Shown: positions 1-64,000 of the stretch, piece after piece | How the letters are laid out: each line of letters starts with the position of its first letter | How positions within the stretch are numbered: position 1 is the stretch's first letter | Source: Candidatus Krumholzibacteriota bacterium | Lineage (GTDB): Bacteria > Krumholzibacteriota > Krumholzibacteriia > JAJRXK01 | Reading direction: 5' to 3' | NCBI GenBank assembly: GCA_963727455.1 | Contig: CAVSGG010000004.1 | Span: forward strand, 1 to 64,000 | Length of the DNA stretch: 64,000 nt | Notes under the pieces: model-generated | What the model was told of the DNA's origin: nothing | The model's input: only the letters and a program-made list of their open reading frames with translations | Database searches by the model: none | Made by a program: the position numbers and the translations under genes

Positions 1-1978
1 TCGAAGGGCAAGTAGGCGAAGGGCAATCCCGCTGCGCGCAGCGCCTGCGCCATCTCCTCGGCCTGGTTGGGCGGCACCACCGGATCCTCCAGGCCTTGCA
101 TCAAGAGGAGAGGAAATGCAGCGCGAGCGACGAAATGGAGCGGGGAACGTGCGCGGTAGACTTCTTTCTTCTGCGGGTAGGGTGCGATGAGTGTGTAGGG
201 GTACTGCGATTCGAATTTGTGAGTGTCGCGCAGCAACGTCTCCAAATCGCCGATGCCATAGAGGGAAGTGCCCGCGCTGAAGCAGGAGTTTCCGGGAGTA
301 GGCATCACCGTAGCATCCTCGAGTCCCGCTGAAGAAGGGAAGGTAGCGCAGCACAGTACCACATAGCCACCGGCGCTACCCCCCCGCACCGCCATGCGCG
401 TCTCGTCGACCAGCCCTTCCTTCGCCAGGTAACGCGCGGCAGCCTCGCAATCGCGCGGCTCCACCAAGCCGCTGTTGCCGTTGATCGCTTCGCGATAATC
501 GCGCCCATAGCCAGTGCTCCCGCGATAGTTCACGTCCACCACGGCGAAGCCGCGGCTGGTCCAGAACTGCACCTTGAGGCTGAAGCCGGTGTTGGTCGCC
601 CCCGTCGGACCTCCGTGACACATGACGATGAGGGGCGGCGCCTCTCCTTCCGGCGCGCGGAAGTCTTCGTTGCGGGGTGGATAATAAAAGGCATGGGCCA
701 TGCGCGAGATGGCGCGCGTACGCGCCGTCCCCAGACCCTCCTTGGACGCGCCGCTGTCGCCGTCGCTGTTACCGCCGGCGCCACTGTTCTTTCCGGCGTA
801 GGGCGCGGCAGAAAAGGAGATTGCGCGCGGCCGGGAAAGGTAGCGCTCATCGAGGAACTCTTTGGCCGGTTGGTAGATCCGTTGCGGGATGGGGTCGCTC
901 AAGTCTAGCGAATACACCGCGGTGGGAAGCGTGGGAGACCCCCCAAGAAGAAGAGTCGATCGACTCCGTCGCTCTTGAGCTCGCCTCCCTGGCCGAAAAA
1001 GCGCAGGGATAGATCGAAGGGTTCGAAACTCCGCCGCTTCAGATCGAGGAGGCCAAGTCGTTCCTCTCCGTTTTCGATACAGATGCAGGCGATGCGTCCG
1101 TCCTTCAAGTGCGTGTGCATCGAGTACCAGGACGCCCAGGACGGGGAACCGAATTCTGCGTGCATGGGACAGAGGTTCTGCCGCGCGTCCTCGACGAGGC
1201 GATACAGATTCCACCAACCACTCTCATCGCTCACGAAATGGAGGACGCCATCGGCTGACCATGAAGGCTGCACGATACTGACCCCCGCCCCGCCCGCGAC
1301 GCGCTGCGGATTTTCGAGCGAGCCATCCGAGTGCAGCTCGGCCACGAAGAGTTCGGAGCTGTCCCAAGGCATGTTGGGATGGTTCCACTGCAGCCACGCG
1401 AGAGCCTTTCCGTCGCGACGGAAGCAGCTTGGGCCGTAGAAATCGCAACCCGAGGCGATGATCACAGGAGCTGAAGAGCCGTCGGCCGGAATGAGGACGA
1501 GTTCGTTGAGCACCTCCGACGGAAGAGCCGAACGCCGGGGATCGCGAGGAAGGTGCCGCTCCCGCTGGCAGACGATCCAGCGTTCGTCACTGGAGAGTTG
1601 CGGATCGCTGTAGCGATGGTCCTCGCCCACATCCGGCGTGACCGGAAAGCAGTTTCCGTCCCTCCCGACGCGATAGAGACTCTGATCCTTCAGGTTGGTG
1701 AACCACAGCGCATCCTTGCCCACGCAGAAGGTGCCGCTTCCGTACTCGTTCACCCGGTTTCGCGCGCACATCGTGTCCGGAATTTCCTCGCGCGGGGCGC
1801 CGCCTTCGAACGCGGTGGAAACGAGGGCCACGCGGCCGGATTCCATGGGCCTCATCTCCGTCCAATAGACCCGTCCCTGGGCCACTTGCAGCTGCGCAAG
1901 GCTCAACGAACCCGCCGCGATCCTCTCGGGAGAAATGGGGCTCCTCCAGCTTCCATGAGGCTTGATTTCAGGTTTCAT
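1..1978 (-). CDS. S9 family peptidase (dipeptidyl aminopeptidase/acylaminoacyl peptidase); frameshifted at 939-944 and running off the window start
   Basis: N-terminus MKPEIKPHGSWRSPIS followed by a beta-propeller region. Restoring one G in the G6 run (C6 on + at 939-944) joins it to the catalytic domain: CHGGPT, VNYRGSTGYGR, GGSAGG nucleophile, DTHKFES, QGLEDPVVPPNQA. That frame stays open to base 1. Confidence 0.9.
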
Positions 1979-2160
1979 GCCGCTTCTGCGCTTGCCTTTC
2001 TGGAGTCGAGTTCGAACTTGGGCTATTGTTTGCCCGACGCTTGTCCTTCGATGCCCGGGGGTAGGCGACGGAAATGCGTGCAACCCTTCTCTTCCGTCAG
2101 ATCGTAGGCGGGTGTGACATTCTCGGGCTTCGACTCGGCTTTCTGCAAGGAGATCATTTC

Positions 2161-4863
2161 ATGTTCAGCGTCGCCGCGATGCGGTCTCAGGTTTTTTGTT
2201 TCGTGTTGGGGCTTCTGCTTGTTTTCGGGATTGGCGTTAGCTCGGCACAGGAGAGCCCCTCTCCCACCAAGGAAGATTCCGGCCAGACCGCGTCCGCGGC
2301 CGACTCGAGCATTCGTCTCGATAATACAATCGCCCCCATCTTCGAAGAGATCGATCTAAAGCTCGACCCCGAGCAGACAAGCTACACTGGCACGGTTCAC
2401 ATCCACCTAAAGGCCAAGCAAGCGCGGGATTCCTTCCAACTCCACGCCGAGGGCATGGAGTTCAAGAATGTGGAGCTGGAAGGCCCCACCGGCATGATCC
2501 CCGTGAGCTTCAAGATGCGCGACGACAAGAGGGTCGATTTCAAGGCGGCGGCGGCGCTCGAACCGACCGGCGAGTACACGCTCAGCATCGATTTCGCGCA
2601 GGAATTCGATACCACCGCGCGCGGTCTCTACCGCCTGGTCACCGACGGCAAGGCCTATCTCTTCACCCAATTCGAGGCCATCGACGCGCGCCAGGCTTTC
2701 CCTTGCTACGACGAACCGAGTTTCAAGATCCCCTGGCAGATGATGATCTCGGTGCCCGAAGGCCAGAAGGTCTTCACCAACACGCCGATCGAGCACGAGA
2801 GCACGAAAGATGGCTGGCGCACGGTGAGCTTCGCCGTCACCAAGCCCATGCCCTCGTACCTGCTGGCGCTGGCGGCGGGTCCTCTGGAGACCACGGAGAT
2901 CCCGGGGCTGGGCGTACCGGGACGCGTGATCACGGTGGCGGGAAAGTCGGGTCTGGTTGGCGAGGCGGTGCGCATGGCGCCGCCTCTCTTGAAGGCCTTG
3001 GAGAAATACTTCGAGGAACCCTATCCCTACGCCAAGCTCGATCTGGTGGCGGTGCCGGAGTTCTGGGCGGGGGCCATGGAAAACGTGGGTTTCATCACCT
3101 TCCGCGAGACGGTACTGCTGCTGGATCCCAAGGAAGATACCATCGCTCAGAAGCGCAGTATGGCATCGACCATGACGCACGAGATGGCTCACATGTGGTT
3201 CGGGGACAAGGTGACCATGGATTGGTGGGACGACCTCTGGTTGAACGAGTCCTTCGCGACCTGGCTGGGCAACAAGATCACCGACCGGGTTTTCCCCGAG
3301 TACAGCATTGCAGTGACGAACGTAGGCAGAGTGGAGGGGGCGATGGCCACCGACGCGCAGCAATCGGCGCGGGCGATCCGGCAACCGGTAACCGACGAAG
3401 TCCAACTTCTGCAAGCCGCCGACGGTCTCACCTACCAGAAGGGCATGGCGGTCTTGGGCATGTTCGAGAACTGGATGGGAGAGGATCTCTTCCGCAAGAC
3501 CATCTTGACCTATATCAAAGAGAACGCCTGGGGCAACGCGGTTGCGGCCGACCTTTGGTCCTCGATGAGCGAAGCTTCGGGCGTCGATGTCGGTACCGCA
3601 ATGTCGACTTTCCTCGATCAACCCGGGGTGCCGCTCTTGAGCGTGAGCGACTTGGGCGACGGAAAGATCGCGCTGCACCAGGAGCGCTTCAGGAACTACG
3701 CGGCGCGCTCCAACAAGATGGCGCAGAGCTGGCAGTTGCCGGTGGTGCTGCGCTACTCCGACGGTGATCAGGTGCGAACCCTGCGGACCCTCCTGAGCTC
3801 ACGCGACGAGACGCTCGACCTTCCCACCAAGGGAAAGCTGGAGTGGATTCATCCCAACGATGACGAACGGGGCTACTACCACTGGGACGTGGATCCCGAG
3901 ATTCTGGACCGACTTTCCAAGGACGCGGTCGAAATCATGAATCCGCGGGAACGTGTGGCATTCGTGGGACAGGTCTCTGCTCTGCTCGACGCCGGCCGTC
4001 TCGACGGGGGAAGCTATTTGAAGGTCATTGCTAATTTGGCCGATGACCCGCGGCCCGAAGTGATTTCCGCGATGACAGGGGCCATGGCCAAGGTACGCAT
4101 CGCCTTCGTGACGCCAGAGCTCGAGGATGCTTTCGCAGTCTACGTATCGAAAATGCTGGGTCCGGCGCGCGAGCGCTTCGGGCTGAAACCGAAGCAGGGC
4201 GAAAGTGACGCCGCTGCGCTGTTGCGCCCAAGCCTCATCGGGTGGTTGGGCAAATACGCACACGATGAAGAAGTGGTGGCCTACGCCAAGTCCGTCACCG
4301 AAGCCTATCTCGACGGACAGGGCACCCCCGACCCCTCGGTACTGGGGCAATGCATGCAGATCGCCGCGCTGGATGGAGGATGGCGACTCTACAACAAGTA
4401 CAAGAAGGGCTTCGAGGAAGCGAAGGTGCCCGCCGAGCGAGCGCGCTTTTTGGCCGGGCTGGGATGGTTCACCGAGCCGGCCATGATTCATCACGCCCTC
4501 TATTACAGTCTCCACGGAGATTTGCGGCCCCAGGAGATCTTCACCATCCCCATGGGCATCGGCCGAAGTGGTGACCAGGAGAACACGAAGATCCTCTGGG
4601 ACTGGATGACGAACAACTACGACGAACTCATGAAGAAAATGCCGCCCATGTTCGCGGTCTACATGCCCTACTTCGCGGGTGGTTGCTCGGCCGACCGTAT
4701 CGAGGCAGCGCGGCTCTTCTTTGCGCAGGACGGGCCCCACTACGTAGCGGGCCAGGAAAAGGAGCTGGACAAAGTGGCCGAGGCGGTCGGGGATTGCGTC
4801 GGCCTTCGCGAACGGGAAGGGAAGACTGTCCGCGAATATCTAATCCATGTGGCAGGCCTCTAG
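2161..4863 (+). CDS. Secreted M1 family aminopeptidase (PepN/ERAP1-like C-terminal domain)
   Basis: GAMEN and HEMAH-x18-E (LWLNESFA) motifs; N-terminal signal peptide; AAGGAG SD before ATG 2161. Confidence 0.95.
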   Translation: MFSVAAMRSQVFCFVLGLLLVFGIGVSSAQESPSPTKEDSGQTASAADSSIRLDNTIAPIFEEIDLKLDPEQTSYTGTVHIHLKAKQARDSFQLHAEGMEFKNVELEGPTGMIPVSFKMRDDKRVDFKAAAALEPTGEYTLSIDFAQEFDTTARGLYRLVTDGKAYLFTQFEAIDARQAFPCYDEPSFKIPWQMMISVPEGQKVFTNTPIEHESTKDGWRTVSFAVTKPMPSYLLALAAGPLETTEIPGLGVPGRVITVAGKSGLVGEAVRMAPPLLKALEKYFEEPYPYAKLDLVAVPEFWAGAMENVGFITFRETVLLLDPKEDTIAQKRSMASTMTHEMAHMWFGDKVTMDWWDDLWLNESFATWLGNKITDRVFPEYSIAVTNVGRVEGAMATDAQQSARAIRQPVTDEVQLLQAADGLTYQKGMAVLGMFENWMGEDLFRKTILTYIKENAWGNAVAADLWSSMSEASGVDVGTAMSTFLDQPGVPLLSVSDLGDGKIALHQERFRNYAARSNKMAQSWQLPVVLRYSDGDQVRTLRTLLSSRDETLDLPTKGKLEWIHPNDDERGYYHWDVDPEILDRLSKDAVEIMNPRERVAFVGQVSALLDAGRLDGGSYLKVIANLADDPRPEVISAMTGAMAKVRIAFVTPELEDAFAVYVSKMLGPARERFGLKPKQGESDAAALLRPSLIGWLGKYAHDEEVVAYAKSVTEAYLDGQGTPDPSVLGQCMQIAALDGGWRLYNKYKKGFEEAKVPAERARFLAGLGWFTEPAMIHHALYYSLHGDLRPQEIFTIPMGIGRSGDQENTKILWDWMTNNYDELMKKMPPMFAVYMPYFAGGCSADRIEAARLFFAQDGPHYVAGQEKELDKVAEAVGDCVGLREREGKTVREYLIHVAGL

Positions 4864-4946
4864 CGCTTCAGGCTATCCTCTGCAGGAACTCGTAGCCCCA
4901 AGAGGGAGAACATCCGCGGCGATTCGCCGGGAAAAGGAATCGGAAA

Positions 4947-5705
4947 CTGAACGCCCGCACGCATTCAAGAGCGACGGCGCCGCTACTCGTCGCGCTGAGC
5001 TGTTGCCTGTTGACCCTGGGACTTTCCGGCGTGCCGTCGGCGCGCGCCCAGCTCGACGGTCCACACGTGGAGCTGTCGGGGGGAGTAGGGGGCGCCCTCT
5101 TCGAGCAATGGCTCGGGATCGAGAACAACTCGCTGCTCGTCGGTAGGCTCGGTTACCACCCCACCGCGCTGTGGGGACTCGAGCTCCAGTTCGATTTCGT
5201 CAACAGCCACGACAAGGACTTCGGAAAGACCTCCAGCAGCCGCTACCACTATCTGGGTTTGGGCGCCACCTTTTCTCTCCAGCCCATGCGTAAGTTTTCG
5301 CCTTATTTGTCGTCCTCTGTCGGGATGGCCTCGCTGATCCGTGCTCATGCGACGGAACGGGCGCTGGGGGTTGGCTTGACCGGTGGCGTGCTCCTCAATC
5401 TGAATCGCAACACGGGGGTCTTTGCCGAGCTGAAAGACGAATTCGCCCGCTTTCGGGGATCCTTTGCGCAGCAAGTTCTCATTTCTACTGGTTTACGCCT
5501 TATTTTCGGCTCTACGGAAGATCTGGACGGCGATGGCGTGAGCGACAGTCTGGACCTGTGTCCCGACACCCCCCTAGGTGCTCTGGTGGACGAGCACGGG
5601 TGTCCCTCGGACCCCGATGGGGACGGCGTCCCCGAAGGCCTCGACGAATGTCCCGACACTCCCCTGGGGACCCCGGTCAACGCGCACGGTTGTCCCATCC
5701 ACTGA
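4947..5705 (+). CDS. OmpA-type outer-membrane beta-barrel with thrombospondin type-3 (DxDGDGVxDxxDxCP) repeats and no OmpA_C domain; probable CTG start
   Basis: Alternating beta-strand pattern, SPYLSSSVG and GLRLIFG, then two DGDGV..CPDTP repeats. A complete signal peptide is obtained only from CTG 4947 (track start is TTG 5010). Confidence 0.75.
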   Translation: MNARTHSRATAPLLVALSCCLLTLGLSGVPSARAQLDGPHVELSGGVGGALFEQWLGIENNSLLVGRLGYHPTALWGLELQFDFVNSHDKDFGKTSSSRYHYLGLGATFSLQPMRKFSPYLSSSVGMASLIRAHATERALGVGLTGGVLLNLNRNTGVFAELKDEFARFRGSFAQQVLISTGLRLIFGSTEDLDGDGVSDSLDLCPDTPLGALVDEHGCPSDPDGDGVPEGLDECPDTPLGTPVNAHGCPIH

Positions 5706-5964
5706 AGTGCTCCACTGGATGAATTGGCAGTGCTTTTCGGCTTCGGGTCCTGGCCTTTCGAGGCCCGAGATCCGTATGTTTGCCAAGTTGAGACCGGACG
5801 GTCGATGGTGTACCTTTGACCGCCGCTGAAGGTACCAGCTCAGCGCGCCGGGGCGGCGTCCAGCAGGGCGCTGGCCCAGATCCAGAGTGCGCGAAATTTC
5901 GATGATCTCTCCCTTGTGCAATCCCCGCGATGGAGCTCAGCCCTCGATCGCCTCGGAGGCCAGA

Positions 5965-8900
5965 ATGTTCGCGAGTTCAAGTGAATGGAGAACGCGCCGC
6001 GCGCGTCAGCTCCCGCTTCTTCTGATCGCCCTCTTTTCCCTGATTTTGTGCACGCGACCGCTGCATGCAGGGGCGCTCTATTCCGGCGCCCTGGTGCCGA
6101 CGGGGATCAATCCGGATGCCATGGCGCCCGGAGATTTCAACGCCGATGGAGTATCCGATTTCGCCGTCGTGAATTACGCCGATCACACGGTTTCCATCTT
6201 CCTCGCCAACACCCTGGGCGGCGTAGGTGACGGCACCTTCACCGAAGTTTCCAATTTCGAGGTAGGGGAAGAGCCCTGGGACATCGCGGCGGGTGACTTG
6301 AATGGCGACGGTGCGACTGACTTGGCCGTGACCGAGGCCGCGGCGGGGCGCGTTTCCATCTGGTTCGCGGCGACTCCCGGTGGAGTTCCGGACGGTACCT
6401 TCTACGCGGGACCTGCTCCGGGAGTTTGGGAGTATCCCGTGTCGGTGCTCTTCGAGGATCTCAACGGGGACGGAAACGACGACATCGCGGCGGCCAACTA
6501 CTGGTCGGACAACCTGAGTGTGTTCTATGGGGACGGAAACGGGGGGTTTTCGGGGAACGAGGTTCTGGAGACGGGTTCGCGCCCCATCGATCTGGTCACC
6601 GGAGACTTCAACAATGACGGCAGGGTCGATCTCGTTTCCGCGAACTTCCTCTCAGACAACGCCACGCTCTATCTGGGGCAGGCCGGCGGAGGATTCACCC
6701 TTTTCGGTAATCTGAACGCGGGACCGCGGCCCGTAGCCGTGGCTGCGGGCGCGTTGGTGGACGGCATCGACGATCTGGCCTTCGCCAATTACTACGACGG
6801 GGAGCTCAGCCTGTTGGAGACGACCGTCCCGGCGCAATCCCAGGGCACTCTCTTCGGCTTCCAAACGCAGCTCACTACGACGAGTTCGCCGCGCTCCGTT
6901 GCCTTCGCAAACTTGACTCCCGACACGAACCTCGATCTGGTCTATGCCCTAGAGGGGAGCGACCAGATTGGGGTGAGCGTGGGCAACAACCTGGGGACCT
7001 ACGACAGCCAGAACCTGTATTTCGCTGGTTTCCGGCCGATGCAAGTAGTTCCCATGCAAATCGACGGAGACGGATACCGGGACATCGCGGTGACTTCGCA
7101 CTGGAGCCACGGCATCCTCATTCTGAACGGTTTGGGCACGGGGGGCGCCGCAGCGGGTCGATTCTCTCCCTTGCGCTATGAGACCGGCCTTCAGCCCATA
7201 CGAACACTTTTGGCCGATCTTAACGGTGACACCTACCTGGACCTCATTACTCTCGACTACTTGGCCAGCGCGGTCACGATACGAAAAGGTCAAGCCGGTC
7301 CGGTCTGGTTCAACGGCACCTCGTACACCCAATATGCTGGAATCGGGCCCGAGGAGATCGCCCTGGGTCACTTCACCACAAATCAACTCCCTGCGGTCCT
7401 GGCGGTGAACTCGATCACCAGTTTTCTCAGTGTTTTCGAGCCCGATCCGAGTGACCCGTCGTTGCTGGGGGCGGTCACCCGCATTCAGGTCCAGCAGAAC
7501 CCCCGGGATCTTCAGGTCGCCGATTTCGATCGTGACGGCGTGGATGACGTGATCACCTTCAGTTCTGCGACAGGTCGACTCGATTTGATCCGCGGCATCA
7601 TGAGTTCCTCCATTACCTCTCAGAGCTTCAAGCAGGACATCGAGATCGCGATTGACCAGAGCGACGCGAATGGTGAGAGCGACGCACGCTACACTACGAC
7701 GACTCCGTCCGCGGAAGCGGGGCGCTCGCTCGCAATGGGCGATGCCAACAACGACGGTTTCAGTGACGTGCTCGTGGGTTCTCCCGGTGAGAACATGGTG
7801 CGGCTCTACTACGGCGCGGCTGTCCTGGACACCATTCCCGACATGACCTTCGTTGGTCCCCAGTCCGGCGAGCGCTTCGGAGCTTCGGTGGCCTTCGGGG
7901 ACATCGACGACGACGGCTTCGATGACATCCTCATCGGAGCTCCTGACAACGACACCGGAGCGCCGAATGGAGGCATGGTCTACCTCTACCGCGGCAACGA
8001 AGACACCACTGCCGACCTAACGGTTTCCGGCACTCAGGACGGGGAGGCACTGGGATCCAGCCTTGCCTCGGGCTTTGACTTCAGTGGTGACGGAATCGAG
8101 GACTGGGCAACAGGATCTCCCGGTTACGATGGGACGGGAACGGATGCGGGCCGGTGCTACATCTTTTACGGCGGCGGGCTAGATGCTTCGGCAGATCTTA
8201 CTCTGGACGGCAGCGCGTCCGGCGATCAGTTCGGGGCCAGCATGGCCTCGGCGGGAGATTTCAACGCGGACGACGTTGGCGACCTGGTCATCGGTGCGCC
8301 GAAGCACGGGGAGACCCTGACCCAAGCAGGCCGGATCTACGTCTTTCCCGGCGGGAGTTCGGCCGCCGTGCCTTTCCTCACCGCGGATGGACCAGCGGCA
8401 AAATCAGATCTTGGAGCCTCGGTTGCGGGAATCGGAGATTACAACGGCGACGGGATCGATGATGTCGCCGCAGGCGCCCCGCTCTACGATTCTTCTGGGG
8501 GACAGAATCTCGGCGCGGTCTTCTTGTACTACGGTGGACTTTCGGTGAGTGGGACCGCAAACCTCCAGATCAGTGGAAACAGGACCAACGCGTACTTCGG
8601 AACGAGTGTCGCCCCCGCCGGCCATCCTCGAGAAGGTGAGGATGGGGACATGCTGGTGGGCTCTCCGGGCTACGTGAGCGAAATCCCCGGGAGTCCCGAG
8701 AAAAACGAATACGGTCGTGTCTATCTGTTTGCCGCGGGTTCAACGAGCCTCAACGGTGCGGTGGTGATTGCCAAGGGTAAGGTCGCGGATGCCAGTTTCG
8801 GCGCAACTGTCTCGGGGGGCGCTGATCTCAACAACGACGGTTACAGCGATTGGATTGTCGGCGCGCCTGATGATCCCACCCTCGCAACCGGGGCGGGACG

Positions 8901-9852
8901 CGCCTTTGCCTACAAGGGTGGTCGCGGCGGGGTTCCAGGTCTCGGCGCGATTGCCTCGGGCGACTTCAACGCGGATGGAGAGGCGGATCTCGTCGCCATC
9001 AACCAAGACACGGGCGAGATAAACATCTTCCTCAACGAGCCGAATTTCGCCTTCGTGAATACGGACCATCCGGTCAGCACGATAATTCCGGTGGACGGAA
9101 AGCCGGTTGCGGTGAGCTGTGGTGACGTGAATGGAGACACTTTGGACGACTTTGCAATCGTGCGCGCCAACCCGGAGGACGTGGTTCTTTACCTCAGCAA
9201 CGGGGATGGCACTTTCCAGGAGGGCGAGGCTTACCCGGCGGGCCGCAGGGTTACCGGATATCCTCTGCTGCCCACCCGAGTTTATCTCGCGGATGTGACG
9301 AACGACGGCAATTTGGATCTGTTGACGGTGATCAGCGCTTGGGGTGGGGTGTCCATCAGGGCTGGAAACGGCGACGGGACTTTCGGTGCATCCTCGGAGT
9401 ACCTGGGGGCCGAACTCGCCACCGACATCGCGCTCGGTGACGTTTCCCGCGACGGAAAATTGGATCTAGCGATGACCGATAGGCCAAACGGACGCGTGAA
9501 CGTTTTCTTCCTGCGTGACACCTCGGTCGCGAAGCAGCAAGCAACGGACGCTCCCGCGATCCCTAGCAACATTGCGCCTCTCCTCGCTCAGAACTACCCA
9601 AATCCGTTCAATCCAAAGACCTTGATCCGCTACGATCTTCCGGTAGGTGGGCAGGTCGAGCTGAGCGTGTTCGATTTGAGGGGACGTAAAGTCGCGACTC
9701 TGGTCAACTCCAAGCTCCCTGCTGGTGCTCAGCAGGCCACCTGGAGCGGTCGCGATGATCGTGGCGGTGAAGTCGCGGCGGGCGTGTATCTCTATCGCCT
9801 GGTGGTCGACGGTGCAATCGCGGGCCAGCGCAAGATGGTTCTGGTGAAGTAA
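5965..9852 (+). CDS. Large secreted FG-GAP/VCBS + integrin-alpha repeat protein with C-terminal FlgD-Ig / T9SS-type sorting domain
   Basis: Many GDxNxDGxxD repeats, GAP-ending blades, and a C-terminal LAQNYPNPFNPKTLIRYDLP...GVYLYRL...KMVLVK; signal peptide; GGAGG SD before ATG 5965. Confidence 0.9.
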   Translation: MFASSSEWRTRRARQLPLLLIALFSLILCTRPLHAGALYSGALVPTGINPDAMAPGDFNADGVSDFAVVNYADHTVSIFLANTLGGVGDGTFTEVSNFEVGEEPWDIAAGDLNGDGATDLAVTEAAAGRVSIWFAATPGGVPDGTFYAGPAPGVWEYPVSVLFEDLNGDGNDDIAAANYWSDNLSVFYGDGNGGFSGNEVLETGSRPIDLVTGDFNNDGRVDLVSANFLSDNATLYLGQAGGGFTLFGNLNAGPRPVAVAAGALVDGIDDLAFANYYDGELSLLETTVPAQSQGTLFGFQTQLTTTSSPRSVAFANLTPDTNLDLVYALEGSDQIGVSVGNNLGTYDSQNLYFAGFRPMQVVPMQIDGDGYRDIAVTSHWSHGILILNGLGTGGAAAGRFSPLRYETGLQPIRTLLADLNGDTYLDLITLDYLASAVTIRKGQAGPVWFNGTSYTQYAGIGPEEIALGHFTTNQLPAVLAVNSITSFLSVFEPDPSDPSLLGAVTRIQVQQNPRDLQVADFDRDGVDDVITFSSATGRLDLIRGIMSSSITSQSFKQDIEIAIDQSDANGESDARYTTTTPSAEAGRSLAMGDANNDGFSDVLVGSPGENMVRLYYGAAVLDTIPDMTFVGPQSGERFGASVAFGDIDDDGFDDILIGAPDNDTGAPNGGMVYLYRGNEDTTADLTVSGTQDGEALGSSLASGFDFSGDGIEDWATGSPGYDGTGTDAGRCYIFYGGGLDASADLTLDGSASGDQFGASMASAGDFNADDVGDLVIGAPKHGETLTQAGRIYVFPGGSSAAVPFLTADGPAAKSDLGASVAGIGDYNGDGIDDVAAGAPLYDSSGGQNLGAVFLYYGGLSVSGTANLQISGNRTNAYFGTSVAPAGHPREGEDGDMLVGSPGYVSEIPGSPEKNEYGRVYLFAAGSTSLNGAVVIAKGKVADASFGATVSGGADLNNDGYSDWIVGAPDDPTLATGAGRAFAYKGGRGGVPGLGAIASGDFNADGEADLVAINQDTGEINIFLNEPNFAFVNTDHPVSTIIPVDGKPVAVSCGDVNGDTLDDFAIVRANPEDVVLYLSNGDGTFQEGEAYPAGRRVTGYPLLPTRVYLADVTNDGNLDLLTVISAWGGVSIRAGNGDGTFGASSEYLGAELATDIALGDVSRDGKLDLAMTDRPNGRVNVFFLRDTSVAKQQATDAPAIPSNIAPLLAQNYPNPFNPKTLIRYDLPVGGQVELSVFDLRGRKVATLVNSKLPAGAQQATWSGRDDRGGEVAAGVYLYRLVVDGAIAGQRKMVLVK

Positions 9853-9897
9853 ATGGAGCGATCCAAAGTGTCAAAGATCGTATTCAGGAGTGGTTCG

Positions 9898-12195
9898 ATG
9901 AAGACAGCGGTACAATCGTGGGTTTCCATCTTGCTGTTCGCGTTGATTGTCGCGGGGGCCGGCTGTTCGTCCCAGGACGGGGGCGTTACCGATCCCCTGC
10001 CAAACGTGATTCCACCGGGTGACATTACTGTCGGACCCGATGCAGACGGAACAATGGCGCCTCTAACACAAGCTGTCGCCCAGTCTCAGGCCGGATTCAC
10101 CGTGGTCGTTCTGCCCGGTCAGTACAGCGGGACTCTCGTCATCGACAAGCCGCTTCACTTCCTTTCGAGCGCCGGCAAGGAAAATACGATTTTCACCAAC
10201 GATTCGGACACCACCGCGGTGATCGTTCAAATTTCCGGCAGCTTCAGCGCCACCGATAGTTTGATCTTCGAGGGCTTCGGGTTCAATGGGGCGCGCGAGG
10301 GGATGATCGTGGCTAGTTCCACAGTTCCCATCGCGATGCGCAGGTGCGATGTCTTGGACAATGCGACTTTCGGGGTGCGTGTAGGAGGAGGGTTGGACAA
10401 GGCGCCGGTTGGTGGAGAGATTTCCCTCTGGCAGTGCTTCTTCAATCGCAATGGACTCAGTCAGGACGGCTCACTCGAGGCGGTGGCCACGGCCGGCCTG
10501 TGGTGCCAGGGCTCGACCCTGCGCGCCTCTTCGGTGTTTTTCGAGGGTAACCAGGTGGGTCTCGCTCTCACTGACGGTGCGATTGGAAGCGCGCGCCGCG
10601 TCGGCTTCTACACCAACTTGGACGCGGGCATTTGGACAGAATCCGGAAGCGACCTGGTTTTAAGCGGCGAGAACATAACACCAGCCCTGGAATTGCGAGA
10701 TGGCACTGGTTGGGGCGCGGTAGTCAAAGACAGCCGTTTGGAACTCAGAAGCTATCAGATACTGCGCAACGGTTTGGGGGGGATCCGTTCCATGGGAGGA
10801 ACGATCCGACTGCAAGACGTAAATTTGGACTCCAATCAGCGCTATGGGATTTGGAGTAGCGACTCCACCGACTCCCTCATTTCGACCAAGATTCTCGCAA
10901 CGAAAAAGGTCTTTGACGATTCCTCCTTGGGCATTGGGATACTTGCTGAATCAACCGGTGGGGATCATGTGTTTCGCCTGGAGAACTCCGAGGTCAGCGG
11001 GTCCTACCGAAGCGGAATCATCGCGGGAGGAGATGGCTTGCAACTCCAGTTGAGCGGCAGCCTGGTTGCGAGCAACGGCGTGGCCTGGGTGGATCCAACC
11101 ACGATAGTCGATCCTGGGCTGGCAATTGGTGGGGGGCTGAAGTTGATGCAGGGTGGATCGGCGTCCCTCGATTCCGATACGAATGTTCAGGAAAACACGG
11201 CCAGCTACGGTGGAGGGGTGGCAGTGCTGGACGCGGGCAGTTCCCTGAGCGTGAATAGTGCCAATATCCACGACAACAGCGCGCATGCGTTGGGGGCGGG
11301 ATTCTACATTCGCGAGGGAAGCGTGACTGCCAACGACCTCCAGGTCGAACAGAACAAATCCGCTCAGCGTGGCGGCGGAATGGCCGTGCTTCTCGGAGGC
11401 AGCATCGATGCCGCAAACACCAGCATCGCGAACAATATTGGAACGCAAGGGTCAGGTGGTCTAGATCTCTCCGAAGGATCGGCAACCTTCACAGATGGTT
11501 CGGTCTTCAGCGGAAATACCGGTGGTTCGAGGGATGGCGGGAATGGTGGGGCCATTTACTGCAACGATTCAGCGCTTGATCTTCAAAGCGTTCACTTTGA
11601 GAGCAATTTCGGCGGATATGGTGGGGCTATATACTTGATCAACCTGCCGCGTGATCTCGTGATCTCGGACTGCACTTTCATTCAGAATACCGCTCTCAGC
11701 GCCGCCGCAATTTATGCGCGCGATCTCACCAAGGACTTCCGGATGGAATACTGCGTGATTGCAGGGAACAGGCTCAGCTCTCCTTCCGAGTTCGCGCCCT
11801 CGACCATCTACAGTCAGCAGGACCTCCCCGGCGGCTCGCTCTCATTCGTGGGGTGCACAATTGCGAACAACTCCGGAGGTCTGGCCGCGATAGTTCACCG
11901 CTCCGGACTCATGTCCATGACGGAAAGCGTAGTGGCATTCAACTCGCCCGCGGGCATCAGCGGGAAAGATTTGCAGTTCGTTGATATGTCGTGCAACGAC
12001 TTCTGGTCGAACGGTGAGCTCGATTATGGCATCGGAGCGGAGCCTGGTCCGGGAAGCATCTCAGAGGACCCGCTGTTCTGTGATGCGGCTAACGCGGTCT
12101 ATACCGTCAGCTCGAACTCACCCCTGCTGCCCGCGAGCAATGATTGTGCAACGCAGATCGGGGCCTTGGGACAGGGTTGCGGCATCACCCCCTAG
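9898..12195 (+). CDS. Lipoprotein with right-handed parallel beta-helix (PbH1 / Pmp-like GGAI repeats)
   Basis: Lipobox AGAG-C; repeated N-x-A-xxGGG/GGAIY; C-terminal ISEDPLFCD...SPLLP..C..QIGALGQGC; AGGAG SD. Confidence 0.8.
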   Translation: MKTAVQSWVSILLFALIVAGAGCSSQDGGVTDPLPNVIPPGDITVGPDADGTMAPLTQAVAQSQAGFTVVVLPGQYSGTLVIDKPLHFLSSAGKENTIFTNDSDTTAVIVQISGSFSATDSLIFEGFGFNGAREGMIVASSTVPIAMRRCDVLDNATFGVRVGGGLDKAPVGGEISLWQCFFNRNGLSQDGSLEAVATAGLWCQGSTLRASSVFFEGNQVGLALTDGAIGSARRVGFYTNLDAGIWTESGSDLVLSGENITPALELRDGTGWGAVVKDSRLELRSYQILRNGLGGIRSMGGTIRLQDVNLDSNQRYGIWSSDSTDSLISTKILATKKVFDDSSLGIGILAESTGGDHVFRLENSEVSGSYRSGIIAGGDGLQLQLSGSLVASNGVAWVDPTTIVDPGLAIGGGLKLMQGGSASLDSDTNVQENTASYGGGVAVLDAGSSLSVNSANIHDNSAHALGAGFYIREGSVTANDLQVEQNKSAQRGGGMAVLLGGSIDAANTSIANNIGTQGSGGLDLSEGSATFTDGSVFSGNTGGSRDGGNGGAIYCNDSALDLQSVHFESNFGGYGGAIYLINLPRDLVISDCTFIQNTALSAAAIYARDLTKDFRMEYCVIAGNRLSSPSEFAPSTIYSQQDLPGGSLSFVGCTIANNSGGLAAIVHRSGLMSMTESVVAFNSPAGISGKDLQFVDMSCNDFWSNGELDYGIGAEPGPGSISEDPLFCDAANAVYTVSSNSPLLPASNDCATQIGALGQGCGITP

Positions 12196-12250
12196 CTTGA
12201 AGGAGCGTGGCGGAAACGCGCGTATCGCCATGCGTTTTCCCGAGGCCTTG

Positions 12251-14741
<2,491 letters not shown>

Positions 14742-14816
14742 TCAAGATGGACCCATTTTCCGGCCGCAGCAAACGGATCTTTGCCGACGGCCAAGTCGCG
14801 GAAAAGCCGCGAGAAT

Positions 14817-17657
14817 TCAGCCTTGAGGGACGAGGCTGACCTGTACGTAGCGCTCCAGATCGAGATAACGCCTGGCTGCGGATTGAAGAACCGCCGCGTT
14901 CAGTGAATCGATCAGCTCTTGGGAATCCAACTGCTCCCTCTGGTCGATTCCGTAGCGGTCCCTGAATTCAATCCAGTTTAGCCACTTGCGATTGATCCTG
15001 AGATCGACCTCCAGCTGTCGGCTCTGCTGTTCCTTCAGTTTCGCCACCTCATCCTCGCCCGGGGCCACGGTCTTCAGCTTGGCGAGGGAAGCAAACACCT
15101 CGTGGCTGAGCTCGTCGAGTCGCGCCGGATCGCAGCCGAACATGATGTTCAGAGAATAGGAGGGGACAGGGTAGAGACTGGGATACGCGGCGACACGCAC
15201 TGCGTAAGTTCCCGAAAGCTCCTCGCGGATCAGATCGCGCAGACGAATCTCCAGAAGCTGGGCCAAAGAGGAGATGGCGTGACGATTGGTCCGGTTCCAC
15301 TCGAAGTCCCCGCTGAACACGATCGCGGTGCGACTCTTGGGTTCCTCTCCTTTGTGCACGGTCTTCGTCACTACTTTGTCCGGGGTACGAATCCCCAAAT
15401 CGCGCCAACTCTGGTGCTCGGGCAGTTCGGGAAGCCCACCGATCCACTGCTCGATCGAGCTTTCGACTTTTTTTGGGTCGAGACTTCCCACGAAAACGAA
15501 AGTGAAGCCCTTGGCGTCGGAGAAGCAGCGCTGGAAGAATTCGTAGGCCGGCTGCAACTCGACTTCCTCGAGAGCATGTGAAGTCAACGGCTGCTCCCGA
15601 GGATGATGCCGGGCCAGAATGAGATTCAGCGTATCAGAAAATGCCTGCTCGGGATTCGCAGCCCGGTTGGCAAGGACGGCGGACCAACGCTGCCGCAATG
15701 CGTCGAAGGTCTCCGGATCATGTCTGGGCTGCGTGAAATAGAGGTAGATGGTCTGCAGCATGGCGTCGAAATCACTGGGACTGCAGGCTGCGTTCATTCC
15801 CTCCTCGAGCCGGGAAATATAGGGCCTCACGCTGAGCTGTTTTCCCGCCAACTTCTTGGCGAACTGCGTCGGGGTAAAGTCTCCTACTCCGAGGGCAGGA
15901 ATGAAATGGCCGGCGAGATCGCACGACCAGTGGTCTTCGCCTTCGCACATGCTGCTTCCGCCAAAACGATATGCCCCCATGAGCACTTCGTCGTCCTTGA
16001 AATCGGTGGGCTTCAAAAATATCCGAGCACCGTTGGAGAGTGTCCAGGCATAGAGATCCAAATCGGGATCATGCGAACGCCTCACGATCGTCCCCGCTGC
16101 GGGAGGATCCTGTACGAGGGCCTTCTCGCTGATCTCGTCCTCATATGGGGCAAGTGCTTCCTCGGATACAGATCGGAACACTTCACGAAGCTCTGCGGGC
16201 GTGGGCTGCTCCAAATGGTTCTTGTCCGGCTGCGTGACCACTATCACGCGATTCTTCTCCTGAAAAAAATCGGGAGCGACTGTGTTGACCTCATCCAGCG
16301 TGATGGTAGGAAGGAGGGCCTGGTTGAGGGCGTAGATGTACTCGATGCCGGGTACGGGCGAGTCTTGAAGAAAATTCGCGGATCGCGAAGCGGCGTAGAC
16401 AGCCGACTCCGTGGTGGAACGTTCCCTGTACTGACGCTCCAGCCCGCGCAAGCGCTTTTTCTTTTCTCGCTCGAGCTCGCTGGGCAAAAAACCGTGGCGC
16501 GCGGCCCGCGCGCACTCTCGCAGCACGGCCTTCAATCCCCGGCTTACGCCATGATCGTCCACGATCGCGGTGAGATTGTATTCATCGACGGCGCGAATGC
16601 TTCCTCCGCGGCCAGTATACGCACTGATGAAGGGCGGGTTGGGTTTCTGGACGATTTCGCTCAGACGCGCGTTGAGCATGCGAAACCACAGGCCTTCCAC
16701 CACTGAGCGGCGATAGTCCTTGACCGTCTTGATTTCGCTCGGCTCGGTTTGCACGAGAACCTGTACCCGGCTGACGGTGAGCTCCTTGTCCCTCACCAGG
16801 GAAAAGCGAGTGGTCTCATGAGAGGAAACGGCAGCAGGGGTGCGCGGGCGCTCCGGCTTTGGATTGGAGAGGTCGGAGAAGAGCCCGCGAATGCGGGTTT
16901 CGATCTTCTTTGCATCGAAATCTCCGACGGCAACGACCGCCATCAAGTCGGGGCGGTACCAATCGTGGTAGAAGCGGGTGAGCGCACCATGGGGGAAGTT
17001 CTCCAGGATTTGCTTCTTCCCGATGGGAAGTCGGGTGGCGTAGCGCGAGCCCTCGTACAGTACGGGGAGGATTTGATCGCGCACACGCTGGGAAGCTCCC
17101 AGCCCCCTTCGCCATTCCTCGATGACCACGCCGCGCTCTTTGTCGATCTCCGAGGGCGTGAAATTGAGGGCACCGGCCCAATCTCTGAGAATTTCCAGGC
17201 CGGTCTGAACAATCGAGTCGCGATCCGTGGGCACGGTGAGCATGAACACGGTCTCGTCGAAGGAGGTATGGGCGTTGACGTCGGGACCGAACTCCATCCC
17301 GATGTGTTCCATATAATCGATGAGACGATTGTGGGCGAAGTGCTCGCTCCCGTTGAACGCCATGTGCTCGACGAAATGGGCCAGTCCGAGTTGGTCGTCG
17401 TCCTCCAGGATCGAACCGGCGTTGAGCACGAGACGCAATTCCGCGCGATCTTCCGGCTGTCGATTTTCTCGGATGTAGTAGCGGAGCCCGTTGGGAAGGG
17501 TTCCTACCGTCGTGGCATCGTCGAAAGGAAGGACGGCCACGTCGGCCGTGTCGACCGTGGGCAGGGCAGTTTCCGCAGAACTCGCGTGGCAAACCAGGCC
17601 GGCTCGCAGAGAGGAAACGGCGAAGATCACCAGAAACAGAAGATGGCGACGCTGCAT
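14817..17657 (-). CDS. M16 family zinc protease (PqqL-like), secreted
   Basis: HFVEH inverted zinc motif, GLAHFVEHMAFNG, NAHTSFDETV; two-module length; signal peptide from ATG 17657. Confidence 0.93.
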   Translation of the reverse strand: MQRRHLLFLVIFAVSSLRAGLVCHASSAETALPTVDTADVAVLPFDDATTVGTLPNGLRYYIRENRQPEDRAELRLVLNAGSILEDDDQLGLAHFVEHMAFNGSEHFAHNRLIDYMEHIGMEFGPDVNAHTSFDETVFMLTVPTDRDSIVQTGLEILRDWAGALNFTPSEIDKERGVVIEEWRRGLGASQRVRDQILPVLYEGSRYATRLPIGKKQILENFPHGALTRFYHDWYRPDLMAVVAVGDFDAKKIETRIRGLFSDLSNPKPERPRTPAAVSSHETTRFSLVRDKELTVSRVQVLVQTEPSEIKTVKDYRRSVVEGLWFRMLNARLSEIVQKPNPPFISAYTGRGGSIRAVDEYNLTAIVDDHGVSRGLKAVLRECARAARHGFLPSELEREKKKRLRGLERQYRERSTTESAVYAASRSANFLQDSPVPGIEYIYALNQALLPTITLDEVNTVAPDFFQEKNRVIVVTQPDKNHLEQPTPAELREVFRSVSEEALAPYEDEISEKALVQDPPAAGTIVRRSHDPDLDLYAWTLSNGARIFLKPTDFKDDEVLMGAYRFGGSSMCEGEDHWSCDLAGHFIPALGVGDFTPTQFAKKLAGKQLSVRPYISRLEEGMNAACSPSDFDAMLQTIYLYFTQPRHDPETFDALRQRWSAVLANRAANPEQAFSDTLNLILARHHPREQPLTSHALEEVELQPAYEFFQRCFSDAKGFTFVFVGSLDPKKVESSIEQWIGGLPELPEHQSWRDLGIRTPDKVVTKTVHKGEEPKSRTAIVFSGDFEWNRTNRHAISSLAQLLEIRLRDLIREELSGTYAVRVAAYPSLYPVPSYSLNIMFGCDPARLDELSHEVFASLAKLKTVAPGEDEVAKLKEQQSRQLEVDLRINRKWLNWIEFRDRYGIDQREQLDSQELIDSLNAAVLQSAARRYLDLERYVQVSLVPQG

Positions 17658-17807
17658 GCCCGGACCTTTCACTGAAGTCTGTGGAGAGTGTAGGAGGCCA
17701 GCGCGGTGGAGTCGAGATATCATAGGCGAAAGGGAAGACCCCGTGTGGAACTTGTCGCAGTGGGGGGAGTTCTCCTACCCTCAGCTCGTCCCGAGCGGGA
17801 GACCATC

Positions 17808-19145
17808 GTGCAAAGAACATCCAGAATATTTCTCTGGGCCATCTTGGTCCTCTTGGGTGGCCGGCTTGGCTTCCGAGGGTACGAGGTGGGCAGCTTCGCG
17901 CAAGCTGCGACTCTTGGCGAAGAGGGAAGTTCTGGTGAAGAGGCCAATGCCGGCGAAACGGCGGATTTCGCCGGAGCTTTCGCCTATCGCTTAGCCGGCC
18001 GCGCGGTGTTGCCAGCGAACACCTTTCGTAAGGGCCCAAGCTGCGGGCGCAAAATCTCCTCGCAAAAAGGAGTCGTTGTTCCCATTTCCGACAAGCAGCC
18101 GATCCAGGGCTTTTCGGACCTCGCGATTCATCCCCAAGGAGGACTCTGGGCCCTCAGTGACAACGGCTTTGGCTCGCGCGAGAATTCGCCGGACTACGTG
18201 TTGGTTCTCTATCATCTGCGACCGGATTTCGAAAACGGTATCATCACGGTGCAAGATCTCGTTGAACTGAGCGACCCCCGGCACCTCGCCGGATTCGCCT
18301 TGGTGGCCGATCACAGCTTCTACCCCGGAACTGACGATTCCGTCGATGCACGAATCAAAACTCGCCGCCTGCTCACCGGAGCCGATTTCGACCCGGAGGG
18401 ACTGGTGGCCCGGCCTGACGGCAGCTTTTGGCTCGGGGATGAGTTCGGCCCTTTTCTTCTGCACGTGAATACGCGGGGCGAGCTTCTGTCGGCTCCGGTG
18501 CCGACGCCGGGGGTGGAAGCTCCCGAAAATCCTTTTTTGAACGGGCGCATCGCCAACCATCCTTCGAGCGGTGGCTTCGAAGGACTATGCGCATCGGTAG
18601 ACGGCAAGCTTCTCTATGGTCTGCTCGAAAAGACCGCCGCGGGGGATCCGGCAAGAACTCTGCGACTCTACCGTTTCGATCCCATCCAGGAGAAGTTCGT
18701 GGGTAAGCCACCGTTCTTGCTCTATCCCCTCCATGGATCGAGTGACCGTTACATTGGCGCGGTGGAGGCGCTCGACTCCACGACCGTGGCCGTTCTCGAA
18801 CGGGATAACGAAGAGGGAAGTGCTGCGCGCTTCAAGAGGATCTACCTCGCGCATCTCGATCAAAGAGAAGGCGGCATCCTGCACACGAACGAGTTGGCGG
18901 ATCTCTTGCGGATTCCCGACCCGGTGGGGATGGCGGCCAAAGTCGAGGGTGCGCGGGCGCCCGCCACGCTCGCCATGCCCTTCATTACGCTCGAGGGACT
19001 GGCCAAGATCGATGACCACACTCTGGCCGTGTGCAATGACAACAACTTCCCTTTCAGCGTTGGTCGGCACGAGCGGGAGGGCCGACCCGACGACAATGAG
19101 ATCATCCTGCTTCACTTCGAACACACTCTGGGATCTCATCGCTAG
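17808..19145 (+). CDS. Esterase-like activity of phytase family beta-propeller protein
   Basis: QPIQGFS, LSDNGFG, DFDPEG, GDEFGP, SGGFEG and NDNNFPFS motifs; N-terminal hydrophobic segment. Confidence 0.85.
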   Translation: MQRTSRIFLWAILVLLGGRLGFRGYEVGSFAQAATLGEEGSSGEEANAGETADFAGAFAYRLAGRAVLPANTFRKGPSCGRKISSQKGVVVPISDKQPIQGFSDLAIHPQGGLWALSDNGFGSRENSPDYVLVLYHLRPDFENGIITVQDLVELSDPRHLAGFALVADHSFYPGTDDSVDARIKTRRLLTGADFDPEGLVARPDGSFWLGDEFGPFLLHVNTRGELLSAPVPTPGVEAPENPFLNGRIANHPSSGGFEGLCASVDGKLLYGLLEKTAAGDPARTLRLYRFDPIQEKFVGKPPFLLYPLHGSSDRYIGAVEALDSTTVAVLERDNEEGSAARFKRIYLAHLDQREGGILHTNELADLLRIPDPVGMAAKVEGARAPATLAMPFITLEGLAKIDDHTLAVCNDNNFPFSVGRHEREGRPDDNEIILLHFEHTLGSHR

Positions 19146-21766
19146 TCGCGGCGACTCGCCAGAAAACGGAAGATCTCGCGAAGGACGGTCAGGTGGCCGG
19201 CCGGTTTCACGCCTAGCGCGATGTTGGCATCTGCGATGGCGAAGGCCTCCTTCCATTGTCCAATGAGCACCCGCCACATTTCCCACGCGGAGTGGCGTGG
19301 ATCGTAGAAATGAGTGGCTTCCCCGGTGAGCCCATTGAGCTCGAGAATCTTGAAGTCTCGGCCGGCTCGGAGAGCGTCTTCGCTCCCGGCGCGAAGGTCG
19401 AAGCGTCCGAAGAAAAAGCCCTCGTAGCTGCGCGCGATACGGTCGATGCGCTTCTGCAGTTCGCGGCTCAAGAGGTGTCGACCGTCCAAAAAGAGCGCTC
19501 CCCGGGCGTGGGAGCCGAGTTGGGCCAGCTGGACCGACTCACCTTTGGGAATGATTTCGAAGAGCCGATCGGCGAGATGAGTCATGTAGGCCTTCGCCAT
19601 GCACACCGCCCTCTTGTCGTCCAAAATGAGCTCCTCCAGGCGGCGCTTACCGTCCCCCACCACAACCGGCAGCCGTTTCTCGGTGAGGGAGAGGATCTCT
19701 CCGCGCTCCTGGTTTGGGAATCGCCGGTAAAACACGCCGTATTCTGGCCCCGAGACGTACTCCTGGAGCAAGAGGTCTTCCTCGTGGCGCTCGTTACACC
19801 GCTCCGCGCGGCGCGAGCACAATTCCTCCTCGCTATGCACGATGAAGACGTGTCGGCTGCGTTCCCCACGATCCGGTTTGAGGACGAGGGGAAAATCGAG
19901 TCGCTCCTTGGTCATGAACTCACGTACCCGCGACAGGACTTGCGGAGTTGTGAGGGACTTGGGGAGAAGCAAAGTACTTGCGACGAACTCGCGGCTCAGG
20001 GCGAGACCCTGGAGGATCTCCCATTTGCTCTCACCCACGAGGCCCCCCAGGGAAATGGCGGGATTTACCGCGGTGACCCGGGCAAATCCTCCGCGACGCA
20101 GCGAGAGCAGGATGATTCGAAAAATCACCGGAAAATAGACCGCCCAGTGGGGCCAGAATTCCGACTTGGTGAGACGCCGCCAGCGTCCCACGAGGAGCCT
20201 GCGACCGCGGTGGGTGAAGGCGGGCACGACACCCCTCAGGAACAGCATCACGGTGAGGAGCGTGAGCACCAGCACCCAGAAGGCATTGTGCTCGAACTTG
20301 GCCCACAGGGGAGCGGCGCGCTCTCCGATGATCAGCGTGAGCCCCAGCAAGAGCGGAGTCCACAGGGCGACCGCGACAAAGAAGTACAGGGCGAAAATCC
20401 AGTAACGCGCTCGCACCGCTCCGGCCAACAAATAGGTGGGAAGTCTCGTGCCCGGAATGAAGCGGCTCAGCAGGATCACCATCATGCCTCGTCGCTCGAA
20501 CCAACTCGCGGCCAGGCGCAGGTCTTCCTCGCTGACGAACCACTTCCAAGGGGCACGATGTACCGCGGAGCGCCCCAGGGCCCTGCCGGCGAGATAGAGC
20601 AGTTGGTCCCCCAGGTAAATGCCCAGAAAGCAGGCCGAGAAACCGGCCAGAAGCGGCAGGCGTCCGTGCGCGATCAACAGACCGGTGGTGATGCAGGTGA
20701 TGTCCTCGGTAATGAAGGTTCCGATGACGATGAGCAGAAGGAGGATGAAGAGCGAGAGCCCCTCCGCCGGCTGTACTTTGATTTTGGAGAAGGATTCGCG
20801 AGCGGCCGCAAGCCTCTTTGGCGAGGACTCGTCCTTGCTCAGCGCCTCGCCGCTTTCGACTTTGCCGAAGAAGTCGTCCAGATCGGCGGCAACTTGCTTC
20901 TCCCTGGTCCACAGAATGAAGTGGTTTCCCGAAGTGTAGACGCGCAGCTCGCTCTGAGGTACGAGCCGGTGATGTTCACGCGCGGCGGCAAAGGGCACCA
21001 GGGAGTCGTTACGCGCGTGAAGAATGAGCAGCGGAGGACGAAATTTCGCCAAAATTCCGCGGAAAGGGCGTTGATCGGTGTCGAAGAAGTTTCGCGCGTA
21101 GGCCACGCTCAGAACATCGTGATCGAGTAGGCCGAAATGCGGGGTGAGTTCTTCCAGTCCCCAGAGAAATACCAGCTGAATTCCGTGGATGATGTGGTTG
21201 AGTTCGTAATTTCCCAGGAGTTCCAGTTCCTGAACGCCGATAGAACTCACCATGGAGAGCGAAGCGACTCGAGCCGGGGCGCGTTGATAGAAATCGAGCG
21301 CGACTCCTCCACCCATGGAAAAAGCGACCAAGTGGACGCGCTCGATTCCCAACGTGTCGAGAAGTTGCAGGCAATAATCGGCGTGAGCAAGGGTGGAATA
21401 GTCGGGGACATGGTGGTCGGACAGGCCGAAGCCGGGCAAGCTGGGCGCGATCACGCGGCGATCCTTCGCCAGCGAAGACTCCAGCTCACGGAAGTCTCGC
21501 AAACTTCCCGGCGATCCGTGGAGCAACAGGACGGGGGTCGTAGCCTGGGCTCCGTTTTGCGGACCGAGATCCTTGTACACCACGCGGACCCTCTGCCGCG
21601 GATCGCGATTCGTATCGCGGACCGCCTGCGCCATGAACTCCGAGCAATCGGGAGGGATTGCCGGCACCTCGTGGTGGATACGACGGTACACATGAGAGGA
21701 GAGAAGGAGGACGAGGTAGACCAGCAGGAGCCAGCGCTTTGTGTGACCTCGCAAAAGGGAAGTCAT
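19142..21766 (-). CDS. Three-domain fusion: alpha/beta hydrolase + DedA/VTT membrane domain + ATP-grasp ligase
   Basis: HGSPG, AFSMGG, D(NDSLV) and H(GNHF) triad; DedA motifs GIYLGDQLLY and SRFIPGTR; ATP-grasp motifs LVLKPDRG, LLQEYVSGPEYG, GRFDLR, ILELNG; ATGA overlap with the upstream gene. Confidence 0.88.
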   Translation of the reverse strand: MTSLLRGHTKRWLLLVYLVLLLSSHVYRRIHHEVPAIPPDCSEFMAQAVRDTNRDPRQRVRVVYKDLGPQNGAQATTPVLLLHGSPGSLRDFRELESSLAKDRRVIAPSLPGFGLSDHHVPDYSTLAHADYCLQLLDTLGIERVHLVAFSMGGGVALDFYQRAPARVASLSMVSSIGVQELELLGNYELNHIIHGIQLVFLWGLEELTPHFGLLDHDVLSVAYARNFFDTDQRPFRGILAKFRPPLLILHARNDSLVPFAAAREHHRLVPQSELRVYTSGNHFILWTREKQVAADLDDFFGKVESGEALSKDESSPKRLAAARESFSKIKVQPAEGLSLFILLLLIVIGTFITEDITCITTGLLIAHGRLPLLAGFSACFLGIYLGDQLLYLAGRALGRSAVHRAPWKWFVSEEDLRLAASWFERRGMMVILLSRFIPGTRLPTYLLAGAVRARYWIFALYFFVAVALWTPLLLGLTLIIGERAAPLWAKFEHNAFWVLVLTLLTVMLFLRGVVPAFTHRGRRLLVGRWRRLTKSEFWPHWAVYFPVIFRIILLSLRRGGFARVTAVNPAISLGGLVGESKWEILQGLALSREFVASTLLLPKSLTTPQVLSRVREFMTKERLDFPLVLKPDRGERSRHVFIVHSEEELCSRRAERCNERHEEDLLLQEYVSGPEYGVFYRRFPNQERGEILSLTEKRLPVVVGDGKRRLEELILDDKRAVCMAKAYMTHLADRLFEIIPKGESVQLAQLGSHARGALFLDGRHLLSRELQKRIDRIARSYEGFFFGRFDLRAGSEDALRAGRDFKILELNGLTGEATHFYDPRHSAWEMWRVLIGQWKEAFAIADANIALGVKPAGHLTVLREIFRFLASRRD

Positions 21767-22533
21767 CCTCCTACCCTCTGCGCCGGGGCGAAGCCCTTTT
21801 TGACTGCGAGATGGAGAGCGTTGGCAAATTCGCGCCGGCTCTCGCGGTTCTCCACGCCCTCGCCGAATACGACGTGCGCGTGAAAGCTTGGCATTTGTAA
21901 GAGCCGGTAAAGATGGTCCGCGAAGGTCATGTCCCCCCACCAGCAGATAGACTGCGAGGCAGGTGGCCAATCCTCGTGCGCCTCGTACCGGAGGGCGGCC
22001 GCGTGCACTGGATAACCCAGGCGCAAGGGCACGTCGAAGAGCGAAGACTTGAACCGTAAAACATTCGAGCCGTCGCTACTTGTTCCTTCGGGAAAGAAAA
22101 CGATCCCCGCTCCGTCATGAAGCGCGCCCTCGATGAGTTCGAGAACCTGCGGAATGTCGGCGTGGTTCGTCCGGTCCACGAAGATCGTGTTCACTTGGCG
22201 GGCAAGAAATCCTATGACCGGCCAGTGGGCCACTTCCGCTTTCGATACGAAAAAGGCATCCAGTTGGGTGGACAAGAGCACGATGTCCATGTAGCTGAGA
22301 TGATTGCTCACCAGCACGAAGGGCGGGTGGGGGGCAATTCCCTCCCGAGTGATCCGCATGCCGCAGATCAAAGCGGTTCCCCTCGCCCAAGCTCGGAAGC
22401 TGAGGACCTTCAGCTTGAGGACGGCACCCTGCCATGCCATGAGGATGAAACGTGAAGGGAATAGGATAGCTAGAACGCCCAGAGTCCACGTAGCGAGCCC
22501 GAGGAGACGCAAAATCGCACGCAGATGCTTCAT
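21763..22533 (-). CDS. PlsC-family acyltransferase (OlsA-like / lysophospholipid acyltransferase)
   Basis: NHLSYMD (HX4D), FVSKAEV, FFPEGTS, CWWGDM; ATGA overlaps at both ends. Confidence 0.92.
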   Translation of the reverse strand: MKHLRAILRLLGLATWTLGVLAILFPSRFILMAWQGAVLKLKVLSFRAWARGTALICGMRITREGIAPHPPFVLVSNHLSYMDIVLLSTQLDAFFVSKAEVAHWPVIGFLARQVNTIFVDRTNHADIPQVLELIEGALHDGAGIVFFPEGTSSDGSNVLRFKSSLFDVPLRLGYPVHAAALRYEAHEDWPPASQSICWWGDMTFADHLYRLLQMPSFHAHVVFGEGVENRESRREFANALHLAVKKGFAPAQRVGG

Positions 22534-23477
22534 ACACGTGTGCCGAGATCGATCTCTGTGAGTCGCAGGACTTTCACTAGATCGACTTCGGTCAGGTCGA
22601 TCAGGGCCAAGAAGTCGATCGTCTTGAAATGACGATCCAACGCGGGCTGGCTGCAGATGCGAGCCCCGTATCTCAGATAGGTACGGAAGAGTGGGGGAAC
22701 GCGCGACTCTTCCCAGCCCTCGATAGATTCGTATTCCTCGTGACAGGCATACGCGGGATGCGCTTGGGTGCAGATCGAGGGATGCAGATGCCCGTTCTGC
22801 CGCAGGTACTCCATCATGCGCGCACCTTCGGCAGGATCCTGACTGGTCAGAGAGCAACAGCCGAAGAAATAGCGCCGGCGGTTGTGTAGGGCGTAGGCGG
22901 CCAAGCCCTTCCACAGAAGCTGTAGGACCTTGCTCTTGCGATGATCCTTGTGAATGCACGCGCGCCCGGTCTCCACGGCCTGCTCCAGAATTTCCGCTGG
23001 CCACGAGCGCATGTCGTACTCTTGCGCGGTGTAGAATCCGTGTCCCACGCTCGCCATCTGCGCGACCTGAAGCCGGTAGGTGCCGACGGTCGAGACCGTG
23101 TCGAGATCTTCGACAATCATGTGATGGCAGTGATCGTCGAAGCGGTCGCGGTCGAGACCCGTGGCATGGCTCTCATCCAAGCCCTCACCCAGTTCAAGGT
23201 TGAACACCTCGTAGCGCAGTCGCAGCGCGCGTTCGAGTTCCTCGGAATCGGTCGCGAAACGGCAGCGGTAGTGACCGTCGACCACGCTCCAGCGGGGTAG
23301 AAACTCGCGACCCACCGGGTAGACCATGCGCCAGGCAGCCCCGGCCGCGGCATCTTCCTTGGAGTCTTCGCTCTGAGTTCGGGTCGAGCCGGGTGCAAGG
23401 GGCTCTGGATCTGGCATGGTTCTCACGGATCCGATCGACTTGGGGGTGGAGGGATTGGCGCCTCTCCGTATGGCCAT
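22530..23477 (-). CDS. GNAT N-acyltransferase, OlsB-like (Acetyltransf_5)
   Basis: RLRYEVFNLELGEG, DRDRFDDHC, VGTYRL, ETGRACIH, FFGCCSL, PPLFRTYLRYGA, PALDRHF. Start is 23477 (AGGAGG SD) or 23417. Confidence 0.88.
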   Translation of the reverse strand: MAIRRGANPSTPKSIGSVRTMPDPEPLAPGSTRTQSEDSKEDAAAGAAWRMVYPVGREFLPRWSVVDGHYRCRFATDSEELERALRLRYEVFNLELGEGLDESHATGLDRDRFDDHCHHMIVEDLDTVSTVGTYRLQVAQMASVGHGFYTAQEYDMRSWPAEILEQAVETGRACIHKDHRKSKVLQLLWKGLAAYALHNRRRYFFGCCSLTSQDPAEGARMMEYLRQNGHLHPSICTQAHPAYACHEEYESIEGWEESRVPPLFRTYLRYGARICSQPALDRHFKTIDFLALIDLTEVDLVKVLRLTEIDLGTRV

Positions 23478-23604
23478 TCGCCTCCTAATTTCCACTCTTT
23501 CGGTCCCGGCGTCCAGTGCGCTCTCTCGCTCTCCTTGCGAGGCCATCGCGCTCGGGGTATCGTGCGAGAGTGAGTTTTGTCTCTTCTCTCGCGAGGTTGA
23601 CCAT

Positions 23605-23832
23605 ATGAAGATCAGCATCCAATACTGCGTGCAATGAAACTATTTGCCCCATGCCGCCAGTTTGGCGGAACGAATCCAGAAGAAATTCAAGGTCAAACCC
23701 GATTTGATCGAAGGACGTAACGGAATTTTCGATGTGAAGCTCGACGGCGAGCTGATCTTCTCCAAGTATGAACTCGAACGGTTTCCCGAAGGGGACGAAG
23801 TGATCGGGCTGATCCAGGAGAGAATCAACTGA
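23605..23832 (+). CDS. Rdx (SelW/SelT/SelH) family selenoprotein with CxxU motif, 75 aa
   Basis: MKISIQYCVQ-TGA-NYLPHAASLA...GIFDVKLDGELIFSK...RFPE. The in-frame TGA at 23635-23637 sits at the family's Sec position; the track splits this into two ORFs. Confidence 0.92.
23654..23668 (+). promoter_or_regulatory. Bacterial SECIS-like hairpin
   Basis: CCGCCA-GTT-TGGCGG stem starting 16 nt after the UGA, with a G-initiated apical loop. Confidence 0.7.
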
Positions 23833-23890
23833 TCGCCCCGTGGCCGGAGACGGCCCACGATCGACCCCGCCGGAGGCTCGAGGTGTCATC

Positions 23891-24127
23891 ATGAAGTCCG
23901 AGGTCGAGGTTGCGCGCTACACGGAAGTTCCCGAGGCTGAAATCGCCAAGGGGCTCCTGATTGCCAACGGAATCCCGTGCCGCTTGATCATCGACGACGT
24001 TGGGGGAATGTATCCCCAAATGCATCTGGGAGAGGGAATGAGACTCATCGTTCCCGAGCAGTTCGCGGAAGCGGCCCAGAAACTCCTCGCCTCCTTCGAA
24101 CAGGGCGACGAAGCTCGCCAGGACTGA
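23891..24127 (+). CDS. DUF2007-type small protein (putative signal-transducing)
   Basis: EAEIAKGLLIANGIPC...G..L.V...AEAAQKLL pattern. Confidence 0.75.
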   Translation: MKSEVEVARYTEVPEAEIAKGLLIANGIPCRLIIDDVGGMYPQMHLGEGMRLIVPEQFAEAAQKLLASFEQGDEARQD

Positions 24128-24131
24128 TGCC

Positions 24132-24926
24132 ATGAAATTCCCATTTCACCAGGTCAATGCTTTCGCGGACCAATCATTCGCGGGCAATCCGGCTGCGGTC
24201 GTGATCCTCGACGAGTGGTTGCCCGACGAGGTGCTGCAGGCCATCGCGCGCGAGAAAAATCTCTCGGAGACTGCTTTCGTGATCCCTCAGGGTGATGTCT
24301 GGGGTCTGCGGTGGTTCACGCCCTCGGTGGAGATCGACCTGTGTGGGCACGCCACGCTCGCTGCGGCCTTCGCGCTCTTTTTGGACGGACGGGCCCAGGG
24401 CCGAGAAGTCGTGTTCAAGAGTCCACGCAGTGGGGAGCTGCGCGTCCTGCGACATGATGGTCGCCATTGGCTGGATTTTCCGGCGCGGCCGCCCAAGGAG
24501 GTTCCGGTCGATCCGCTCCTGGTCGAGGCGCTCGGAATAAGGCCCGAATGGTGTGGCGAGGCGCGGGATCTGCTGGCGGTGCTGGATAGCGAAGATGCGG
24601 TCCGCGCCCTCCGGCCCGACATGGAGCTGCTGAAGAAGCTGGACGTCATGGGCGTCTGTCCCACCGCTCCCGGAAGCGAAGTCGATTTCGTGTGCCGCTT
24701 CTTCGCGCCCAAAGTCGGAGTTCCCGAGGATCCCGTGACCGGCTCGGTCTTCTGTACCCTGCTTCCGTACTGGGGCAAGCGCCTGGGGAAGGATCACCTC
24801 ACCGCGCGCCAGCTCTCCGAGCGGGGTGGCGAGGTCGTGGGAGAAATCCACGGCAACCGGGTGCACATCGGAGGTCACGCGGTGGAGACCATTCGCGGGG
24901 AATTGATGTTGCCCTCACTTTCGTGA
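24132..24926 (+). CDS. PhzF family epimerase/isomerase
   Basis: GNPAAV, NLSETAF, RWFTP.VEIDLCGHATLA, EDPVTGS. Confidence 0.93.
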   Translation: MKFPFHQVNAFADQSFAGNPAAVVILDEWLPDEVLQAIAREKNLSETAFVIPQGDVWGLRWFTPSVEIDLCGHATLAAAFALFLDGRAQGREVVFKSPRSGELRVLRHDGRHWLDFPARPPKEVPVDPLLVEALGIRPEWCGEARDLLAVLDSEDAVRALRPDMELLKKLDVMGVCPTAPGSEVDFVCRFFAPKVGVPEDPVTGSVFCTLLPYWGKRLGKDHLTARQLSERGGEVVGEIHGNRVHIGGHAVETIRGELMLPSLS

Positions 24927-26080
24927 AGTCCGCGCATCCCGTGTTTTCCTACCAGTTGAGCCAAAGGTTCTTCGCGCAAGTTGCGGACGGGCTACAGGAT
25001 CTCGCGCGCATGGAGCTGGAGGAACTCGGAGCGCAAGACATCAAGGGCACGTATCGGGGCGTATACTTCAACGCGGATCAGAGGGCCCTGTACGAAATCA
25101 ACTACCGCGCTCGCTTCATCACGAGAGTTTTCGCGCCCCTCCTCAGCTTCGATTGTCACAGTGCCCGCTATCTTTATAAGACTCTGCGCGGCTTGGCTTG
25201 GGAAGAGATTCTGCCCCTCGATGCGAGTTTCGCGGTGACCGCGAATCTGAGTCAGAGCCGCATCAGCCACAGTCAGTACGCCAGTCGCGTGGTGAAGGAC
25301 GCCGCCGTGGACTACTGGCGCGACAAGAGTGGACAACGGCCGCGAGTCGATCCCAAGAACCCGAGTCTCTGGCTTCATCTCCATCTTCACCGCAACCACG
25401 CTACGCTGAGCGTGGATTGTTCGGGGGGTTCCCTTCATCGCAGGGGGTACCGGAAACATTCGGTGGAAGCGCCGATGATGGAGACCCTTGCCGCGGCGAT
25501 CATCGAGCTGAGTGGATGGAAAGGAGAGCGTCCACTCGTGGACCCGATGTGCGGATCGGGTACCCTGCTCTGCGAGGCCTTGATGAGATTCTGCCGCATC
25601 CCCGCGGGATATCTACGCGAACGATTCGGGCTGCAAAATCTTCCCGATCACGAGCCGAGACTTTTCGAGCGCGTGAAACAGGAAGCAGAAGCGGGCATTC
25701 GTGAACTTCCTTCGGGACTTCTGCTGGGTAACGATCTCTCCGCGGAGAATCTCGCCGTTGCCAAGGAAAACTGCCGCCTGCTTCCCCAGGGTGAAAACAT
25801 CGTCTGGCAACTGGGCGACTTTCACGGATTGAAAGAACGAAAAGACCAGGTACTCGTCTGTAATCCTCCCTACGGGCGGCGTCTAAAGGCAGAGTCCGGG
25901 CCCGAGCGGCTACTGGGCGCATTTGGGGACTATCTCAAAAGGAACTGTCAGGGCTCGCGCGCATTGATCTACGTGGGCGATAAGAACTTGCTCAAGAGCG
26001 TGGGGCTACGTCCCAACTGGAAGCGTGCTCTCAAGAACGGCCAACTCGACGGCCGACTCGCCTGCTACGAGATGTACTGA
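24923..26080 (+). CDS. THUMP-domain class I SAM-dependent RNA methyltransferase (RlmL-like)
   Basis: SLHRRGYR, APMMETLAAA, DPMCGSGT, CNPPYG; start is GTG 24923 or 24941. Confidence 0.9.
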   Translation: MKSAHPVFSYQLSQRFFAQVADGLQDLARMELEELGAQDIKGTYRGVYFNADQRALYEINYRARFITRVFAPLLSFDCHSARYLYKTLRGLAWEEILPLDASFAVTANLSQSRISHSQYASRVVKDAAVDYWRDKSGQRPRVDPKNPSLWLHLHLHRNHATLSVDCSGGSLHRRGYRKHSVEAPMMETLAAAIIELSGWKGERPLVDPMCGSGTLLCEALMRFCRIPAGYLRERFGLQNLPDHEPRLFERVKQEAEAGIRELPSGLLLGNDLSAENLAVAKENCRLLPQGENIVWQLGDFHGLKERKDQVLVCNPPYGRRLKAESGPERLLGAFGDYLKRNCQGSRALIYVGDKNLLKSVGLRPNWKRALKNGQLDGRLACYEMY

Positions 26081-26149
26081 GAGCGCTCGGGGGCAATTCC
26101 TGCTACCATGCAAGAGAAACAGACAGAGGAAAAACGAGCATAGAGGTAA

Positions 26150-27646
26150 ATGACAGTGACACAACCCCCTCGCCGCCGCCGCCGCCGAGTGCGTCATGGG
26201 CGATCCCATCCTTCGCCAAACCTACCGCCCGAAGTCGAAAACGAAGAACAGAACTCCGATTCACAGGACGAACCGGCGGACGAACTCGTAGAACCCGAGG
26301 ATGCCATTCCCGCGGTTCATCTGAAGGATCTGCCCGAGGGGATGCGGAAGGCGTGTACCCGGGCCGGTTGGTCAGAGCTCATGCCGGTGCAGCAGAAGAC
26401 GATTCCCTATGTGCTGGCCAAACGCGATCTCATGATTCAGTCACGGACTGGCAGCGGCAAGACTGCGGCATTCCTTTTGCCTATCTTCGATCGAATCGAT
26501 CCGAAACTCGCCGAGTGCCAGGCTCTCATTTTGGTTCCGACGCGGGAACTCGCCCAGCAGGTCTACGACCAGGCCGAAGTGCTGGCCTCGTCCGGAGCCC
26601 GCACCATCGCGGTCTACGGGGGCGTCGGGTACTCCAAGCAGATCCAGGCCTTCAAGAACGGCGCGCACTTGGTCGTGGGTACTCCGGGGAGAATTCTCGA
26701 TCATCTCATGCGAGGTACTCTCAGGCTCGATCAGGTCAAGATTCTCGTCTTCGACGAAGCCGACCGCATGCTCTCGATGGGTTTCTATCAGGACATGAAG
26801 AGAGTGCGGAGCTTTTTGGGTAAAAAGCCGCGCAATGGTTACATGTTCTCCGCGACCTTTCCCTACCACGTCATGCGTCTGGCCACGGACTTTTTGGATG
26901 ATCCGGGCATGTTGAGCCTCAGCCGCGATCGTGTTCACGTTGCGGAGGTCGATCACGTGCTGTGCTCGGTCCCCGACATGAAGAAGGACCGTGTGCTGGT
27001 CAAACTCATCGAACTGGAAAATCCAACCACCGCGATCATCTTCTGCAACACCAAGGCCGAAGTGAACTACGTCTCCCTCATTCTCCAACGCTTCGGATAC
27101 AACGCGGATGCTCTCAGCAGCGAACTCCGTCAAAGAGACCGGGAAAAGGTTCTCACCCGCGTTCGCAAGGGGGAGCTGCGCCTTCTGGTGGCCACCGACG
27201 TAGCTGCGCGCGGCATCGACATCCAGGAAATCAGTCATGTCTTCCAGTACGAGGTGCCAGAGGATCCCGAGGTGTACGTCCACCGCGCGGGGCGCACGGG
27301 AAGAGCGGGAGCGGGAGGCCGCGCGATCACGCTGGCCTACCGTCTGGAAATGATGCGGGTGAGCCAGATCAAGGATCGCTACTCCATCGACTTCGAGGAG
27401 AAGGCCGCGCCGAGTGACGAGGACCTGGAGAAAGTCGTCTCCGAGCGCCTCATCGCGCAACTCGAATCCAAACTTCGTCGCTGCAGCAAGCTCGAGTTGG
27501 AGCGCATGGAGCGATTCGTGCCCATGGCGAAGGAGTTAGGGGAGAGCAACGGCGGGGCCGCTCTGGTCGCGATGCTGCTCGACGAAAGCTATCGGGCCAA
27601 CCTCAACGCGCCCGTAGTCAGTGAGGAAGAGGAGAATGGCGGGTAG
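26150..27646 (+). CDS. DEAD-box RNA helicase
   Basis: TGSGKT, PTRELA, TPGR, DEAD, SAT, ARGID, HRAGRTGR. Confidence 0.97.
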   Translation: MTVTQPPRRRRRRVRHGRSHPSPNLPPEVENEEQNSDSQDEPADELVEPEDAIPAVHLKDLPEGMRKACTRAGWSELMPVQQKTIPYVLAKRDLMIQSRTGSGKTAAFLLPIFDRIDPKLAECQALILVPTRELAQQVYDQAEVLASSGARTIAVYGGVGYSKQIQAFKNGAHLVVGTPGRILDHLMRGTLRLDQVKILVFDEADRMLSMGFYQDMKRVRSFLGKKPRNGYMFSATFPYHVMRLATDFLDDPGMLSLSRDRVHVAEVDHVLCSVPDMKKDRVLVKLIELENPTTAIIFCNTKAEVNYVSLILQRFGYNADALSSELRQRDREKVLTRVRKGELRLLVATDVAARGIDIQEISHVFQYEVPEDPEVYVHRAGRTGRAGAGGRAITLAYRLEMMRVSQIKDRYSIDFEEKAAPSDEDLEKVVSERLIAQLESKLRRCSKLELERMERFVPMAKELGESNGGAALVAMLLDESYRANLNAPVVSEEEENGG

Positions 27647-27710
27647 CCGCCGCGACCGTTGAAATCGCCCGCCATCTCCTCGCTCGGACTCTAAGCTCCG
27701 GTGCGGGTCG

Positions 27711-28175
27711 TCACTCGAGGTGGCTCTGCAGCATCCACGCGTTCTTCTGATGAGTCTCGATGCGGCGCGTCGCCAGATCGACGGTGGCCGCGTCGCCTTT
27801 CTTTTCGGCCACCTCCAGCAGGGCCATGGCGGAGGAGGCGAGCTGGCGCTGGTCGTTTGCGAGATGCCGGAGCATGTCCTGCGCACTGGTATTGGGCTGC
27901 GCCTCTTCCATCTTGGACAACTGGCTGAATTCGGCGTAGGAACCCGGCGCATGGTGCCCGAGAGCGCGGATGCGCTCGGCGATCTCATCCACGGCCTGCG
28001 CCAGTTCCGTGTACTGGCTCTCGAAGAGCAGGTGGAGGGAATTGAACATCGGGCCGACCACGTTCCAGTGGTAATTGTGGGTCTTCAAATAGAGCGTGTA
28101 GGAGTCGGCCAGAAGCCTGCTCGCTGCCTCGGCAACCGCTTGGTTCTGCAAGGGATCGGTGGCGGTGTTCATCAT
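27711..28175 (-). CDS. dps: Dps DNA-protection protein
   Basis: KTHNYHWNVVG, LHLLFE, DEIAERIRALG, HQKNAWML; AAGGAG SD. Confidence 0.96.
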   Translation of the reverse strand: MMNTATDPLQNQAVAEAASRLLADSYTLYLKTHNYHWNVVGPMFNSLHLLFESQYTELAQAVDEIAERIRALGHHAPGSYAEFSQLSKMEEAQPNTSAQDMLRHLANDQRQLASSAMALLEVAEKKGDAATVDLATRRIETHQKNAWMLQSHLE

Positions 28176-28259
28176 CTCTCTCCTTCGTGGCGTCCCGGGC
28201 GACGCCCTGACGAGTTCGTGAATTTTCTCGAACGGCCACAAGATCGTCACGGATATGTA

Positions 28260-28305
28260 ATAGAGCCAATTGATTCTCATTGTAAAATAGATAGAAAATA
28301 TCTAT
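28260..28305. promoter_or_regulatory. OxyR-type operator between divergent dps and oxyR
   Basis: Perfect ATAG-N7-CTAT at 28291-28305 and a degenerate ATAG-N7-TGAT at 28260-28274, in an AT-rich patch. Confidence 0.75.
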
Positions 28306-28314
28306 CGTTAGAGC

Positions 28315-29238
28315 ATGACTCTACAGGAATTACGCTATCTGGTGGCTCTGGCTGAGCATCGTCACTTCGGACGCGCGGCGGCGGCGTGCCACGTGGCGCA
28401 ACCCTCTTTGAGTGCCGGCCTGAAACGGCTGGAGGACGAGCTCGGCGCGCGCCTCTTCGAGCGCTCGCGGCGCCAGGTCATTCCCTCGCAACTAGGCGAA
28501 CGACTCGTCGAGCAAGCGCGCGTCATTCTCTTCGAAGTCGAGCGCCTGGAGGGCATGGCCCGCTCGGTGAGGGCATCCTTGAGCGGTATCTTCCGCTTGG
28601 GCACCATCCCCACTGTCGGGCCCTACCTCATGCCGCACCTGGTGGAAATTCTCCGCGCCGACCACCCCGCCCTCGAGTTGCATCTGGTGGAACAGCAAAC
28701 GCAGGAGCTGGTGGCGGAACTCCGCCTGGGACGGCTCGACGCGGCCTTGCTCTCTCCTCCGCTGCATGAGGATGGACTCTCGCGATCCGATCTCTACCGC
28801 GAAGACTTCTTCCTCGCCGCTCCGGCTTCGCACCGCCTGGCGAAGGGGGAGTCGGTGCGGCAGCGGGACATCAGAAACGAAGCCCTTCTTCTGTTGGACG
28901 AAGGCCACTGTCTGCGCGACCAGATTCTGGAGATTTGCCGGACGGCTACCTCGCCGGCCCGCGAGCTTTTGCGGGGGAGCAGTCTCGAGACGCTGCGCAA
29001 CATGGTGGCGGCCGGAGTGGGGTGCACCCTACTACCGGCACTGGCCGTGCGTCCCTACGGCGGGGTTTCCTCGAGGAGCGAGAGTTCTCCCTTGAAGATC
29101 GTGCCCTTCGCCGATCCCAAACCGCATCGGATCATTTCCCTCTACTACCGCAAAGGCTTCAGCCGCGAGGATTCCGCGCGCGACCTCACTCGCTGGCTGA
29201 AGGCGCATCTTCCCGACGCGGTCAGCGCGACCGACTGA
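28315..29238 (+). CDS. oxyR: Hydrogen peroxide sensor OxyR (LysR family)
   Basis: HRHFGRAAAACHVAQPSLS HTH; LLDEGHCLRDQILEIC with both redox Cys; SLETLRNMV; divergent from dps. Confidence 0.93.
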   Translation: MTLQELRYLVALAEHRHFGRAAAACHVAQPSLSAGLKRLEDELGARLFERSRRQVIPSQLGERLVEQARVILFEVERLEGMARSVRASLSGIFRLGTIPTVGPYLMPHLVEILRADHPALELHLVEQQTQELVAELRLGRLDAALLSPPLHEDGLSRSDLYREDFFLAAPASHRLAKGESVRQRDIRNEALLLLDEGHCLRDQILEICRTATSPARELLRGSSLETLRNMVAAGVGCTLLPALAVRPYGGVSSRSESSPLKIVPFADPKPHRIISLYYRKGFSREDSARDLTRWLKAHLPDAVSATD

Positions 29239-31156
29239 GGCCCTCGCCGTTCCCGGCCCTCGGGTCGTCCGCGCCAATGGCACCGCCCGCAGCGTGGAGA
29301 AGGTAGAGGGTGGACTCGGAGCCCTGTAGTACGGGCTCGAAGCGAGGATCGTCCTTCAAGTCTTCTCGATGCAAGCCGCTACCCTGACCGAAAGTTTCGT
29401 CACTCAAATAGAGATAGTGGATCTGCAGACTCCGCAAGAGCCGCGCGGTCTCCGCGGGCCACGGCTTTTCGGCCAAGCCGCGGGTCAGCTGGTGCAGGGA
29501 GCGGCCCTCGGCGTCGAAGAGAGGCCAGGCGCAGGGTTGCAGGAAACGCCGCCCGCTCACGTGCATGGCCCACACGCTGCCGTCGTCCCAGAGGTTGGCC
29601 ACGATCGAGTGCCGGGGAACCAGCCTAGCGATGGTGCAAGCCTGCCGGTAATCGTCGCGCGTGAAAGGAACTGTCGAGCGACTGGAACGGTAGTTGCGCA
29701 GCTCGCGAGAGAAGCCGCTCCCCAGGGCGCCCGCCAGCAAGAGAACGACAAGTGCGCGCGCTGTGATGGTCCCACCGGAAGGCCCCTTTTCTCCGGCCCG
29801 GCGCGACGGCAGGGCTTCAAGGATGCGCACGAGGGGCAGGGCCAAAAGAGGTGGCAGCAGATAGAACTGCAGATAAAGAACGCGCGGAGCCTGACGGTAG
29901 AAGGGCGTTGCGAGCAGACGCGTGAGAGGATCGGCGTAGCTCTGCAAGAACAGATAGAAGATGCCCAGGATAGCGCTCGTCACGACGAGCCTCCGGGCCC
30001 AGGTTTTCCTGAAGCCGAAAATCCACCCCAAGGGCAAGAGAAGTTGCAGCACGACGCCGCGACCTCCCGAACGCCAGAGACGCGTGAGGGAATCGAGAAG
30101 TTCCTTGCGGTGCGGCAATTCCGAAGCAACCAAACTCGGGTATCCTCGGTACACTTGCCAGACTTCCGGGCCGCAGACAAACACGAGCGCCGCGAGGAGC
30201 GCGAGCCCGCTTCGCCAGCTGGGACGAGTCCTCCGCTCGAGCGAGAGCAAGGTCGCTCCCAGAACCACCACTACTTCGCTTGCGTGCACGAAGATCAGGG
30301 CGCCGAGCACGAATCCCGCAGCCAGGCCCGCGCTCAAGGACGAACTTCGCCACCCCGAACGCAGAGCTAGCACGCCAAAGGGCACCAGGAAGAAACCGGC
30401 GATCTGCCCGAAACCTCCCCAGCCCAGAATCCCCCCGGGACCCAGCGGATTTGCAACACTCAGGAGCAGCGCTAGGCCTAGGGTCAAAGCAGGGACTCTC
30501 CAAGCGCGCCACAACAGAGAGAAGGCGCCGGGGATCATCGCGCACAAGAGAAGCGCGAGCATCCACACCGAGATGTATGGTGCCACGCCGGAAACGCGCG
30601 CGATGAGCGCCGCCGCCGCGTGGAGCCCCGGCAGATAGCCGACCTTCACCGTGCCGGCCAAGTCCGCGTTGACGAGTGAAAGATTCAAACTCGAAGTCTG
30701 GACGATCCGCAGGGTGAGCCAGGCGTGATTGGAGGCGTCGTGGATGTGGGGTGGCGCAGGCAAGCGCCCAAAACCCAACAAGAGAAGCGTCAGACTCACA
30801 AGCATCGCACCCAGGGCTGACAAACTCTCCAGCCGGGTGAGCGCCCGCAGCTTCTCCGAATCGCGCGCGAGGGTGTTCCGCCACCCAGGCCAGAGCGAGC
30901 TGAGGCCAATGAGCATCAGGATCGCCCCCAAGTAGTACTCCGGACGGAAGGGGAGCCCGAAGCGTCCGAAGAGAGCAGAGTAGAGGAAAGGCAGGACGAG
31001 ACCGGACGAGAGCGAGACCATGCAGCGACTGAGAAAGTCCTGCGCGCGCAGCCAACGCCCCACCACCAAATAGCCGGGGAGCCAGAGGATGAGGGCACAT
31101 CCCAGGCCGAAACGGATCCACAGTAGGGGGGAGATCAGGGGTAAGGCGGCGTGCAT
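29222..31156 (-). CDS. Polytopic membrane protein, DUF6541-like / putative GT-C glycosyltransferase
   Basis: Many TM helices; DASNH in the first extracytoplasmic loop followed by YLPGLH; soluble C-terminal domain. Confidence 0.6.
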   Translation of the reverse strand: MHAALPLISPLLWIRFGLGCALILWLPGYLVVGRWLRAQDFLSRCMVSLSSGLVLPFLYSALFGRFGLPFRPEYYLGAILMLIGLSSLWPGWRNTLARDSEKLRALTRLESLSALGAMLVSLTLLLLGFGRLPAPPHIHDASNHAWLTLRIVQTSSLNLSLVNADLAGTVKVGYLPGLHAAAALIARVSGVAPYISVWMLALLLCAMIPGAFSLLWRAWRVPALTLGLALLLSVANPLGPGGILGWGGFGQIAGFFLVPFGVLALRSGWRSSSLSAGLAAGFVLGALIFVHASEVVVVLGATLLSLERRTRPSWRSGLALLAALVFVCGPEVWQVYRGYPSLVASELPHRKELLDSLTRLWRSGGRGVVLQLLLPLGWIFGFRKTWARRLVVTSAILGIFYLFLQSYADPLTRLLATPFYRQAPRVLYLQFYLLPPLLALPLVRILEALPSRRAGEKGPSGGTITARALVVLLLAGALGSGFSRELRNYRSSRSTVPFTRDDYRQACTIARLVPRHSIVANLWDDGSVWAMHVSGRRFLQPCAWPLFDAEGRSLHQLTRGLAEKPWPAETARLLRSLQIHYLYLSDETFGQGSGLHREDLKDDPRFEPVLQGSESTLYLLHAAGGAIGADDPRAGNGEGLSRSR

Positions 31157-31363
31157 GAGCTGAGTGTGGCACCGCATGGTTGCGCGGTCAATTGGTCACG
31201 GAATGCGCGCGCAGCGTCCTCTCGGGGGTAAGCATGAACGGGAATCCTCCCCCTCTCTTGACCCAGCCCCCTGAATGGTCGATCCTCCTTGAATTGCGAG
31301 ATCGACCTACGGACCGATCTTGCCCGCGTACACTCCAGTTCGGATTCTATCGAGGTGGTCTCT

Positions 31364-33322
31364 ATGAAGAATTTCACGCTGCGTCGCGCTTTGCGGCCAG
31401 GTGGTCCCGGCTTGGCCTTGATTCTCTGCGCCGTCATCGCGGGCCTGCTCAGCGCACAGAAGCCTGCGCGAGCCGAGGATGCCGACTACGTTCCCGACCC
31501 CAATGCGACGCGCGAGGAGGTGCCGGTGCAGTACCGATGGGATCTCACCCCGCTCTTTCCGGATGAGGCGGCCTGGCAGAAGGCGATGGACAGCTTGGAG
31601 AAGCAGATCCCCAATCTCGTGGCGTTCAAGGGAACTCTCGGCAATCCCGAGCAGTTGGAGCCCTGCCTCGTCCTCTATTTCGATCTGCACAATCGCATCA
31701 ATCACTGCACGCTCTACGCGAACCTACTCTCGAGCGTCGCCCAGAACGACGACCATGCTCAGTCCATGGAAACGCGGGCATTGGCGCTGATGGATGAACT
31801 CATGCGCAAGGCATCCTTCATCCGCAGCGAGCTGTTGGCGATCGACGACGAGACCATGCAGAAGGCCTACGCCGAAGAACCCGGCATGGAAGATTTTCGT
31901 GCCTACATCGAGAACTTGCGTCGCCGCCGTTCTCGGGTCCTGAGCCCCGAGTCCGAACGTATTTTGGGTCTCATGGGTGACAACTTGTGGGCGGAGATCG
32001 ACCTCAACGAGATTCCGTCTCCGCTGGAGACAGCGTTCACCGCGCTCCTCACCGACATCCCCTGGCCCATGATCCACGACGAAGAGGGCAAGGAAGTTCA
32101 GATGACTCTGGCAAGCTATGAGCGCTTCCGCAGTTCTCCCAATCGTGAAGTGCGCAAGGAGGCGGTCACCGCGTTTTTCGCCACTCTGCGTCAGTACCAG
32201 CATACATTTGCGGCCACCCTGGCTGGACAGGATGAGCTCGACGTATCGCTGGCGCGCGCACGCGGCTATGACACTGCACTGCAGGCGTACATGGACAAGG
32301 ACGGCCTTCCCACTTCGGTATACGACAATCTCATCGAGACGGTAAACTCGCGCCTTGACCTTCTCCATCGCTACATGGCTCTCCGAAAGAAGGCGATGGG
32401 TCTGAGCGATTTACATCTCTATGACCTGTATCGTCCCATGACCAAGGGAGTCGAGAAAGAGGTCACCTTTGATCAGGCGCGGTCGGTGATTCTGAAAGCC
32501 CTTGCGCCGCTCGGTTCCGACTACCACAAGATTCTGGAAGAGGGGACCGACCCCAGCAACGGCTGGATGGACATCTATCCCCAGCGCTACAAGCAGAGCG
32601 GGGCGTTCTCCTCGAGCGTTTATGGGAATCACCCCTACGTCCTCCTGAATTTCCAGAACAGTCAGGACGACGAATCCACTCTGGCGCATGAATTCGGGCA
32701 TGCCATACATAGCCACTTGGCGATGACGCATCAGCCCTATCCTAACTTCCGCTACGTCCCCTTCCTGGCCGAGATTGCGAGCACCTGCAACGAGGCGCTG
32801 CTCGGAGACTATCTGCTCTCGCAGGCAAAGGACGACGCAGAGCGCGCGTATCTATTGAGCAACCGGCTCGAAAAAATTCGCACTACGATCTACCGGCAGA
32901 CTCTTTTCGCGGAATTCGAGCGCAGCGTTCACGGCTTTCTGGAGGCGGGAACGCCGGTCACCGCCAGCTTACTGGACAAGACCTACAGAGACTTGATCGA
33001 GCGGTACTACGGACCGGCCTACACCGTGGACGAAAACGACGGTATGGAGTGGGCTTACATCCCGCATTTTTATTACAAGTACTACGTGTACACCTATGCC
33101 ACCGGCCTCTCGAGCGGAATCGCGATTGCCGAGGGCTTGCGCGGCGATCATCCGAAGAAGGCGCAAGAGGGTTTCTTGGCCATGCTGAGCGGCGGTTGCA
33201 GCGAGCCCCCGTTGGCTCTGCTCCGGAAGGCGGGGGTCGATCTGACGAAACCTGACGCCATAGAGTCGGCCCTGGACAGCTTCGACAAGACCCTGACGGA
33301 GATGGAGAAGCTCATCAAGTGA
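31364..33322 (+). CDS. pepF: Oligoendopeptidase F (M3B) with signal peptide
   Basis: RWDLTPLF, GAFSS, TLAHEFGHAIH, AEIASTCNE, WAYIPHFY, YVYTYATG. Confidence 0.93.
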   Translation: MKNFTLRRALRPGGPGLALILCAVIAGLLSAQKPARAEDADYVPDPNATREEVPVQYRWDLTPLFPDEAAWQKAMDSLEKQIPNLVAFKGTLGNPEQLEPCLVLYFDLHNRINHCTLYANLLSSVAQNDDHAQSMETRALALMDELMRKASFIRSELLAIDDETMQKAYAEEPGMEDFRAYIENLRRRRSRVLSPESERILGLMGDNLWAEIDLNEIPSPLETAFTALLTDIPWPMIHDEEGKEVQMTLASYERFRSSPNREVRKEAVTAFFATLRQYQHTFAATLAGQDELDVSLARARGYDTALQAYMDKDGLPTSVYDNLIETVNSRLDLLHRYMALRKKAMGLSDLHLYDLYRPMTKGVEKEVTFDQARSVILKALAPLGSDYHKILEEGTDPSNGWMDIYPQRYKQSGAFSSSVYGNHPYVLLNFQNSQDDESTLAHEFGHAIHSHLAMTHQPYPNFRYVPFLAEIASTCNEALLGDYLLSQAKDDAERAYLLSNRLEKIRTTIYRQTLFAEFERSVHGFLEAGTPVTASLLDKTYRDLIERYYGPAYTVDENDGMEWAYIPHFYYKYYVYTYATGLSSGIAIAEGLRGDHPKKAQEGFLAMLSGGCSEPPLALLRKAGVDLTKPDAIESALDSFDKTLTEMEKLIK

Positions 33323-35223
33323 GCACGCATCCGTTCTTGGAGATTTTGAAGAAACGCCCGTTGCTCTTCGACGGCGCGATCGGCACCGAGCTGTACCGTC
33401 GTGGTGTTTACCTGACGAACTCCTTCGAGGAATTGAACCTGACCCGCGCCGGCCTGGTTCTCAAGGTCCACCGCGACTATCTGGAGGCCGGGGCGGAGGT
33501 TCTGACCACCAACAGTTACGGAGCGAATCGCATCCGGCTGTCCCACTTCGACCTGCAGGACGAGGTGGCGGCCATCAACCGGGCCGCCGGCGAGCTGGCG
33601 CAGGAAGCAGCCGGCCGCCGCGCGTGGGTGGCGGGAGCCATCGGCCCCACCGGCTTGGGTACGGCACACTTCCTCGGACCGGCAGCTGAAGAATGCCGTG
33701 AGGTCTTTCACGAACAGATGCGAGCCCTGCTCGACGGGGGAGTGGACTTTCTTCTTCTGGAGACTTTCTCCCAGCTGGCGGAAGCTCACCTCGTAATTCG
33801 CCTGGCCAAGGAGAAGTTCCCCGACACACCGGTGGTTGCGACCTTTCGTTTCGAAACCGACGAGAAATTGGGCGACGGGAGCACTCCCGAAGCGGTGGCG
33901 GAGGCGCTTGTCGAATGGGGAGCGGACGTCATCGGCGCCAACTGTGGCGAAGGACCGCAGCTCGTCTTCGAGATGAGCCGCCGCATGCTCGGACATGGCG
34001 TGCCGGTGATCTGCCAACCCAACGCGGGTTCGCCCAAGAGTCTGGAAGGTCGCACGATCTACGTGGCCAATCCGGAGTTCTTCGGCGTGATGGGCCGCCG
34101 CATGTTGAAGGCGGGGATTTCCGCGGTGGGCGGCTGCTGCGGGACCACTCCCGAACACATAAGGCGGCTGCGCAGCGCCGTGCGCATGATGGGCGGCGCG
34201 ATCGCGGTACCTCGCGAGCAAGGGGTTCGCGCGACTACGGTCGAATTTCGTCAGGACAATCCGGTTGGAGTCGAACGGGTTCCAGTGGAGGAGAGGAGCG
34301 TCTTTGCGCGCAAGGTGAGTTCGGGCAAATTCGTGGTCTCGGTCGAGGTCAATCCTCCGAGCGGCCTGGACCCCAGCGAAAGTCTCGAGGCCGCACAAAT
34401 GCTAGCCGAGGCCGGAGTGGACGTCGTCAACATCGCGGACGGTCCGCGGGCCAGCGTGCGCATGAGCAATTTGGCGATGGCATTACTCATGCGAGAAAAG
34501 ACCGATGCCGAAGTATTGCTCCACGTTTGTTGCCGTGATCGCAATCTGTTGGGCCTGCAGAGCGATCTTCTAGGAGCGCATGCCCTGGGAATCCGGAATA
34601 TTCTCGTCATCACCGGCGATCCTCCCAAGGTGGGGGACTATCCCGACGCCACCGCAGTGTATGATCTCGACAGCATCGGGTTGTTGCACTGGGTGCGCTC
34701 GTACAACCATGGACTCGATCCCACCGGCAAGGCGCTGGATGCCCCCACACAGTTCTGGGTGGGAACCGGCGCCGAGCCCGCGGCCATGGATTACGAACGG
34801 GAACTCCGCCGTCTGGAGAAAAAGGTGCAGGCGGGGGCCGACTTCGTCATGACTCAGCCGGTCTACGATCCGCGCCGTGTAGAGCGTTTCCTCAAGGACG
34901 TCGAAGATCTCGGGATTCCCATTTTGCTCGGATTGCTTCCCCTGGCCAGTTACCGCAATGCGGAATTTCTGCACGCGAACGTGCCGGGCATGAGCATCCC
35001 CGAGGAGATTCGTCAGCGCATGAAGGCGGCCAAGCCGGGCAAGGCCGCGCGCGCCGAAGGGGTGAAGATTGCCCAGGAATCGCTTCTGAGTTTAAAAGAT
35101 CGTGTGCAGGGCGCCTATATCATGCCCCCCCTAGGCCACTACGAGATGGCGCCGGCAATTCTGGAAGTGCTGGGGGACGGGTGGAAGCAGTGGGACGACA
35201 CGGCGCGTGATTCGCGAAAATGA
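33319..35223 (+). CDS. yitJ: Bifunctional homocysteine S-methyltransferase / 5,10-methylenetetrahydrofolate reductase
   Basis: DGAIGTEL, GANC, GGCCGTTPEHI; MTHFR half with CRDRN, TGDPP, MTQPVY; GTGA overlap with pepF. Confidence 0.93.
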   Translation: MSTHPFLEILKKRPLLFDGAIGTELYRRGVYLTNSFEELNLTRAGLVLKVHRDYLEAGAEVLTTNSYGANRIRLSHFDLQDEVAAINRAAGELAQEAAGRRAWVAGAIGPTGLGTAHFLGPAAEECREVFHEQMRALLDGGVDFLLLETFSQLAEAHLVIRLAKEKFPDTPVVATFRFETDEKLGDGSTPEAVAEALVEWGADVIGANCGEGPQLVFEMSRRMLGHGVPVICQPNAGSPKSLEGRTIYVANPEFFGVMGRRMLKAGISAVGGCCGTTPEHIRRLRSAVRMMGGAIAVPREQGVRATTVEFRQDNPVGVERVPVEERSVFARKVSSGKFVVSVEVNPPSGLDPSESLEAAQMLAEAGVDVVNIADGPRASVRMSNLAMALLMREKTDAEVLLHVCCRDRNLLGLQSDLLGAHALGIRNILVITGDPPKVGDYPDATAVYDLDSIGLLHWVRSYNHGLDPTGKALDAPTQFWVGTGAEPAAMDYERELRRLEKKVQAGADFVMTQPVYDPRRVERFLKDVEDLGIPILLGLLPLASYRNAEFLHANVPGMSIPEEIRQRMKAAKPGKAARAEGVKIAQESLLSLKDRVQGAYIMPPLGHYEMAPAILEVLGDGWKQWDDTARDSRK

Positions 35224-36563
35224 ACGATACCTGGCAGTTCGAACCCGGTCACCAGCCCGTCGTCGCTATCGGGACCTCCGCGAGTGCGCGGTTCGAACTC
35301 GGCTCGAGGCCACAGCTTCTGCGGCTGGAGCTCCCAGGCGATCACGCCATTCACTTCGATGATGCCGGCCGCGTCCTCTCCGTACAGAAGGACGGCGTAA
35401 GTTACCGCCGTACTCTGGATAGCCGCCTCCTCGTTTCGAGAATCGCGAGACTTCCCCATCGCGCGCGTCAACATCTCGATCCTCCGACGGATCCCCTGGG
35501 GTTCTTGGCCGAACAACACGCACACGCAAGGGAGGCGCTGCAGCTTTTAGACAGCGAGGGCTCCCAGCGGAATTGCGAAGTTTTGCGGGGACGACTCGCG
35601 CATCCGGTGAAGTGGGCCAGGGAAGCTCTCGCGGCAGCATCCCGCTTCGACCGAAATGCGCTGAAGGAGGACCGCGAAGCAGTACGTCGGGTCTATCTGC
35701 CAATCCCCATCCTTCCTCCCGACCACTACTCTTCTCTCGTGTTGCAACTGACCGAGGGTTGCGCCTGGAACCGCTGCACCTTCTGCAATTTTTACAAGCA
35801 GATCCAGTATCGGGAACGGAGCTTCGAGGAGTTCGCCGCCCACTTCGACGAAGTGCTCGAGTATCTCGGCCCCTCCCTGAGTCGCTATCACCGAATCTTT
35901 CTCGGGCAAGCGAATGCGCTGATGGTGGACAATCGACGCCTGCTGCCAAAGCTTCAAGCGGTGACCGAGCGAATTCCGCTGCTGGATCCCTCGATGGGTG
36001 CGGCGACGCGCGCAGAATTCAGGGCCGGTCACCGAAATTGGTTCGAGGGCTTCTATTCCTTCATCGACGGATTTCATCCACGCAAGAGTGAGCGGGAGTT
36101 CGCTCAGCTCGCGGAGGCGGGAGTGCGGCGCGTGTATCTGGGCCTCGAATCCGGTGACGACGAGGTCTTGAGACTCTTGGGCAAACCGCCGACCTCCGAG
36201 GCGGCCATCGAGCTGGTGAGGGATTTGCATGGGGCGTCGATTCGCGTGGGGGTCATCGTGCTGGTCGGTGCTGGAGGAAGAACCCACTTCAAGCGGCACC
36301 TCGCCTCCACGCTCTCCACCCTGGAGCGAATGGAGTTGCGAGCGGGTGACCAGCTCTACCTCTCCAAACTCGTGCTGCACGAAGAGGAGCCATACGCGCT
36401 TCGCGCGGAGGCGGAGGGTTTGGGCGCGCTCAGTGAGGTCGAACAGGACCAACAACTCGCGGATTTTCGCCGAGGCATGCAATCCTGCTTGAGCGAGAAG
36501 ATCCCCATCGCTCCTTACGACATCCATCTTACGCGGACCCACCTTCCCTGGAGTCCCTCGTAG
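35220..36563 (+). CDS. Radical SAM protein of unknown function with N-terminal extension
   Basis: CAWNRCTFC (CX3CX2C core), RVYLGLESG; ATGA overlap with yitJ. Confidence 0.88.
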   Translation: MNDTWQFEPGHQPVVAIGTSASARFELGSRPQLLRLELPGDHAIHFDDAGRVLSVQKDGVSYRRTLDSRLLVSRIARLPHRARQHLDPPTDPLGFLAEQHAHAREALQLLDSEGSQRNCEVLRGRLAHPVKWAREALAAASRFDRNALKEDREAVRRVYLPIPILPPDHYSSLVLQLTEGCAWNRCTFCNFYKQIQYRERSFEEFAAHFDEVLEYLGPSLSRYHRIFLGQANALMVDNRRLLPKLQAVTERIPLLDPSMGAATRAEFRAGHRNWFEGFYSFIDGFHPRKSEREFAQLAEAGVRRVYLGLESGDDEVLRLLGKPPTSEAAIELVRDLHGASIRVGVIVLVGAGGRTHFKRHLASTLSTLERMELRAGDQLYLSKLVLHEEEPYALRAEAEGLGALSEVEQDQQLADFRRGMQSCLSEKIPIAPYDIHLTRTHLPWSPS

Positions 36564-36726
36564 TCTCGTTTCGCGCTCCTTTTCCCGTCCGGGAATCGGG
36601 ACACGGGACGCGCCCTTTGCTCCACCCCACCGCGAAGGCCTCTCTGTTTCCAAGTTTGGGCGAACCTGGATTGGTACGGCTCCTGCCAAAGTACCGAGTC
36701 ATGCCTCCCTCGAAGGGAGACGATTC

Positions 36727-37311
36727 ATGTCGCGAGCGTTTCGCCGCACGGTCCTTTGCTTTCTTTCATTCGCCATCGCCTCACAGCTTTTGTCGGGCTG
36801 TTCCGGACAAGCGGAAACCGCCCCGCAGTTCGTGAAGACCGGCAGCTTGCAGGACGAGCCCTGGTTCAGGAGCGCGCTTTCGGTTCTGGCCACGATTCAA
36901 GACAAGCTGGGCGACCCCGCCATACGCGCGGAAGTCAGGATACGCCTGTTGGCGCGGGACGATGCGGGAGCGTTTTCGCGGCTGGGATTTTCCCGCGAAG
37001 ATTTGGGAGCGTTTTTGGCGCGCCAGGAGATCTTGCGCGCCGGCCTGGAGCAACGCTGGCCCGGGCTGAACGCCCACAGTTTGATCGGCCCGGCCACGGA
37101 CCCGCGCGCGGAGTTTCTCGAGGGTCTCTCTGCGGATGAGTGGCCTGCGCCGGCGAGAAGCTCCAGCAAGGAGTTCTATACCTGTGCCGTCATTACCTTT
37201 TTCGAGGAGTTCCACCGCTGCACCCTCGCTGGTGGGGACATCTACTCCACCATGGGGTGTGTCATCACTGCTTACTGGAATTTTCTGGAAAACTTGGCGC
37301 GTGGATGCTGA
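36727..37311 (+). CDS. Hypothetical lipoprotein with Cys-rich helical C-terminus
   Basis: Lipobox LLSG-C; GGGAG SD; four Cys in the last ~42 aa. Confidence 0.65.
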   Translation: MSRAFRRTVLCFLSFAIASQLLSGCSGQAETAPQFVKTGSLQDEPWFRSALSVLATIQDKLGDPAIRAEVRIRLLARDDAGAFSRLGFSREDLGAFLARQEILRAGLEQRWPGLNAHSLIGPATDPRAEFLEGLSADEWPAPARSSSKEFYTCAVITFFEEFHRCTLAGGDIYSTMGCVITAYWNFLENLARGC

Positions 37312-37351
37312 GGAATGAGGAAAAACTCGGCGAATCGCGGGGTGACCCGGC

Positions 37352-37969
37352 TCACTTCCAATGGGCCTTGAGCGTTCCCCAGCTGGTAGAGGAAGTGGGG
37401 ACGACGAGGTCGAACGAGAGGTCGTCGAAGATCGCCGCGTCGCTGGAGCGATAAACTCCGAAGAGAACACTCGTGATCCGCTGCCGGTCCAAGGGCGGCT
37501 CCACCGTGAGGGTTTGCGGAACCCCGGTCATCGCCGCACCGGGAACACTCCAGGCGATCTCTAGGAAACCGTCGGCCCCGTAAGCCTTCAAATAGGCCGA
37601 TGCATCAGGGCCCTCGTGGACGGCCGTGATCGAAACCACATTTTGCGGGGTGTCGAAATCGACCACGAACCAACCCAGCTGATCGTGAACGTCAGGACAG
37701 CTGCCTTCGGCCTGGTAGGAAAGAACGTTGGGTGGAGAGGATGCCACGCCGGGGCAGGTATCCTCCAGCGCGGTAGCGATGACTTCTGAAAGCCCGGTGC
37801 CCACTGCATAGAGGTGAACTCCCATGAATGCGTAGTGTTCGTTGACTGGGGTGCCCGAGACGAGTTCGTCGAAATTCAATACCCGCGCCGGCGCGGTCAG
37901 CGGCCGGGCGACCACGATCATGATCGTGGCGAGAAGACATAAGAACGGAAGAAATGGAGATTTTCTCAT
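37352..37969 (-). CDS. Secreted beta-sandwich protein with C-terminal TSWGTLKAHWK tail
   Basis: Signal peptide; mature N-terminus LNFDEL; C-terminus IFDDLSFDLVVPTSSTSWGTLKAHWK. Confidence 0.8.
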   Translation of the reverse strand: MRKSPFLPFLCLLATIMIVVARPLTAPARVLNFDELVSGTPVNEHYAFMGVHLYAVGTGLSEVIATALEDTCPGVASSPPNVLSYQAEGSCPDVHDQLGWFVVDFDTPQNVVSITAVHEGPDASAYLKAYGADGFLEIAWSVPGAAMTGVPQTLTVEPPLDRQRITSVLFGVYRSSDAAIFDDLSFDLVVPTSSTSWGTLKAHWK

Positions 37970-38026
37970 ACGCGCACTTCAATCAGCGGACAAAACTTCA
38001 ATCGGCATGGTGCCACTGATTGTACT

Positions 38027-39085
38027 TCAATTGGCCCTGCGATGGAAGATGCTGCGAAGCAGGCTTTTCAGTACGGAGAGAAACACGTCCGGATTGTTTT
38101 CCAGGCGCCGCATGCTGTAAGCGTACCACTGCTGTCCGTAGGGAACGTAGAGCCGAACGCGGATGCCTTGCTCGATGAGCTCTTTCTGCAAGGGTAGGCT
38201 GGGTACTCCCAACAACATCTGGACTTCGATCTTGGGCTTGGGAATTTGCAGGCGCTCCGCGATCTTCAGGGCCTCTCGGATGCACCATTCCTCGTGAGTG
38301 GCCAGAGCTACGTGCTGGGAATTCATCCACATGCCTTCCAGTAGCTCGAGCATACGCCGTTTCATCTCGGGCTTATCTTGCAGCGCGATCTGTGGCGGCT
38401 CGCGGTAGATTCCGATACACAGGCGCACGTTGGGCTGGAGATCGGAGAGATTCTCGAGATCCTCGGTCGTGCGGAAAAGGCGCGACTGCAGGACTATGCC
38501 CAGATTGGTGTAGCCACGTTCGCGCAGCGTACGGTAGATCCGCAGGGTGCTATCGGTCGTGGTGTGGTCTTCCATGTCGAAGCGAACGAAGGTGTCGACT
38601 TGCGCGGCACGATTGAGAATGTCTTCGGTCCGTTGCATGCAGTCTTCTTCGTCGAGAAGTTGTCCGAGGGCGGACAGCTTGATGGAGACGTTGGCGAAGG
38701 GAAGTTCGGCGATGCTCGCGATCAGGTTTCGATACTCCCGGTGGTACTCCTCCACATGCGCGGGTGTGCGGACATCCTCTCCCAAGATGTCGAGCGTGGA
38801 GTGGATTCCGTGGGCCTCATAGAGCTCGCGCGCCTTGGCTACCCCATCCGCGACGGTCTCGCCGGCGATGTAGCGCGCAGCGAAAATCTTCACCACGACC
38901 TTGGGTAGGATGCGCAGGGAGCGGGCGAAAAGCCGCTGGAAGCGACGGGCGAGGCTGGGGCGCGAGAGTGGATGGGGAGGCGCCTTGCCCCACTGTCCCA
39001 AGGCCGTGCCTGCGGTGGCTGGGGCTTCGGCCCTGCTTCGCGGGGGCCGCTCCTTCAGCTCGGTCTCATTCCATTCTCTCGGCAC
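38027..39085 (-). CDS. Monofunctional proline dehydrogenase
   Basis: RYIAGE, LDILGE, SIKLSALG, FDMED, LATH, YVPYG, RRLENN; GTG 39085 with GGAGG SD. Confidence 0.9.
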   Translation of the reverse strand: MPREWNETELKERPPRSRAEAPATAGTALGQWGKAPPHPLSRPSLARRFQRLFARSLRILPKVVVKIFAARYIAGETVADGVAKARELYEAHGIHSTLDILGEDVRTPAHVEEYHREYRNLIASIAELPFANVSIKLSALGQLLDEEDCMQRTEDILNRAAQVDTFVRFDMEDHTTTDSTLRIYRTLRERGYTNLGIVLQSRLFRTTEDLENLSDLQPNVRLCIGIYREPPQIALQDKPEMKRRMLELLEGMWMNSQHVALATHEEWCIREALKIAERLQIPKPKIEVQMLLGVPSLPLQKELIEQGIRVRLYVPYGQQWYAYSMRRLENNPDVFLSVLKSLLRSIFHRRAN

Positions 39086-39442
39086 GGGAGCCTCCGCGAC
39101 TGGGAGTCGAAAGCGTGATCCAAGGGAAAACCAGCACCCATGATAGTCACTGGATCCTCTTCGCGATAAGAGAAGATACCCCCTCAAACCAAAGGACTTC
39201 CAGCTCTGGAACTGCGTACCAAGGAGCAGGAGGGTAGACGCCGCCCCCAAAAATCGGCTAAAATTATTGCACTCAGTGGAGCGTATGACGGTGGCTGCGC
39301 CCCCGCGCTGTTCCGCCGATGCCCTGCGTGGGTCGCCCCCCTGCCTCGTCTGCTGGGACCAGACAGCGGGCCAAGGGGGATTTCGCCTGACCCCGGGGAG
39401 AATCGCGGCGGGAAGAGACTCGGGTGTGAGCGCGCCCCGACT

Positions 39443-39473
39443 ACGAAGGCCCGCCTTGATGGCGGGCCTTCGT
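39443..39473. other. Perfect 13-bp hairpin without a U-tract
   Basis: ACGAAGGCCCGCC-TTGAT-GGCGGGCCTTCGT. Confidence 0.6.
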
Positions 39474-39564
39474 CCTGCCAATTCGCCGCGGGTGGAATGC
39501 CGCTGGCCTTCGTCCATTCCGCCCTCTACACTGCAAGCTGCCGCGCACAGTAGAGGTTTGCCAG

Positions 39565-40377
39565 GTGAATTCAGCCCGCAAGTCCAAAACCGTGAGTGGA
39601 ACCGACTCCCGGATTTCCGAGGGTCTGGTCAATCTCGGCCTCACCGATTACGAGGTTCGGGTCTATTTGGCAATACTTCGCCATCCCGGTTCCCGGGTAC
39701 CCGAGATCGCCGAACTCAGTCGTGTTCCCCAACCCAAGGTCTATTCCACTCTCAAGCGTCTCATCCAACGCGGCCTGTGCGAAAGCCAGCTGGGTCCGGT
39801 CAACTGCTATGCCGCCATCGCGCCCCAGGTGGCGTTTCGTCCGCTACTGGAGGACATGCGGGCGCGGGAATCGAGCACCAAGCACGCGCTGAAACGGCTC
39901 AGGGAGGAGTTCGTCAGTTCCGGGACTGCCCTCAATCGGCGCGAGGGGCGCGTGAAGCTCTTCCAGGGGCGTTATGCCGCAGCACGCAACTACAAGATTC
40001 TTTTGAACGCGGCTACCGAGCGGGTAGGCGTAATCGTGCGCTTGCCTCTGGTGGTGCGCGACGACGCGGAACTGGTGCGCGAGCGGGTCCAGGCGGGAGT
40101 GGAAGTACGGCAGATCTACGAACTGCCCGAGGGCCTCGGGGATCCCGAACGCGAAATCCTCGAGGACTACCAGCGCGGCGGTGCGAGCCTGCGCTGGCTG
40201 AAGGAAGTTCCCATGCGCATGGTGGTCTTCGACGACCGCATCACCGGCCTGCCCATGGTCGACCCGCGCCCGGCCGAGGGAGATGGCTTCATCATGATCG
40301 AGATTCGCAACGAGTTCCTGAGCCGCGGATTCTCTGCCATCTTCGACATGCTCTGGGAACAGGCCGCGGCGATTTAG
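39565..40377 (+). CDS. TrmB-family transcriptional regulator
   Basis: LGLTDYEVRVYLAIL, IAELSRVPQPKVYSTLKRL wHTH; PLD-like C-domain with RMVVFD. Confidence 0.88.
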   Translation: MNSARKSKTVSGTDSRISEGLVNLGLTDYEVRVYLAILRHPGSRVPEIAELSRVPQPKVYSTLKRLIQRGLCESQLGPVNCYAAIAPQVAFRPLLEDMRARESSTKHALKRLREEFVSSGTALNRREGRVKLFQGRYAAARNYKILLNAATERVGVIVRLPLVVRDDAELVRERVQAGVEVRQIYELPEGLGDPEREILEDYQRGGASLRWLKEVPMRMVVFDDRITGLPMVDPRPAEGDGFIMIEIRNEFLSRGFSAIFDMLWEQAAAI

Positions 40378-40405
40378 AGCCGATTCCCTTGCCCCGTTTC
40401 TCGTC

Positions 40406-40840
40406 ATGCCACAGGACAAAGTGAACATCCTCTTTCTTTGCTCCGGGAATTCCTGCCGCAGTCAGATGGCTGAGGGGTGGGCGCGCCAGCTTCGCGGCGG
40501 CGTGATCCGGGCGCACTCCGCCGGCCTCGAGCCGCGGGGGCTCGATCCCTATGCGGTACGGGTCATGCGGGAAGCGGGCGTGGACATCTCGGACCAGAAG
40601 AGCAAGCGCTTGAAAGAAGTGCTCGATCGGGACTTCGACGTGGTGATCACCGTTTGTGACAACGCCTACGAGAACTGCCCGGTGTTTCCCCGCCCGGTAC
40701 GAGTGGTGCACCGGAATTTCGACGATCCTCCCCGGCTCGCCGCGCAGCTCACGGACGAAGAGGAAATCCTGACCCACTACCGCCGGGTTCGAGACGAGCT
40801 GCGAAGGTTCGTTGAGACCCTTCCCGATGCAGTGAGATGA
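40406..40840 (+). CDS. arsC: Arsenate reductase, LMW-PTP family
   Basis: LCSGNSCRSQMAE, TVCD...CPVFP, FDDPP. Confidence 0.92.
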   Translation: MPQDKVNILFLCSGNSCRSQMAEGWARQLRGGVIRAHSAGLEPRGLDPYAVRVMREAGVDISDQKSKRLKEVLDRDFDVVITVCDNAYENCPVFPRPVRVVHRNFDDPPRLAAQLTDEEEILTHYRRVRDELRRFVETLPDAVR

Positions 40841-40874
40841 AGCGGGAGAGTGAGGGGGGGCCTCACGGACGGAG

Positions 40875-42152
40875 CTACTCGCGCCCGCGGGAGACGGCGC
40901 TCATCACCTTGCGCACGAGTGCCACGATATCCTCTTCTTTGAGCAGGCGGGGAGACTTCTTGGCTTCGGTGAGGACCGCCTGCACCACTTCGGGGCCATA
41001 GGGCAGGCCACGACTCTTCAGGTAGTGGATGACGTTCGAGTTACCAGACATGTGGCCCACTTCGATCTCTTGGCTGCGTCCGATCCAGCTCGCGGGTACC
41101 CCCGAATACACGCGATCGGCGAGCCATGCGTCGCCCTTGGCCTGGGCCTTGACGACTGCGGAAGCATGGACGCCGGTGGCGGTACGGAAGGCGTCGCGCC
41201 CCAGAATGGGCGCGTTCGCGGGGATGGGCACCCCGGTTCCCTTGGAGACCAGCTCGGCATACTCGGGCAGGCGGGAGAGGTCGTCGTCGCGCAGGCCCAG
41301 AAGCTTCAGATTCACCAGAAGTTGCTCGATGGGGGTGTTGCCCACCCGCTCGCCGATCCCGAGCATGGTCCCGTGGACACGAGTCGCGCCGGCTTGGATC
41401 GCGGCCAGAGTATTGGAGAGATCGAGTCCGCGATCACGGTGACCGTGCCAGTCGATGCCGACCTCGGCTCCCAGTTCGTCGATGAGCTTGCGCGTCCAGG
41501 CAACGAGGTTCATGACTCCTTCGGGAACGCCCGCGCCCACCGTGTCACAGAGGCAGACTCTTTTCGCTCCGGCGTCGATTGCGGCCGTCAGCAACAAACG
41601 CAGGTGCTCAGGCGAAGAACGGATGGTGTCCTCGGTGACGTACATCACATCGAGTCCCTCGGACACACCGAAGCTCACCGCCTCACTGGTGTGGCGCAGC
41701 AATTGATCGAGTTGCCAATTCTCGGTGTACTGCCGAATGGGACTACTGCCGATGAAAACGCAGGCCTCGATTCCGACTCCCACGCGCTGGGAGATTTCCG
41801 CCATGGGTTGGATGTCGGCCATCACGGTGCGACCCGCGCAATTGGGCCGGATGGAAAGCCCGTGATCGACGATCTCGCGGCAAAGCCGCATGACTGCGTT
41901 CCATTGGCGTTCGCCGGCGCCGGGGAGGCCGAGGTCGGCGGTTTCGATGCCCAAGCTGTCCATGATGTGTAGAAGTTCCACCTTCAGCTCGACCTCGGGA
42001 TCGATGACCGAGGGACACTGAAGGCCGTCGCGCAGGGTCTCGTCGTCGATCATGACGTGATCCATCTTCGCGAAGCGATTGGGGCCTGCCTGCTCCCAGT
42101 CGAAGATCAACTCATCGATGGAGGGATGCGGAAGCTTGGAAGATTCGCTCAC
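40875..42152 (-). CDS. LeuA-family DRE-TIM Claisen-condensing synthase, short form without regulatory domain
   Basis: DETLRDGLQ, CLCDTVG, HGHRDRG, GIGERVGN, GVHA. Confidence 0.85.
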   Translation of the reverse strand: MSESSKLPHPSIDELIFDWEQAGPNRFAKMDHVMIDDETLRDGLQCPSVIDPEVELKVELLHIMDSLGIETADLGLPGAGERQWNAVMRLCREIVDHGLSIRPNCAGRTVMADIQPMAEISQRVGVGIEACVFIGSSPIRQYTENWQLDQLLRHTSEAVSFGVSEGLDVMYVTEDTIRSSPEHLRLLLTAAIDAGAKRVCLCDTVGAGVPEGVMNLVAWTRKLIDELGAEVGIDWHGHRDRGLDLSNTLAAIQAGATRVHGTMLGIGERVGNTPIEQLLVNLKLLGLRDDDLSRLPEYAELVSKGTGVPIPANAPILGRDAFRTATGVHASAVVKAQAKGDAWLADRVYSGVPASWIGRSQEIEVGHMSGNSNVIHYLKSRGLPYGPEVVQAVLTEAKKSPRLLKEEDIVALVRKVMSAVSRGRE

Positions 42153-42156
42153 GGAT

Positions 42157-42864
42157 TCACTCCACCGAATCGAGTGTGCCAAAGCCGGCTGCGCGCTCCA
42201 GAAGCTCGCGAGCTTCTTCCTCTTTTCCTTCGGCGAGACGAATCTGGGCCAGATGGTAGAGACTGCTTACCTCTCCAACTGCCTCGTCGATGCTCTGTTG
42301 AAAAGCCTGCGCGGCCGACTTGCGGTCGTTCTTGCGCTCGTGGACGATGCCGATGTGATAGCGGGCCATGAGGTACTCCGGAGTGAGCGAAGAGGCGATC
42401 TCGTAGTGCTCGAGGGCCGCGTCGATGTCACCGGCGTGAAAGAGCGCGATACCTAAACGGTAGTGGGCGGCGTTGTAGTGCGGGTCGATGCTCAGACACT
42501 TCTGGAAGGCTCGAATGGCCTCCTTCATGTTCCCGTGATGGTACCAGGCTACTCCCAGATCGTAGATGCACTGAAGAAAATGAGGCGCCTTCCTCAGGGC
42601 GCAACGATAGCACTGGATTGCTTTTTCCAGGGTGCCCTGATGAAAGTAGAGACTGCCCAGGAGGTGGTTGGCAAGTACATGATCAGGGTTGTCCTCGATC
42701 AGGCGCTCCATGGCGCGACGCGCCTCTTTGTCGTTTCCCTCGCTCTGCTGTTGCAATGCGAAGAGCAGTTTGTGATCGACGTATGCGTCGCGCAGGAACG
42801 CCCCACACTCGCTGCAGAAGTTGTCCTGACCTCCGCCCACATGACCGCAACGTGTACACCGCAT
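42157..42864 (-). CDS. Zinc-ribbon + TPR repeat protein
   Basis: CTRCG...FCSECG followed by tandem TPR motifs; AAGGAG SD. Confidence 0.85.
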   Translation of the reverse strand: MRCTRCGHVGGGQDNFCSECGAFLRDAYVDHKLLFALQQQSEGNDKEARRAMERLIEDNPDHVLANHLLGSLYFHQGTLEKAIQCYRCALRKAPHFLQCIYDLGVAWYHHGNMKEAIRAFQKCLSIDPHYNAAHYRLGIALFHAGDIDAALEHYEIASSLTPEYLMARYHIGIVHERKNDRKSAAQAFQQSIDEAVGEVSSLYHLAQIRLAEGKEEEARELLERAAGFGTLDSVE

Positions 42865-43007
42865 TTGATTCTCCTTGTAGGGGCGAGCCCCTGCCTCGAC
42901 TTCGAATTCACGACAATATAGCGACCCTATCGGAAAACCGACCACATTGGCGGCGATTTCTCGGAAGAGCTGAAACCAGCGATCTCCTTCCGTATCGCCG
43001 CGGGGTC

Positions 43008-43823
43008 CTAGAAATACTGACCGCCGTCGACGCGCAGGATCTGGCCCGTGACGTGGGCGCCTCCGTCTCCGAGCAGAAAATGCACGGCGCGGGCGATGTC
43101 GACGGGCTCGGCAAGCCGCCCCAGCAGTACCTCCCGCAGCGCCTCCTCCTTGACGCTCTCGGGAAGATCACGCGTCATGCTAGTGTTGACCATCCCGGGT
43201 TCCACCACGTTCACGCGGATATGAAACCGCGCGCACTCTCGCGCCGCGCTCTTGGCCAGTCCGAGCAGGCCCGCTTTGCTCGCCGCATACGCGGTCTGTC
43301 CAAATTTTCCGCGCGAACCGTTGATGGATCCGATGAGGACGATACTGCCGCGTTCGGCTCGCCGCATGACAGGCACCGAGTGTCTGAGCAAGAGAAAGGC
43401 GCTCTTCAGATTGACTCTGTGTACCGTGTCCCAATCGTCTTCGGAGAGTTTCCAGAGCACTCCATCGCGAGCGATGCCCGCCGCATGCACGATGAAATCC
43501 AGGCGGCCGTACTCTTGCACGGTGGAAAGAACCGCGCGTTCAACGTCATGGTCAACGCTCACGTCTCCCTTCATCCAATCGAGCCTGGAGTCGGGAGGAT
43601 CCAGCAGGTCGAAACCCACTACGCGCGCGCCATGGCCGAGAAGCTCGGCCATGATGGCCTTGCCGATTCCTCCGGCCGCGCCGCTCACGATCGCGACCCG
43701 ACCCTCCATCTCCCGGGAATAGGCGGGGGAAAAATGGGCCTCGCGAATTTTGGGGGATGAAGGAGAGTTCGAAGACCTGGCCGCGTGCATGCTTCCCCCG
43801 AGTTCGATGGAGCAGTGGATCAA
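43008..43823 (-). CDS. Short-chain dehydrogenase (FabG-like); last gene of the bcr cluster
   Basis: SGAAGGIG, AGIARD, YAASK, VTGQILRVDGG; start uncertain (43823, 43790 or 43709). Confidence 0.88.
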   Translation of the reverse strand: MIHCSIELGGSMHAARSSNSPSSPKIREAHFSPAYSREMEGRVAIVSGAAGGIGKAIMAELLGHGARVVGFDLLDPPDSRLDWMKGDVSVDHDVERAVLSTVQEYGRLDFIVHAAGIARDGVLWKLSEDDWDTVHRVNLKSAFLLLRHSVPVMRRAERGSIVLIGSINGSRGKFGQTAYAASKAGLLGLAKSAARECARFHIRVNVVEPGMVNTSMTRDLPESVKEEALREVLLGRLAEPVDIARAVHFLLGDGGAHVTGQILRVDGGQYF

Positions 43824-44734
43824 TCCAGGCGTTCGCCGCCCGGAGCGTTTGCCGCGCGCTCACGCTGAAGTAGAACACGGTGCCGATAACCGCTCCACAG
43901 GGCGGCACCAAGCGCTCCGGCGTGCATCGAAAGTTCGTGCGTGTGAAAACTCATGGGCAGATCGTCCTCGGCTGCTTTCTCCCGCATCGCCTCCACCAAG
44001 CCGGCGTCCGCCGACAGGCCGCCGGTTATCACGATCTTGCCCTCTCCCCCGATTGCGCGCAAGAGTTTGACGTAGCGGCCGGCCATGGAGAGGTGGATAC
44101 CCTTCAGGATATCCTCGGTCTTGATGCCGCTGCTGACCATATTGATGACGTCGGTCTCCGCCAATACCGCGCACACACTACTCACCGATTCGGGCGTACT
44201 CGCGCGCTGCGACAGCTCTCCCACCTCATCGAGGGTGACGCCCAAATAACGCGCCACGTTTTCCAGGAACTGTCCCGAACCGGACGCGCACTGGCTCGTC
44301 ATGCGGTTGGCGAGGACGCGGCTTTGGCTGTCGACCCGCATGGCGCGCGCGTGGAGGGAACCTAAATCCAAGACTGCCTTTGCTCCGGGAAACAGGAAGG
44401 TCGCACCGCGGGCGTGAGTGGTCATGCCGTAGAAGTGTCCGCGGCGGAACTCCACCAGCTCCCCTTCGCCAGTGCTGGCGACGTAGGCCACCTCCGCCGG
44501 GCCCAGCCCTGCCTCATCCAGGGCCATCGTCCAACTCTGATCCACCACCTCGCGAAGGTCCCGGCGGCGGATGCGATCGTGGCGGTAGGAGAGAATCTCA
44601 ACCTCGGACGATCCAAGCGAACGGCTGATCGATTCGGGATGTGGGAATGCCACGATCACCGTCTTCACGGAGCTCGTTCCCACGTCCACACCGGCCGTGA
44701 TGAGAGTGTCAGTTGCGCTTGAACTCGTGGGCAT
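43820..44734 (-). CDS. bcrD: Benzoyl-CoA reductase subunit D (ASKHA ATPase)
   Basis: GVDVGT, YVASTGEGE, GHFYGMTTHARG, MTSQCASGSGQFLEN, VCAVLAETD. Confidence 0.93.
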   Translation of the reverse strand: MPTSSSATDTLITAGVDVGTSSVKTVIVAFPHPESISRSLGSSEVEILSYRHDRIRRRDLREVVDQSWTMALDEAGLGPAEVAYVASTGEGELVEFRRGHFYGMTTHARGATFLFPGAKAVLDLGSLHARAMRVDSQSRVLANRMTSQCASGSGQFLENVARYLGVTLDEVGELSQRASTPESVSSVCAVLAETDVINMVSSGIKTEDILKGIHLSMAGRYVKLLRAIGGEGKIVITGGLSADAGLVEAMREKAAEDDLPMSFHTHELSMHAGALGAALWSGYRHRVLLQRERAANAPGGERLD

Positions 44735-46064
44735 CACGTCCCCCCTTCTTCGCGAAGAGCGCGGCACCGAGGGCGCCAGTGTAGATGGAGTCGGGTGAAA
44801 TGTTGATCGTGCGCTCGCCGTAGTTCTCCGCGATGAGGCGCTCCACGGCGGCGACCGCGGCGGGATTGCGCGCGACACCGCCGGTAAAGGTAAACTCGTC
44901 GTCGACGCCTCCCGAGCGAGCGAGCAGAGACATTGCTCGCAGAATGATGGCCCGGTGGAGGCCGGCGAGAATGTCCTCGCGACGCTGCCCCATCGACAGC
45001 CGATCGCGAAGCTCCGCCCCGGCGAACACGGTGCAGGTGCTGCTGATCTTCACCTTCTTGCGAGCTTGCTGCGCGAGGGGTCCCAGCTCGTGGAGGCCCA
45101 AGTTCATTTCGTCCGCGATGTAACCCAGGTAGCGACCGCAGCCGGCGGCGCAGCGATCGTTCATCTGAAAGCTGGTTACGATACCGTTTTCGTCGACCTG
45201 GATGGCTTTTGTGTCCTGGCCCCCGATGTCGAGCACGGTTGCGGTCCCGGGAAACATTTCGTGCGCGCCCAGTCCGTGGCAGAGAATTTCGCTGCGAATC
45301 TGCTCGCGAGGGAAGGGAAGGCGCGCGCGCCCGTAGCCGGTGCCAACGGTCGCGATCTCTTCGAGTTGCGCTTGAGCCCCTTCGCTCACGCACGCACGCA
45401 GCTCGGTCTCGATGCGAGGAGTCCACGAGGGATCCTCGGCCAGGCGCGATACGGTCGATGCGAGAGCGGATTGGATGTTCTCGATGAAGCCGGTTTTGCC
45501 GGCGGTGTTTTCCACCGGCAGAATGGCGGCGTCGTACAGGCCGCAGAGCTCCTCGAAGCCGATGCCGTTCTTGGAGGCGTGGTCTTCGGCGAGCTTCATG
45601 TATTCCGCGCCCGCGAGATCGCGAAAGAAGTCACTCTTTCTCTCATGGCCCGGCACGAAGGCCTCTTTCATGCGCACGGCCATTTCGTCGACGATCAAGT
45701 CCACCAGTCTCTCGAGCTCACTCTGGCGATTCTCGTAGCGCGAGGAGCTTGCGGCGCGATGTAACTCCGTTTGCAGTCGTCCCAGCTGCTCGAGGTACTG
45801 TTGGAAGCGAAAGCTCAGTTCGAGGACGGGAAGGACCTTGTCCGTGACCTGCACGAGGGTCTCGTGGTCTCGCACGAACGAGCGCAGCAGCGAGAACCGC
45901 GCCTGAACGATGGCCTCCGAACGGGCAATCGCCGCGGCCACGTCATAATTGCTGCGGCTGTTGGTGATTCCCTTTCCCAGAACCCGCTGATTCTGGTCCA
46001 GAATAACGGCCTTGGTGGTCGTTGAACCCAGATCGATCCCCACGTAGATCTTCCAGCTCTTCAT
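44709..46064 (-). CDS. bcrA: Benzoyl-CoA reductase subunit A (ASKHA ATPase)
   Basis: GIDLGSTTTK, GITNSRSNY, TGYGR, DIGGQDTK, MNDRCAAGCGRYL, STCTVFA; ATGA overlap with bcrB. Confidence 0.94.
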   Translation of the reverse strand: MKSWKIYVGIDLGSTTTKAVILDQNQRVLGKGITNSRSNYDVAAAIARSEAIVQARFSLLRSFVRDHETLVQVTDKVLPVLELSFRFQQYLEQLGRLQTELHRAASSSRYENRQSELERLVDLIVDEMAVRMKEAFVPGHERKSDFFRDLAGAEYMKLAEDHASKNGIGFEELCGLYDAAILPVENTAGKTGFIENIQSALASTVSRLAEDPSWTPRIETELRACVSEGAQAQLEEIATVGTGYGRARLPFPREQIRSEILCHGLGAHEMFPGTATVLDIGGQDTKAIQVDENGIVTSFQMNDRCAAGCGRYLGYIADEMNLGLHELGPLAQQARKKVKISSTCTVFAGAELRDRLSMGQRREDILAGLHRAIILRAMSLLARSGGVDDEFTFTGGVARNPAAVAAVERLIAENYGERTINISPDSIYTGALGAALFAKKGGRDAHEFKRN

Positions 46065-47368
46065 GCGCGCGCCTCCGTGCGTCCCTTTTGCTCGAGCATT
46101 TGCAGATAGCTCTCGATGCGGTTTTTGATGTTCGCGGAGGAGAAATAGCGGGGGTCCACCAGGTCGCTCTCGATGAAGCCGCCGGGCACGCCGGTGCGTT
46201 CCTCGATCTGACGCAGAATCAAAAGTTGACCTGCACTGAAGGAATTGCAGCTCTTCACGCTGTTGATCAAGAAGCCGTGCGCGTTGTATTCGCGCACGTA
46301 GGAGGCCAGAAGGTCCACCCGGGAAGGCAGACCCAAGTTGGTGTAACAGCCCAGGCAGTACTCGGCCAAGCTCTGAAGGGGCCGACTTGGATCGTGGCGA
46401 AAGCCCCGGTCGTAAAGTCCGCCCACCTTGGTGTAGGAGCTTGCGACCACGACCGCGCCCTCGTCGTAGAACATCTTCCAGAACGCGCGGAAACTCGTCC
46501 AGTTGGGCGGACCTTCCACCACCAAGCGGAAGCGCTCGTTCTTCGCCTCGCCCTCGGGGGTGACCGGCCCCTGCTTGCGGCGCAGTCGCTCCTCGATCTC
46601 GCGCCGCAGGGCGGCGTAGTAGTCGACCGCCTCCGGTGTGCCACGGAAGGCAGTGAACATGGGACCAATGTAATAGACGCCACCAAAATAGGCGTCGATC
46701 GGGGAGGGGACGTTCTTGGCGCTCTCGAGTACCCACACCAGATCGTCCTCCGCCCGGGCGGAGAGTTCGAGCATCTCTGCAAGGCGGCCTTCGTCGAACT
46801 TCTTGCCGCTGATCTTCTCGAGCTTGGGAATGACCTCGGTTTTCAGCTGATCGACCACGTACTCGATCTGATGTTCCTGGATCGTGCCGTTGGATTGATA
46901 GGGAACGTGTAGCATGCTGGTCGGTGCGCCATACTCCTCGCGCAGAAGTTCGAACCACTTCATGAAGGTGAAGCAGCCGGTGTAGGAGAGGAGCAAGAGG
47001 TCGGGGTCGGGCAGCTGCGTTCCCGTGGGCGAGATGTTGCCCTTCTTCAGCATGCCCAGATCGCACTTCACGTAGGTGCAGACGTCTTCGGAGTGCCCGG
47101 CCTTCTCGGCTTCGGCGATGTAGCCGGCGGAGAGACCGCGCATCCCGGACTGGAGGGCATTGATTTCCGGCAGCACGGGCAGAAGATCGAAGGAGCGGAT
47201 GAGCTCGGTCAGATTGCCCGGAACGAAGGTGTACACCGACTTGCGGCCCTCTGCTTTGGAGTTCTGCAGGGCAAGATAATGATCGGCGATCATCTTCTTC
47301 TGCAGATCCATGCTGAGGTCTTTTTGAACCGCGGCGCCGCTTGGCCGCTTGGTATCCGCCATCGTCAT
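46061..47368 (-). CDS. bcrB: Benzoyl-CoA reductase subunit B
   Basis: FVPGNLTEL, DVCTYVK, SYTGCFTFMKW, EGPPNWT, KSCNSFSAGQ. Confidence 0.94.
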   Translation of the reverse strand: MTMADTKRPSGAAVQKDLSMDLQKKMIADHYLALQNSKAEGRKSVYTFVPGNLTELIRSFDLLPVLPEINALQSGMRGLSAGYIAEAEKAGHSEDVCTYVKCDLGMLKKGNISPTGTQLPDPDLLLLSYTGCFTFMKWFELLREEYGAPTSMLHVPYQSNGTIQEHQIEYVVDQLKTEVIPKLEKISGKKFDEGRLAEMLELSARAEDDLVWVLESAKNVPSPIDAYFGGVYYIGPMFTAFRGTPEAVDYYAALRREIEERLRRKQGPVTPEGEAKNERFRLVVEGPPNWTSFRAFWKMFYDEGAVVVASSYTKVGGLYDRGFRHDPSRPLQSLAEYCLGCYTNLGLPSRVDLLASYVREYNAHGFLINSVKSCNSFSAGQLLILRQIEERTGVPGGFIESDLVDPRYFSSANIKNRIESYLQMLEQKGRTEARA

Positions 47369-48543
47369 ACTCCCTTCTCGTTCCACAGACGGATGGAATC
47401 GGCGAAGGTCCCGGTCTGCTCGCGAATGACCGCGAATTGGCCCATGTCTTCGGAGTACTTGAACTGGGTGTAGGGAATGCCCTCGCGCTCGAGAGCGGCC
47501 GCGAGCATGGGTTGGTCGAGAAGGGCGGGATCGCAGAAGCTGGGTGCGGCGAGGATCACCCCTTCGGCCATGTTAACGCGCACCGAATTCACCAGCGAGC
47601 GGCCCTTGTCGCCCTCTGGTTCGTAGCGCGAGGCGGTGGAAGCGCTGTGCTCCAGATACGAGTCCACCAGATTCTGCATTGGATCCCCTTCCACGGGGAC
47701 CTCTTCGGTGAGCCAACGCAGCCCCAAGAGCATGTCATCATCCACGATGAAGCAACCGGCGAGTTCGAGCGTCTTGAGCAGGCCGATCGGGGGCTGTTCA
47801 CAGAAAGTCCCCACCACGACCACGCGACTCAAATCCATCTCCACGCGCTCGCTTTCCTGTCGAGCAAGTTCGCGATAAGCGCGCAGGAGAAGCGTGTGCT
47901 CCTCGGGGGGGAGTACATTGCCCGCGCGCACGACCGGATACATCTCGTAGCTGGGATACAGCCAGGGCTCCTTGCTGCGCGCCGCGTAGAGCGCGGCGAG
48001 CTCGCGCCGGTTCTCGTTGTAGACCTCGATGCTGGCACGCAGCGCCTCGTCGCGAATGGTTTGCCCCGCCAATTCTTCGAGTTCGCGCTTCAGCTCTTCT
48101 AGTTCGTGACGCCAGAACAGCCCACCTACCCCAGGAGCGAAATTCTGGGGCACGTCGACATAGCGCACGTAGCGCTCGGGAAACAGCAGCTTCCACATTC
48201 CCGAGAGATTTCGGATCACATCGCAGATGGAGGGGAAGAGCATGCCGTCCAGACAATCGAGGCGCCCGCTCAGGGCGAGTTCGATGGTAGACCGCGGAAT
48301 GTGACAGATGTAACTCTGGAAGAAGGCATCGCCGCGAATGATTTCGAGATCCTCGCCTCCGCCCATGATTCCCACGGGCAGCATTCCGGCCGCATGAATG
48401 ATCTCGCGCGGCACGTAGATCGGAAGATGGCCGATGGCCTTCGCGCCGGGATGTTCTTCCTTCCACTGATGGACCGATGTGAGAGCCAGATCCTCGTGCA
48501 GTCCCGCGGTACGCTTTACGAGTTTGGCCAATTCCCGGTTCAC
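47365..48543 (-). CDS. bcrC: Benzoyl-CoA reductase subunit C
   Basis: GDAFFQSYICHIPRS, FPSICDVIRNLSG, FCEQPP, PSFCDPALL; GTGA overlap with dch. Confidence 0.94.
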   Translation of the reverse strand: MNRELAKLVKRTAGLHEDLALTSVHQWKEEHPGAKAIGHLPIYVPREIIHAAGMLPVGIMGGGEDLEIIRGDAFFQSYICHIPRSTIELALSGRLDCLDGMLFPSICDVIRNLSGMWKLLFPERYVRYVDVPQNFAPGVGGLFWRHELEELKRELEELAGQTIRDEALRASIEVYNENRRELAALYAARSKEPWLYPSYEMYPVVRAGNVLPPEEHTLLLRAYRELARQESERVEMDLSRVVVVGTFCEQPPIGLLKTLELAGCFIVDDDMLLGLRWLTEEVPVEGDPMQNLVDSYLEHSASTASRYEPEGDKGRSLVNSVRVNMAEGVILAAPSFCDPALLDQPMLAAALEREGIPYTQFKYSEDMGQFAVIREQTGTFADSIRLWNEKGV

Positions 48544-49337
48544 AGCTTCATTCCTTGATCGTCGTTCCATCGCGGTGCTCGTTTTTCCAGGAAGGCGCGA
48601 ATGCCCTCCTCCGCATCGGGCTGATCCATCAGTTCCTCGAGGTAGAGATGTTCGAGTTCCGGAAGGTCCTCGTGCACTGCGGTCAGGAGCGCGCGGCGCG
48701 AAGCCTTGCTCGCGTAACGGAGCGCGGGCGCCGAGCGCGGCAGAAACTCGTTCTCGAGCAGGGTCGAGAGGGAGGCGTCGAGCTCACCGTCCGGTGCGAG
48801 CCGAGCGACCAGTCCCGATTTCTGCGCCTCGCTTCCCGTGAGGCTGCGTCCGGTGAGTACCAATTCGAGAGCCCGGCTGGCCCCGATACGGACCGGGAGC
48901 AGTGCTGCGCCGGCGGGGGGAAAGACTCCCAACTTGATTTCGGGGAGCCCCAGGCTGGCGCTCTCTTCGGCCATGAGGAGATCACAGCCCAGTGCGAGTT
49001 CCAGGCCGCCGCCCAGACACTGTCCGCGCACGGCGGCGATGGTGGGCGCGCAGCTGGTGAGAAGCGCGCTCAAGAGGGTTCGCAGGCGATTGAGGGCCTC
49101 GCCGATCTGAGCGGGCAAGTGCTCCTCCACGCTGGCCCCGAAGCTGAAGTGGGGACCGCTAGCTCGGACCACGATGGCTCGCAGTGACCTGTGCTCACGG
49201 AGAGACCTGAGGGCGCTCGTGAGTTCCTCCGTCATGGTCTGATCCAGCACGTTCGCTTTGGGGCTGTTGAGCCAGAGGCTCGCGACTCGGTCGTCGTTCG
49301 AGAACTCGACTCTCACTTTCTTCAGTTCCACGCTCAT
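48540..49337 (-). CDS. dch: Cyclohexa-1,5-dienecarbonyl-CoA hydratase
   Basis: Crotonase fold with PKANVLD, GPHFSFGASVEEH, CLGGGLE, PEIKLGVF; bcr context. Confidence 0.9.
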   Translation of the reverse strand: MSVELKKVRVEFSNDDRVASLWLNSPKANVLDQTMTEELTSALRSLREHRSLRAIVVRASGPHFSFGASVEEHLPAQIGEALNRLRTLLSALLTSCAPTIAAVRGQCLGGGLELALGCDLLMAEESASLGLPEIKLGVFPPAGAALLPVRIGASRALELVLTGRSLTGSEAQKSGLVARLAPDGELDASLSTLLENEFLPRSAPALRYASKASRRALLTAVHEDLPELEHLYLEELMDQPDAEEGIRAFLEKRAPRWNDDQGMKL

Positions 49338-50428
49338 CCCTCCTCGATCCACGGCGCGACCTCGCGCATCAGAGGCTCGCCCCAGCGGGCACCCTCGGCG
49401 AGCCGGCGACGCAGGAGGGGGAAGTCGGCCTCACGCTGATCTCGTGTTCCGTAATGGAAGGCCCGGAAGCCGCAACTGGCTTCGGTCATCATGTTTAAAC
49501 TCAGCCAGGCGCGATTGGTTTCCTTGTTGGAGTTCCAGTGTTCCAACTTGTGTTTCCGTAGACTCTCGATGGTCTTGGTAAGGCAGTCGGGCATGGTATA
49601 CAGGAGGTCCGTGCACAGAGCCTCGATGAGTTCGTCGAGCTTGCTGAGATTCACTTCGCCCTTGGCGAGGAGTTCCTTTCCCTTCGTGCGTTCGTTTCCC
49701 GTCTTGAATTCGCCGTGCACGATGCGGCCGAACTCGTCCAGGTAACGGTCCGTGATCACCAGAGGGTTGGCCACGAACTCACCGTCGACGAGCAGGGCGG
49801 GCGCGATGTCGGTGAGTCCGCCCAAACGATAGAATCGGTGCGCACTCCACGGACGGCACAGAGTTCCGCTCATCATCGCGCTTTCCATGCCCACGAAGAG
49901 CGGCAAGAAATCGGTGCTCCCGCCGTCGGGGGCGGAGCCGTGCTTGGGGCCGGCCTGACTGAATACGGCAAGGTCGCTGGCGACGGTAAAATCACAGGCC
50001 ATGCCGATCTCTTGTCCCCCACCCACTCGCATCCCGTTGGCCCGGCAGATGACGGGCTTGTCGCAGTACAGAATGGCGCTGACCATGTCGTTGAAGAGGC
50101 GCATGTACTGCCGATATTCGCCGGGAGCGTTGGCATAGACTTCGGCGTACTCGCGCGTATTTCCGCCCGAGCAGAAGGCGCGCTTCCCCACTCCGGTGAA
50201 GATCACCGCGACCGCCGCGCGGTCATTGCTTGCGGCACGAAAGGCGAGAATGATCTCCTTAATGCTGTCGGTGGTGTAAGAATTCAGTTCCTCGGGATTG
50301 TTGAGCGAGATCCATACGTTGTGGAGTCCCTGTGCCGGCTTTCCTTCGCGGCTTAGAACCGGTTTGTGTTCATAGAGGATGTGCCTGGGCTGGAAACTCT
50401 CGATGAGATTGTGGTCGTTCATGGTCAT
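49334..50428 (-). CDS. oah: 6-oxocyclohex-1-ene-1-carbonyl-CoA hydrolase
   Basis: NSYTT, FCSGGNTREYAE, GGGQEIG, QAGPKHGSAPDGGSTDFL, NKETNRAWL. Confidence 0.94.
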   Translation of the reverse strand: MTMNDHNLIESFQPRHILYEHKPVLSREGKPAQGLHNVWISLNNPEELNSYTTDSIKEIILAFRAASNDRAAVAVIFTGVGKRAFCSGGNTREYAEVYANAPGEYRQYMRLFNDMVSAILYCDKPVICRANGMRVGGGQEIGMACDFTVASDLAVFSQAGPKHGSAPDGGSTDFLPLFVGMESAMMSGTLCRPWSAHRFYRLGGLTDIAPALLVDGEFVANPLVITDRYLDEFGRIVHGEFKTGNERTKGKELLAKGEVNLSKLDELIEALCTDLLYTMPDCLTKTIESLRKHKLEHWNSNKETNRAWLSLNMMTEASCGFRAFHYGTRDQREADFPLLRRRLAEGARWGEPLMREVAPWIEEG

Positions 50429-50444
50429 CCTTCTCCTGCAGAGG

Positions 50445-51512
50445 TCAGGGCACCAAAATGGGGCGCTTCTGGATGCGGTGGTGCGCTACTTCGTTCATCA
50501 CTTCCGCCGCTTCGTCGAGTGGGTAGGTCTGCACGAAGTCAGCGAGGTCGATCTTCCCCGAAAGAACCAGGTCGAGCGCCTCGGGATACCACCTGGGCGG
50601 GCAACCCCAATTCCCGCGCGCGGTGGCGTCCAGGGCCATGAGCTTACTCAGGTGTAGGCTGGCCTTCTCGGGGGTGAACCCGACCACGGCCAGATAACCG
50701 CCGAAGTCGAGCAAGTTGAAGGCGGTCTCCTGTCCGGCGCTGGTGCCACTGGTCTCGAAGATCTTTAGGCCGATGCCACCGCGGTCCTGTGATTTGACGA
50801 ATTGGCGCACCGTCTTCTTGAGTTCCTTCGGATCGTCCGCCGAGGCATCCAACGCGAGGGCGGCTCCGTGCGAGGCGGCCAGCGCGAGGCGGCCTTGATC
50901 GACGTCGATTGCCACCACCGCGGCGCCCAAAGCGGCCGCGATCTGTACTCCGAATCCCCCAACCCCACCCACTCCTACGAAGATCGCAAGGTCATTGGCG
51001 GAAAGACCACTGCGGCGAATCGCCTCGTAGGGAGTGGTGACGGCATCCGCTACCACCGAGAGATGGGAGAGGGGCAGGCCCTGTGGAAGGGACTCGGGAA
51101 TCGGACACAGGCCGCGCGCGGGAAGTTTGACGTGGGTAGCGAAGCCGCCGTGGCCGTCGTTTCCCGGCATGAATTGGTGGCGGCAAATGGTGGGCCGGTC
51201 GACCTTGCAGGCCGGACACTCGCCGCAGGGGATCACCGCGGGCACGAGGACCCGGCGACCCTCCCATTCCTGCGCGCCCTCGCCGCAGTCGACCACGCGT
51301 CCGGCGATCTCATGGCCGAGGATGAGAGGAAGCGGATGGCGCGGGGGGACTTGGCCAGCCCAGAAGCCCAGGTCGGTGTGGCAGACTCCACAGCCCGCAA
51401 CCTCGAGGAGGACCTCGTGCGGAGCGCAGGCGAGCTCGGTCAGGGCCAGTTTCTCTAGCGGCTGTCCGGGGATTTTGACGCTAAACCCATATGCAGCAAT
51501 AGTTTGTGACAT
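50445..51512 (-). CDS. had: 6-hydroxycyclohex-1-ene-1-carbonyl-CoA dehydrogenase (Zn-ADH)
   Basis: GCGVCHTD, LGHEI, CGECPAC..C, MPGNDGHGGFA, LSKLMALDA..GNWGC. Confidence 0.93.
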   Translation of the reverse strand: MSQTIAAYGFSVKIPGQPLEKLALTELACAPHEVLLEVAGCGVCHTDLGFWAGQVPPRHPLPLILGHEIAGRVVDCGEGAQEWEGRRVLVPAVIPCGECPACKVDRPTICRHQFMPGNDGHGGFATHVKLPARGLCPIPESLPQGLPLSHLSVVADAVTTPYEAIRRSGLSANDLAIFVGVGGVGGFGVQIAAALGAAVVAIDVDQGRLALAASHGAALALDASADDPKELKKTVRQFVKSQDRGGIGLKIFETSGTSAGQETAFNLLDFGGYLAVVGFTPEKASLHLSKLMALDATARGNWGCPPRWYPEALDLVLSGKIDLADFVQTYPLDEAAEVMNEVAHHRIQKRPILVP

Positions 51513-51527
51513 GACTCCATTCCCGTC

Positions 51528-51581
51528 CGAACATTCGTTCGAATTTTCCTACATTATGGAACGATGGGAAAGGAGAATCAA
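51528..51581 (-). promoter_or_regulatory. Sigma70-type promoter and palindromic operator for the had-bcr operon
   Basis: TTGATT (51581-51576)-17 nt-CATAAT (51558-51553); CGAAC-N4-GTTCG at 51528-51541 just downstream. Confidence 0.65.
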
Positions 51582-51590
51582 GTCCAGTTC

Positions 51591-53297
51591 TCATGATTTT
51601 GTGGCGCTCGCATCCTCCAGGGCTGCCCGCAGAGTGCTCCCGAGCTCTTGGCGGATGGCCTCGCCCGCCTCCTTCGCCTGGCGCAGGCCGGACTCGGCCC
51701 TCTCTCGCGTCTTGCTCGCCCAGGGTTGATCGTCCTTCAGCCCAGCCAGGTTGATGAGCACGTTGTAGTAGGCGCCCTCGGCACAGGCCATGGCGCAGAG
51801 GGCCGCCACGCCCGCGTCGCTCAGGCTGTTGGGATTGCCCTTGCGCGCAGCTTCCGCAGTCAGATCGAGGACCGCGTGGGTGCGCTCGAGCACGCGTAGG
51901 GGAACCAGAGTTGCCTCGCGGTTGGCCTGCAGAATCGCTTTCTCCCGCGCCGCGATTTCGCTCTCTGTGGACTTGGGGTACCGGCGCGCCGCCAGCACTG
52001 CGTTGAAGGCCTGGGTGTCGGCATCGACGGCCTCCATGAGCCAGTCCTTGTGCTCCTGCGCCTTCACCGCCAGCTCGTTCATCGCGTCCCAGACATCGTC
52101 CTGCCCCTTCCGTCCGACAGTGAGATTGGCCACCATGGCGGCCAGTCCGGCGGCGAGACTGCCGACGAGCGCGGCCACGCTTCCGCCTCCCGGTGCGGGG
52201 GATTCGCTGGAGAGCTCGTCACAGAAGGCGGCAAGACTCAGATCGGCAAGGCCCGACTGTCCCTTCTTGAGGCGATATTCGATGATTTTCTCTTGCGGGT
52301 CGAAGGGAGCCACGTCGCGCATTCCCATGCTCCGGATCGCGCATTCGACGACCTCACTCTCGGGGATACCGGCGCTCTTGCCCTGCTTGCGCAGGTAGTG
52401 CCGGCCGGCCTGCACCATCGCCTCCAGCGGAACCAAACCAACCAGTTCGCTGCCCGTGACCCGCAAGCCACGCTTCACCGCCTCCTCGCAGGCGGCGTCG
52501 AAGACCGCGTGCAGACTGCTGACCTTATAGTTGGTCAGGTTCATGGAGATCTGCGCGAGCTTGTATTCGTCGATGTACCAGCCCACTCCTTTGACGTGCT
52601 CGAAGCGTCCGGGCACCTTGATCGCCTTGCCGGACTTATCGCGCACGATCTCACCCTGGGAATCCCGCTTCGCACGACCCTGTTCGCGGAGGTCGAGCGC
52701 AATGTCGCTGGCCCTCGATTTATCCTGGGTGTTGAGATTGACGTTGTAGGCCAGCAGGAACTCGCGCGCGGAGATCGCGGTGGCGCCGGTGTGCGGATTG
52801 AAACTGGCGGGACCAAAGTCCGGTTTCCATTCCTCTTTTGTCAATTTGTCTGGAAGCGCTTCGTACTCCCCGCTGCGCACGTCGGCCAAGTTCACGCGTT
52901 CGGGACGCGATGCCGCGTACTCGTAGAGATAGACCGGGATCTTCAACTCCTCACCCACCCGCTTGCCCAGGCGGCGCGCAAGCTCCACGCAATCGTCCAT
53001 GCTCAGGCCGGAAACCGGTACGAAGGGACATACGTCGGTGGCTCCCATGCGCGGATGGGCGCCGCGATGTTTGCTCATGTCGATGAGTTGCGCGGCCTTC
53101 GCGATTCCGCGGTACGCGCCTTCCAGCACCGCTTCGGGCTCGCCCACCACGGTTACGACAGTGCGATTGGTCGCAGCGCCCGGGTCCACATCAAGGACCT
53201 GGCAGCCATCTGCGCTCTTGATCGCTGCCACGATTGCATCCAGAACCGCGTGGTCGCGGCCTTCACTGAAATTGGGAACGCATTCTACGATGGCCAT
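51591..53297 (-). CDS. Glutamate formimidoyltransferase / formiminotetrahydrofolate cyclodeaminase (FTCD fusion)
   Basis: ECVPNFSEGR, HPRMGATDVCPF, GSELVGL, SPAPGGGS, GNPNSLSDAGV. Confidence 0.95.
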   Translation of the reverse strand: MAIVECVPNFSEGRDHAVLDAIVAAIKSADGCQVLDVDPGAATNRTVVTVVGEPEAVLEGAYRGIAKAAQLIDMSKHRGAHPRMGATDVCPFVPVSGLSMDDCVELARRLGKRVGEELKIPVYLYEYAASRPERVNLADVRSGEYEALPDKLTKEEWKPDFGPASFNPHTGATAISAREFLLAYNVNLNTQDKSRASDIALDLREQGRAKRDSQGEIVRDKSGKAIKVPGRFEHVKGVGWYIDEYKLAQISMNLTNYKVSSLHAVFDAACEEAVKRGLRVTGSELVGLVPLEAMVQAGRHYLRKQGKSAGIPESEVVECAIRSMGMRDVAPFDPQEKIIEYRLKKGQSGLADLSLAAFCDELSSESPAPGGGSVAALVGSLAAGLAAMVANLTVGRKGQDDVWDAMNELAVKAQEHKDWLMEAVDADTQAFNAVLAARRYPKSTESEIAAREKAILQANREATLVPLRVLERTHAVLDLTAEAARKGNPNSLSDAGVAALCAMACAEGAYYNVLINLAGLKDDQPWASKTRERAESGLRQAKEAGEAIRQELGSTLRAALEDASATKS

Positions 53298-53470
53298 GGT
53301 TGCCCCCCGAGTTCTTGAACGAAACGTGTGCGGGCGCTCGCACGAAAGACGGATCATGAACATAGAGCGACGCGGGAGCGGTTTCAAGCCAGTCAGTTTG
53401 GCCGCTTGTCGCCCCGGGATAAGAGGGGCAGAATGGTGGCGGGCAGAAACCCCGAAAGACGGGAGCTTCC

Positions 53471-54295
53471 ATGGCCGATCTACGCGGAAAGGTGCTCTTC
53501 ATCACCGGTGCCAGCCGGGGTATCGGCAAGGCGATCGCGCTGCGGGCGGCGCGGGACGGTGCTCGCGTGGTCCTGGCGGCCAAGACAGTACGCGAGCACC
53601 CGAAGTTGCCGGGGACCATTCACACTGCCGCGGCGGAAGTGAAGAATGTGGGAGGCGAGGCGCTCGCGCTGCAGTGCGACGTGCGGCACGAGGAAGAAGT
53701 GACGGCGGCGGTCGAGGCCGCTGTGGCCCGCTTCGGGAGGCTCGACATCTTGGTGAACAATGCGGGTGCGCTCGCGCTCAGCGGCACGCTGGACACCAAG
53801 ATGCGCACCTTCGATCGGCTTTTTGCGGTAAATACCCGCGCCGCATTTCTCTGTGCCCGCAGCTGTCTTCCCCATCTCGTGAAAACGGAGAATCCTCACA
53901 TCCTCAATATCTCTCCCCCCTTGAACTGGGATCAAAAATGGTTCAAGGACCACGTCGCCTACAGCCTCTCGAAGTACGGGATGAGTGTCTGGGTTCTCGG
54001 CATGAGCGCGGAGTTCGAAGAAAAAGGGGTAGGGGTGAATGCGCTATGGCCCAGAACCGCCATCGCGACCGCCGCAGTGCGCAATCTCCTGGGCGGAGAG
54101 CCCATGATCCGCCGCTCGCGCAAGTCTTCCATCATGGCCGATGCGGCGTACGCCATCCTCATTAGGGACAGCCGAAAATGCAGCGGGAACTTCTACTTGG
54201 ACGAGGACGTGCTGAAAGAGGAGGGGGTCACCGATTTCGACGCCTACGCAGTGGAAGCGGGGGCCGAGCTACTCCCCGATTTTTTCATCGACTAG
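53471..54295 (+). CDS. SDR oxidoreductase (HSDL2 / citronellol dehydrogenase-like)
   Basis: TGASRGIG, HPKLPGTIH, NISPPL, YSLSK, NALWPRTAIATAA. Confidence 0.9.
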   Translation: MADLRGKVLFITGASRGIGKAIALRAARDGARVVLAAKTVREHPKLPGTIHTAAAEVKNVGGEALALQCDVRHEEEVTAAVEAAVARFGRLDILVNNAGALALSGTLDTKMRTFDRLFAVNTRAAFLCARSCLPHLVKTENPHILNISPPLNWDQKWFKDHVAYSLSKYGMSVWVLGMSAEFEEKGVGVNALWPRTAIATAAVRNLLGGEPMIRRSRKSSIMADAAYAILIRDSRKCSGNFYLDEDVLKEEGVTDFDAYAVEAGAELLPDFFID

Positions 54296-55956
54296 CGCTT
54301 ACTCAGATGCAAGAGGCGATCGAGATGCTTGCGTAGCTCGTTCAGGCCGAAGGGTTTGGGCAAAAACTCGGTCAGTGGATCGCGCGCGGGATTGCGGAGT
54401 GCCTCCGCTTCGCTGAAACCACTGGTCAAAAGAACAGGTAAGTCGGGTCGGCCAGCGCGGATCTCCTTGAGAACTTGCTCGCCGCCAAGTTGCGGCATGA
54501 TCATATCCGCGATTACGAGCCGGAAAGCCTCTGGGTGCTCGGTGAACTTCTGCAGACCTTCCACGCCGTCGCTGGCCGTCTCAACCTGTAGCCCCAGACT
54601 TTCGAGAAGGCGGCGGGTGACCGCGCGCACCGAGTCCTCGTCCTCGATGAGCAGGACCAGGCCGCTTCCCTTCCATTCGGTCGTGCTCTCCACCCGTTTT
54701 GGGATGGCCTCTTCCTTGTCTGCGGGAAAACTGATGTGGAACTTGGTTCCCTGGCCCAGAGCGCTTTTCACCCGGATGCTACCCCGGTGTTCCTTGATGA
54801 TGCCGAGGGTCGATGCCAGTCCCAGACCACGTCCGGCGAACTTGGTGGAAAAGAAGGGATCGAACACCCGGAGTAGAGTGTCTTCATCCATTCCCTTTCC
54901 GTTGTCCTCGACCTCCAGATAGACGTAGTCGCCAGCCGGCAGGTCCTGATTCAACCAGGGGGTGCTCAGTTCCCTTTGTTCGCAAAACTCCTCTCCCATG
55001 CGAATGGTGATCGTGCCCGGCTGGCCTTCGAATGCTTCGGATGCGTTGATGATGAGGTTGAGAACGATTTGCCGAATCTGGCTCGCGTCCCCCCTTATCG
55101 GAGCGAGCGAGGGAGGCGCGTCCACCTTCAGTTCAATGTCGCGAGAAATGGAGATTCTGAATAGCCGATCCATCTCGCGGATGAGTTCGATGAGGTCGAT
55201 GGGACCGCGCTGAGGAGCCGTCTTGCCCGCATAGGCCAACATTTGCTGACAGAGGTCGGTGCCGTGCTCCGCAGCGCGGTGAATCTCTTCCATGTGCGTG
55301 CGCGTTGGATCTTCCGCCCCCATCTCGGCAAGCGCGAGCTCGGTACTTCCCAGGATGCTGCTGAGGAGATTGTTGAAATCGTGCGCGATGCCGCCGGTAA
55401 AGACGCCCAAGCTCTCCAGTTTTTGGGCATGAAAGACCTGCGCCTGGAGACTGGCCCGTTCCTCTTCGGCCTGTTTGCGCGTACTGATGTCCGTCATCGT
55501 GACGAGGTCGGCGGGACGGCCCTGAAAGAAAACGGTCCTCGAGTAAATTTCCACCCAACGTGTCGTGTTTGATGAAGTGAGCAGGCGCATGGGGTAGTTG
55601 GTAACCACGCCCTCGTTGCCCTGCATCTTGCGTCGAATTTGCTCGGTGACGAATTCCCGATCGTCCGGATGAATGAGCCGCGCGATGTTCTCCAGGCTCT
55701 TCATCTCGCGAATCTCTTCCAGGGGATACTCGACCAGGTTCAGGAATGTCTCATTGCAGTACTTGAAGGCGCCGTCCTGAATTACGGCGATCGCGATCAT
55801 CGACTGTTCGGAAATGAGGCGGAACTTCTCTTCACTTTCGCGAAGTGCGCGTTCGCTTGCTTCGTGCTTTTGTTGGAAGTCCTTGAGCTCAGCCAGTCGT
55901 CTTTCGAGGGCGCGATATTGCTTCAGGAGTTCTTCGTATTCGGGAGACGTTCCCAC
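54292..55956 (-). CDS. Hybrid PAS histidine kinase with receiver domain
   Basis: PAS; GGIAHDFNN H-box; NLIINA; DNGKG; FFSTK; GLGL; REC domain with IEDE, DMIMP, PKPF. Start uncertain (up to 55995). Confidence 0.93.
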   Translation of the reverse strand: MGTSPEYEELLKQYRALERRLAELKDFQQKHEASERALRESEEKFRLISEQSMIAIAVIQDGAFKYCNETFLNLVEYPLEEIREMKSLENIARLIHPDDREFVTEQIRRKMQGNEGVVTNYPMRLLTSSNTTRWVEIYSRTVFFQGRPADLVTMTDISTRKQAEEERASLQAQVFHAQKLESLGVFTGGIAHDFNNLLSSILGSTELALAEMGAEDPTRTHMEEIHRAAEHGTDLCQQMLAYAGKTAPQRGPIDLIELIREMDRLFRISISRDIELKVDAPPSLAPIRGDASQIRQIVLNLIINASEAFEGQPGTITIRMGEEFCEQRELSTPWLNQDLPAGDYVYLEVEDNGKGMDEDTLLRVFDPFFSTKFAGRGLGLASTLGIIKEHRGSIRVKSALGQGTKFHISFPADKEEAIPKRVESTTEWKGSGLVLLIEDEDSVRAVTRRLLESLGLQVETASDGVEGLQKFTEHPEAFRLVIADMIMPQLGGEQVLKEIRAGRPDLPVLLTSGFSEAEALRNPARDPLTEFLPKPFGLNELRKHLDRLLHLSKR

Positions 55957-56173
55957 GGCCGACCTGCAAGCAAAGTGGTGCAAAATGGAGCCCAATCAGC
56001 GCCAAATAGCATAACAGGATACATCCTACGATGCGAGAGAGTTCCACGAAGGCTGGAGTCGTCTTCGACGAGGTTCTAAGCTAGTTTTGTCAGTGTGAGC
56101 TGCCCCATGTTCAGCTAGGGCGTGGATCGCAGCGGCACGCAAAGCACCTTCCACCCGGGAAAGCGAGCGAGAC

Positions 56174-56953
56174 ATGGGATCCAAGAACCACCACGGACTC
56201 ATCTGCGGGGCAAGCATGGGAATCGGCAGGGCGGCGGCGATTGCCCTGGCTCGTCGCGGACTCGCGCTGACCCTCCTCTCGCGGCGCGAGGCCGTTCTCG
56301 CGGAGTTGGCCAGCCAGCTCGAGCAAGAAGGGGCAAGCGCGGTGGAGGTGCTCGTCGCCGATCTGGACGATCGCGAGGATTTGGAAGTGAAGGTTCGCGA
56401 GCATCTACGCCAGCAGGGCCCCATTCACATCCTCTTGAACAATACGGGCGGTCCACCCTTGGGTTCGATTTTGGACGCCGGGCCTGACGATTTTCTACGG
56501 GCGTTCTCGCGCCACGTTCTCGCCTCGCATCTGCTCTTACAGATCTGTCTGCCCGGTATGCGCGCCGAGGGCTACGGGCGCGTGATCAACGTGGTCTCGA
56601 CTTCCGTTTACGAACCCATCCCACAACTCGGGGTGAGCAACACCACACGCGCAGCAATGGCGGGTTGGGCGAAATCGGTCAGTCGGGAGCTACCGGCGGG
56701 CGTGACGATCAACAATGTCCTCCCGGGTTACACCGACACCGAACGTCTCGCCGAACTCAAGACGGCCTTGGCGCGCTCGCGAGGAGTCGAGGAAGAGGAG
56801 ATCGAGCACGAGTGGTTGGCTCAAATCCCCGAGGGCAGGCTGGCGCAGCCCAGCGAGCTCGGCGAGCTCATTGCCTACCTCGCCTCTCCCGCAGCAGCCT
56901 ACCTGCGGGGTCAGAGTATCGCGATCGACGGCGGGCGAATGCGGAGTATCTGA
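56174..56953 (+). CDS. SDR oxidoreductase (atypical SNTTR active-site subgroup)
   Basis: CGASMGIG, NNTGGPP, SNTTRAA, PGYTDTER. Confidence 0.9.
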   Translation: MGSKNHHGLICGASMGIGRAAAIALARRGLALTLLSRREAVLAELASQLEQEGASAVEVLVADLDDREDLEVKVREHLRQQGPIHILLNNTGGPPLGSILDAGPDDFLRAFSRHVLASHLLLQICLPGMRAEGYGRVINVVSTSVYEPIPQLGVSNTTRAAMAGWAKSVSRELPAGVTINNVLPGYTDTERLAELKTALARSRGVEEEEIEHEWLAQIPEGRLAQPSELGELIAYLASPAAAYLRGQSIAIDGGRMRSI

Positions 56954-56956
56954 GAT

Positions 56957-58522
56957 TTACACCAAGATGCGCCGAGGTTTTCCACGTAGTCCTTCCGCCA
57001 GCGCCGCCTCCCACCGATCGCTCGTGGCGTCGTCCAAGGGACCCAGGTAGCCTCTCCAGGTTCGGCGCCAGATGAGGTCCTCCAGTTTGAGGGCATGCTC
57101 GTGCCGTACGGCATGAACGACCTCGGCCACGGTGAACGGCAAGTCCTTCTCCAAAGGCTCGGCCCATTCGGGATGTTCGCGGATCAATTTCAAGATGCTC
57201 GTATGGCGGCTACCATAGGTGCCCAAGAGGTAACGTAGGGTCGTGAGCGGAAGCTTGGTCTCTCGCAAGAGGAGGTCCTCGGCAACCCGGAAGTAATCGT
57301 TCATCTCGGGAATGTCGCCGCCGGGAAGCGGCAACTCGGCGGTCTGGCAGGCCCTCTTCGCCTTCGCATCGATCAAGAGTGTGATCATATCGACCGCTCG
57401 CTCGGCGACCGCGCGATAGGTGGTGAACTTTCCACCCAGCACGCACACCAAGCCGGGGGCCTCTTCGCGCACCTGTGCCTCACGACTCACTTCTCCCAGT
57501 TCGACGCTGCCGGGGAGCAGCGTTCGCAGCCCCGCAAAAGAGGAAAGGACTCTTCGCTCGCTCTGGTTTTTGGCGGGAAAGTAGCTGTCGACCTCCCGCA
57601 AGAGGTATTCCACGTCTTCATCTTCGATCGAGAGTTCTTCGGGTCTTCCGTAGTGCTCGATTTCTGTAGTTCCGACCAGGCTCTGTCCCTTCCAGGGCAG
57701 GGCGAAGAGCACACGGCGATCCTGCCGTGATTGCAGGAGGATTCCGTGGCCCTGAGTGATGGAGGGAAGGACGATGTGGGTGCCGCGACTCAAACGGGGC
57801 GTCGGACCTTCGGTGAGCTTCTGCATACCGAGGATGCGGGCGTACCAGGGTCCCGCCGCGTTCACCACAACCCTCGCCTCGACCTCCACGCTCTCTGCGC
57901 CGAGAAGGTCGCGCAAGTGCACTCCCACGACGCGACCCTCTCTTACCAGAAGGTCCTTGCATTCCACGCGACTCAAGAGCAAGGCCCCGTGAGCTTGCGC
58001 GTCGAGCGCGTTTTCCAAAACCAGGCGAGCGTCATTCATCTGTGCATCGTGGAAGCGAAAGCCACCCTTCAGTCCGTTAGTCTGCAATTGCGGCTCTTCG
58101 CTCGCGATCTCCTCCGACTTCAGGAGGCGGTGCCGGCCCAGACTCATGCCGCCCTGAAGAAGATCGTAGAGAAAGAGCCCCGCGCGCAGCTTCCAAAGCG
58201 GCCGCCCCAGGTTGCGATAGACCGGCAGCAGGAAGGGGAGCGGTCGCACCAAATGGGGGGCAATGCGCAGTAAGGTTTCGCGCTCGTGAAGACTCTCTCG
58301 CACCAGGCCGAAGCGAAGGTACTCGAGGTAGCGCAAGCCGCCGTGGGCCAACTTGGAACTCGCGCTGCTCGTTTCCGCCGCGAAATCGCGTTTCTCCACG
58401 AGCAGGACCGAGAGGCCTCGCAGCGCCGCGTCGCGCGCGATTCCACAGCCGGCAATTCCTCCGCCCACCACGACCAGATCGAAACGCCGCCCCTTGAGTT
58501 CGCTGATGTCTCGCGCGCTCAT
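56957..58522 (-). CDS. glpD: FAD-dependent glycerol-3-phosphate dehydrogenase
   Basis: GGGIAG, TSSASSKLAHGGLRYL, NAAGPW, GTTE, GGKFTTYR. Confidence 0.93.
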   Translation of the reverse strand: MSARDISELKGRRFDLVVVGGGIAGCGIARDAALRGLSVLLVEKRDFAAETSSASSKLAHGGLRYLEYLRFGLVRESLHERETLLRIAPHLVRPLPFLLPVYRNLGRPLWKLRAGLFLYDLLQGGMSLGRHRLLKSEEIASEEPQLQTNGLKGGFRFHDAQMNDARLVLENALDAQAHGALLLSRVECKDLLVREGRVVGVHLRDLLGAESVEVEARVVVNAAGPWYARILGMQKLTEGPTPRLSRGTHIVLPSITQGHGILLQSRQDRRVLFALPWKGQSLVGTTEIEHYGRPEELSIEDEDVEYLLREVDSYFPAKNQSERRVLSSFAGLRTLLPGSVELGEVSREAQVREEAPGLVCVLGGKFTTYRAVAERAVDMITLLIDAKAKRACQTAELPLPGGDIPEMNDYFRVAEDLLLRETKLPLTTLRYLLGTYGSRHTSILKLIREHPEWAEPLEKDLPFTVAEVVHAVRHEHALKLEDLIWRRTWRGYLGPLDDATSDRWEAALAEGLRGKPRRILV

Positions 58523-59259
58523 CCCAACTCTCCCGCGTATCGCGCGATCGCGCTTCGTAGCCGGGTCACGTCGTTGCCGCAGATACCCGAGGCGCCCAGC
58601 AATAGAGCACGTCGGACTTCAGTTTCGCCGTCCACGGTCCAAGTCCAGATTCTCTGTCCTTCTTCGCGAAGACGCTTTACGAAGGGTTCCTCCAGCCGAT
58701 CCTGCCGGATACTCACTGCGTGCAGGGCGCGACGTTCGACGGCGCTCAGCCGCGCGAGCGCGACAGGATCGGAGAGGATCAAGATGGTGCGACGTCTGGC
58801 CTGCAAAGCGCCTCTCACCAAACCCGTATCGAAGGAAGCCAGCGCGTGGGCAGAGGAACGAGGCACCAGCTCGAGGCAGCGCTCGAGTAGCTGGCGATGG
58901 GCGACCCGACGGCGGCCTCCCCCTTCGGACTTCAGTTCCAGGTACAGGGGAAGTTGCGATCCGATCGCTGTCAGCACCTCTTGCAGGCGGGGTACTCCTA
59001 GGGGCGAGAAGCCCGGAAATCCCCGCGACACGTCGACCCGCGACAACTCTTCGGCGCTCAAGTCCCCGAGACGGCGGCGTGAGCGGGCGCGACGCCACAG
59101 AGTGAAATCATGGCTCACCACGACTTCACCGTCACCCGCCAGCGTCAGATCCATCTCGATCCAGTCGGCGCCCTTGCGGATCGCCTGCTCGAACGCAGGC
59201 AGGGTGTTCTCGGGTGCGTGGGCGCTGTCGCCTCGATGAGCAATCAGGAGGGGAGTCAT
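58519..59259 (-). CDS. Glycerophosphodiester phosphodiesterase (GDPD/UgpQ-like)
   Basis: IAHRG, PENT, IEMD, HD, LELK, WTVD; ATGA overlap with glpD. Confidence 0.92.
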   Translation of the reverse strand: MTPLLIAHRGDSAHAPENTLPAFEQAIRKGADWIEMDLTLAGDGEVVVSHDFTLWRRARSRRRLGDLSAEELSRVDVSRGFPGFSPLGVPRLQEVLTAIGSQLPLYLELKSEGGGRRRVAHRQLLERCLELVPRSSAHALASFDTGLVRGALQARRRTILILSDPVALARLSAVERRALHAVSIRQDRLEEPFVKRLREEGQRIWTWTVDGETEVRRALLLGASGICGNDVTRLRSAIARYAGELG

Positions 59260-59368
59260 TTCACGAGGGCGAGGCGCAAGCCCCGTGCCGCTTTCCCTGG
59301 GGCGGGCTCAGCCTTGGTATGGTACTTTCTTGGCAGAAACACGCTCCTCCTCGAAAGGTCGTGCTCGC

Positions 59369-60085
59369 ATGCGTTTGTGCGTCTTGGCTGACATCCATGG
59401 CAATCTCGCCGCCCTCAAAACCGTACTCCAGGACGCGGCAACGCGCGAGGTGGACGGATACGCCTGTCTGGGCGACGTCGTGGGTTACGGCCCCCATCCC
59501 GGGGAATGCCTCGAGTTGCTGCGCGGGCTGGACTGCCGGATCCTGCAGGGGAACCACGAAGCGGCCCTTTTGAACGAGCCTACCGCGGGGCGCTTCAACG
59601 AGTTCGCCCGACTCGCCATCGAGTACAGCCGCGGCGCGATCAGCCCCGAGCAGCTCGAATTTCTCAAGACCCTGGAACCCACGATGGTCATCGGGGAGGA
59701 GATTCAGCTCTCTCACGGCTCCCCCGAGGATCGCGACGAATATCTCATTTTCCTTCCGCAGATCGAGGGGATGCTGAGCCATGCCCGCTACTGGCTGACC
59801 TTTTGCGGCCACTCCCATCTGCAGTTCGTCCACGATGGGAACCGCTTGATGGCTGGTCCCAGGGAGGGCGTTCCCTTGGAGTACGAGCGGCGCTATCTCA
59901 TCAACCCCGGCAGCGTGGGTCAACCCCGCGACCGCGACAATCGCAGCGCGTATTGCGTGGTGGATACCGCGGAAGCTCGCCTCGACCAGATCCGCTTGGA
60001 GTACGATATCGAAGAGACGGTCGCCGCCTATCAAGAGGCGGGTCTCCCGGAATATTCGTGGCAGAGATTGCGAGACGGCCGCTAG
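59369..60085 (+). CDS. Metallophosphoesterase (calcineurin-like)
   Basis: DIHGN, GDVVGYG, GNHE, HGSP, GHSH, INPGSVGQPRD. Confidence 0.93.
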   Translation: MRLCVLADIHGNLAALKTVLQDAATREVDGYACLGDVVGYGPHPGECLELLRGLDCRILQGNHEAALLNEPTAGRFNEFARLAIEYSRGAISPEQLEFLKTLEPTMVIGEEIQLSHGSPEDRDEYLIFLPQIEGMLSHARYWLTFCGHSHLQFVHDGNRLMAGPREGVPLEYERRYLINPGSVGQPRDRDNRSAYCVVDTAEARLDQIRLEYDIEETVAAYQEAGLPEYSWQRLRDGR

Positions 60086-60119
60086 CTGCGGTCCGGTGCG
60101 AAGGCACGAACACGACAGT

Positions 60120-60407
60120 GGGAGAAAGAAGAAGGGGGCCCGAGGGCCCCCTTCTTGCTCGATCACCGTTCGGCTAACCACGTTCTCCGTTTTCCGGTAA
60201 TCCAGTGATCCTGGCGGTAGGCTGCCCTCAGCCTCTGCTCTTCGTTCAAGCCACGGGGTCACCGGCGAACCGGTATCCTACGGGCAATTGCCCAGAGACC
60301 GTGGTGAAGGACAACGCAATCCGGGTGCCCCACGCCCCCCGATCCGCACCGTCCGACCAATCGACAGCAGGAACAAGAAACTTGCCCATGCTACCGCCCA
60401 GGATCAT
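60120..60407 (-). ncRNA. Unassigned structured non-coding RNA (~290 nt; ~200 nt closed core plus 3' hairpins)
   Basis: 15-bp closing helix (60391-60406 with 60206-60220), at least five internal helices including a UUCG loop and minus-strand-only G-U pairs, an upstream promoter and a downstream terminator. Confidence 0.65.
60129..60156. terminator. Intrinsic terminator, probably bidirectional
   Basis: AAGAAGGGGGCC-CGAG-GGCCCCCTTCTT; the longer pyrimidine tail (UUCUUCUUUCU) is on the minus strand. Confidence 0.8.
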
Positions 60408-60412
60408 GCCCA

Positions 60413-60441
60413 TGTATACTTTACTGGCAAGTGGGGTGCAA
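60413..60441 (-). promoter_or_regulatory. Sigma70-type promoter of the candidate ncRNA
   Basis: TTGCAC (60441-60436)-17 nt-TATACA (60418-60413); the predicted start near 60407 coincides with the 5' end of the closing helix. Confidence 0.6.
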
Positions 60442-60560
60442 GTATCTTTTCGGGTATTACACCAAGTGGTAAAGTGCCGCTGGGTGAGAGATCATAGTCT
60501 GATTCTGGACCGTGTGAACGCGCGCCTTGCTTTCCCTCTGCTTGACCGAGGATCGCCTTC

Positions 60561-61697
60561 ATGCCCGCCAACCCCTTTCGCTTCGGAAGCCCCATCGATC
60601 AGGCCCTGCTCGTGGACCGCGAGGCCGAACGCGAGAAGATCCTAGCTATCCTGCTCGAGGCCCGCAATCTGGCCCTGGTTGCCCCGCGGGGCATCGGGAA
60701 GAGTAGTCTCTTGGCCGCGGTGGCACGGGACGGAGCGCAGCGCCAGATGAATACGGCCTACGTGGACCTGCTGCCCGCTTTGAATCCGCGGCGTTTCGCC
60801 GAACTCTACGCCTCGGCCCTCACCCTGAGCCCCTCCCGCACCATGCAGGACACGCAGGAGGCGCTGCGTCGCTTGATTCCCAACTTCTCGCCGCGGGTCA
60901 CCCTCAGCGGCGAGGGCCGCCCCGCCCTCCAGCTGGATCTATGGGACCGCGAACGGGACATCCAGGCCCTGATGGATCGGATTTTCGAGGTTCCGGCGGA
61001 GATGCAGAAGAGGAGCGGGCACCCTCTCAGCATCATCTTCGACGATTTCGAGGACCTCATCGCAGTGGCGGAGCCCGGGTTGCTGCGGGAGTTGGCGACG
61101 GCCGCCCGCAAGCAAATTCACGTGAGCTATGTCTTCGTACTGCGCAAGGACTCCACCATCCAACGTCTCTTCGAGGAGCCGCACAGCCCCTTCTATCGCC
61201 TGGCGGAGTCCATGCGGCTAGAGCCGGTGCCCAAGAACCTCATGGTGGAAGGGCTCGAACAGTTGTTCGTGGAATGCGGGGTGAGTATCGAGCCCGTGCT
61301 GCTGCACGAACTGCTGCGCCTGGCCGATACCATCCCTCACTACGTACAGATGCTGGCACACTCTCTCTTCGAGCAGTCCCGGGAGGACGGCACGGCCACG
61401 GCCAACCACCTCAAGGCTGCGCTCTCCCATGTGCTGGAAGGGCAGGCCTACGCCTTCAAATTCCAATGGGATCAACTCTCTGCCCATCAGAAGACCCTGG
61501 CGCTGGCGATCGCCCAGGGCTTCACCGAAAAGCTGCACTCTCAGAGAATGGTGGTACGATTGGGGCTGGGCTCACCCAGCACCGTGGCGAAGAACCTCCG
61601 CGTGTTGTCCGAGCGTGAAATCCTCAATCGCGACGGTGCGGACATTCGTTTCGTCGATCCCTTCTTCGGTCTGTGGTTGCAGCGCCGCATGAGCTGA
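60561..61697 (+). CDS. AAA-type P-loop ATPase with C-terminal winged helix (archaeal-ATPase-like family)
   Basis: NPFRFG, VDRE, APRGIGKSS Walker A, IIFDDFED Walker B, SPFY, PHYVQ, DPFFGLWL. Confidence 0.85.
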   Translation: MPANPFRFGSPIDQALLVDREAEREKILAILLEARNLALVAPRGIGKSSLLAAVARDGAQRQMNTAYVDLLPALNPRRFAELYASALTLSPSRTMQDTQEALRRLIPNFSPRVTLSGEGRPALQLDLWDRERDIQALMDRIFEVPAEMQKRSGHPLSIIFDDFEDLIAVAEPGLLRELATAARKQIHVSYVFVLRKDSTIQRLFEEPHSPFYRLAESMRLEPVPKNLMVEGLEQLFVECGVSIEPVLLHELLRLADTIPHYVQMLAHSLFEQSREDGTATANHLKAALSHVLEGQAYAFKFQWDQLSAHQKTLALAIAQGFTEKLHSQRMVVRLGLGSPSTVAKNLRVLSEREILNRDGADIRFVDPFFGLWLQRRMS

Positions 61698-61702
61698 GAA
61701 TC

Positions 61703-63718
61703 GTGTCCCTCATCACTCTGCAAAACCTGAGCTTCGACTACGGCCGGCAAGTCATCCTCGACGGAGCCAACCTCACCCTGAATCTGGGAGAGCGCTACGG
61801 TCTGGTGGGCGTGAATGGGGCCGGAAAGAGCACCCTTATCCGGCTTCTGGCCGGTGAGCTGCAGGCTCATCGCGGAGAAGTCCAACGTGCCGCCCGCGTC
61901 TCCGTGGGCTACCTCACGCAGGACACGCAGCTCGAGAGCGACGAACCGTTGCTGCACGCGGTGCGCGCGGCCGCGTTTGCCGAGCTCCTGAGGACCGAGC
62001 GGCGGCTCGAGGAGCTCTCGCAGCGCATGGGCGCGGGCGAACAGGACGAAGAAGTTCTGGAGGAGTATGGACGTCTGCACGAACGCTTCGAGGCGGCCGA
62101 TGGCTACGCCATGCAGGCGCGATGCGAGACCACACTCATGGGGCTCGGCTTTGACGAGAACCGCTTTCAGCAGGCGGTGGTGAGTTTGAGCGGGGGGCAG
62201 AAACGCCGTGCCGCACTGGCGGCGGTGATGCTGGCTTCGCACGACGTGCTTCTCTTGGACGAGCCCACGAACCACCTCGATCTCGAAGCACGGGAGTGGT
62301 TGGAAGAAAACCTCAACGCGCGCAAGGGGGCGTTGATCGCGATCTCCCACGATCGAGCCTTCTTGGACAACACGACCGCCTACACCTTGCATCTCTACAA
62401 CGGCCGACTCGATCGCTTCCAGGGTTCCTACACCAAGTTCATGCGCCAGTGGAAGGATCAAAAATCCGAGTGGGAGTCGCGTTACCGACGTCAGAAAGAA
62501 CAGATCGCCAAAACCGAGGCGTTCATTCGCAAGAACATCGCGGGCCAGCGCACCAATCAAGCCAAGAGCCGTCGCAAGCAGCTGGAGCGGCTGCAACGCA
62601 TCGAGGCGCCCCCCAGCGAGGGCCGGCGGTACCGTTTCGATCTGGAGCCCAAACGCCCGAGCGGACAGGTGGTGTTCGAAGGGAAGGACTTGGGCCACCG
62701 CTTCAAAGACCTGACGCTCTTTTCTGGATTGGAGTTCCAGATTTTGCGCGGCGAGAAGGTGGGCATCATCGGCCCCAACGGAACCGGCAAGACCACGCTC
62801 TTGCGGATCCTGAGTCGCGAACTGGTTCCCAGCCGCGGAAGCATCACCGTGGGTCACAACACCGATTTGGGGTACTACGACCAGAACCTCTCACTGGTCA
62901 ACGACAGTAACACGGTGCTTGGCGAGCTCCGCGCGTTGGATCCCATGGCCAGCGACGGGGATCTGCGCTCGCTCTTGGCCGCCTTTGGATTCGGCGAGGA
63001 CATGATCGACCAGCCGGTGCGTTCCCTCAGCGGCGGCGAGCGAGCGCGACTCTCCCTCTTGCATCTCATTTTCGAACGGCATAACACCATCCTTCTGGAC
63101 GAACCCACCAATCACCTGGACACCGACAGCCGCGAGGCACTGGAGGAGGCCCTCGTCCACTACACCGGCACCCTCATCTGTGTCTCGCACGACCGCTACT
63201 TCCTGAACCGCATCTGCGATCACATCTTCGCCTTCGAGAGTCAGGCTGGGGGAGGGATCGACCCGAGCCGATCGCAGGGTGGGGTACGCCGCTACCTGGG
63301 GAACTACGATGACTATCGGCGCAAACGCAGGCAGGAGGAGGAAGATCGGGCGCATGAGCAGGCGGACTTGCCCAGAAGCGGGCCGGCTTCCGCCAAGCCC
63401 TCCGCCGCCACGGTGAATGTGGCTCCGCGCGGCGACGAACCAGAGGAGGACGCCCCGCTAGAGCTTCAGCCCGGTCTCACCAAGCGGAAGCTCTCGAAGA
63501 ACCAGCTCGGAAAAATCCGTCGGGAGATTCAGGATTTGGAAGAGGAGATCTCACTGCTCGAGGCGGAACTCGAAGTCCTCAGCAAGCGCATGAGCAGTGG
63601 GGAGCTCGACTCGACAGGGATGGCCAAGGCGGCGCAAGACGCGGGTCGATTCGAGTCTAGCTTGAGCGCTAAGATGCAACGCTGGGAAGATTTGAATCGC
63701 CTCATGGAGCGTCACTGA
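61703..63718 (+). CDS. ABC-F family ribosome-associated ATPase
   Basis: Two ABC domains (GVNGAGKST/LSGGQ/LDEPTNHLD and GPNGTGKTT/LSGGE/LDEPTNHLD), no TM segments, C-terminal coiled coil. Confidence 0.94.
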   Translation: MSLITLQNLSFDYGRQVILDGANLTLNLGERYGLVGVNGAGKSTLIRLLAGELQAHRGEVQRAARVSVGYLTQDTQLESDEPLLHAVRAAAFAELLRTERRLEELSQRMGAGEQDEEVLEEYGRLHERFEAADGYAMQARCETTLMGLGFDENRFQQAVVSLSGGQKRRAALAAVMLASHDVLLLDEPTNHLDLEAREWLEENLNARKGALIAISHDRAFLDNTTAYTLHLYNGRLDRFQGSYTKFMRQWKDQKSEWESRYRRQKEQIAKTEAFIRKNIAGQRTNQAKSRRKQLERLQRIEAPPSEGRRYRFDLEPKRPSGQVVFEGKDLGHRFKDLTLFSGLEFQILRGEKVGIIGPNGTGKTTLLRILSRELVPSRGSITVGHNTDLGYYDQNLSLVNDSNTVLGELRALDPMASDGDLRSLLAAFGFGEDMIDQPVRSLSGGERARLSLLHLIFERHNTILLDEPTNHLDTDSREALEEALVHYTGTLICVSHDRYFLNRICDHIFAFESQAGGGIDPSRSQGGVRRYLGNYDDYRRKRRQEEEDRAHEQADLPRSGPASAKPSAATVNVAPRGDEPEEDAPLELQPGLTKRKLSKNQLGKIRREIQDLEEEISLLEAELEVLSKRMSSGELDSTGMAKAAQDAGRFESSLSAKMQRWEDLNRLMERH

Positions 63719-63783
63719 CACGCCTTTCTTATACTGACACTTGTCGGAAAACCAAGAACGAGTGGCTGTGAAGGGGGAAATCC

Positions 63784-64000
63784 ATGGTCGTGGAACGCGA
63801 AGCCAGGGTTCTCGCCGTGGTTCTGGCCGGTGGACGCGGGCAACGTTTACATCCGTTGACCATGGAACGCTCCAAACCCGCGGTACCCTTCGGCGGGAAG
63901 TGGCGCATAATCGACTTCGTTCTCAGCAATTTGGTGAACTCGGGACTACAGAGCATCTACGTACTGACACAGTACAAGGCGCAGTCTCTTCTCGAACATC
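63784..64000 (+). CDS. glgC: Glucose-1-phosphate adenylyltransferase, 5' part (runs off the window)
   Basis: [41 protein letters not shown]...[10 protein letters not shown]; absent from the ORF track because there is no stop in the window. Confidence 0.93.

Follow-up and report, generated by a model that had tools for sequence, protein, structure and literature searches.

Under phosphate, acid, heat or salt stress, aminolipids take the place of phospholipids, and the modifications of their head groups are explained only in part. Ornithine lipids are made by a GNAT N-acyltransferase, OlsB, encoded beside a PlsC-type O-acyltransferase, OlsA, or by the bifunctional OlsF. A further step leads to cerilipin, the tauro-ornithine lipid of Gluconobacter cerinus: taurine is transferred to the carboxyl group of ornithine lipid in an ATP-dependent amidation, the gene for which is given as unknown in the available text of a 2026 review (PMC12971839). 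Among phospholipids, MprF (LpiA) and AcvB/VirJ provide a comparable layout, in which a cytoplasmic head-group enzyme, a lipid translocator and a periplasmic hydrolase are encoded together, and the lpiA-acvB operon controls the level of lysyl-phosphatidylglycerol (available text of PMC13197417). The DedA proteins of COG0586, which include UptA and YqjA/YghB, carry an acid pair and an arginine pair tied to the flipping of undecaprenyl phosphate in the available text of a 2023 preprint (bioRxiv 10.1101/2023.01.04.522824). That text names rhodanese and PAP2 as COG0586 fusion partners and does not mention fusions to ATP-grasp or hydrolase domains.

The locus described here, from a Candidatus Krumholzibacteriota genome, brings elements of these systems together in a protein for which our literature search found neither a description nor a characterised relative of the same architecture, in line with the first-pass annotation, which knew of none. 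The protein is likewise not mentioned in the available text of two reviews (PMC12971839 and PMC11631085).

The operon and its acyltransferases

The window, the whole stretch of 64,000 nucleotides that was analysed, contains three genes on the minus strand (ORF list), in the order olsB-like, olsA-like and a gene for an 874-aa fusion protein. Their features are as follows.

22530..23477, minus strand: olsB-like N-acyl amino acid synthase, 315 aa (Pfam Acetyltransf_5/GNAT, PF13444, E 2.1e-30)
22530..22533, minus strand: ATGA overlap, the TGA stop of the olsB-like gene shared with the ATG of the olsA-like gene
21763..22533, minus strand: olsA-like lyso-aminolipid O-acyltransferase of the PlsC family, 256 aa (Pfam PF01553, E 1.2e-22)
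21763..21766, minus strand: ATGA stop/start overlap of the olsA-like gene with the fusion gene
19142..21766, minus strand: tri-domain membrane protein, 874 aa plus stop (Pfam, NCBIfam, AlphaFold)
21677..21745, minus strand: N-terminal membrane anchor helix, residues 8-30 (AlphaFold helix, charge bias)
20798..21643, minus strand: alpha/beta-hydrolase domain, residues 42-323, with Ser150-Asp254-His282 (Pfam Abhydrolase_1 and Abhydrolase_6)
20219..20761, minus strand: DedA/VTT membrane domain, residues 336-516 (Pfam PF09335), with invariant Glu354, Asp355, Arg435 and Arg441
20096..20218, minus strand: DedA-ligase linker, residues 517-557, a basic amphipathic helix and a hydrophobic Trp/Pro-rich helix (AlphaFold helices 519-533 and 540-557)
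19145..20095, minus strand: divergent ATP-grasp ligase domain, residues 558-874 (AlphaFold, PDB profile search, Foldseek, VIA-align)

Both junctions bear the ATGA overlaps reported in the first-pass annotation, and the ORF coordinates of L002 and L003, the two closest relatives, show identical 4-base overlaps. A single translationally coupled operon is the best explanation for this arrangement. Between positions 18800 and 24400, promoter-like sites (one, against a shuffle mean of 1.2) and terminator-like sites (five, against 4.8 in shuffles) were found no more often than in shuffled sequence. Two small ORFs upstream of the operon (23485-23892 and 23825-24133) have matches in the nearest relatives only and belong to no Pfam family, and for this reason were left out of the module. 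A phytase-like esterase gene abuts the operon in this window.

The first gene product matches PF13444 with 105.9 bits (cut-off 22.4) and is the only protein of its genome to do so. The second matches PF01553 with 80.5 bits and has both blocks of the PlsC-type acyltransferases, HX4D (HLSYMD, residue 78) and FPEG (residue 147). As in the ornithine-lipid pathway, the two genes lie side by side, and OlsB and OlsA are their best NCBIfam hits, but the scores are far under the equivalog cut-offs, being 131.2 bits (NF052555, cut-off 320) and 128.4 bits (NF052554, cut-off 350) for the OlsB models, and 141.4 and 136.8 bits (cut-off 300) for the OlsA models. The proteins are therefore named OlsB-like and OlsA-like, and the scores do not fix the amino acid acceptor. 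A further difference from the known pathway is the coupling of the pair to an uncharacterised third gene. The position taken as the start of the olsB-like gene, 23477, is open to doubt, since the alignment with homologues from other phyla begins only at about residue 45-60. A complex prediction of the OlsA-like protein with residues 330-874 of the fusion gave a score of 0.00, which counts neither for nor against an interaction.

Architecture and topology of the fusion protein

The full-length AlphaFold model of the fusion protein has a pLDDT of 89.1 and a pTM of 0.67, and the domain calls made earlier for the three proteins (GNAT, PlsC, hydrolase, DedA/VTT and ATP-grasp) are borne out by the agreement of Pfam, profile search, Foldseek, VIA-align and AlphaFold. 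In 71 homologues the tail before the anchor helix has a net charge of +2.8 and the stretch after it +0.2. The hydrolase domain matches Abhydrolase_1 (PF00561) over residues 78-294 (E 6.6e-30, 105 bits), and its closest solved structures are the aryl esterases 8pi1 and 1va4 (Foldseek, E about 1e-13). It has the fold, nucleophile elbow and Ser-Asp-His triad of an alpha/beta hydrolase, and Ser150 (in AFSMG), Asp254 and His282 are invariant across 71 sequences, so that the triad is as intact as it had looked in the single sequence. The domain is optional, as hydrolase-less forms of the family exist.

The DedA domain matches VTT_dom (PF09335) over residues 360-474 (E 8.1e-17, 62.3 bits, cut-off 33.9). 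Its Glu354, Asp355, Arg435 and Arg441, the conserved acidic and basic residues of the two re-entrant elements, are invariant in 71 sequences. Against the NCBIfam UptA model it scores 47.2 bits (E 2.5e-12), below the equivalog cut-off of 250. The linker that follows carries a net charge of +5.6 over residues 517-537 (71 homologues), and all 71 sequences share its Glu536, Trp538, Pro539, Tyr544 and Pro546; its two helices presumably lie at the cytoplasmic face of the membrane.

The hydrolase is likely periplasmic and the ligase cytoplasmic, as was earlier proposed, because the hydrolase-less forms bear signal peptides or lipoboxes just ahead of the first DedA helix; the charge bias and the SCAM-based N-out, C-in model of YqjA in the available text of bioRxiv 10.1101/2021.10.18.464800 agree. 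The domain thus shares with COG0586 the VTT fold, the acid and arginine pairs and the likely N-out, C-in topology. The first DedA element is a single unbroken 31-residue helix in the AlphaFold model, which alone would place the hydrolase in the cytoplasm, and its reading as a plain transmembrane pass was rejected in view of the signal peptides and lipoboxes just before it in the hydrolase-less forms. In Paracoccus the hydrolase is a separate protein, and no signal peptide can be seen in it.

On the C-terminal domain all Pfam ATP-grasp models stay below their cut-offs, the best being ATP-grasp_4 with 16.3 bits against 27, and the ligase family is a divergent one outside the Pfam coverage of ATP-grasp. 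The assignment comes from a profile search against PDB sequences (E 3.9e-8) and from structure: the model of residues 520-874 has a pLDDT of 96, and the ATP-grasp fold on which the first-pass annotation had staked its proposal is present. Foldseek matches to ATP-grasp ligases span E 7e-11 to 1e-7, with 7ta5 at 7.1e-11, and VIA-align gives 5k2m a Z of 16.1 (rmsd 3.7, 225 aligned residues) among 65 chains with Z of at least 8. The ranking runs from LysX/ArgX (16.1 and 15.4) through VanA (14.0), cyanophycin synthetase (13.8), RimK (13.8) and Ddl (13.6) to the L-amino-acid ligases BacD (11.7) and RizA (9.7). The nearest solved folds are thus those of carboxylate-amine ligases whose reaction lengthens an amino acid or a peptide at its carboxylate.

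All 71 sequences have Lys630, Glu675, Lys697, His753, Arg788, Asp790, Glu809 and Asn811, the last two lying in the ELNG motif picked out in the first-pass annotation. All of these except His753 are taken here, by analogy with Ddl, to be nucleotide- and metal-binding residues. The domain shares with LysX/ArgX, RimK, the cyanophycin synthetase G domain, GshAB and Ddl/VanA both the fold (Z 13.6-16.1) and an R-x-D ... E-x-N signature, here the invariant R788-x-D790 and E809-x-N811. It differs from them in its low identity to the structural matches (13-19%), in being fused to or encoded beside DedA, and in lacking the usual ATP-grasp N-domain, in place of which the model and the charge distribution put the membrane-facing helical module.

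Spread of the family and linkage to aminolipid synthases

The fusion family has 2648 representatives at E<=0.001, and 950 full-length relatives were found among 8000 scored candidates. Neighbourhoods were surveyed at 80 loci, of which 66, from other phyla, were informative in having at least 3 kb of upstream sequence. An olsB- or olsA-like gene is nearby in 51 of the 66 and both are in 40, while the remaining 15 have no synthase gene nearby; the olsB-like gene is on the same strand in 49 of 50 cases. Gene order and overlapping stop/start codons are kept across phyla. In Verrucomicrobiales an OlsF-like gene lies directly downstream. Homologous fusions across phyla show the linkage to olsB/olsA, or to OlsF-like genes, on which the first-pass annotation depended.

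Co-occurrence within genomes points the same way. In the Acidobacteriota sample PF13444 is found in 16 of the 17 genomes that encode the ligase domain but in only 19 of the 134 that do not (Fisher 3.9e-11, uncorrected for shared ancestry), and the two genes are within 5 kb of each other in 12 of the 17. In Verrucomicrobiota all 17 genomes with the ligase domain have PF13444, as do 78 of the 134 lacking it (p 2.1e-4, likewise uncorrected); this is weak evidence because PF13444 is common there (95 of 151 genomes). All five Opitutales genomes and the Turneriella genome have no adjacent synthase and encode an OlsF-like protein elsewhere. The ligase therefore co-occurs with both OlsB-type and OlsF-type synthases, and locus linkage and genome co-occurrence together show a genetic tie between the family and the aminolipid synthases.

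Among cultured bacteria, Paracoccus, Vibrio, Salinivibrio and Variovorax have split forms. Paracoccus denitrificans PD1222 has adjacent separate genes for the ligase (PDEN_RS24485), the hydrolase (PDEN_RS25810) and a VTT protein (PDEN_RS24475). Vibrio sp. THAF191d has genes for DedA, the ligase, a DinB-like protein and an NRDE-like protein, then two small genes and an OlsF-like gene, in that order, and in Variovorax the ligase gene is followed immediately by an OlsB-like one. These adjacent, split versions are Rosetta-stone evidence for a functional link between the fused domains. The Vibrio species described in the available text of PMC12186959 have a second OlsF gene with three genes upstream. 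No aminolipid synthase gene was found within 8 kb in four of six proteobacterial records (Komagataeibacter, Paracoccus, Azospirillum and Salinivibrio). The ligase family reaches the Acetobacteraceae, to which the cerilipin producer belongs, through six Komagataeibacter plasmid records; the Komagataeibacter ligase is a stand-alone gene beside a methyltransferase, with no olsB or olsA within 8 kb.

In most other phyla the module also includes DinB-like and TANGO2/NRDE-like genes. Neither was found in the Krumholzibacteriota genome (a MAG 88.85% complete) with the L011 proteins as queries, and the module here thus appears to be a reduced form. These partners, the optional hydrolase and the four proteobacterial records are points absent from the first-pass annotation.

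A possible pathway and its competitors

The reading we favour, with a likelihood that we place just short of even, is that the operon makes a modified phosphorus-free aminolipid, the head group of which is amidated by the ligase before DedA flips the lipid and the hydrolase trims it. Starting from the observed domain identities, conserved catalytic residues and genetic linkage, and from the likely topology, we infer what the substrate is, which way the ligation runs, that the lipid is flipped and what the hydrolase does, as follows. The OlsB-like enzyme would N-acylate an amino acid with a 3-hydroxy fatty acid and the OlsA-like enzyme would add a second, ester-linked fatty acid. The fusion protein would act at the inner membrane on this aminolipid or its lyso form, with the amphipathic and hydrophobic helices holding the cytoplasmic ATP-grasp domain against the membrane in place of the usual N-domain. 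The ligase may then phosphorylate a carboxylate, for which the free alpha-carboxylate of the head group is the likeliest candidate, and join it to an amine, which would be an amino acid or a compound resembling taurine. The DedA domain would shift the lipid between leaflets and the periplasmic Ser-Asp-His hydrolase would trim or turn over the product.

Such a make-flip-trim logic would be that of MprF with AcvB, carried out with different chemistry by unrelated domains. The resemblance is one of layout only: a Pfam scan of the fusion at E<=0.01 found six families, none of them MprF or VirJ. An ATP-grasp ligase using ATP stands where MprF has a GNAT-type synthase using aminoacyl-tRNA, a DedA domain replaces the MprF flippase, the hydrolase is a generic alpha/beta hydrolase, and the system is tied to aminolipids rather than to phosphatidylglycerol.

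The direction of ligation could be the reverse, with the ATP-grasp domain activating a free amino acid and attaching it to a side-chain amine of an ornithine- or lysine-type lipid, or to a hydroxyl as an ester in the manner of the D-Ala-D-lactate ligase. The linkage and co-occurrence data fit this scheme equally well, and a periplasmic hydrolase that takes off an amino acid held by an ester or amide bond would parallel the action of AcvB on lysyl-phosphatidylglycerol (available text of PMC13197417). Structure speaks on both sides. Two of the best matches, Ddl and VanA, have a free amino acid as the substrate that they activate. In the top matches (LysX/ArgX, RimK and the G domain of cyanophycin synthetase) it is the carboxylate of a larger, anchored partner that is activated, and the swap of the N-domain for membrane-facing helices suggests that the lipid occupies the first, carboxylate site, so we consider the reverse direction rather unlikely. 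Synthesis of a dipeptide or unusual amino acid for later acylation by OlsB would be in keeping with the matches to BacD and RizA. We regard it as very improbable, as a soluble precursor ligase needs neither fusion to a lipid transporter nor membrane-facing helices for an N-domain, and the co-occurrence with OlsB-type and OlsF-type synthases alike argues against a special acyl-acceptor specificity.

A different lipid altogether, a polyprenyl phosphate or a phospholipid, might be the substrate, the fusion being merely co-regulated with aminolipid synthesis while the envelope is remodelled, perhaps in response to phosphate or salt stress. By type the DedA domain belongs with COG0586/UptA, and its retained acid and arginine pairs would suit a lipid with a phosphate no less than one with a carboxylate; the proteobacterial records that have no synthase gene within 8 kb and the neighbouring phytase-like esterase gene also favour this explanation. 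The UptA score is nevertheless far under its cut-off. Furthermore, phosphatidylglycerol, phosphatidylethanolamine and polyprenyl phosphates are near-universal, and a ligase acting on them should need no aminolipid synthase, yet PF13444 accompanies the ligase in the two phyla sampled, and gene order and overlapping codons are kept across phyla. This explanation seems to us quite improbable.

Returning to head-group amidation of an aminolipid, a broader and more doubtful proposal is that the ligase family as a whole supplies the missing ATP-dependent aminolipid head-group ligases, the cerilipin taurine transferase being one member, and forms with DedA and the hydrolase a make-flip-trim machine. 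If true, this would be a tRNA-independent counterpart of MprF/AcvB for phosphorus-free lipids, and undescribed amidated or dipeptide aminolipids would occur in Acidobacteriota, Gemmatimonadota, Planctomycetota, Verrucomicrobiota, Bacteroidota, Krumholzibacteriota and Pseudomonadota.

The three-gene form in the window is the smallest version of the module and is suited to heterologous expression, and the split versions in the cultured and tractable Paracoccus denitrificans PD1222, environmental Vibrio, Variovorax and Azospirillum make the proposal directly testable. The ligase family is a concrete and widespread candidate for the modification of aminolipid head groups. Its associations suggest a lipid role for a subfamily of DedA proteins and point to bacterial relatives of TANGO2 as companions of the module in other phyla.

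The operon and its acyltransferase genes

On the minus strand, three ORFs follow one another head to tail. At both junctions, ATGA at 22533-22530 and at 21766-21763, the upstream stop overlaps the downstream start, so the sequence here and the Pfam domains bear out the ATGA-coupled trio of GNAT, PlsC and fusion genes put forward in the first-pass annotation.

Genes of the operon
22530-23477, minus: gene 1, 315 aa; GNAT Acetyltransf_5 (Pfam, E 2.1e-30)
21763-22533, minus: gene 2, 256 aa; PlsC-type acyltransferase (Pfam, E 1.2e-22)
19142-21766, minus: gene 3, the fusion, 874 aa; Abhydrolase_1 at residues 78-294 (Pfam, E 6.6e-30) and VTT_dom at 360-474 (Pfam, E 8.1e-17)

In NCBIfam, gene 1 matches an OlsB equivalog model best and gene 2 an OlsA one, at 131.2 against a cut-off of 320 and 141.4 against 300, respectively. 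As these scores are far under the cut-offs, the genes are called OlsB-like and OlsA-like and the amino acid is left unspecified. Where gene 1 starts is uncertain, as its alignment with relatives from other phyla begins only at residue ~45-60. Gene 1 is the sole match to PF13444, the GNAT domain of OlsB-like genes, in its own genome (a MAG of 3.46 Mb, 18 contigs, 88.85% complete). The nearest relatives are in records labelled Candidatus Krumholzibacteriota, with 86% and 78% identity.

Convergent with the fusion gene is one for a phytase-like esterase (PF13449, E 2e-48; 17706-19145, plus strand), the frames overlapping by four bases at their ends; the adjacency of a phosphate-scavenging enzyme to an operon for a phosphorus-free lipid may be more than coincidence. 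Further along the window is a 2-hydroxyacyl-CoA dehydratase-type cluster (43820-50428, minus strand; two BcrAD_BadFG ATPase genes, an HGD-D component and two enoyl-CoA hydratases), close to a formiminotransferase-cyclodeaminase gene at 51591-53387.

Domains and topology of the fusion protein

No Pfam ATP-grasp model scores residues 520-874 alone above its cut-off; the best score is that of ATP-grasp_4, 16.3 bits where 27 are required. Searched against PDB sequences, a 59-homologue profile found cyanophycin synthetase 2 (7ta5, deposited as glutathione synthase; E 3.9e-8), cyanophycin synthase and Ddl. AlphaFold, given the same 59-homologue alignment, modelled the ligase domain with pLDDT 96 and pTM 0.92, and Foldseek matched the model to cyanophycin synthetase 2 (7ta5, E 7.1e-11), GshAB, CphA1 and Ddl. 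VIA-align against 48,161 chains gave 65 with Z≥8, with LysX/ArgX at the top (Z 16.1 and 15.4) followed by VanA (14.0), synapsin, CphA2 (13.8), RimK (13.8) and Ddl (13.6). Profile search, AlphaFold, Foldseek and VIA-align together settle the predicted ATP-grasp fold of the C-terminal domain, as the first-pass annotation had it. The 71 full-length homologues compared all have Lys630, Glu675, Lys697, His753, Arg788, Asp790, Glu809 and Asn811. Short helices stand where the usual alpha/beta N-domain would be, one of them strongly basic (net charge +5.6 over 517-537), another hydrophobic and rich in Trp and Pro with Glu536, Trp538, Pro539, Tyr544 and Pro546 invariant; they may form a membrane-facing substrate module.

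The intact-looking hydrolase triad noticed earlier holds across the same 71 homologues, in which Ser150 (in AFSMG), Asp254 and His282 are invariant; by structure this domain is closest to generic aryl esterases and C-C hydrolases. In the DedA domain Glu354/Asp355 and Arg435/Arg441 are retained, and its score with the UptA model is 47.2 bits, where the cut-off is 250.

The proposed arrangement, hydrolase outside and ATP-grasp domain inside, is supported by charge bias and by family members without the hydrolase. Over the 71 homologues the net charge is +2.8 in the tail before the first helix and +0.2 in the stretch after it, and loops 395-435 and 517-537 are strongly positive. In hydrolase-less forms the first DedA helix is often closely preceded by a signal peptide, a lipobox (e.g. 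LVGC, LVSC) or an N-in anchor, so the N-side of the DedA domain would face the periplasm. This agrees with the part of the E. coli YqjA cysteine-accessibility study available to us (bioRxiv 10.1101/2021.10.18.464800), in which the N-terminal region is periplasmic, the C-terminus cytoplasmic and two hairpins re-entrant. Lying between an N-in anchor and a periplasmic DedA entry, the hydrolase is expected in the periplasm and the ligase in the cytoplasm. Against a periplasmic hydrolase, the AlphaFold secondary structure draws the first DedA element as a single 31-residue helix, and no signal peptide is visible in the annotated sequence of the separate Paracoccus hydrolase.

Distribution and gene neighbourhoods

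Among 8000 scored candidates, 950 are full-length relatives of the fusion at E≤0.001; the 120 listed range from 740 to 929 aa, most of them with 45-50% identity. Searching exhaustively with the ligase domain gave 2648 representatives at E≤0.001, of which 1071 reach E≤1e-30, and the 150 listed fall into three forms: tri-domain (~800-900 aa), DedA plus ligase (~520-600 aa) and ligase alone (~300-430 aa). The 80 loci fetched are labelled Acidobacteriota, Gemmatimonadota, Planctomycetota, Verrucomicrobiota, Bacteroidota/Rhodothermales, Multivoradales, Desulfobacterales, Turneriella and others. At least three hold a two-domain hydrolase-DedA protein of ~550-585 aa without the ligase (L009:3955-5595, L013:178-1827 and L016:5842-7596), and tblastn with the window proteins found no adjoining olsB- or olsA-like gene in these.

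Linkage of the fusion to olsB and olsA across phyla, the check suggested at the outset, is found in most of the 66 loci with at least 3 kb upstream: an olsB-like gene in 50, an olsA-like gene in 41, either in 51 and both in 40 (the other 14 loci were set aside, three of them still with both genes). Nearly all share the strand of the fusion (49/50 olsB-like, 41/41 olsA-like). Chance adjacency is negligible, as a genome typically has one such gene and a 14.5-kb locus makes up far less than 1% of it. Five of the 15 informative loci that lack a synthase nearby are from Opitutales; all five of those genomes, and the Turneriella genome, have an OlsF-like gene elsewhere. In Verrucomicrobiales such a bifunctional gene is immediately downstream of the fusion.

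Clustering of the ORFs brings out a longer conserved array, in the order two small genes, ferric-reductase-TM/Rieske protein, ~255-aa protein, olsB, olsA, DinB-like, TANGO2/NRDE-like, fusion and sometimes DoxX. Only olsB-olsA-fusion is present in the window and in the three relatives nearest to it. In most other phyla and in Vibrionaceae, DinB-like (~180 aa; 43 loci) and TANGO2/NRDE-like (~245 aa; 38 loci) genes are found between olsA and the fusion or just after the ligase (L011:4698-5965, L018:4492-5860, L091:9126-10438, L092:9054-10358); searches with the L011 proteins did not find them in the window's own genome, a MAG 88.85% complete. The membrane redox set upstream of olsB in 26 loci (e.g. 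L049:1568-4298, L060:1656-3904), comprising two small proteins, a Rieske fusion with a ferric-reductase-type TM domain and a ~255-aa protein without a Pfam family, may serve to hydroxylate or desaturate lipids.

Co-occurrence was counted in 151 genomes sampled per phylum, the ligase being scored present at E≤1e-20, and MAG incompleteness can hide genes in these counts. The Acidobacteriota ligase and PF13444 genes are ≤5 kb apart on one contig in 12 of the 17 ligase genomes, and these 12 include DedA-ligase and ligase-only forms.

Ligase and PF13444 by genome (one-sided Fisher test, ignoring shared ancestry)
Verrucomicrobiota, 151 genomes: ligase 17, PF13444 95; PF13444 in 17/17 with ligase against 78/134 of the rest; p 2.1e-4
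Acidobacteriota, 151 genomes: ligase 17, PF13444 35; PF13444 in 16/17 with ligase against 19/134 of the rest; p 3.9e-11

A tblastn search of plasmid and chromid records gave 29 covering ≥80% of the ligase domain (Paracoccus 8, Komagataeibacter 6, Azospirillum 5, Salinivibrio 4, Vibrio 4, Variovorax 1, Photobacterium 1). Among the six whose neighbourhoods were inspected, a synthase gene is adjacent in two and none was seen within 8 kb in the other four. The split forms lend Rosetta-stone support to a joint working of the three domains.

Neighbourhoods in cultured bacteria
Paracoccus denitrificans PD1222 plasmid 1, L089:7881-10572: ligase, alpha/beta hydrolase and VTT protein as three separate adjacent genes
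Salinivibrio: VTT, ligase, DinB-like and NRDE genes in series
Vibrio sp. THAF191d, L092:7307-14023: eight tightly spaced same-strand genes, DedA, ligase, DinB-like, NRDE-like, YHS-domain, a 150-aa protein without assignment, OlsF-like and EamA transporter
Variovorax: methyltransferase, ligase and OlsB-like genes, in that order
Komagataeibacter: stand-alone ligase adjoining a methyltransferase and an iron-containing redox enzyme (Haem_oxygenas_2-type)
Azospirillum: DedA-ligase protein

The methyltransferase gene adjoining the stand-alone ligase gene in Variovorax and Komagataeibacter (L093:6622-7932, L088:6974-7882) is of the MTS-type, SAM-dependent kind.

Proposed function and precedent

The nearest folds of the ligase all couple the carboxylate of an amino acid, a peptide or a carrier-protein terminus to an amine. 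As the aminolipid has a free alpha-carboxylate, amidation of its head group is favoured: the ligase would carry this out with ATP at the cytoplasmic face, the DedA domain would translocate the lipid and the hydrolase would trim it in the periplasm, a scheme that we hold tentatively, at a little under even chances. Ligation in the reverse sense, onto an amine or hydroxyl of the head group, is unlikely. It is distinctly unlikely that the module acts on some other lipid and is merely co-regulated with the aminolipid genes, and that the ligase makes a head-group precursor is highly improbable. The proposed ligase-DedA-hydrolase scheme is paralleled in layout by LpiA/MprF with AcvB, as far as the part of PMC13197417 available to us describes them.

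The first-pass annotation knew of no characterised protein with this architecture, and within the literature searched this stands. No published DedA/ATP-grasp protein tied to ornithine lipids was found; none of the titles and abstracts found in the wider aminolipid, OlsB, dipeptide lipid and TANGO2 literature describes the fusion; and the main text of a 2025 JBC paper on OlsH/OlsI has neither 'DedA' nor 'grasp'. Elsewhere OlsI is described as an alpha/beta-hydrolase with an O-acyltransferase role. Rhodanese and PAP2 are the only COG0586 fusions named in the available portion of a 2023 preprint on the DedA subfamilies, and a PLoS One 2025 paper, in the portion available, places the second OlsF gene of a Vibrio species last in a putative four-gene operon whose other three genes are left without names. 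As far as these searches reach, the fusion is undescribed in print. The feature is real and conserved, and from it we infer the function; the kind of system is already known, namely aminolipid synthesis with head-group tailoring, of which the fusion module is a variant.

What the first reader, a model, noticed from the sequence alone, without database searches (positions are those of the whole stretch)
60120..60441. Free-standing multibranched RNA with its own promoter and terminator
Seen on the minus strand: promoter TTGCAC-17-TATACA, then a transcript starting exactly at a 15-bp closing helix (UGAUCCUGG[G]CGGUAG / CUACCGCCAGGAUCA) that encloses ~200 nt. Inside are GGGCAAG/CUUGUUC (60371-60387); a long G-U-rich arm GGACGGUGCGG/UUGCGUUGUCC (60344-60354 with 60309-60319); a junction closed by CCACGG/CCGUGG carrying a GGGCAAUUGCCC hairpin and ACCGG-UUCG-CCGGU; CUGCU/AGCAG; and AGGCUG/CAGCCU. 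After the core come a further hairpin (GAUUACCG/CGGUGAUC, 60195-60202 with 60161-60168) and a strong terminator. The G-U pairs and UUCG loop fix the strand. The next gene is convergent, so a riboswitch role is unlikely. I do not see the signatures of SRP RNA (GGAA loop/AGCAG helix), RNase P (GAGGAAAGUCC), tmRNA or tRNA-Sec. The core length fits 6S RNA, but the branching is unlike the 6S rod. Inference: a novel ncRNA class or a very divergent 6S. A leaderless 53-codon ORF (MILGGSMGK..., 60407-60246) also runs through it.
Basis: partly seen in the sequence, partly recalled or inferred. Interest (0 to 1): 0.8.

Follow-up and report, generated by a model that had tools for sequence, protein, structure and literature searches.

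The report
New structured RNA with partner RNA
This is a real, expressed, non-coding RNA of about 285 bases that matches no catalogued RNA family, is found only in one family of the uncultured phylum Krumholzibacteriota, and carries a loop that is the exact complement of a loop in a second small RNA encoded elsewhere in the same genomes.

Summary
On the minus strand, 60407-60120 is a single-copy unit running from a promoter to a terminator. Homologues are in 10 of 10 genomes of its family and were not found in the other families searched. Compensatory base changes support the helices. The 55-codon ORF changes frame within the genus, so it is not coding. Metatranscriptome contigs from three studies cover only the RNA core, not the flanking genes. 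No Rfam family matches. 6S, SRP RNA and tmRNA lie elsewhere in this genome, and relatives carry RNase P RNA elsewhere, so it is not a divergent 6S.

New findings:
- The invariant 3' hairpin loop (ACGUGGUUAGCC) is complementary over 14-19 nt, in all 10 genomes, to the apical loop of a second, nearly invariant hairpin RNA ("RNA-2", about 75 nt plus terminator) on another contig.
- An Orc1/Cdc6-like AAA+/winged-helix ATPase gene always lies divergently next to RNA-1.
- A conserved palindrome lies just upstream of the -35 box.

Best reading: a new family-specific regulatory RNA that pairs loop-to-loop with RNA-2, as a sponge or antisense partner. Its core probably docks an unknown protein. That it is a real new ncRNA is about 0.9 likely; the pairing mechanism about 0.5.

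The parts
60457..60473 (.). Operator-like inverted repeat (TTTACC-N4-GGTGTAA; family consensus TT[T/C]ACC-N4-GGTGAA), centred about 58 bp upstream of the proposed start, between the RNA gene and the divergent ATPase gene
   Evidence: Recognisable in 11-12 of 12 aligned homologous intergenic regions, weakest in G006. Coordinates. Its function is inferred, not shown.
60413..60441 (-). Promoter: -35 TTGCAC (60441-60436), 17-nt spacer, -10 TATACA (60418-60413). It includes the invariant block GTAAAGTAT (60424-60416).
   Evidence: ACTTGCA and GTAAAGTAT are conserved in 12 of 12 homologues. sigma-70-type promoters are seen upstream of tRNA genes in this genome. The consensus scan did not list it because the last -10 base is A.
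60206..60407 (-). RNA-1 core, about 202 nt: closing helix P1 (60406-60393 with 60218-60206) around a multibranched interior
   Evidence: P1 forms in 10 of 10 family members, with compensatory AU<->GC and CG<->UA changes. The sense strand folds better than the antisense in 10 of 10. RNA-library contigs cover 60209-60392.
60371..60387 (-). P2 hairpin GGGCAAG-UUU-CUUGUUC, replaced by larger hairpins in other genera
   Evidence: GC<->AU and CG<->GC changes on both sides at three pairs.
60309..60354 (-). P3 long arm with G-U pairs. Its apical module GGGGGGCGUGGGGCACC (60340-60324) is invariant or nearly so across the family.
   Evidence: Helix 6: 18 pairs, 91.4% of cells paired, 5 pairs changed on both sides. 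The core of the apical module, GCGUGGGGCAC, is identical in 12 of 12.
60245..60308 (-). Central junction (UUCA/UGAA and CCACGG/CCGUGG) carrying hairpins UGGGC/GCCCG and GGAUACCGG-UUCG-CCGGUGACC
   Evidence: Helices 7-9: 83%, 91% and 79% of cells paired. This part is replaced or rearranged in genera g3 and g4.
60158..60205 (-). 3' hairpin presenting the invariant loop ACGUGGUUAGCC (60183-60172). The 17-mer 60184-60168 is the exact complement of the RNA-2 apical loop.
   Evidence: The loop is invariant in 10 of 10 genomes; one metagenome variant (L114) has C->A. Complementarity to RNA-2 is 14-19 nt in 10 of 10, with net predicted energy -15.4 to -18.8 kcal/mol after opening costs. It is the unique best complement to the RNA-2 loop in the genome: 17 nt, next best 13 nt.
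60120..60156 (-). Intrinsic terminator: 12-bp stem AAGAAGGGGGCC/GGCCCCCUUCUU, UCGG loop, U-rich tail
   Evidence: A stem-loop plus U-run occupies this position in all homologues, with different stem sequences. cmscan matches it only to the terminator ends of other sRNA models.
60561..61697 (+). Divergent neighbour gene: 378-aa AAA+ ATPase (Pfam nSTAND1/ATPase_2) with a C-terminal winged helix, Orc1/Cdc6-like fold
   Evidence: Pfam. Adjacent and divergent in 8 of 8 loci, in G006 and in 6 metagenome loci fished with the protein itself. Orthologues of >= 55% identity are found only in family f1, 10 of 10. AlphaFold model pLDDT 78.3 with an H-H-H-beta-beta C-terminus. Best Foldseek hits are PF01637-type archaeal ATPases 2qen and 2fna, then Orc1/Cdc6 bound to DNA.

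Best explanation
RNA-1 (window 60407-60120, minus strand) is an independently transcribed, stable, highly structured non-coding RNA. It belongs to a new family confined, as far as searched, to one family of Candidatus Krumholzibacteriota.

Proposed mechanism:
(1) Transcription starts at the base of the closing helix from a sigma-70-type promoter. A conserved palindrome just upstream of the -35 box makes the promoter look regulated. The adjacent Orc1/Cdc6-like ATPase with a winged helix is the obvious candidate regulator (inferred).
(2) The core of about 200 nt, closed by a 15-bp helix, is the stable body. Its invariant hairpin tip GGGGGGCGUGGGGCACC is most likely a docking site for a protein or another macromolecule (inferred from invariance only).
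(3) The 3' hairpin displays the invariant loop ACGUGGUUAGCC. This loop pairs with the apical loop of a second conserved small RNA, RNA-2 (G000:C7:120697-120776 minus strand, then a terminator). The result is a loop-loop ('kissing') contact that could extend to a 14-19-bp duplex. One RNA would then titrate or destabilise the other, as in a sponge/antisense pair. The direction of control is not known.

What is shown: the structure, conservation, covariation, non-coding nature, single copy, presence in RNA libraries, the conserved complementarity, and the absence of any match to a known family. What is inferred: the physical pairing, the regulatory outcome, the protein docking and the role of the ATPase.
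For: Structure and conservation
- The fold is real: z = -3.84.
- 14 of 45 RNAalifold pairs and 25 of 103 projected pairs change on both sides. 80.1% of cells are paired, against 38.5-48.2% in the slid controls.
- Homologues are in 10 of 10 family genomes. The covariance model of the 5' half scores 84-108.5 bits there. In genomes of other families the best score is 25.9 bits; the single best non-cognate hit, 31 bits, is a second locus in family member G005 (151 genomes searched).
- Single copy. No plasmid or phage match.

Not coding: the ORF changes frame within the genus while the DNA stays 84-96% identical.

Expression: contigs from three metatranscriptome runs of three studies lie only within 60209-60392, one of them at depth 82. 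None lies on either flanking gene, except one 35-base partial match (X12, 59898-59932, 3 mismatches, unlike sequence on both sides) that also turns up in the DNA run. The DNA run covers all 30 bins.

Not a known RNA
- No Rfam hit.
- 6S, SRP RNA and tmRNA are elsewhere in the genome.
- RNase P RNA is present in 20 of 20 relatives at other loci.

Partner RNA-2
- Present in 10 of 10 family genomes and in 0 of 198 others by BLAST. Its covariance model finds it in 10 of 151 genomes, all of them in f1.
- Its strand is fixed by three invariant G-U pairs and by lower sense-strand MFE in 10 of 10.
- Its own promoter-like -10 and terminator are conserved.
- Complementarity between the two loops is 14-19 nt in 10 of 10. 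Hybrid energy is -24.6 to -31.9 kcal/mol and opening costs are 0.9-11.0, so the net is -15.4 to -18.8 kcal/mol.
- The RNA-1 site is the unique longest complement to the RNA-2 loop in the genome: 17 nt, next best 13 nt.

Context
- Palindrome upstream of the -35 box.
- ATPase adjacency and fold.
Against: - No raw reads were available. Contigs give neither the strand nor the true 5' and 3' ends.
- The RNA-library contigs stop at 60209-60240. They do not cover the 3' hairpin that is proposed to pair with RNA-2. The stable species may therefore be the core alone, with the pairing loop on a short-lived trailer.
- One contig carries adapter sequence directly at 60209, a weak hint of a defined end there.
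- The intermolecular duplex shows no true compensatory change. Both loops are invariant, and the only edge changes are wobble-compatible.
- A single shared 17-mer in one genome has BLAST E = 0.285. The argument therefore rests on its conservation at both loci.
- RNA-2 is invariant well beyond the paired stretch, so something else also constrains it.
- One metagenomic RNA-1 (L114) has a C->A change inside the loop, and its RNA-2 could not be retrieved.
- RNA-1, RNA-2 and the ATPase orthologue all map to the same single clade. Their co-occurrence counts as one evolutionary event, not independent support.
- Synteny is conserved across this region in general, which weakens the ATPase link.
- No Hfq was found in G000, which is 88.9% complete. 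This is neutral for long antisense pairing.
Confidence: 0.5

Rival explanations
1. Protein-binding scaffold or decoy RNA, working like 6S, Y RNA, CsrB or Ms1. The core sequesters or organises a protein through the invariant GGGGGGCGUGGGGCACC hairpin. The complementarity to RNA-2 would be secondary or irrelevant.
For: - The hairpin tip is invariant while the helices around it covary.
- The core has paired ends, and it is the only part seen in RNA-library contigs, at depth up to 82.
- A family-specific ATPase/winged-helix gene is always adjacent.
Against: - No partner protein has been identified.
- This reading does not explain why the 3' loop is invariant and complementary to an equally invariant loop of RNA-2 in 10 of 10 genomes.
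- GGA motifs are neither enriched nor placed in loops (reading of the sequence).
- No TROVE/Ro60 protein in 0 of 10 family genomes.
- This rival is compatible with the best explanation as a second function.
Confidence: 0.25
2. A very divergent or second 6S RNA that binds RNA polymerase holoenzyme.
For: The core length of about 200 nt, its own promoter, its paired ends and its abundance in RNA libraries resemble 6S.
Against: - A canonical 6S lies elsewhere in the genome (60.2 bits, over the cut-off).
- RF00013 gives no match in the region even at E <= 10.
- The covariation-supported fold is multibranched, with no central bubble.
Confidence: 0.02
3. A self-processing or catalytic RNA, or an orphan ligand-sensing RNA. 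The conserved core would cut itself from, or control the fate of, the 3' trailer that carries the RNA-2 pairing loop.
For: - A complex conserved junction architecture with invariant unpaired nucleotides.
- RNA-library contigs end near the base of P1, and one carries adapter sequence directly at 60209.
- The trailer would then behave like the spacer-derived sponges known in enterobacteria (recalled, not read here).
Against: - No match to any ribozyme or riboswitch model.
- Contig ends are not molecule ends.
- The interior junction is poorly conserved between genera, which is unusual for a catalytic core or an aptamer.
- There is no internal terminator or expression platform between the core and the loop.
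Confidence: 0.08
4. A cis-acting element, small protein gene or mobile repeat: a leader or antisense regulator of the neighbouring ATPase or phosphoesterase genes, the 55-codon ORF, or a MITE.
For: - The ORF exists.
- The RNA shares an intergenic control region with the ATPase gene in every locus.
Against: - The next gene downstream is convergent and lies beyond a terminator. In other genera it lies further away or was not found in the locus.
- The RNA does not overlap the ATPase gene.
- The ORF frame is broken within the genus.
- One copy per genome, and no matches in plasmids or phages.
Confidence: 0.04
5. The shared 17-mer is a DNA-level signal, such as a binding site for one protein at two loci or a relic of an inverted duplication. 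It would not be an RNA-RNA pairing site.
For: As double-stranded DNA the two sites are identical whatever their orientation. No intermolecular covariation is available, because both are invariant.
Against: - In both loci the motif sits in the loop of a conserved, covariation-supported or strand-defined RNA hairpin, downstream of the transcription start and not in promoter DNA.
- A neutral relic would not stay identical while the neighbouring proteins fall to 50-57% identity.
- No third copy exists in the genome.
Confidence: 0.08

Closest known systems
6S RNA (Rfam RF00013)
   Same: A free-standing housekeeping-style RNA of about 200 nt with its own promoter and with paired 5' and 3' ends. It is abundant enough to assemble from metatranscriptomes.
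   Different: RNA-1 is branched rather than a rod with a central bubble. It does not match the model. The genome has a canonical 6S elsewhere. RNA-1 also has an extra 3' hairpin complementary to another sRNA.
Antisense and sponge RNA pairs that meet through loops (plasmid copy-control kissing pairs; chromosomal sRNA sponges such as spacer- or 3'-end-derived decoys).
   Same: Two separately encoded RNAs present perfectly complementary sequences in hairpin loops. The predicted opening costs are low and the net pairing energy is strongly favourable.
   Different: Both partners are chromosomal, unlinked, vertically inherited and each nearly invariant at the contact. One partner is a large multidomain RNA. 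No mRNA target is known. No Hfq was detected.
Bacterial Y RNA / YrlA with Ro60 (Rsr)
   Same: A long closing stem formed by the two ends, a branched upper part, and a stable RNA suspected of binding protein.
   Different: No TROVE/Ro60 gene in 0 of 10 family genomes. No tRNA-like module was found by ARAGORN at this locus. No Rfam match.
Orphan large structured bacterial ncRNAs (raiA, OLE, ROOL, GOLLD and similar). Only search listings and abstracts were seen.
   Same: A complex conserved fold, independent transcription and no known function.
   Different: No sequence or structure match to any of them in Rfam 15. The taxonomic range is much narrower, one family. A defined RNA partner can be proposed.

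Membership tests
6S RNA | Scores over the RF00013 gathering cut-off (46.4 bits) | tested here: not met
   No match in the window at gathering, and none in 59950-60650 at E <= 10. The genome's real 6S scores 60.2 bits at C5:583654-583833.
6S RNA | Long irregular rod with a large central bubble that mimics an open promoter | tested here: not met
   The MFE folds of 10 homologues and the covariation-supported helices give a closing helix around a multibranched interior.
6S RNA | Binds sigma-70 holoenzyme and templates product RNAs | not testable with these tools
   This needs biochemistry.
RNase P RNA / SRP RNA / tmRNA | Match to the family model, and being the genome's only candidate for that essential RNA | tested here: not met
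   No Rfam match at the locus. SRP RNA is at C5:156930-157028 with 78.4 bits. tmRNA is at C18:13942-14297. RNase P RNA was not found in this 88.9%-complete assembly, but 20 of 20 relatives, including all nine other family members that also carry RNA-1, have it at other loci.
Y RNA / YrlA | Ro60 (TROVE) protein encoded in the genome, usually nearby | tested here: not met
   PF05731 found in 0 of 10 family genomes; the control genomes gave hits.
Riboswitch or other cis-acting leader | Lies upstream of, and in the same orientation as, the gene it controls, with an expression platform | tested here: not met
   The RNA ends in a terminator. The next real gene (metallophosphoesterase, 59285-60085 +) is convergent, and its distance and presence vary between genera.
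MITE or dispersed repeat | Many copies per genome | tested here: not met
   One full-length match in G000. One strong match per family genome with the covariance model. No plasmid or phage match.
Small protein gene | Reading frame and peptide conserved among homologues | tested here: not met
   From the same ATG, G001 and G004 shift frame after about 15 and about 10 residues. In G002 the longest ORF is in another frame. Other genera share no peptide.
Trans-acting base-pairing RNA pair (sRNA with sponge or antisense partner) | Each partner is its own transcription unit | tested here: inconclusive
   Conserved promoter-like boxes and terminators flank both RNAs. RNA-1 is present in RNA libraries. 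Transcript ends were not mapped, and RNA-2 expression was not examined.
Trans-acting base-pairing RNA pair (sRNA with sponge or antisense partner) | Conserved, accessible complementarity between the partners | tested here: met
   14-19 nt in 10 of 10 genomes, both in hairpin loops, net -15.4 to -18.8 kcal/mol. It is the unique best site in the genome.
Trans-acting base-pairing RNA pair (sRNA with sponge or antisense partner) | Compensatory changes across the intermolecular duplex, or a demonstrated physical complex | tested here: inconclusive
   Both loops are invariant, and the edge differences are only wobble-compatible. The RNA-2 of the one loop variant (L114) could not be fetched. A physical complex cannot be tested here.

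The most novel reading that the evidence does not exclude
RNA-1, RNA-2 and the adjacent Orc1/Cdc6-like ATPase with a winged helix form one dedicated, lineage-specific circuit of a kind not yet described. The ATPase would gate transcription of a large structured RNA through the palindrome. The core of that RNA would be a new functional module: a protein-docking particle, an aptamer or a self-processing domain. Its 3' trailer would capture a second, almost invariant small RNA through a kissing-loop contact.
Probability: 0.15. Interest if true: 0.8.

Novelty: new variant of a known kind. Interest (0 to 1): 0.6.

Why it matters
Krumholzibacteriota have no cultured representative. The full-text searches found no relevant paper that mentions the phylum together with 'ncRNA' or 'small RNA'. 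This locus therefore gives the phylum its first candidate riboregulators. They form an unusually clean case: a large, covariation-supported RNA and a small, nearly invariant RNA whose loops are exact complements in every genome of the family.

If the pairing is real, it is a natural, Hfq-independent-looking RNA-RNA module. It could be tested with synthetic transcripts alone, without growing the organism. The invariant hairpin tip and the conserved palindrome next to an Orc1/Cdc6-like ATPase offer two further handles, a partner protein and a regulator. If the pairing is not real, the finding is still a solid new structured ncRNA family for the databases.

Tried and rejected
Identities tested and rejected
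- Divergent 6S: rejected.
- Reduced RNase P RNA: considered when RF00010 was not found in G000. Rejected because 20 of 20 relatives have a normal one at another locus and the region shows no model similarity.
- RNA-2 as a divergent SRP RNA: rejected, because the SRP RNA is elsewhere.
- Y RNA: rejected.
- Coding ORF: rejected.
- Mobile element: rejected.

Leads that went nowhere
- JUMPstart/ops-like match GGCGGUAGCAUG at 60398-60387 (17.6 bits against a cut-off of 35). It is not conserved outside genus g1 and is treated as chance.
- Exact 16-mer hits in two f2 genomes. They lie in coding-like sequence without the second motif, so they are chance.
- Internal pseudoknot partners for the two invariant loops. 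I looked by eye and found none conserved across genera.
- Whole-molecule RNAduplex of RNA-1 against RNA-2. It is uninformative: it ignores intramolecular structure, and shuffled controls score nearly as well. It was replaced by the loop-restricted calculation with opening energies.
- Other targets of the RNA-2 loop. No third exact 12-mer exists, and there are 5 one-mismatch sites. The one next to a start codon belongs to a 29-codon ORF that is unlikely to be real.
- Eight-base likeness of the RNA-2 loop to the 16S region CGGCUAAC, judged coincidence.
- A regulon for the palindrome. 12 loose matches in the genome, none at a comparable promoter.
- The RNA-2 promoter region. It has no similar palindrome.
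- ATPase function. No NCBIfam or PADLOC family and no PDB sequence match. The Atlas gives only uncharacterised ATPase_2 clusters.
- C-terminal domain of the ATPase alone against Pfam. Only LexA_DNA_bind at E = 0.094, below its cut-off.
- Habitat. Only the runs actually laid (wetland and sediment libraries) can be named. The small-share rows are not evidence.
- Parts of the stretch without RNA contigs (flanks and 60120-60208) are not proof of absence.
- Supplementary files of papers were not consulted.
Full report
OBSERVATION.
- TTGCAC (60441-60436), 17 nt, TATACA (60418-60413).
- A closing helix, 60406-60393 with 60218-60206.
- Hairpin 60387-60371.
- A long G-U-containing arm, 60354-60334 with 60328-60309.
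- A junction closed by CCACGG/CCGUGG that carries two hairpins.
- Two short helices, CUGCU/AGCAG and AGGCUG/CAGCCU.
- A 3' hairpin, 60205-60195 with 60168-60158.
- A 12-bp G+C-rich terminator stem, 60156-60129, followed by a U-rich tail.

The 291-nt stretch folds to -140.5 kcal/mol, against -119.5 +/- 5.5 for 200 dinucleotide-preserving shuffles (z = -3.84, none as good). The simple consensus scanner lists neither this promoter (its -10 ends in A) nor this terminator (its U-tail is below the cut-off). Both therefore rest on conservation, described below.

IS IT KNOWN? No.
- cmscan of the whole window against Rfam 15 gives nothing at gathering thresholds.
- A permissive scan of 59950-60650 gives only matches to the terminator ends of unrelated sRNA models, plus a sub-threshold JUMPstart match (17.6 bits against a cut-off of 35).
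- Seven loci with homologues from other genera also give nothing.
- The genome has a canonical 6S at C5:583654-583833 (60.2 bits), an SRP RNA at C5:156930-157028 (78.4 bits) and a tmRNA at C18:13942-14297 (ARAGORN).
- RNase P RNA was not found in this 88.9%-complete assembly. However, 20 of 20 relatives, including the nine other family members that also carry RNA-1, have a normal one at a different locus.
- So the RNA is none of the universal RNAs, and the 'divergent 6S' option is rejected.
- No TROVE/Ro60 gene exists in any of the 10 family genomes, which argues against a Y RNA.
- BLAST against plasmid and phage collections finds nothing.
- Full-text searches for the phylum name with 'ncRNA' or 'small RNA' returned one paper each. 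By title and abstract, neither concerns RNAs of this phylum (listings and abstracts only).

DISTRIBUTION. Record titles of related contigs place the lineage in Candidatus Krumholzibacteriota.
- The locus is single-copy in its genome.
- BLAST finds it in 4 of 4 other genomes of the genus at 84-96% identity, and in family member G005 at 70%. Collinear short matches revealed it in G007, G008 and G009.
- The last family member, G006, carries it upstream of its ATPase orthologue, with a slightly different tip on the long arm. That makes 10 of 10.
- The exact 16-mer of the invariant tip occurs in 11 of the phylum's 208 species genomes. Nine are family members. The other two lie in coding-like sequence without the second motif.
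- A covariance model of the 5' half scores 84-108.5 bits in the 10 family genomes. Its best score elsewhere among the 151 genomes sampled is 31 bits.
- A metagenome scan anchored on the ATPase gave eight loci. Six include the upstream region, and all six contain the RNA. Among them are one new lineage (L115 = L117) and one variant (L114).

STRUCTURE AND NON-CODING NATURE.
- RNAalifold on nine sequences predicts 45 pairs, 14 of them with changes on both sides.
- G000's own MFE structure projected on that alignment gives 103 pairs in 13 helices, with 80.1% of cells paired. With slid partners the figure is 38.5-48.2%. 25 pairs change on both sides, against 9-17. 0 of 500 shuffles reach the covariation score. 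Because the structure came from one of the aligned rows, this flatters the comparison somewhat.
- The best-supported helices are the closing helix (86% paired, four compensatory pairs) and the long arm (91%, five compensatory pairs), followed by the CCACGG junction helix (83%) and the UGGGC hairpin (91%).
- CUGCU/AGCAG, AGGCUG/CAGCCU and the outer 3' hairpin hold mainly within the genus (64-71% paired).
- The closing helix forms in 10 of 10 family members.
- The sense strand folds better than the antisense in 10 of 10.
- The interior between the long arm and the 3' strand of the closing helix differs between genera.
- The 55-codon ORF is not conserved. From the same ATG, G001 and G004 change frame after about 15 and about 10 residues, although the DNA stays 84-93% identical. 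Other genera share no peptide.
- Three blocks are invariant or nearly so: GTAAAGTAT in the promoter spacer and -10 region, GGGGGGCGUGGGGCACC at the tip of the long arm (60340-60324), and ACGUGGUUAGCC in the 3' hairpin loop (60183-60172).

EXPRESSION.
- Of 24 public runs that hold part of the stretch, four are recorded as RNA.
- I laid three metatranscriptomes from three studies and one DNA run.
- The RNA libraries contain contigs only inside the core: 60240-60392 (identical), 60229-60348 (depth 82) with 60209-60258, and 60213-60382 (a relative, six differences).
- The flanking genes carry none, except one 35-base partial match in X12 (59898-59932, 3 mismatches, unlike sequence on both sides); the DNA run shows the same kind of partial match there. 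The DNA run covers all 30 bins.
- One RNA contig carries adapter sequence directly at 60209, two to three bases from the end of the closing helix.
- Contigs cannot give the strand or the true ends. This shows presence as abundant RNA and gives a weak hint of a defined end at the base of the helix. The 3' hairpin and terminator (60208-60120) are not covered.

A SECOND RNA.
- The 17-mer AACGUGGUUAGCCGAAC of the 3' hairpin recurs once more in the genome, on contig C7, and at the orthologous place in every family genome.
- That locus holds a hairpin of about 75 nt, 84-100% identical across the family, followed by a terminator. It is convergent with an M16-type peptidase gene in 10 of 10 genomes.
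- Three invariant G-U pairs in its 13-bp closing helix would be A-C mismatches on the other strand. The sense fold is 3-9 kcal/mol better in 10 of 10.
- A -10-like box, TATGCT, lies the right distance upstream in seven of the ten genomes (genus g1, G005 and G006); the three g4 genomes carry other -10-like hexamers.
- The transcribed strand is therefore the one on which the motif reads GUUCGGCUAACCACGUU, the complement of the RNA-1 loop.
- This RNA-2 has no Rfam match.
- BLAST finds it in 10 of 208 phylum genomes, all in the family. Its covariance model finds it in 10 of 151.
- In all 10 genomes the two loops can form 14-19 contiguous pairs. Hybrid energy is -24.6 to -31.9 kcal/mol. Opening costs are 4.5-11.0 kcal/mol for RNA-1 and 0.9-5.4 for RNA-2. 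The net is -15.4 to -18.8 kcal/mol.
- In G000 the RNA-1 site is the single longest complement to the RNA-2 loop anywhere in the genome: 17 nt, next best 13 nt.
- No third exact copy of the 12-mer exists.

WEAKNESSES OF THE PAIRING ARGUMENT.
- Both loops are invariant, so there is no compensatory change across the duplex. The edge differences are only wobble-compatible.
- RNA-2 is invariant far beyond the paired part.
- RNA-2 expression was not examined.
- The one RNA-1 loop variant (L114, C->A) could not be matched to its RNA-2.

CONTEXT.
- The divergent neighbour (60561-61697) matches nSTAND1/ATPase_2.
- It stays adjacent and divergent in 8 of 8 loci and in G006.
- Its orthologues (55-95% identity) occur only in the family, 10 of 10. 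Other Krumholzibacteriota have only homologues of 21-26% identity.
- Its AlphaFold model (pLDDT 78.3) ends in helix-helix-helix-strand-strand.
- Its best structural matches are the PF01637-type archaeal ATPases 2qen and 2fna, then Orc1/Cdc6 bound to origin DNA.
- The convergent metallophosphoesterase is adjacent only in the genus. It lies further off in G008 and G009.
- Between the ATPase start and the -35 box lies a conserved inverted repeat, TT(T/C)ACC-N4-GGTGAA (60473-60457 in the window). It is recognisable in 11-12 of 12 loci and is not found at other promoters of the genome or upstream of RNA-2.
- No Hfq was detected in G000.

INTERPRETATION.
- Shown: a new, family-restricted, structured, non-coding, expressed RNA with conserved promoter-like and terminator elements, and an exact, conserved, accessible complementarity to a second conserved small RNA.
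- Inferred: the two RNAs meet through their loops, with one titrating or destabilising the other. The invariant tip of the long arm docks a protein. The palindrome, perhaps bound by the neighbouring winged-helix ATPase, regulates transcription.
- The contigs hint that the stable species may be the core alone. In that case the pairing loop would sit on a 3' trailer, a layout reminiscent of spacer-derived sponges (recalled, not read here).
- I put the reality and novelty of the RNA at about 0.9, functional RNA-1/RNA-2 pairing at about 0.5, and any particular direction of control well below that.
- Rivals, all treated above: a pure protein-binding scaffold, a self-processing or sensing RNA, a DNA-level meaning of the shared motif, a second 6S, and a cis element, peptide gene or repeat.

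VERDICT. Its main interpretation, a novel free-standing ncRNA, is supported, and the 6S alternative is rejected. The finding gains a partner RNA and a conserved genomic setting. It is a new RNA family of a familiar general kind (free-standing bacterial riboregulator) with an unusual two-RNA layout. Interest is moderate to high.

Noticed in passing
outside the window: G000:C7:120697-120776 (minus strand), locus L055:1528-1606; terminator follows to about L055:1482: RNA-2 is a hairpin RNA of about 75 nt plus terminator. It is nearly invariant, present in 10 of 10 family genomes, has no Rfam match, and is convergent with an M16 peptidase gene. Its apical loop is the complement of the RNA-1 3' loop.
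   Followed up: yes
window 60457-60473: A conserved inverted repeat TT(T/C)ACC-N4-GGTGAA lies just upstream of the RNA-1 -35 box, between RNA-1 and the divergent winged-helix ATPase gene. It looks like an operator or activator site.
   Followed up: partly
window 60387-60398: GGCGGUAGCAUG in the 5' strand of the closing helix gives a sub-threshold JUMPstart (ops-type) match (17.6 bits against a cut-off of 35). It is not conserved outside the genus, so it is probably chance.
   Followed up: yes
window 60209: One metatranscriptome contig (run X17, depth 13) carries sequencing-adapter letters directly before 60209, two to three bases from the end of the closing helix. This may be a defined RNA end or processing site.
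   Followed up: no
window 60491-60518 (minus strand): A second sigma-70-like site, TTCACA-16-TATGAT (10 of 12 matches), lies about 80 nt upstream of the RNA. It sits in a poorly conserved part of the intergenic region, and no RNA contig reaches it.
   Followed up: partly
L114 (metagenome contig), RNA-1 homologue upstream of its ATPase: A natural variant of the otherwise invariant 3' loop (GAAGUGGUUAGCC, C->A). The RNA-2 of that organism would test intermolecular covariation but could not be fetched.
   Followed up: partly
whole genome G000: RNase P RNA (RF00010) was not found in this 88.9%-complete assembly, although 20 of 20 relatives have it. This is most likely an assembly gap.
   Followed up: partly
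G005:C1:854872-854973: A weak second match of the RNA-1 5'-half covariance model (31 bits, E 3.3e-4 for one genome). It could be noise or a degenerate paralogue.
   Followed up: no
G000:C12, 16S rRNA gene near the 530-loop region: The RNA-2 loop shares eight bases (CGGCUAAC) with the 16S segment CCGGCUAACUCCGUGCC. This was judged coincidence.
   Followed up: partly
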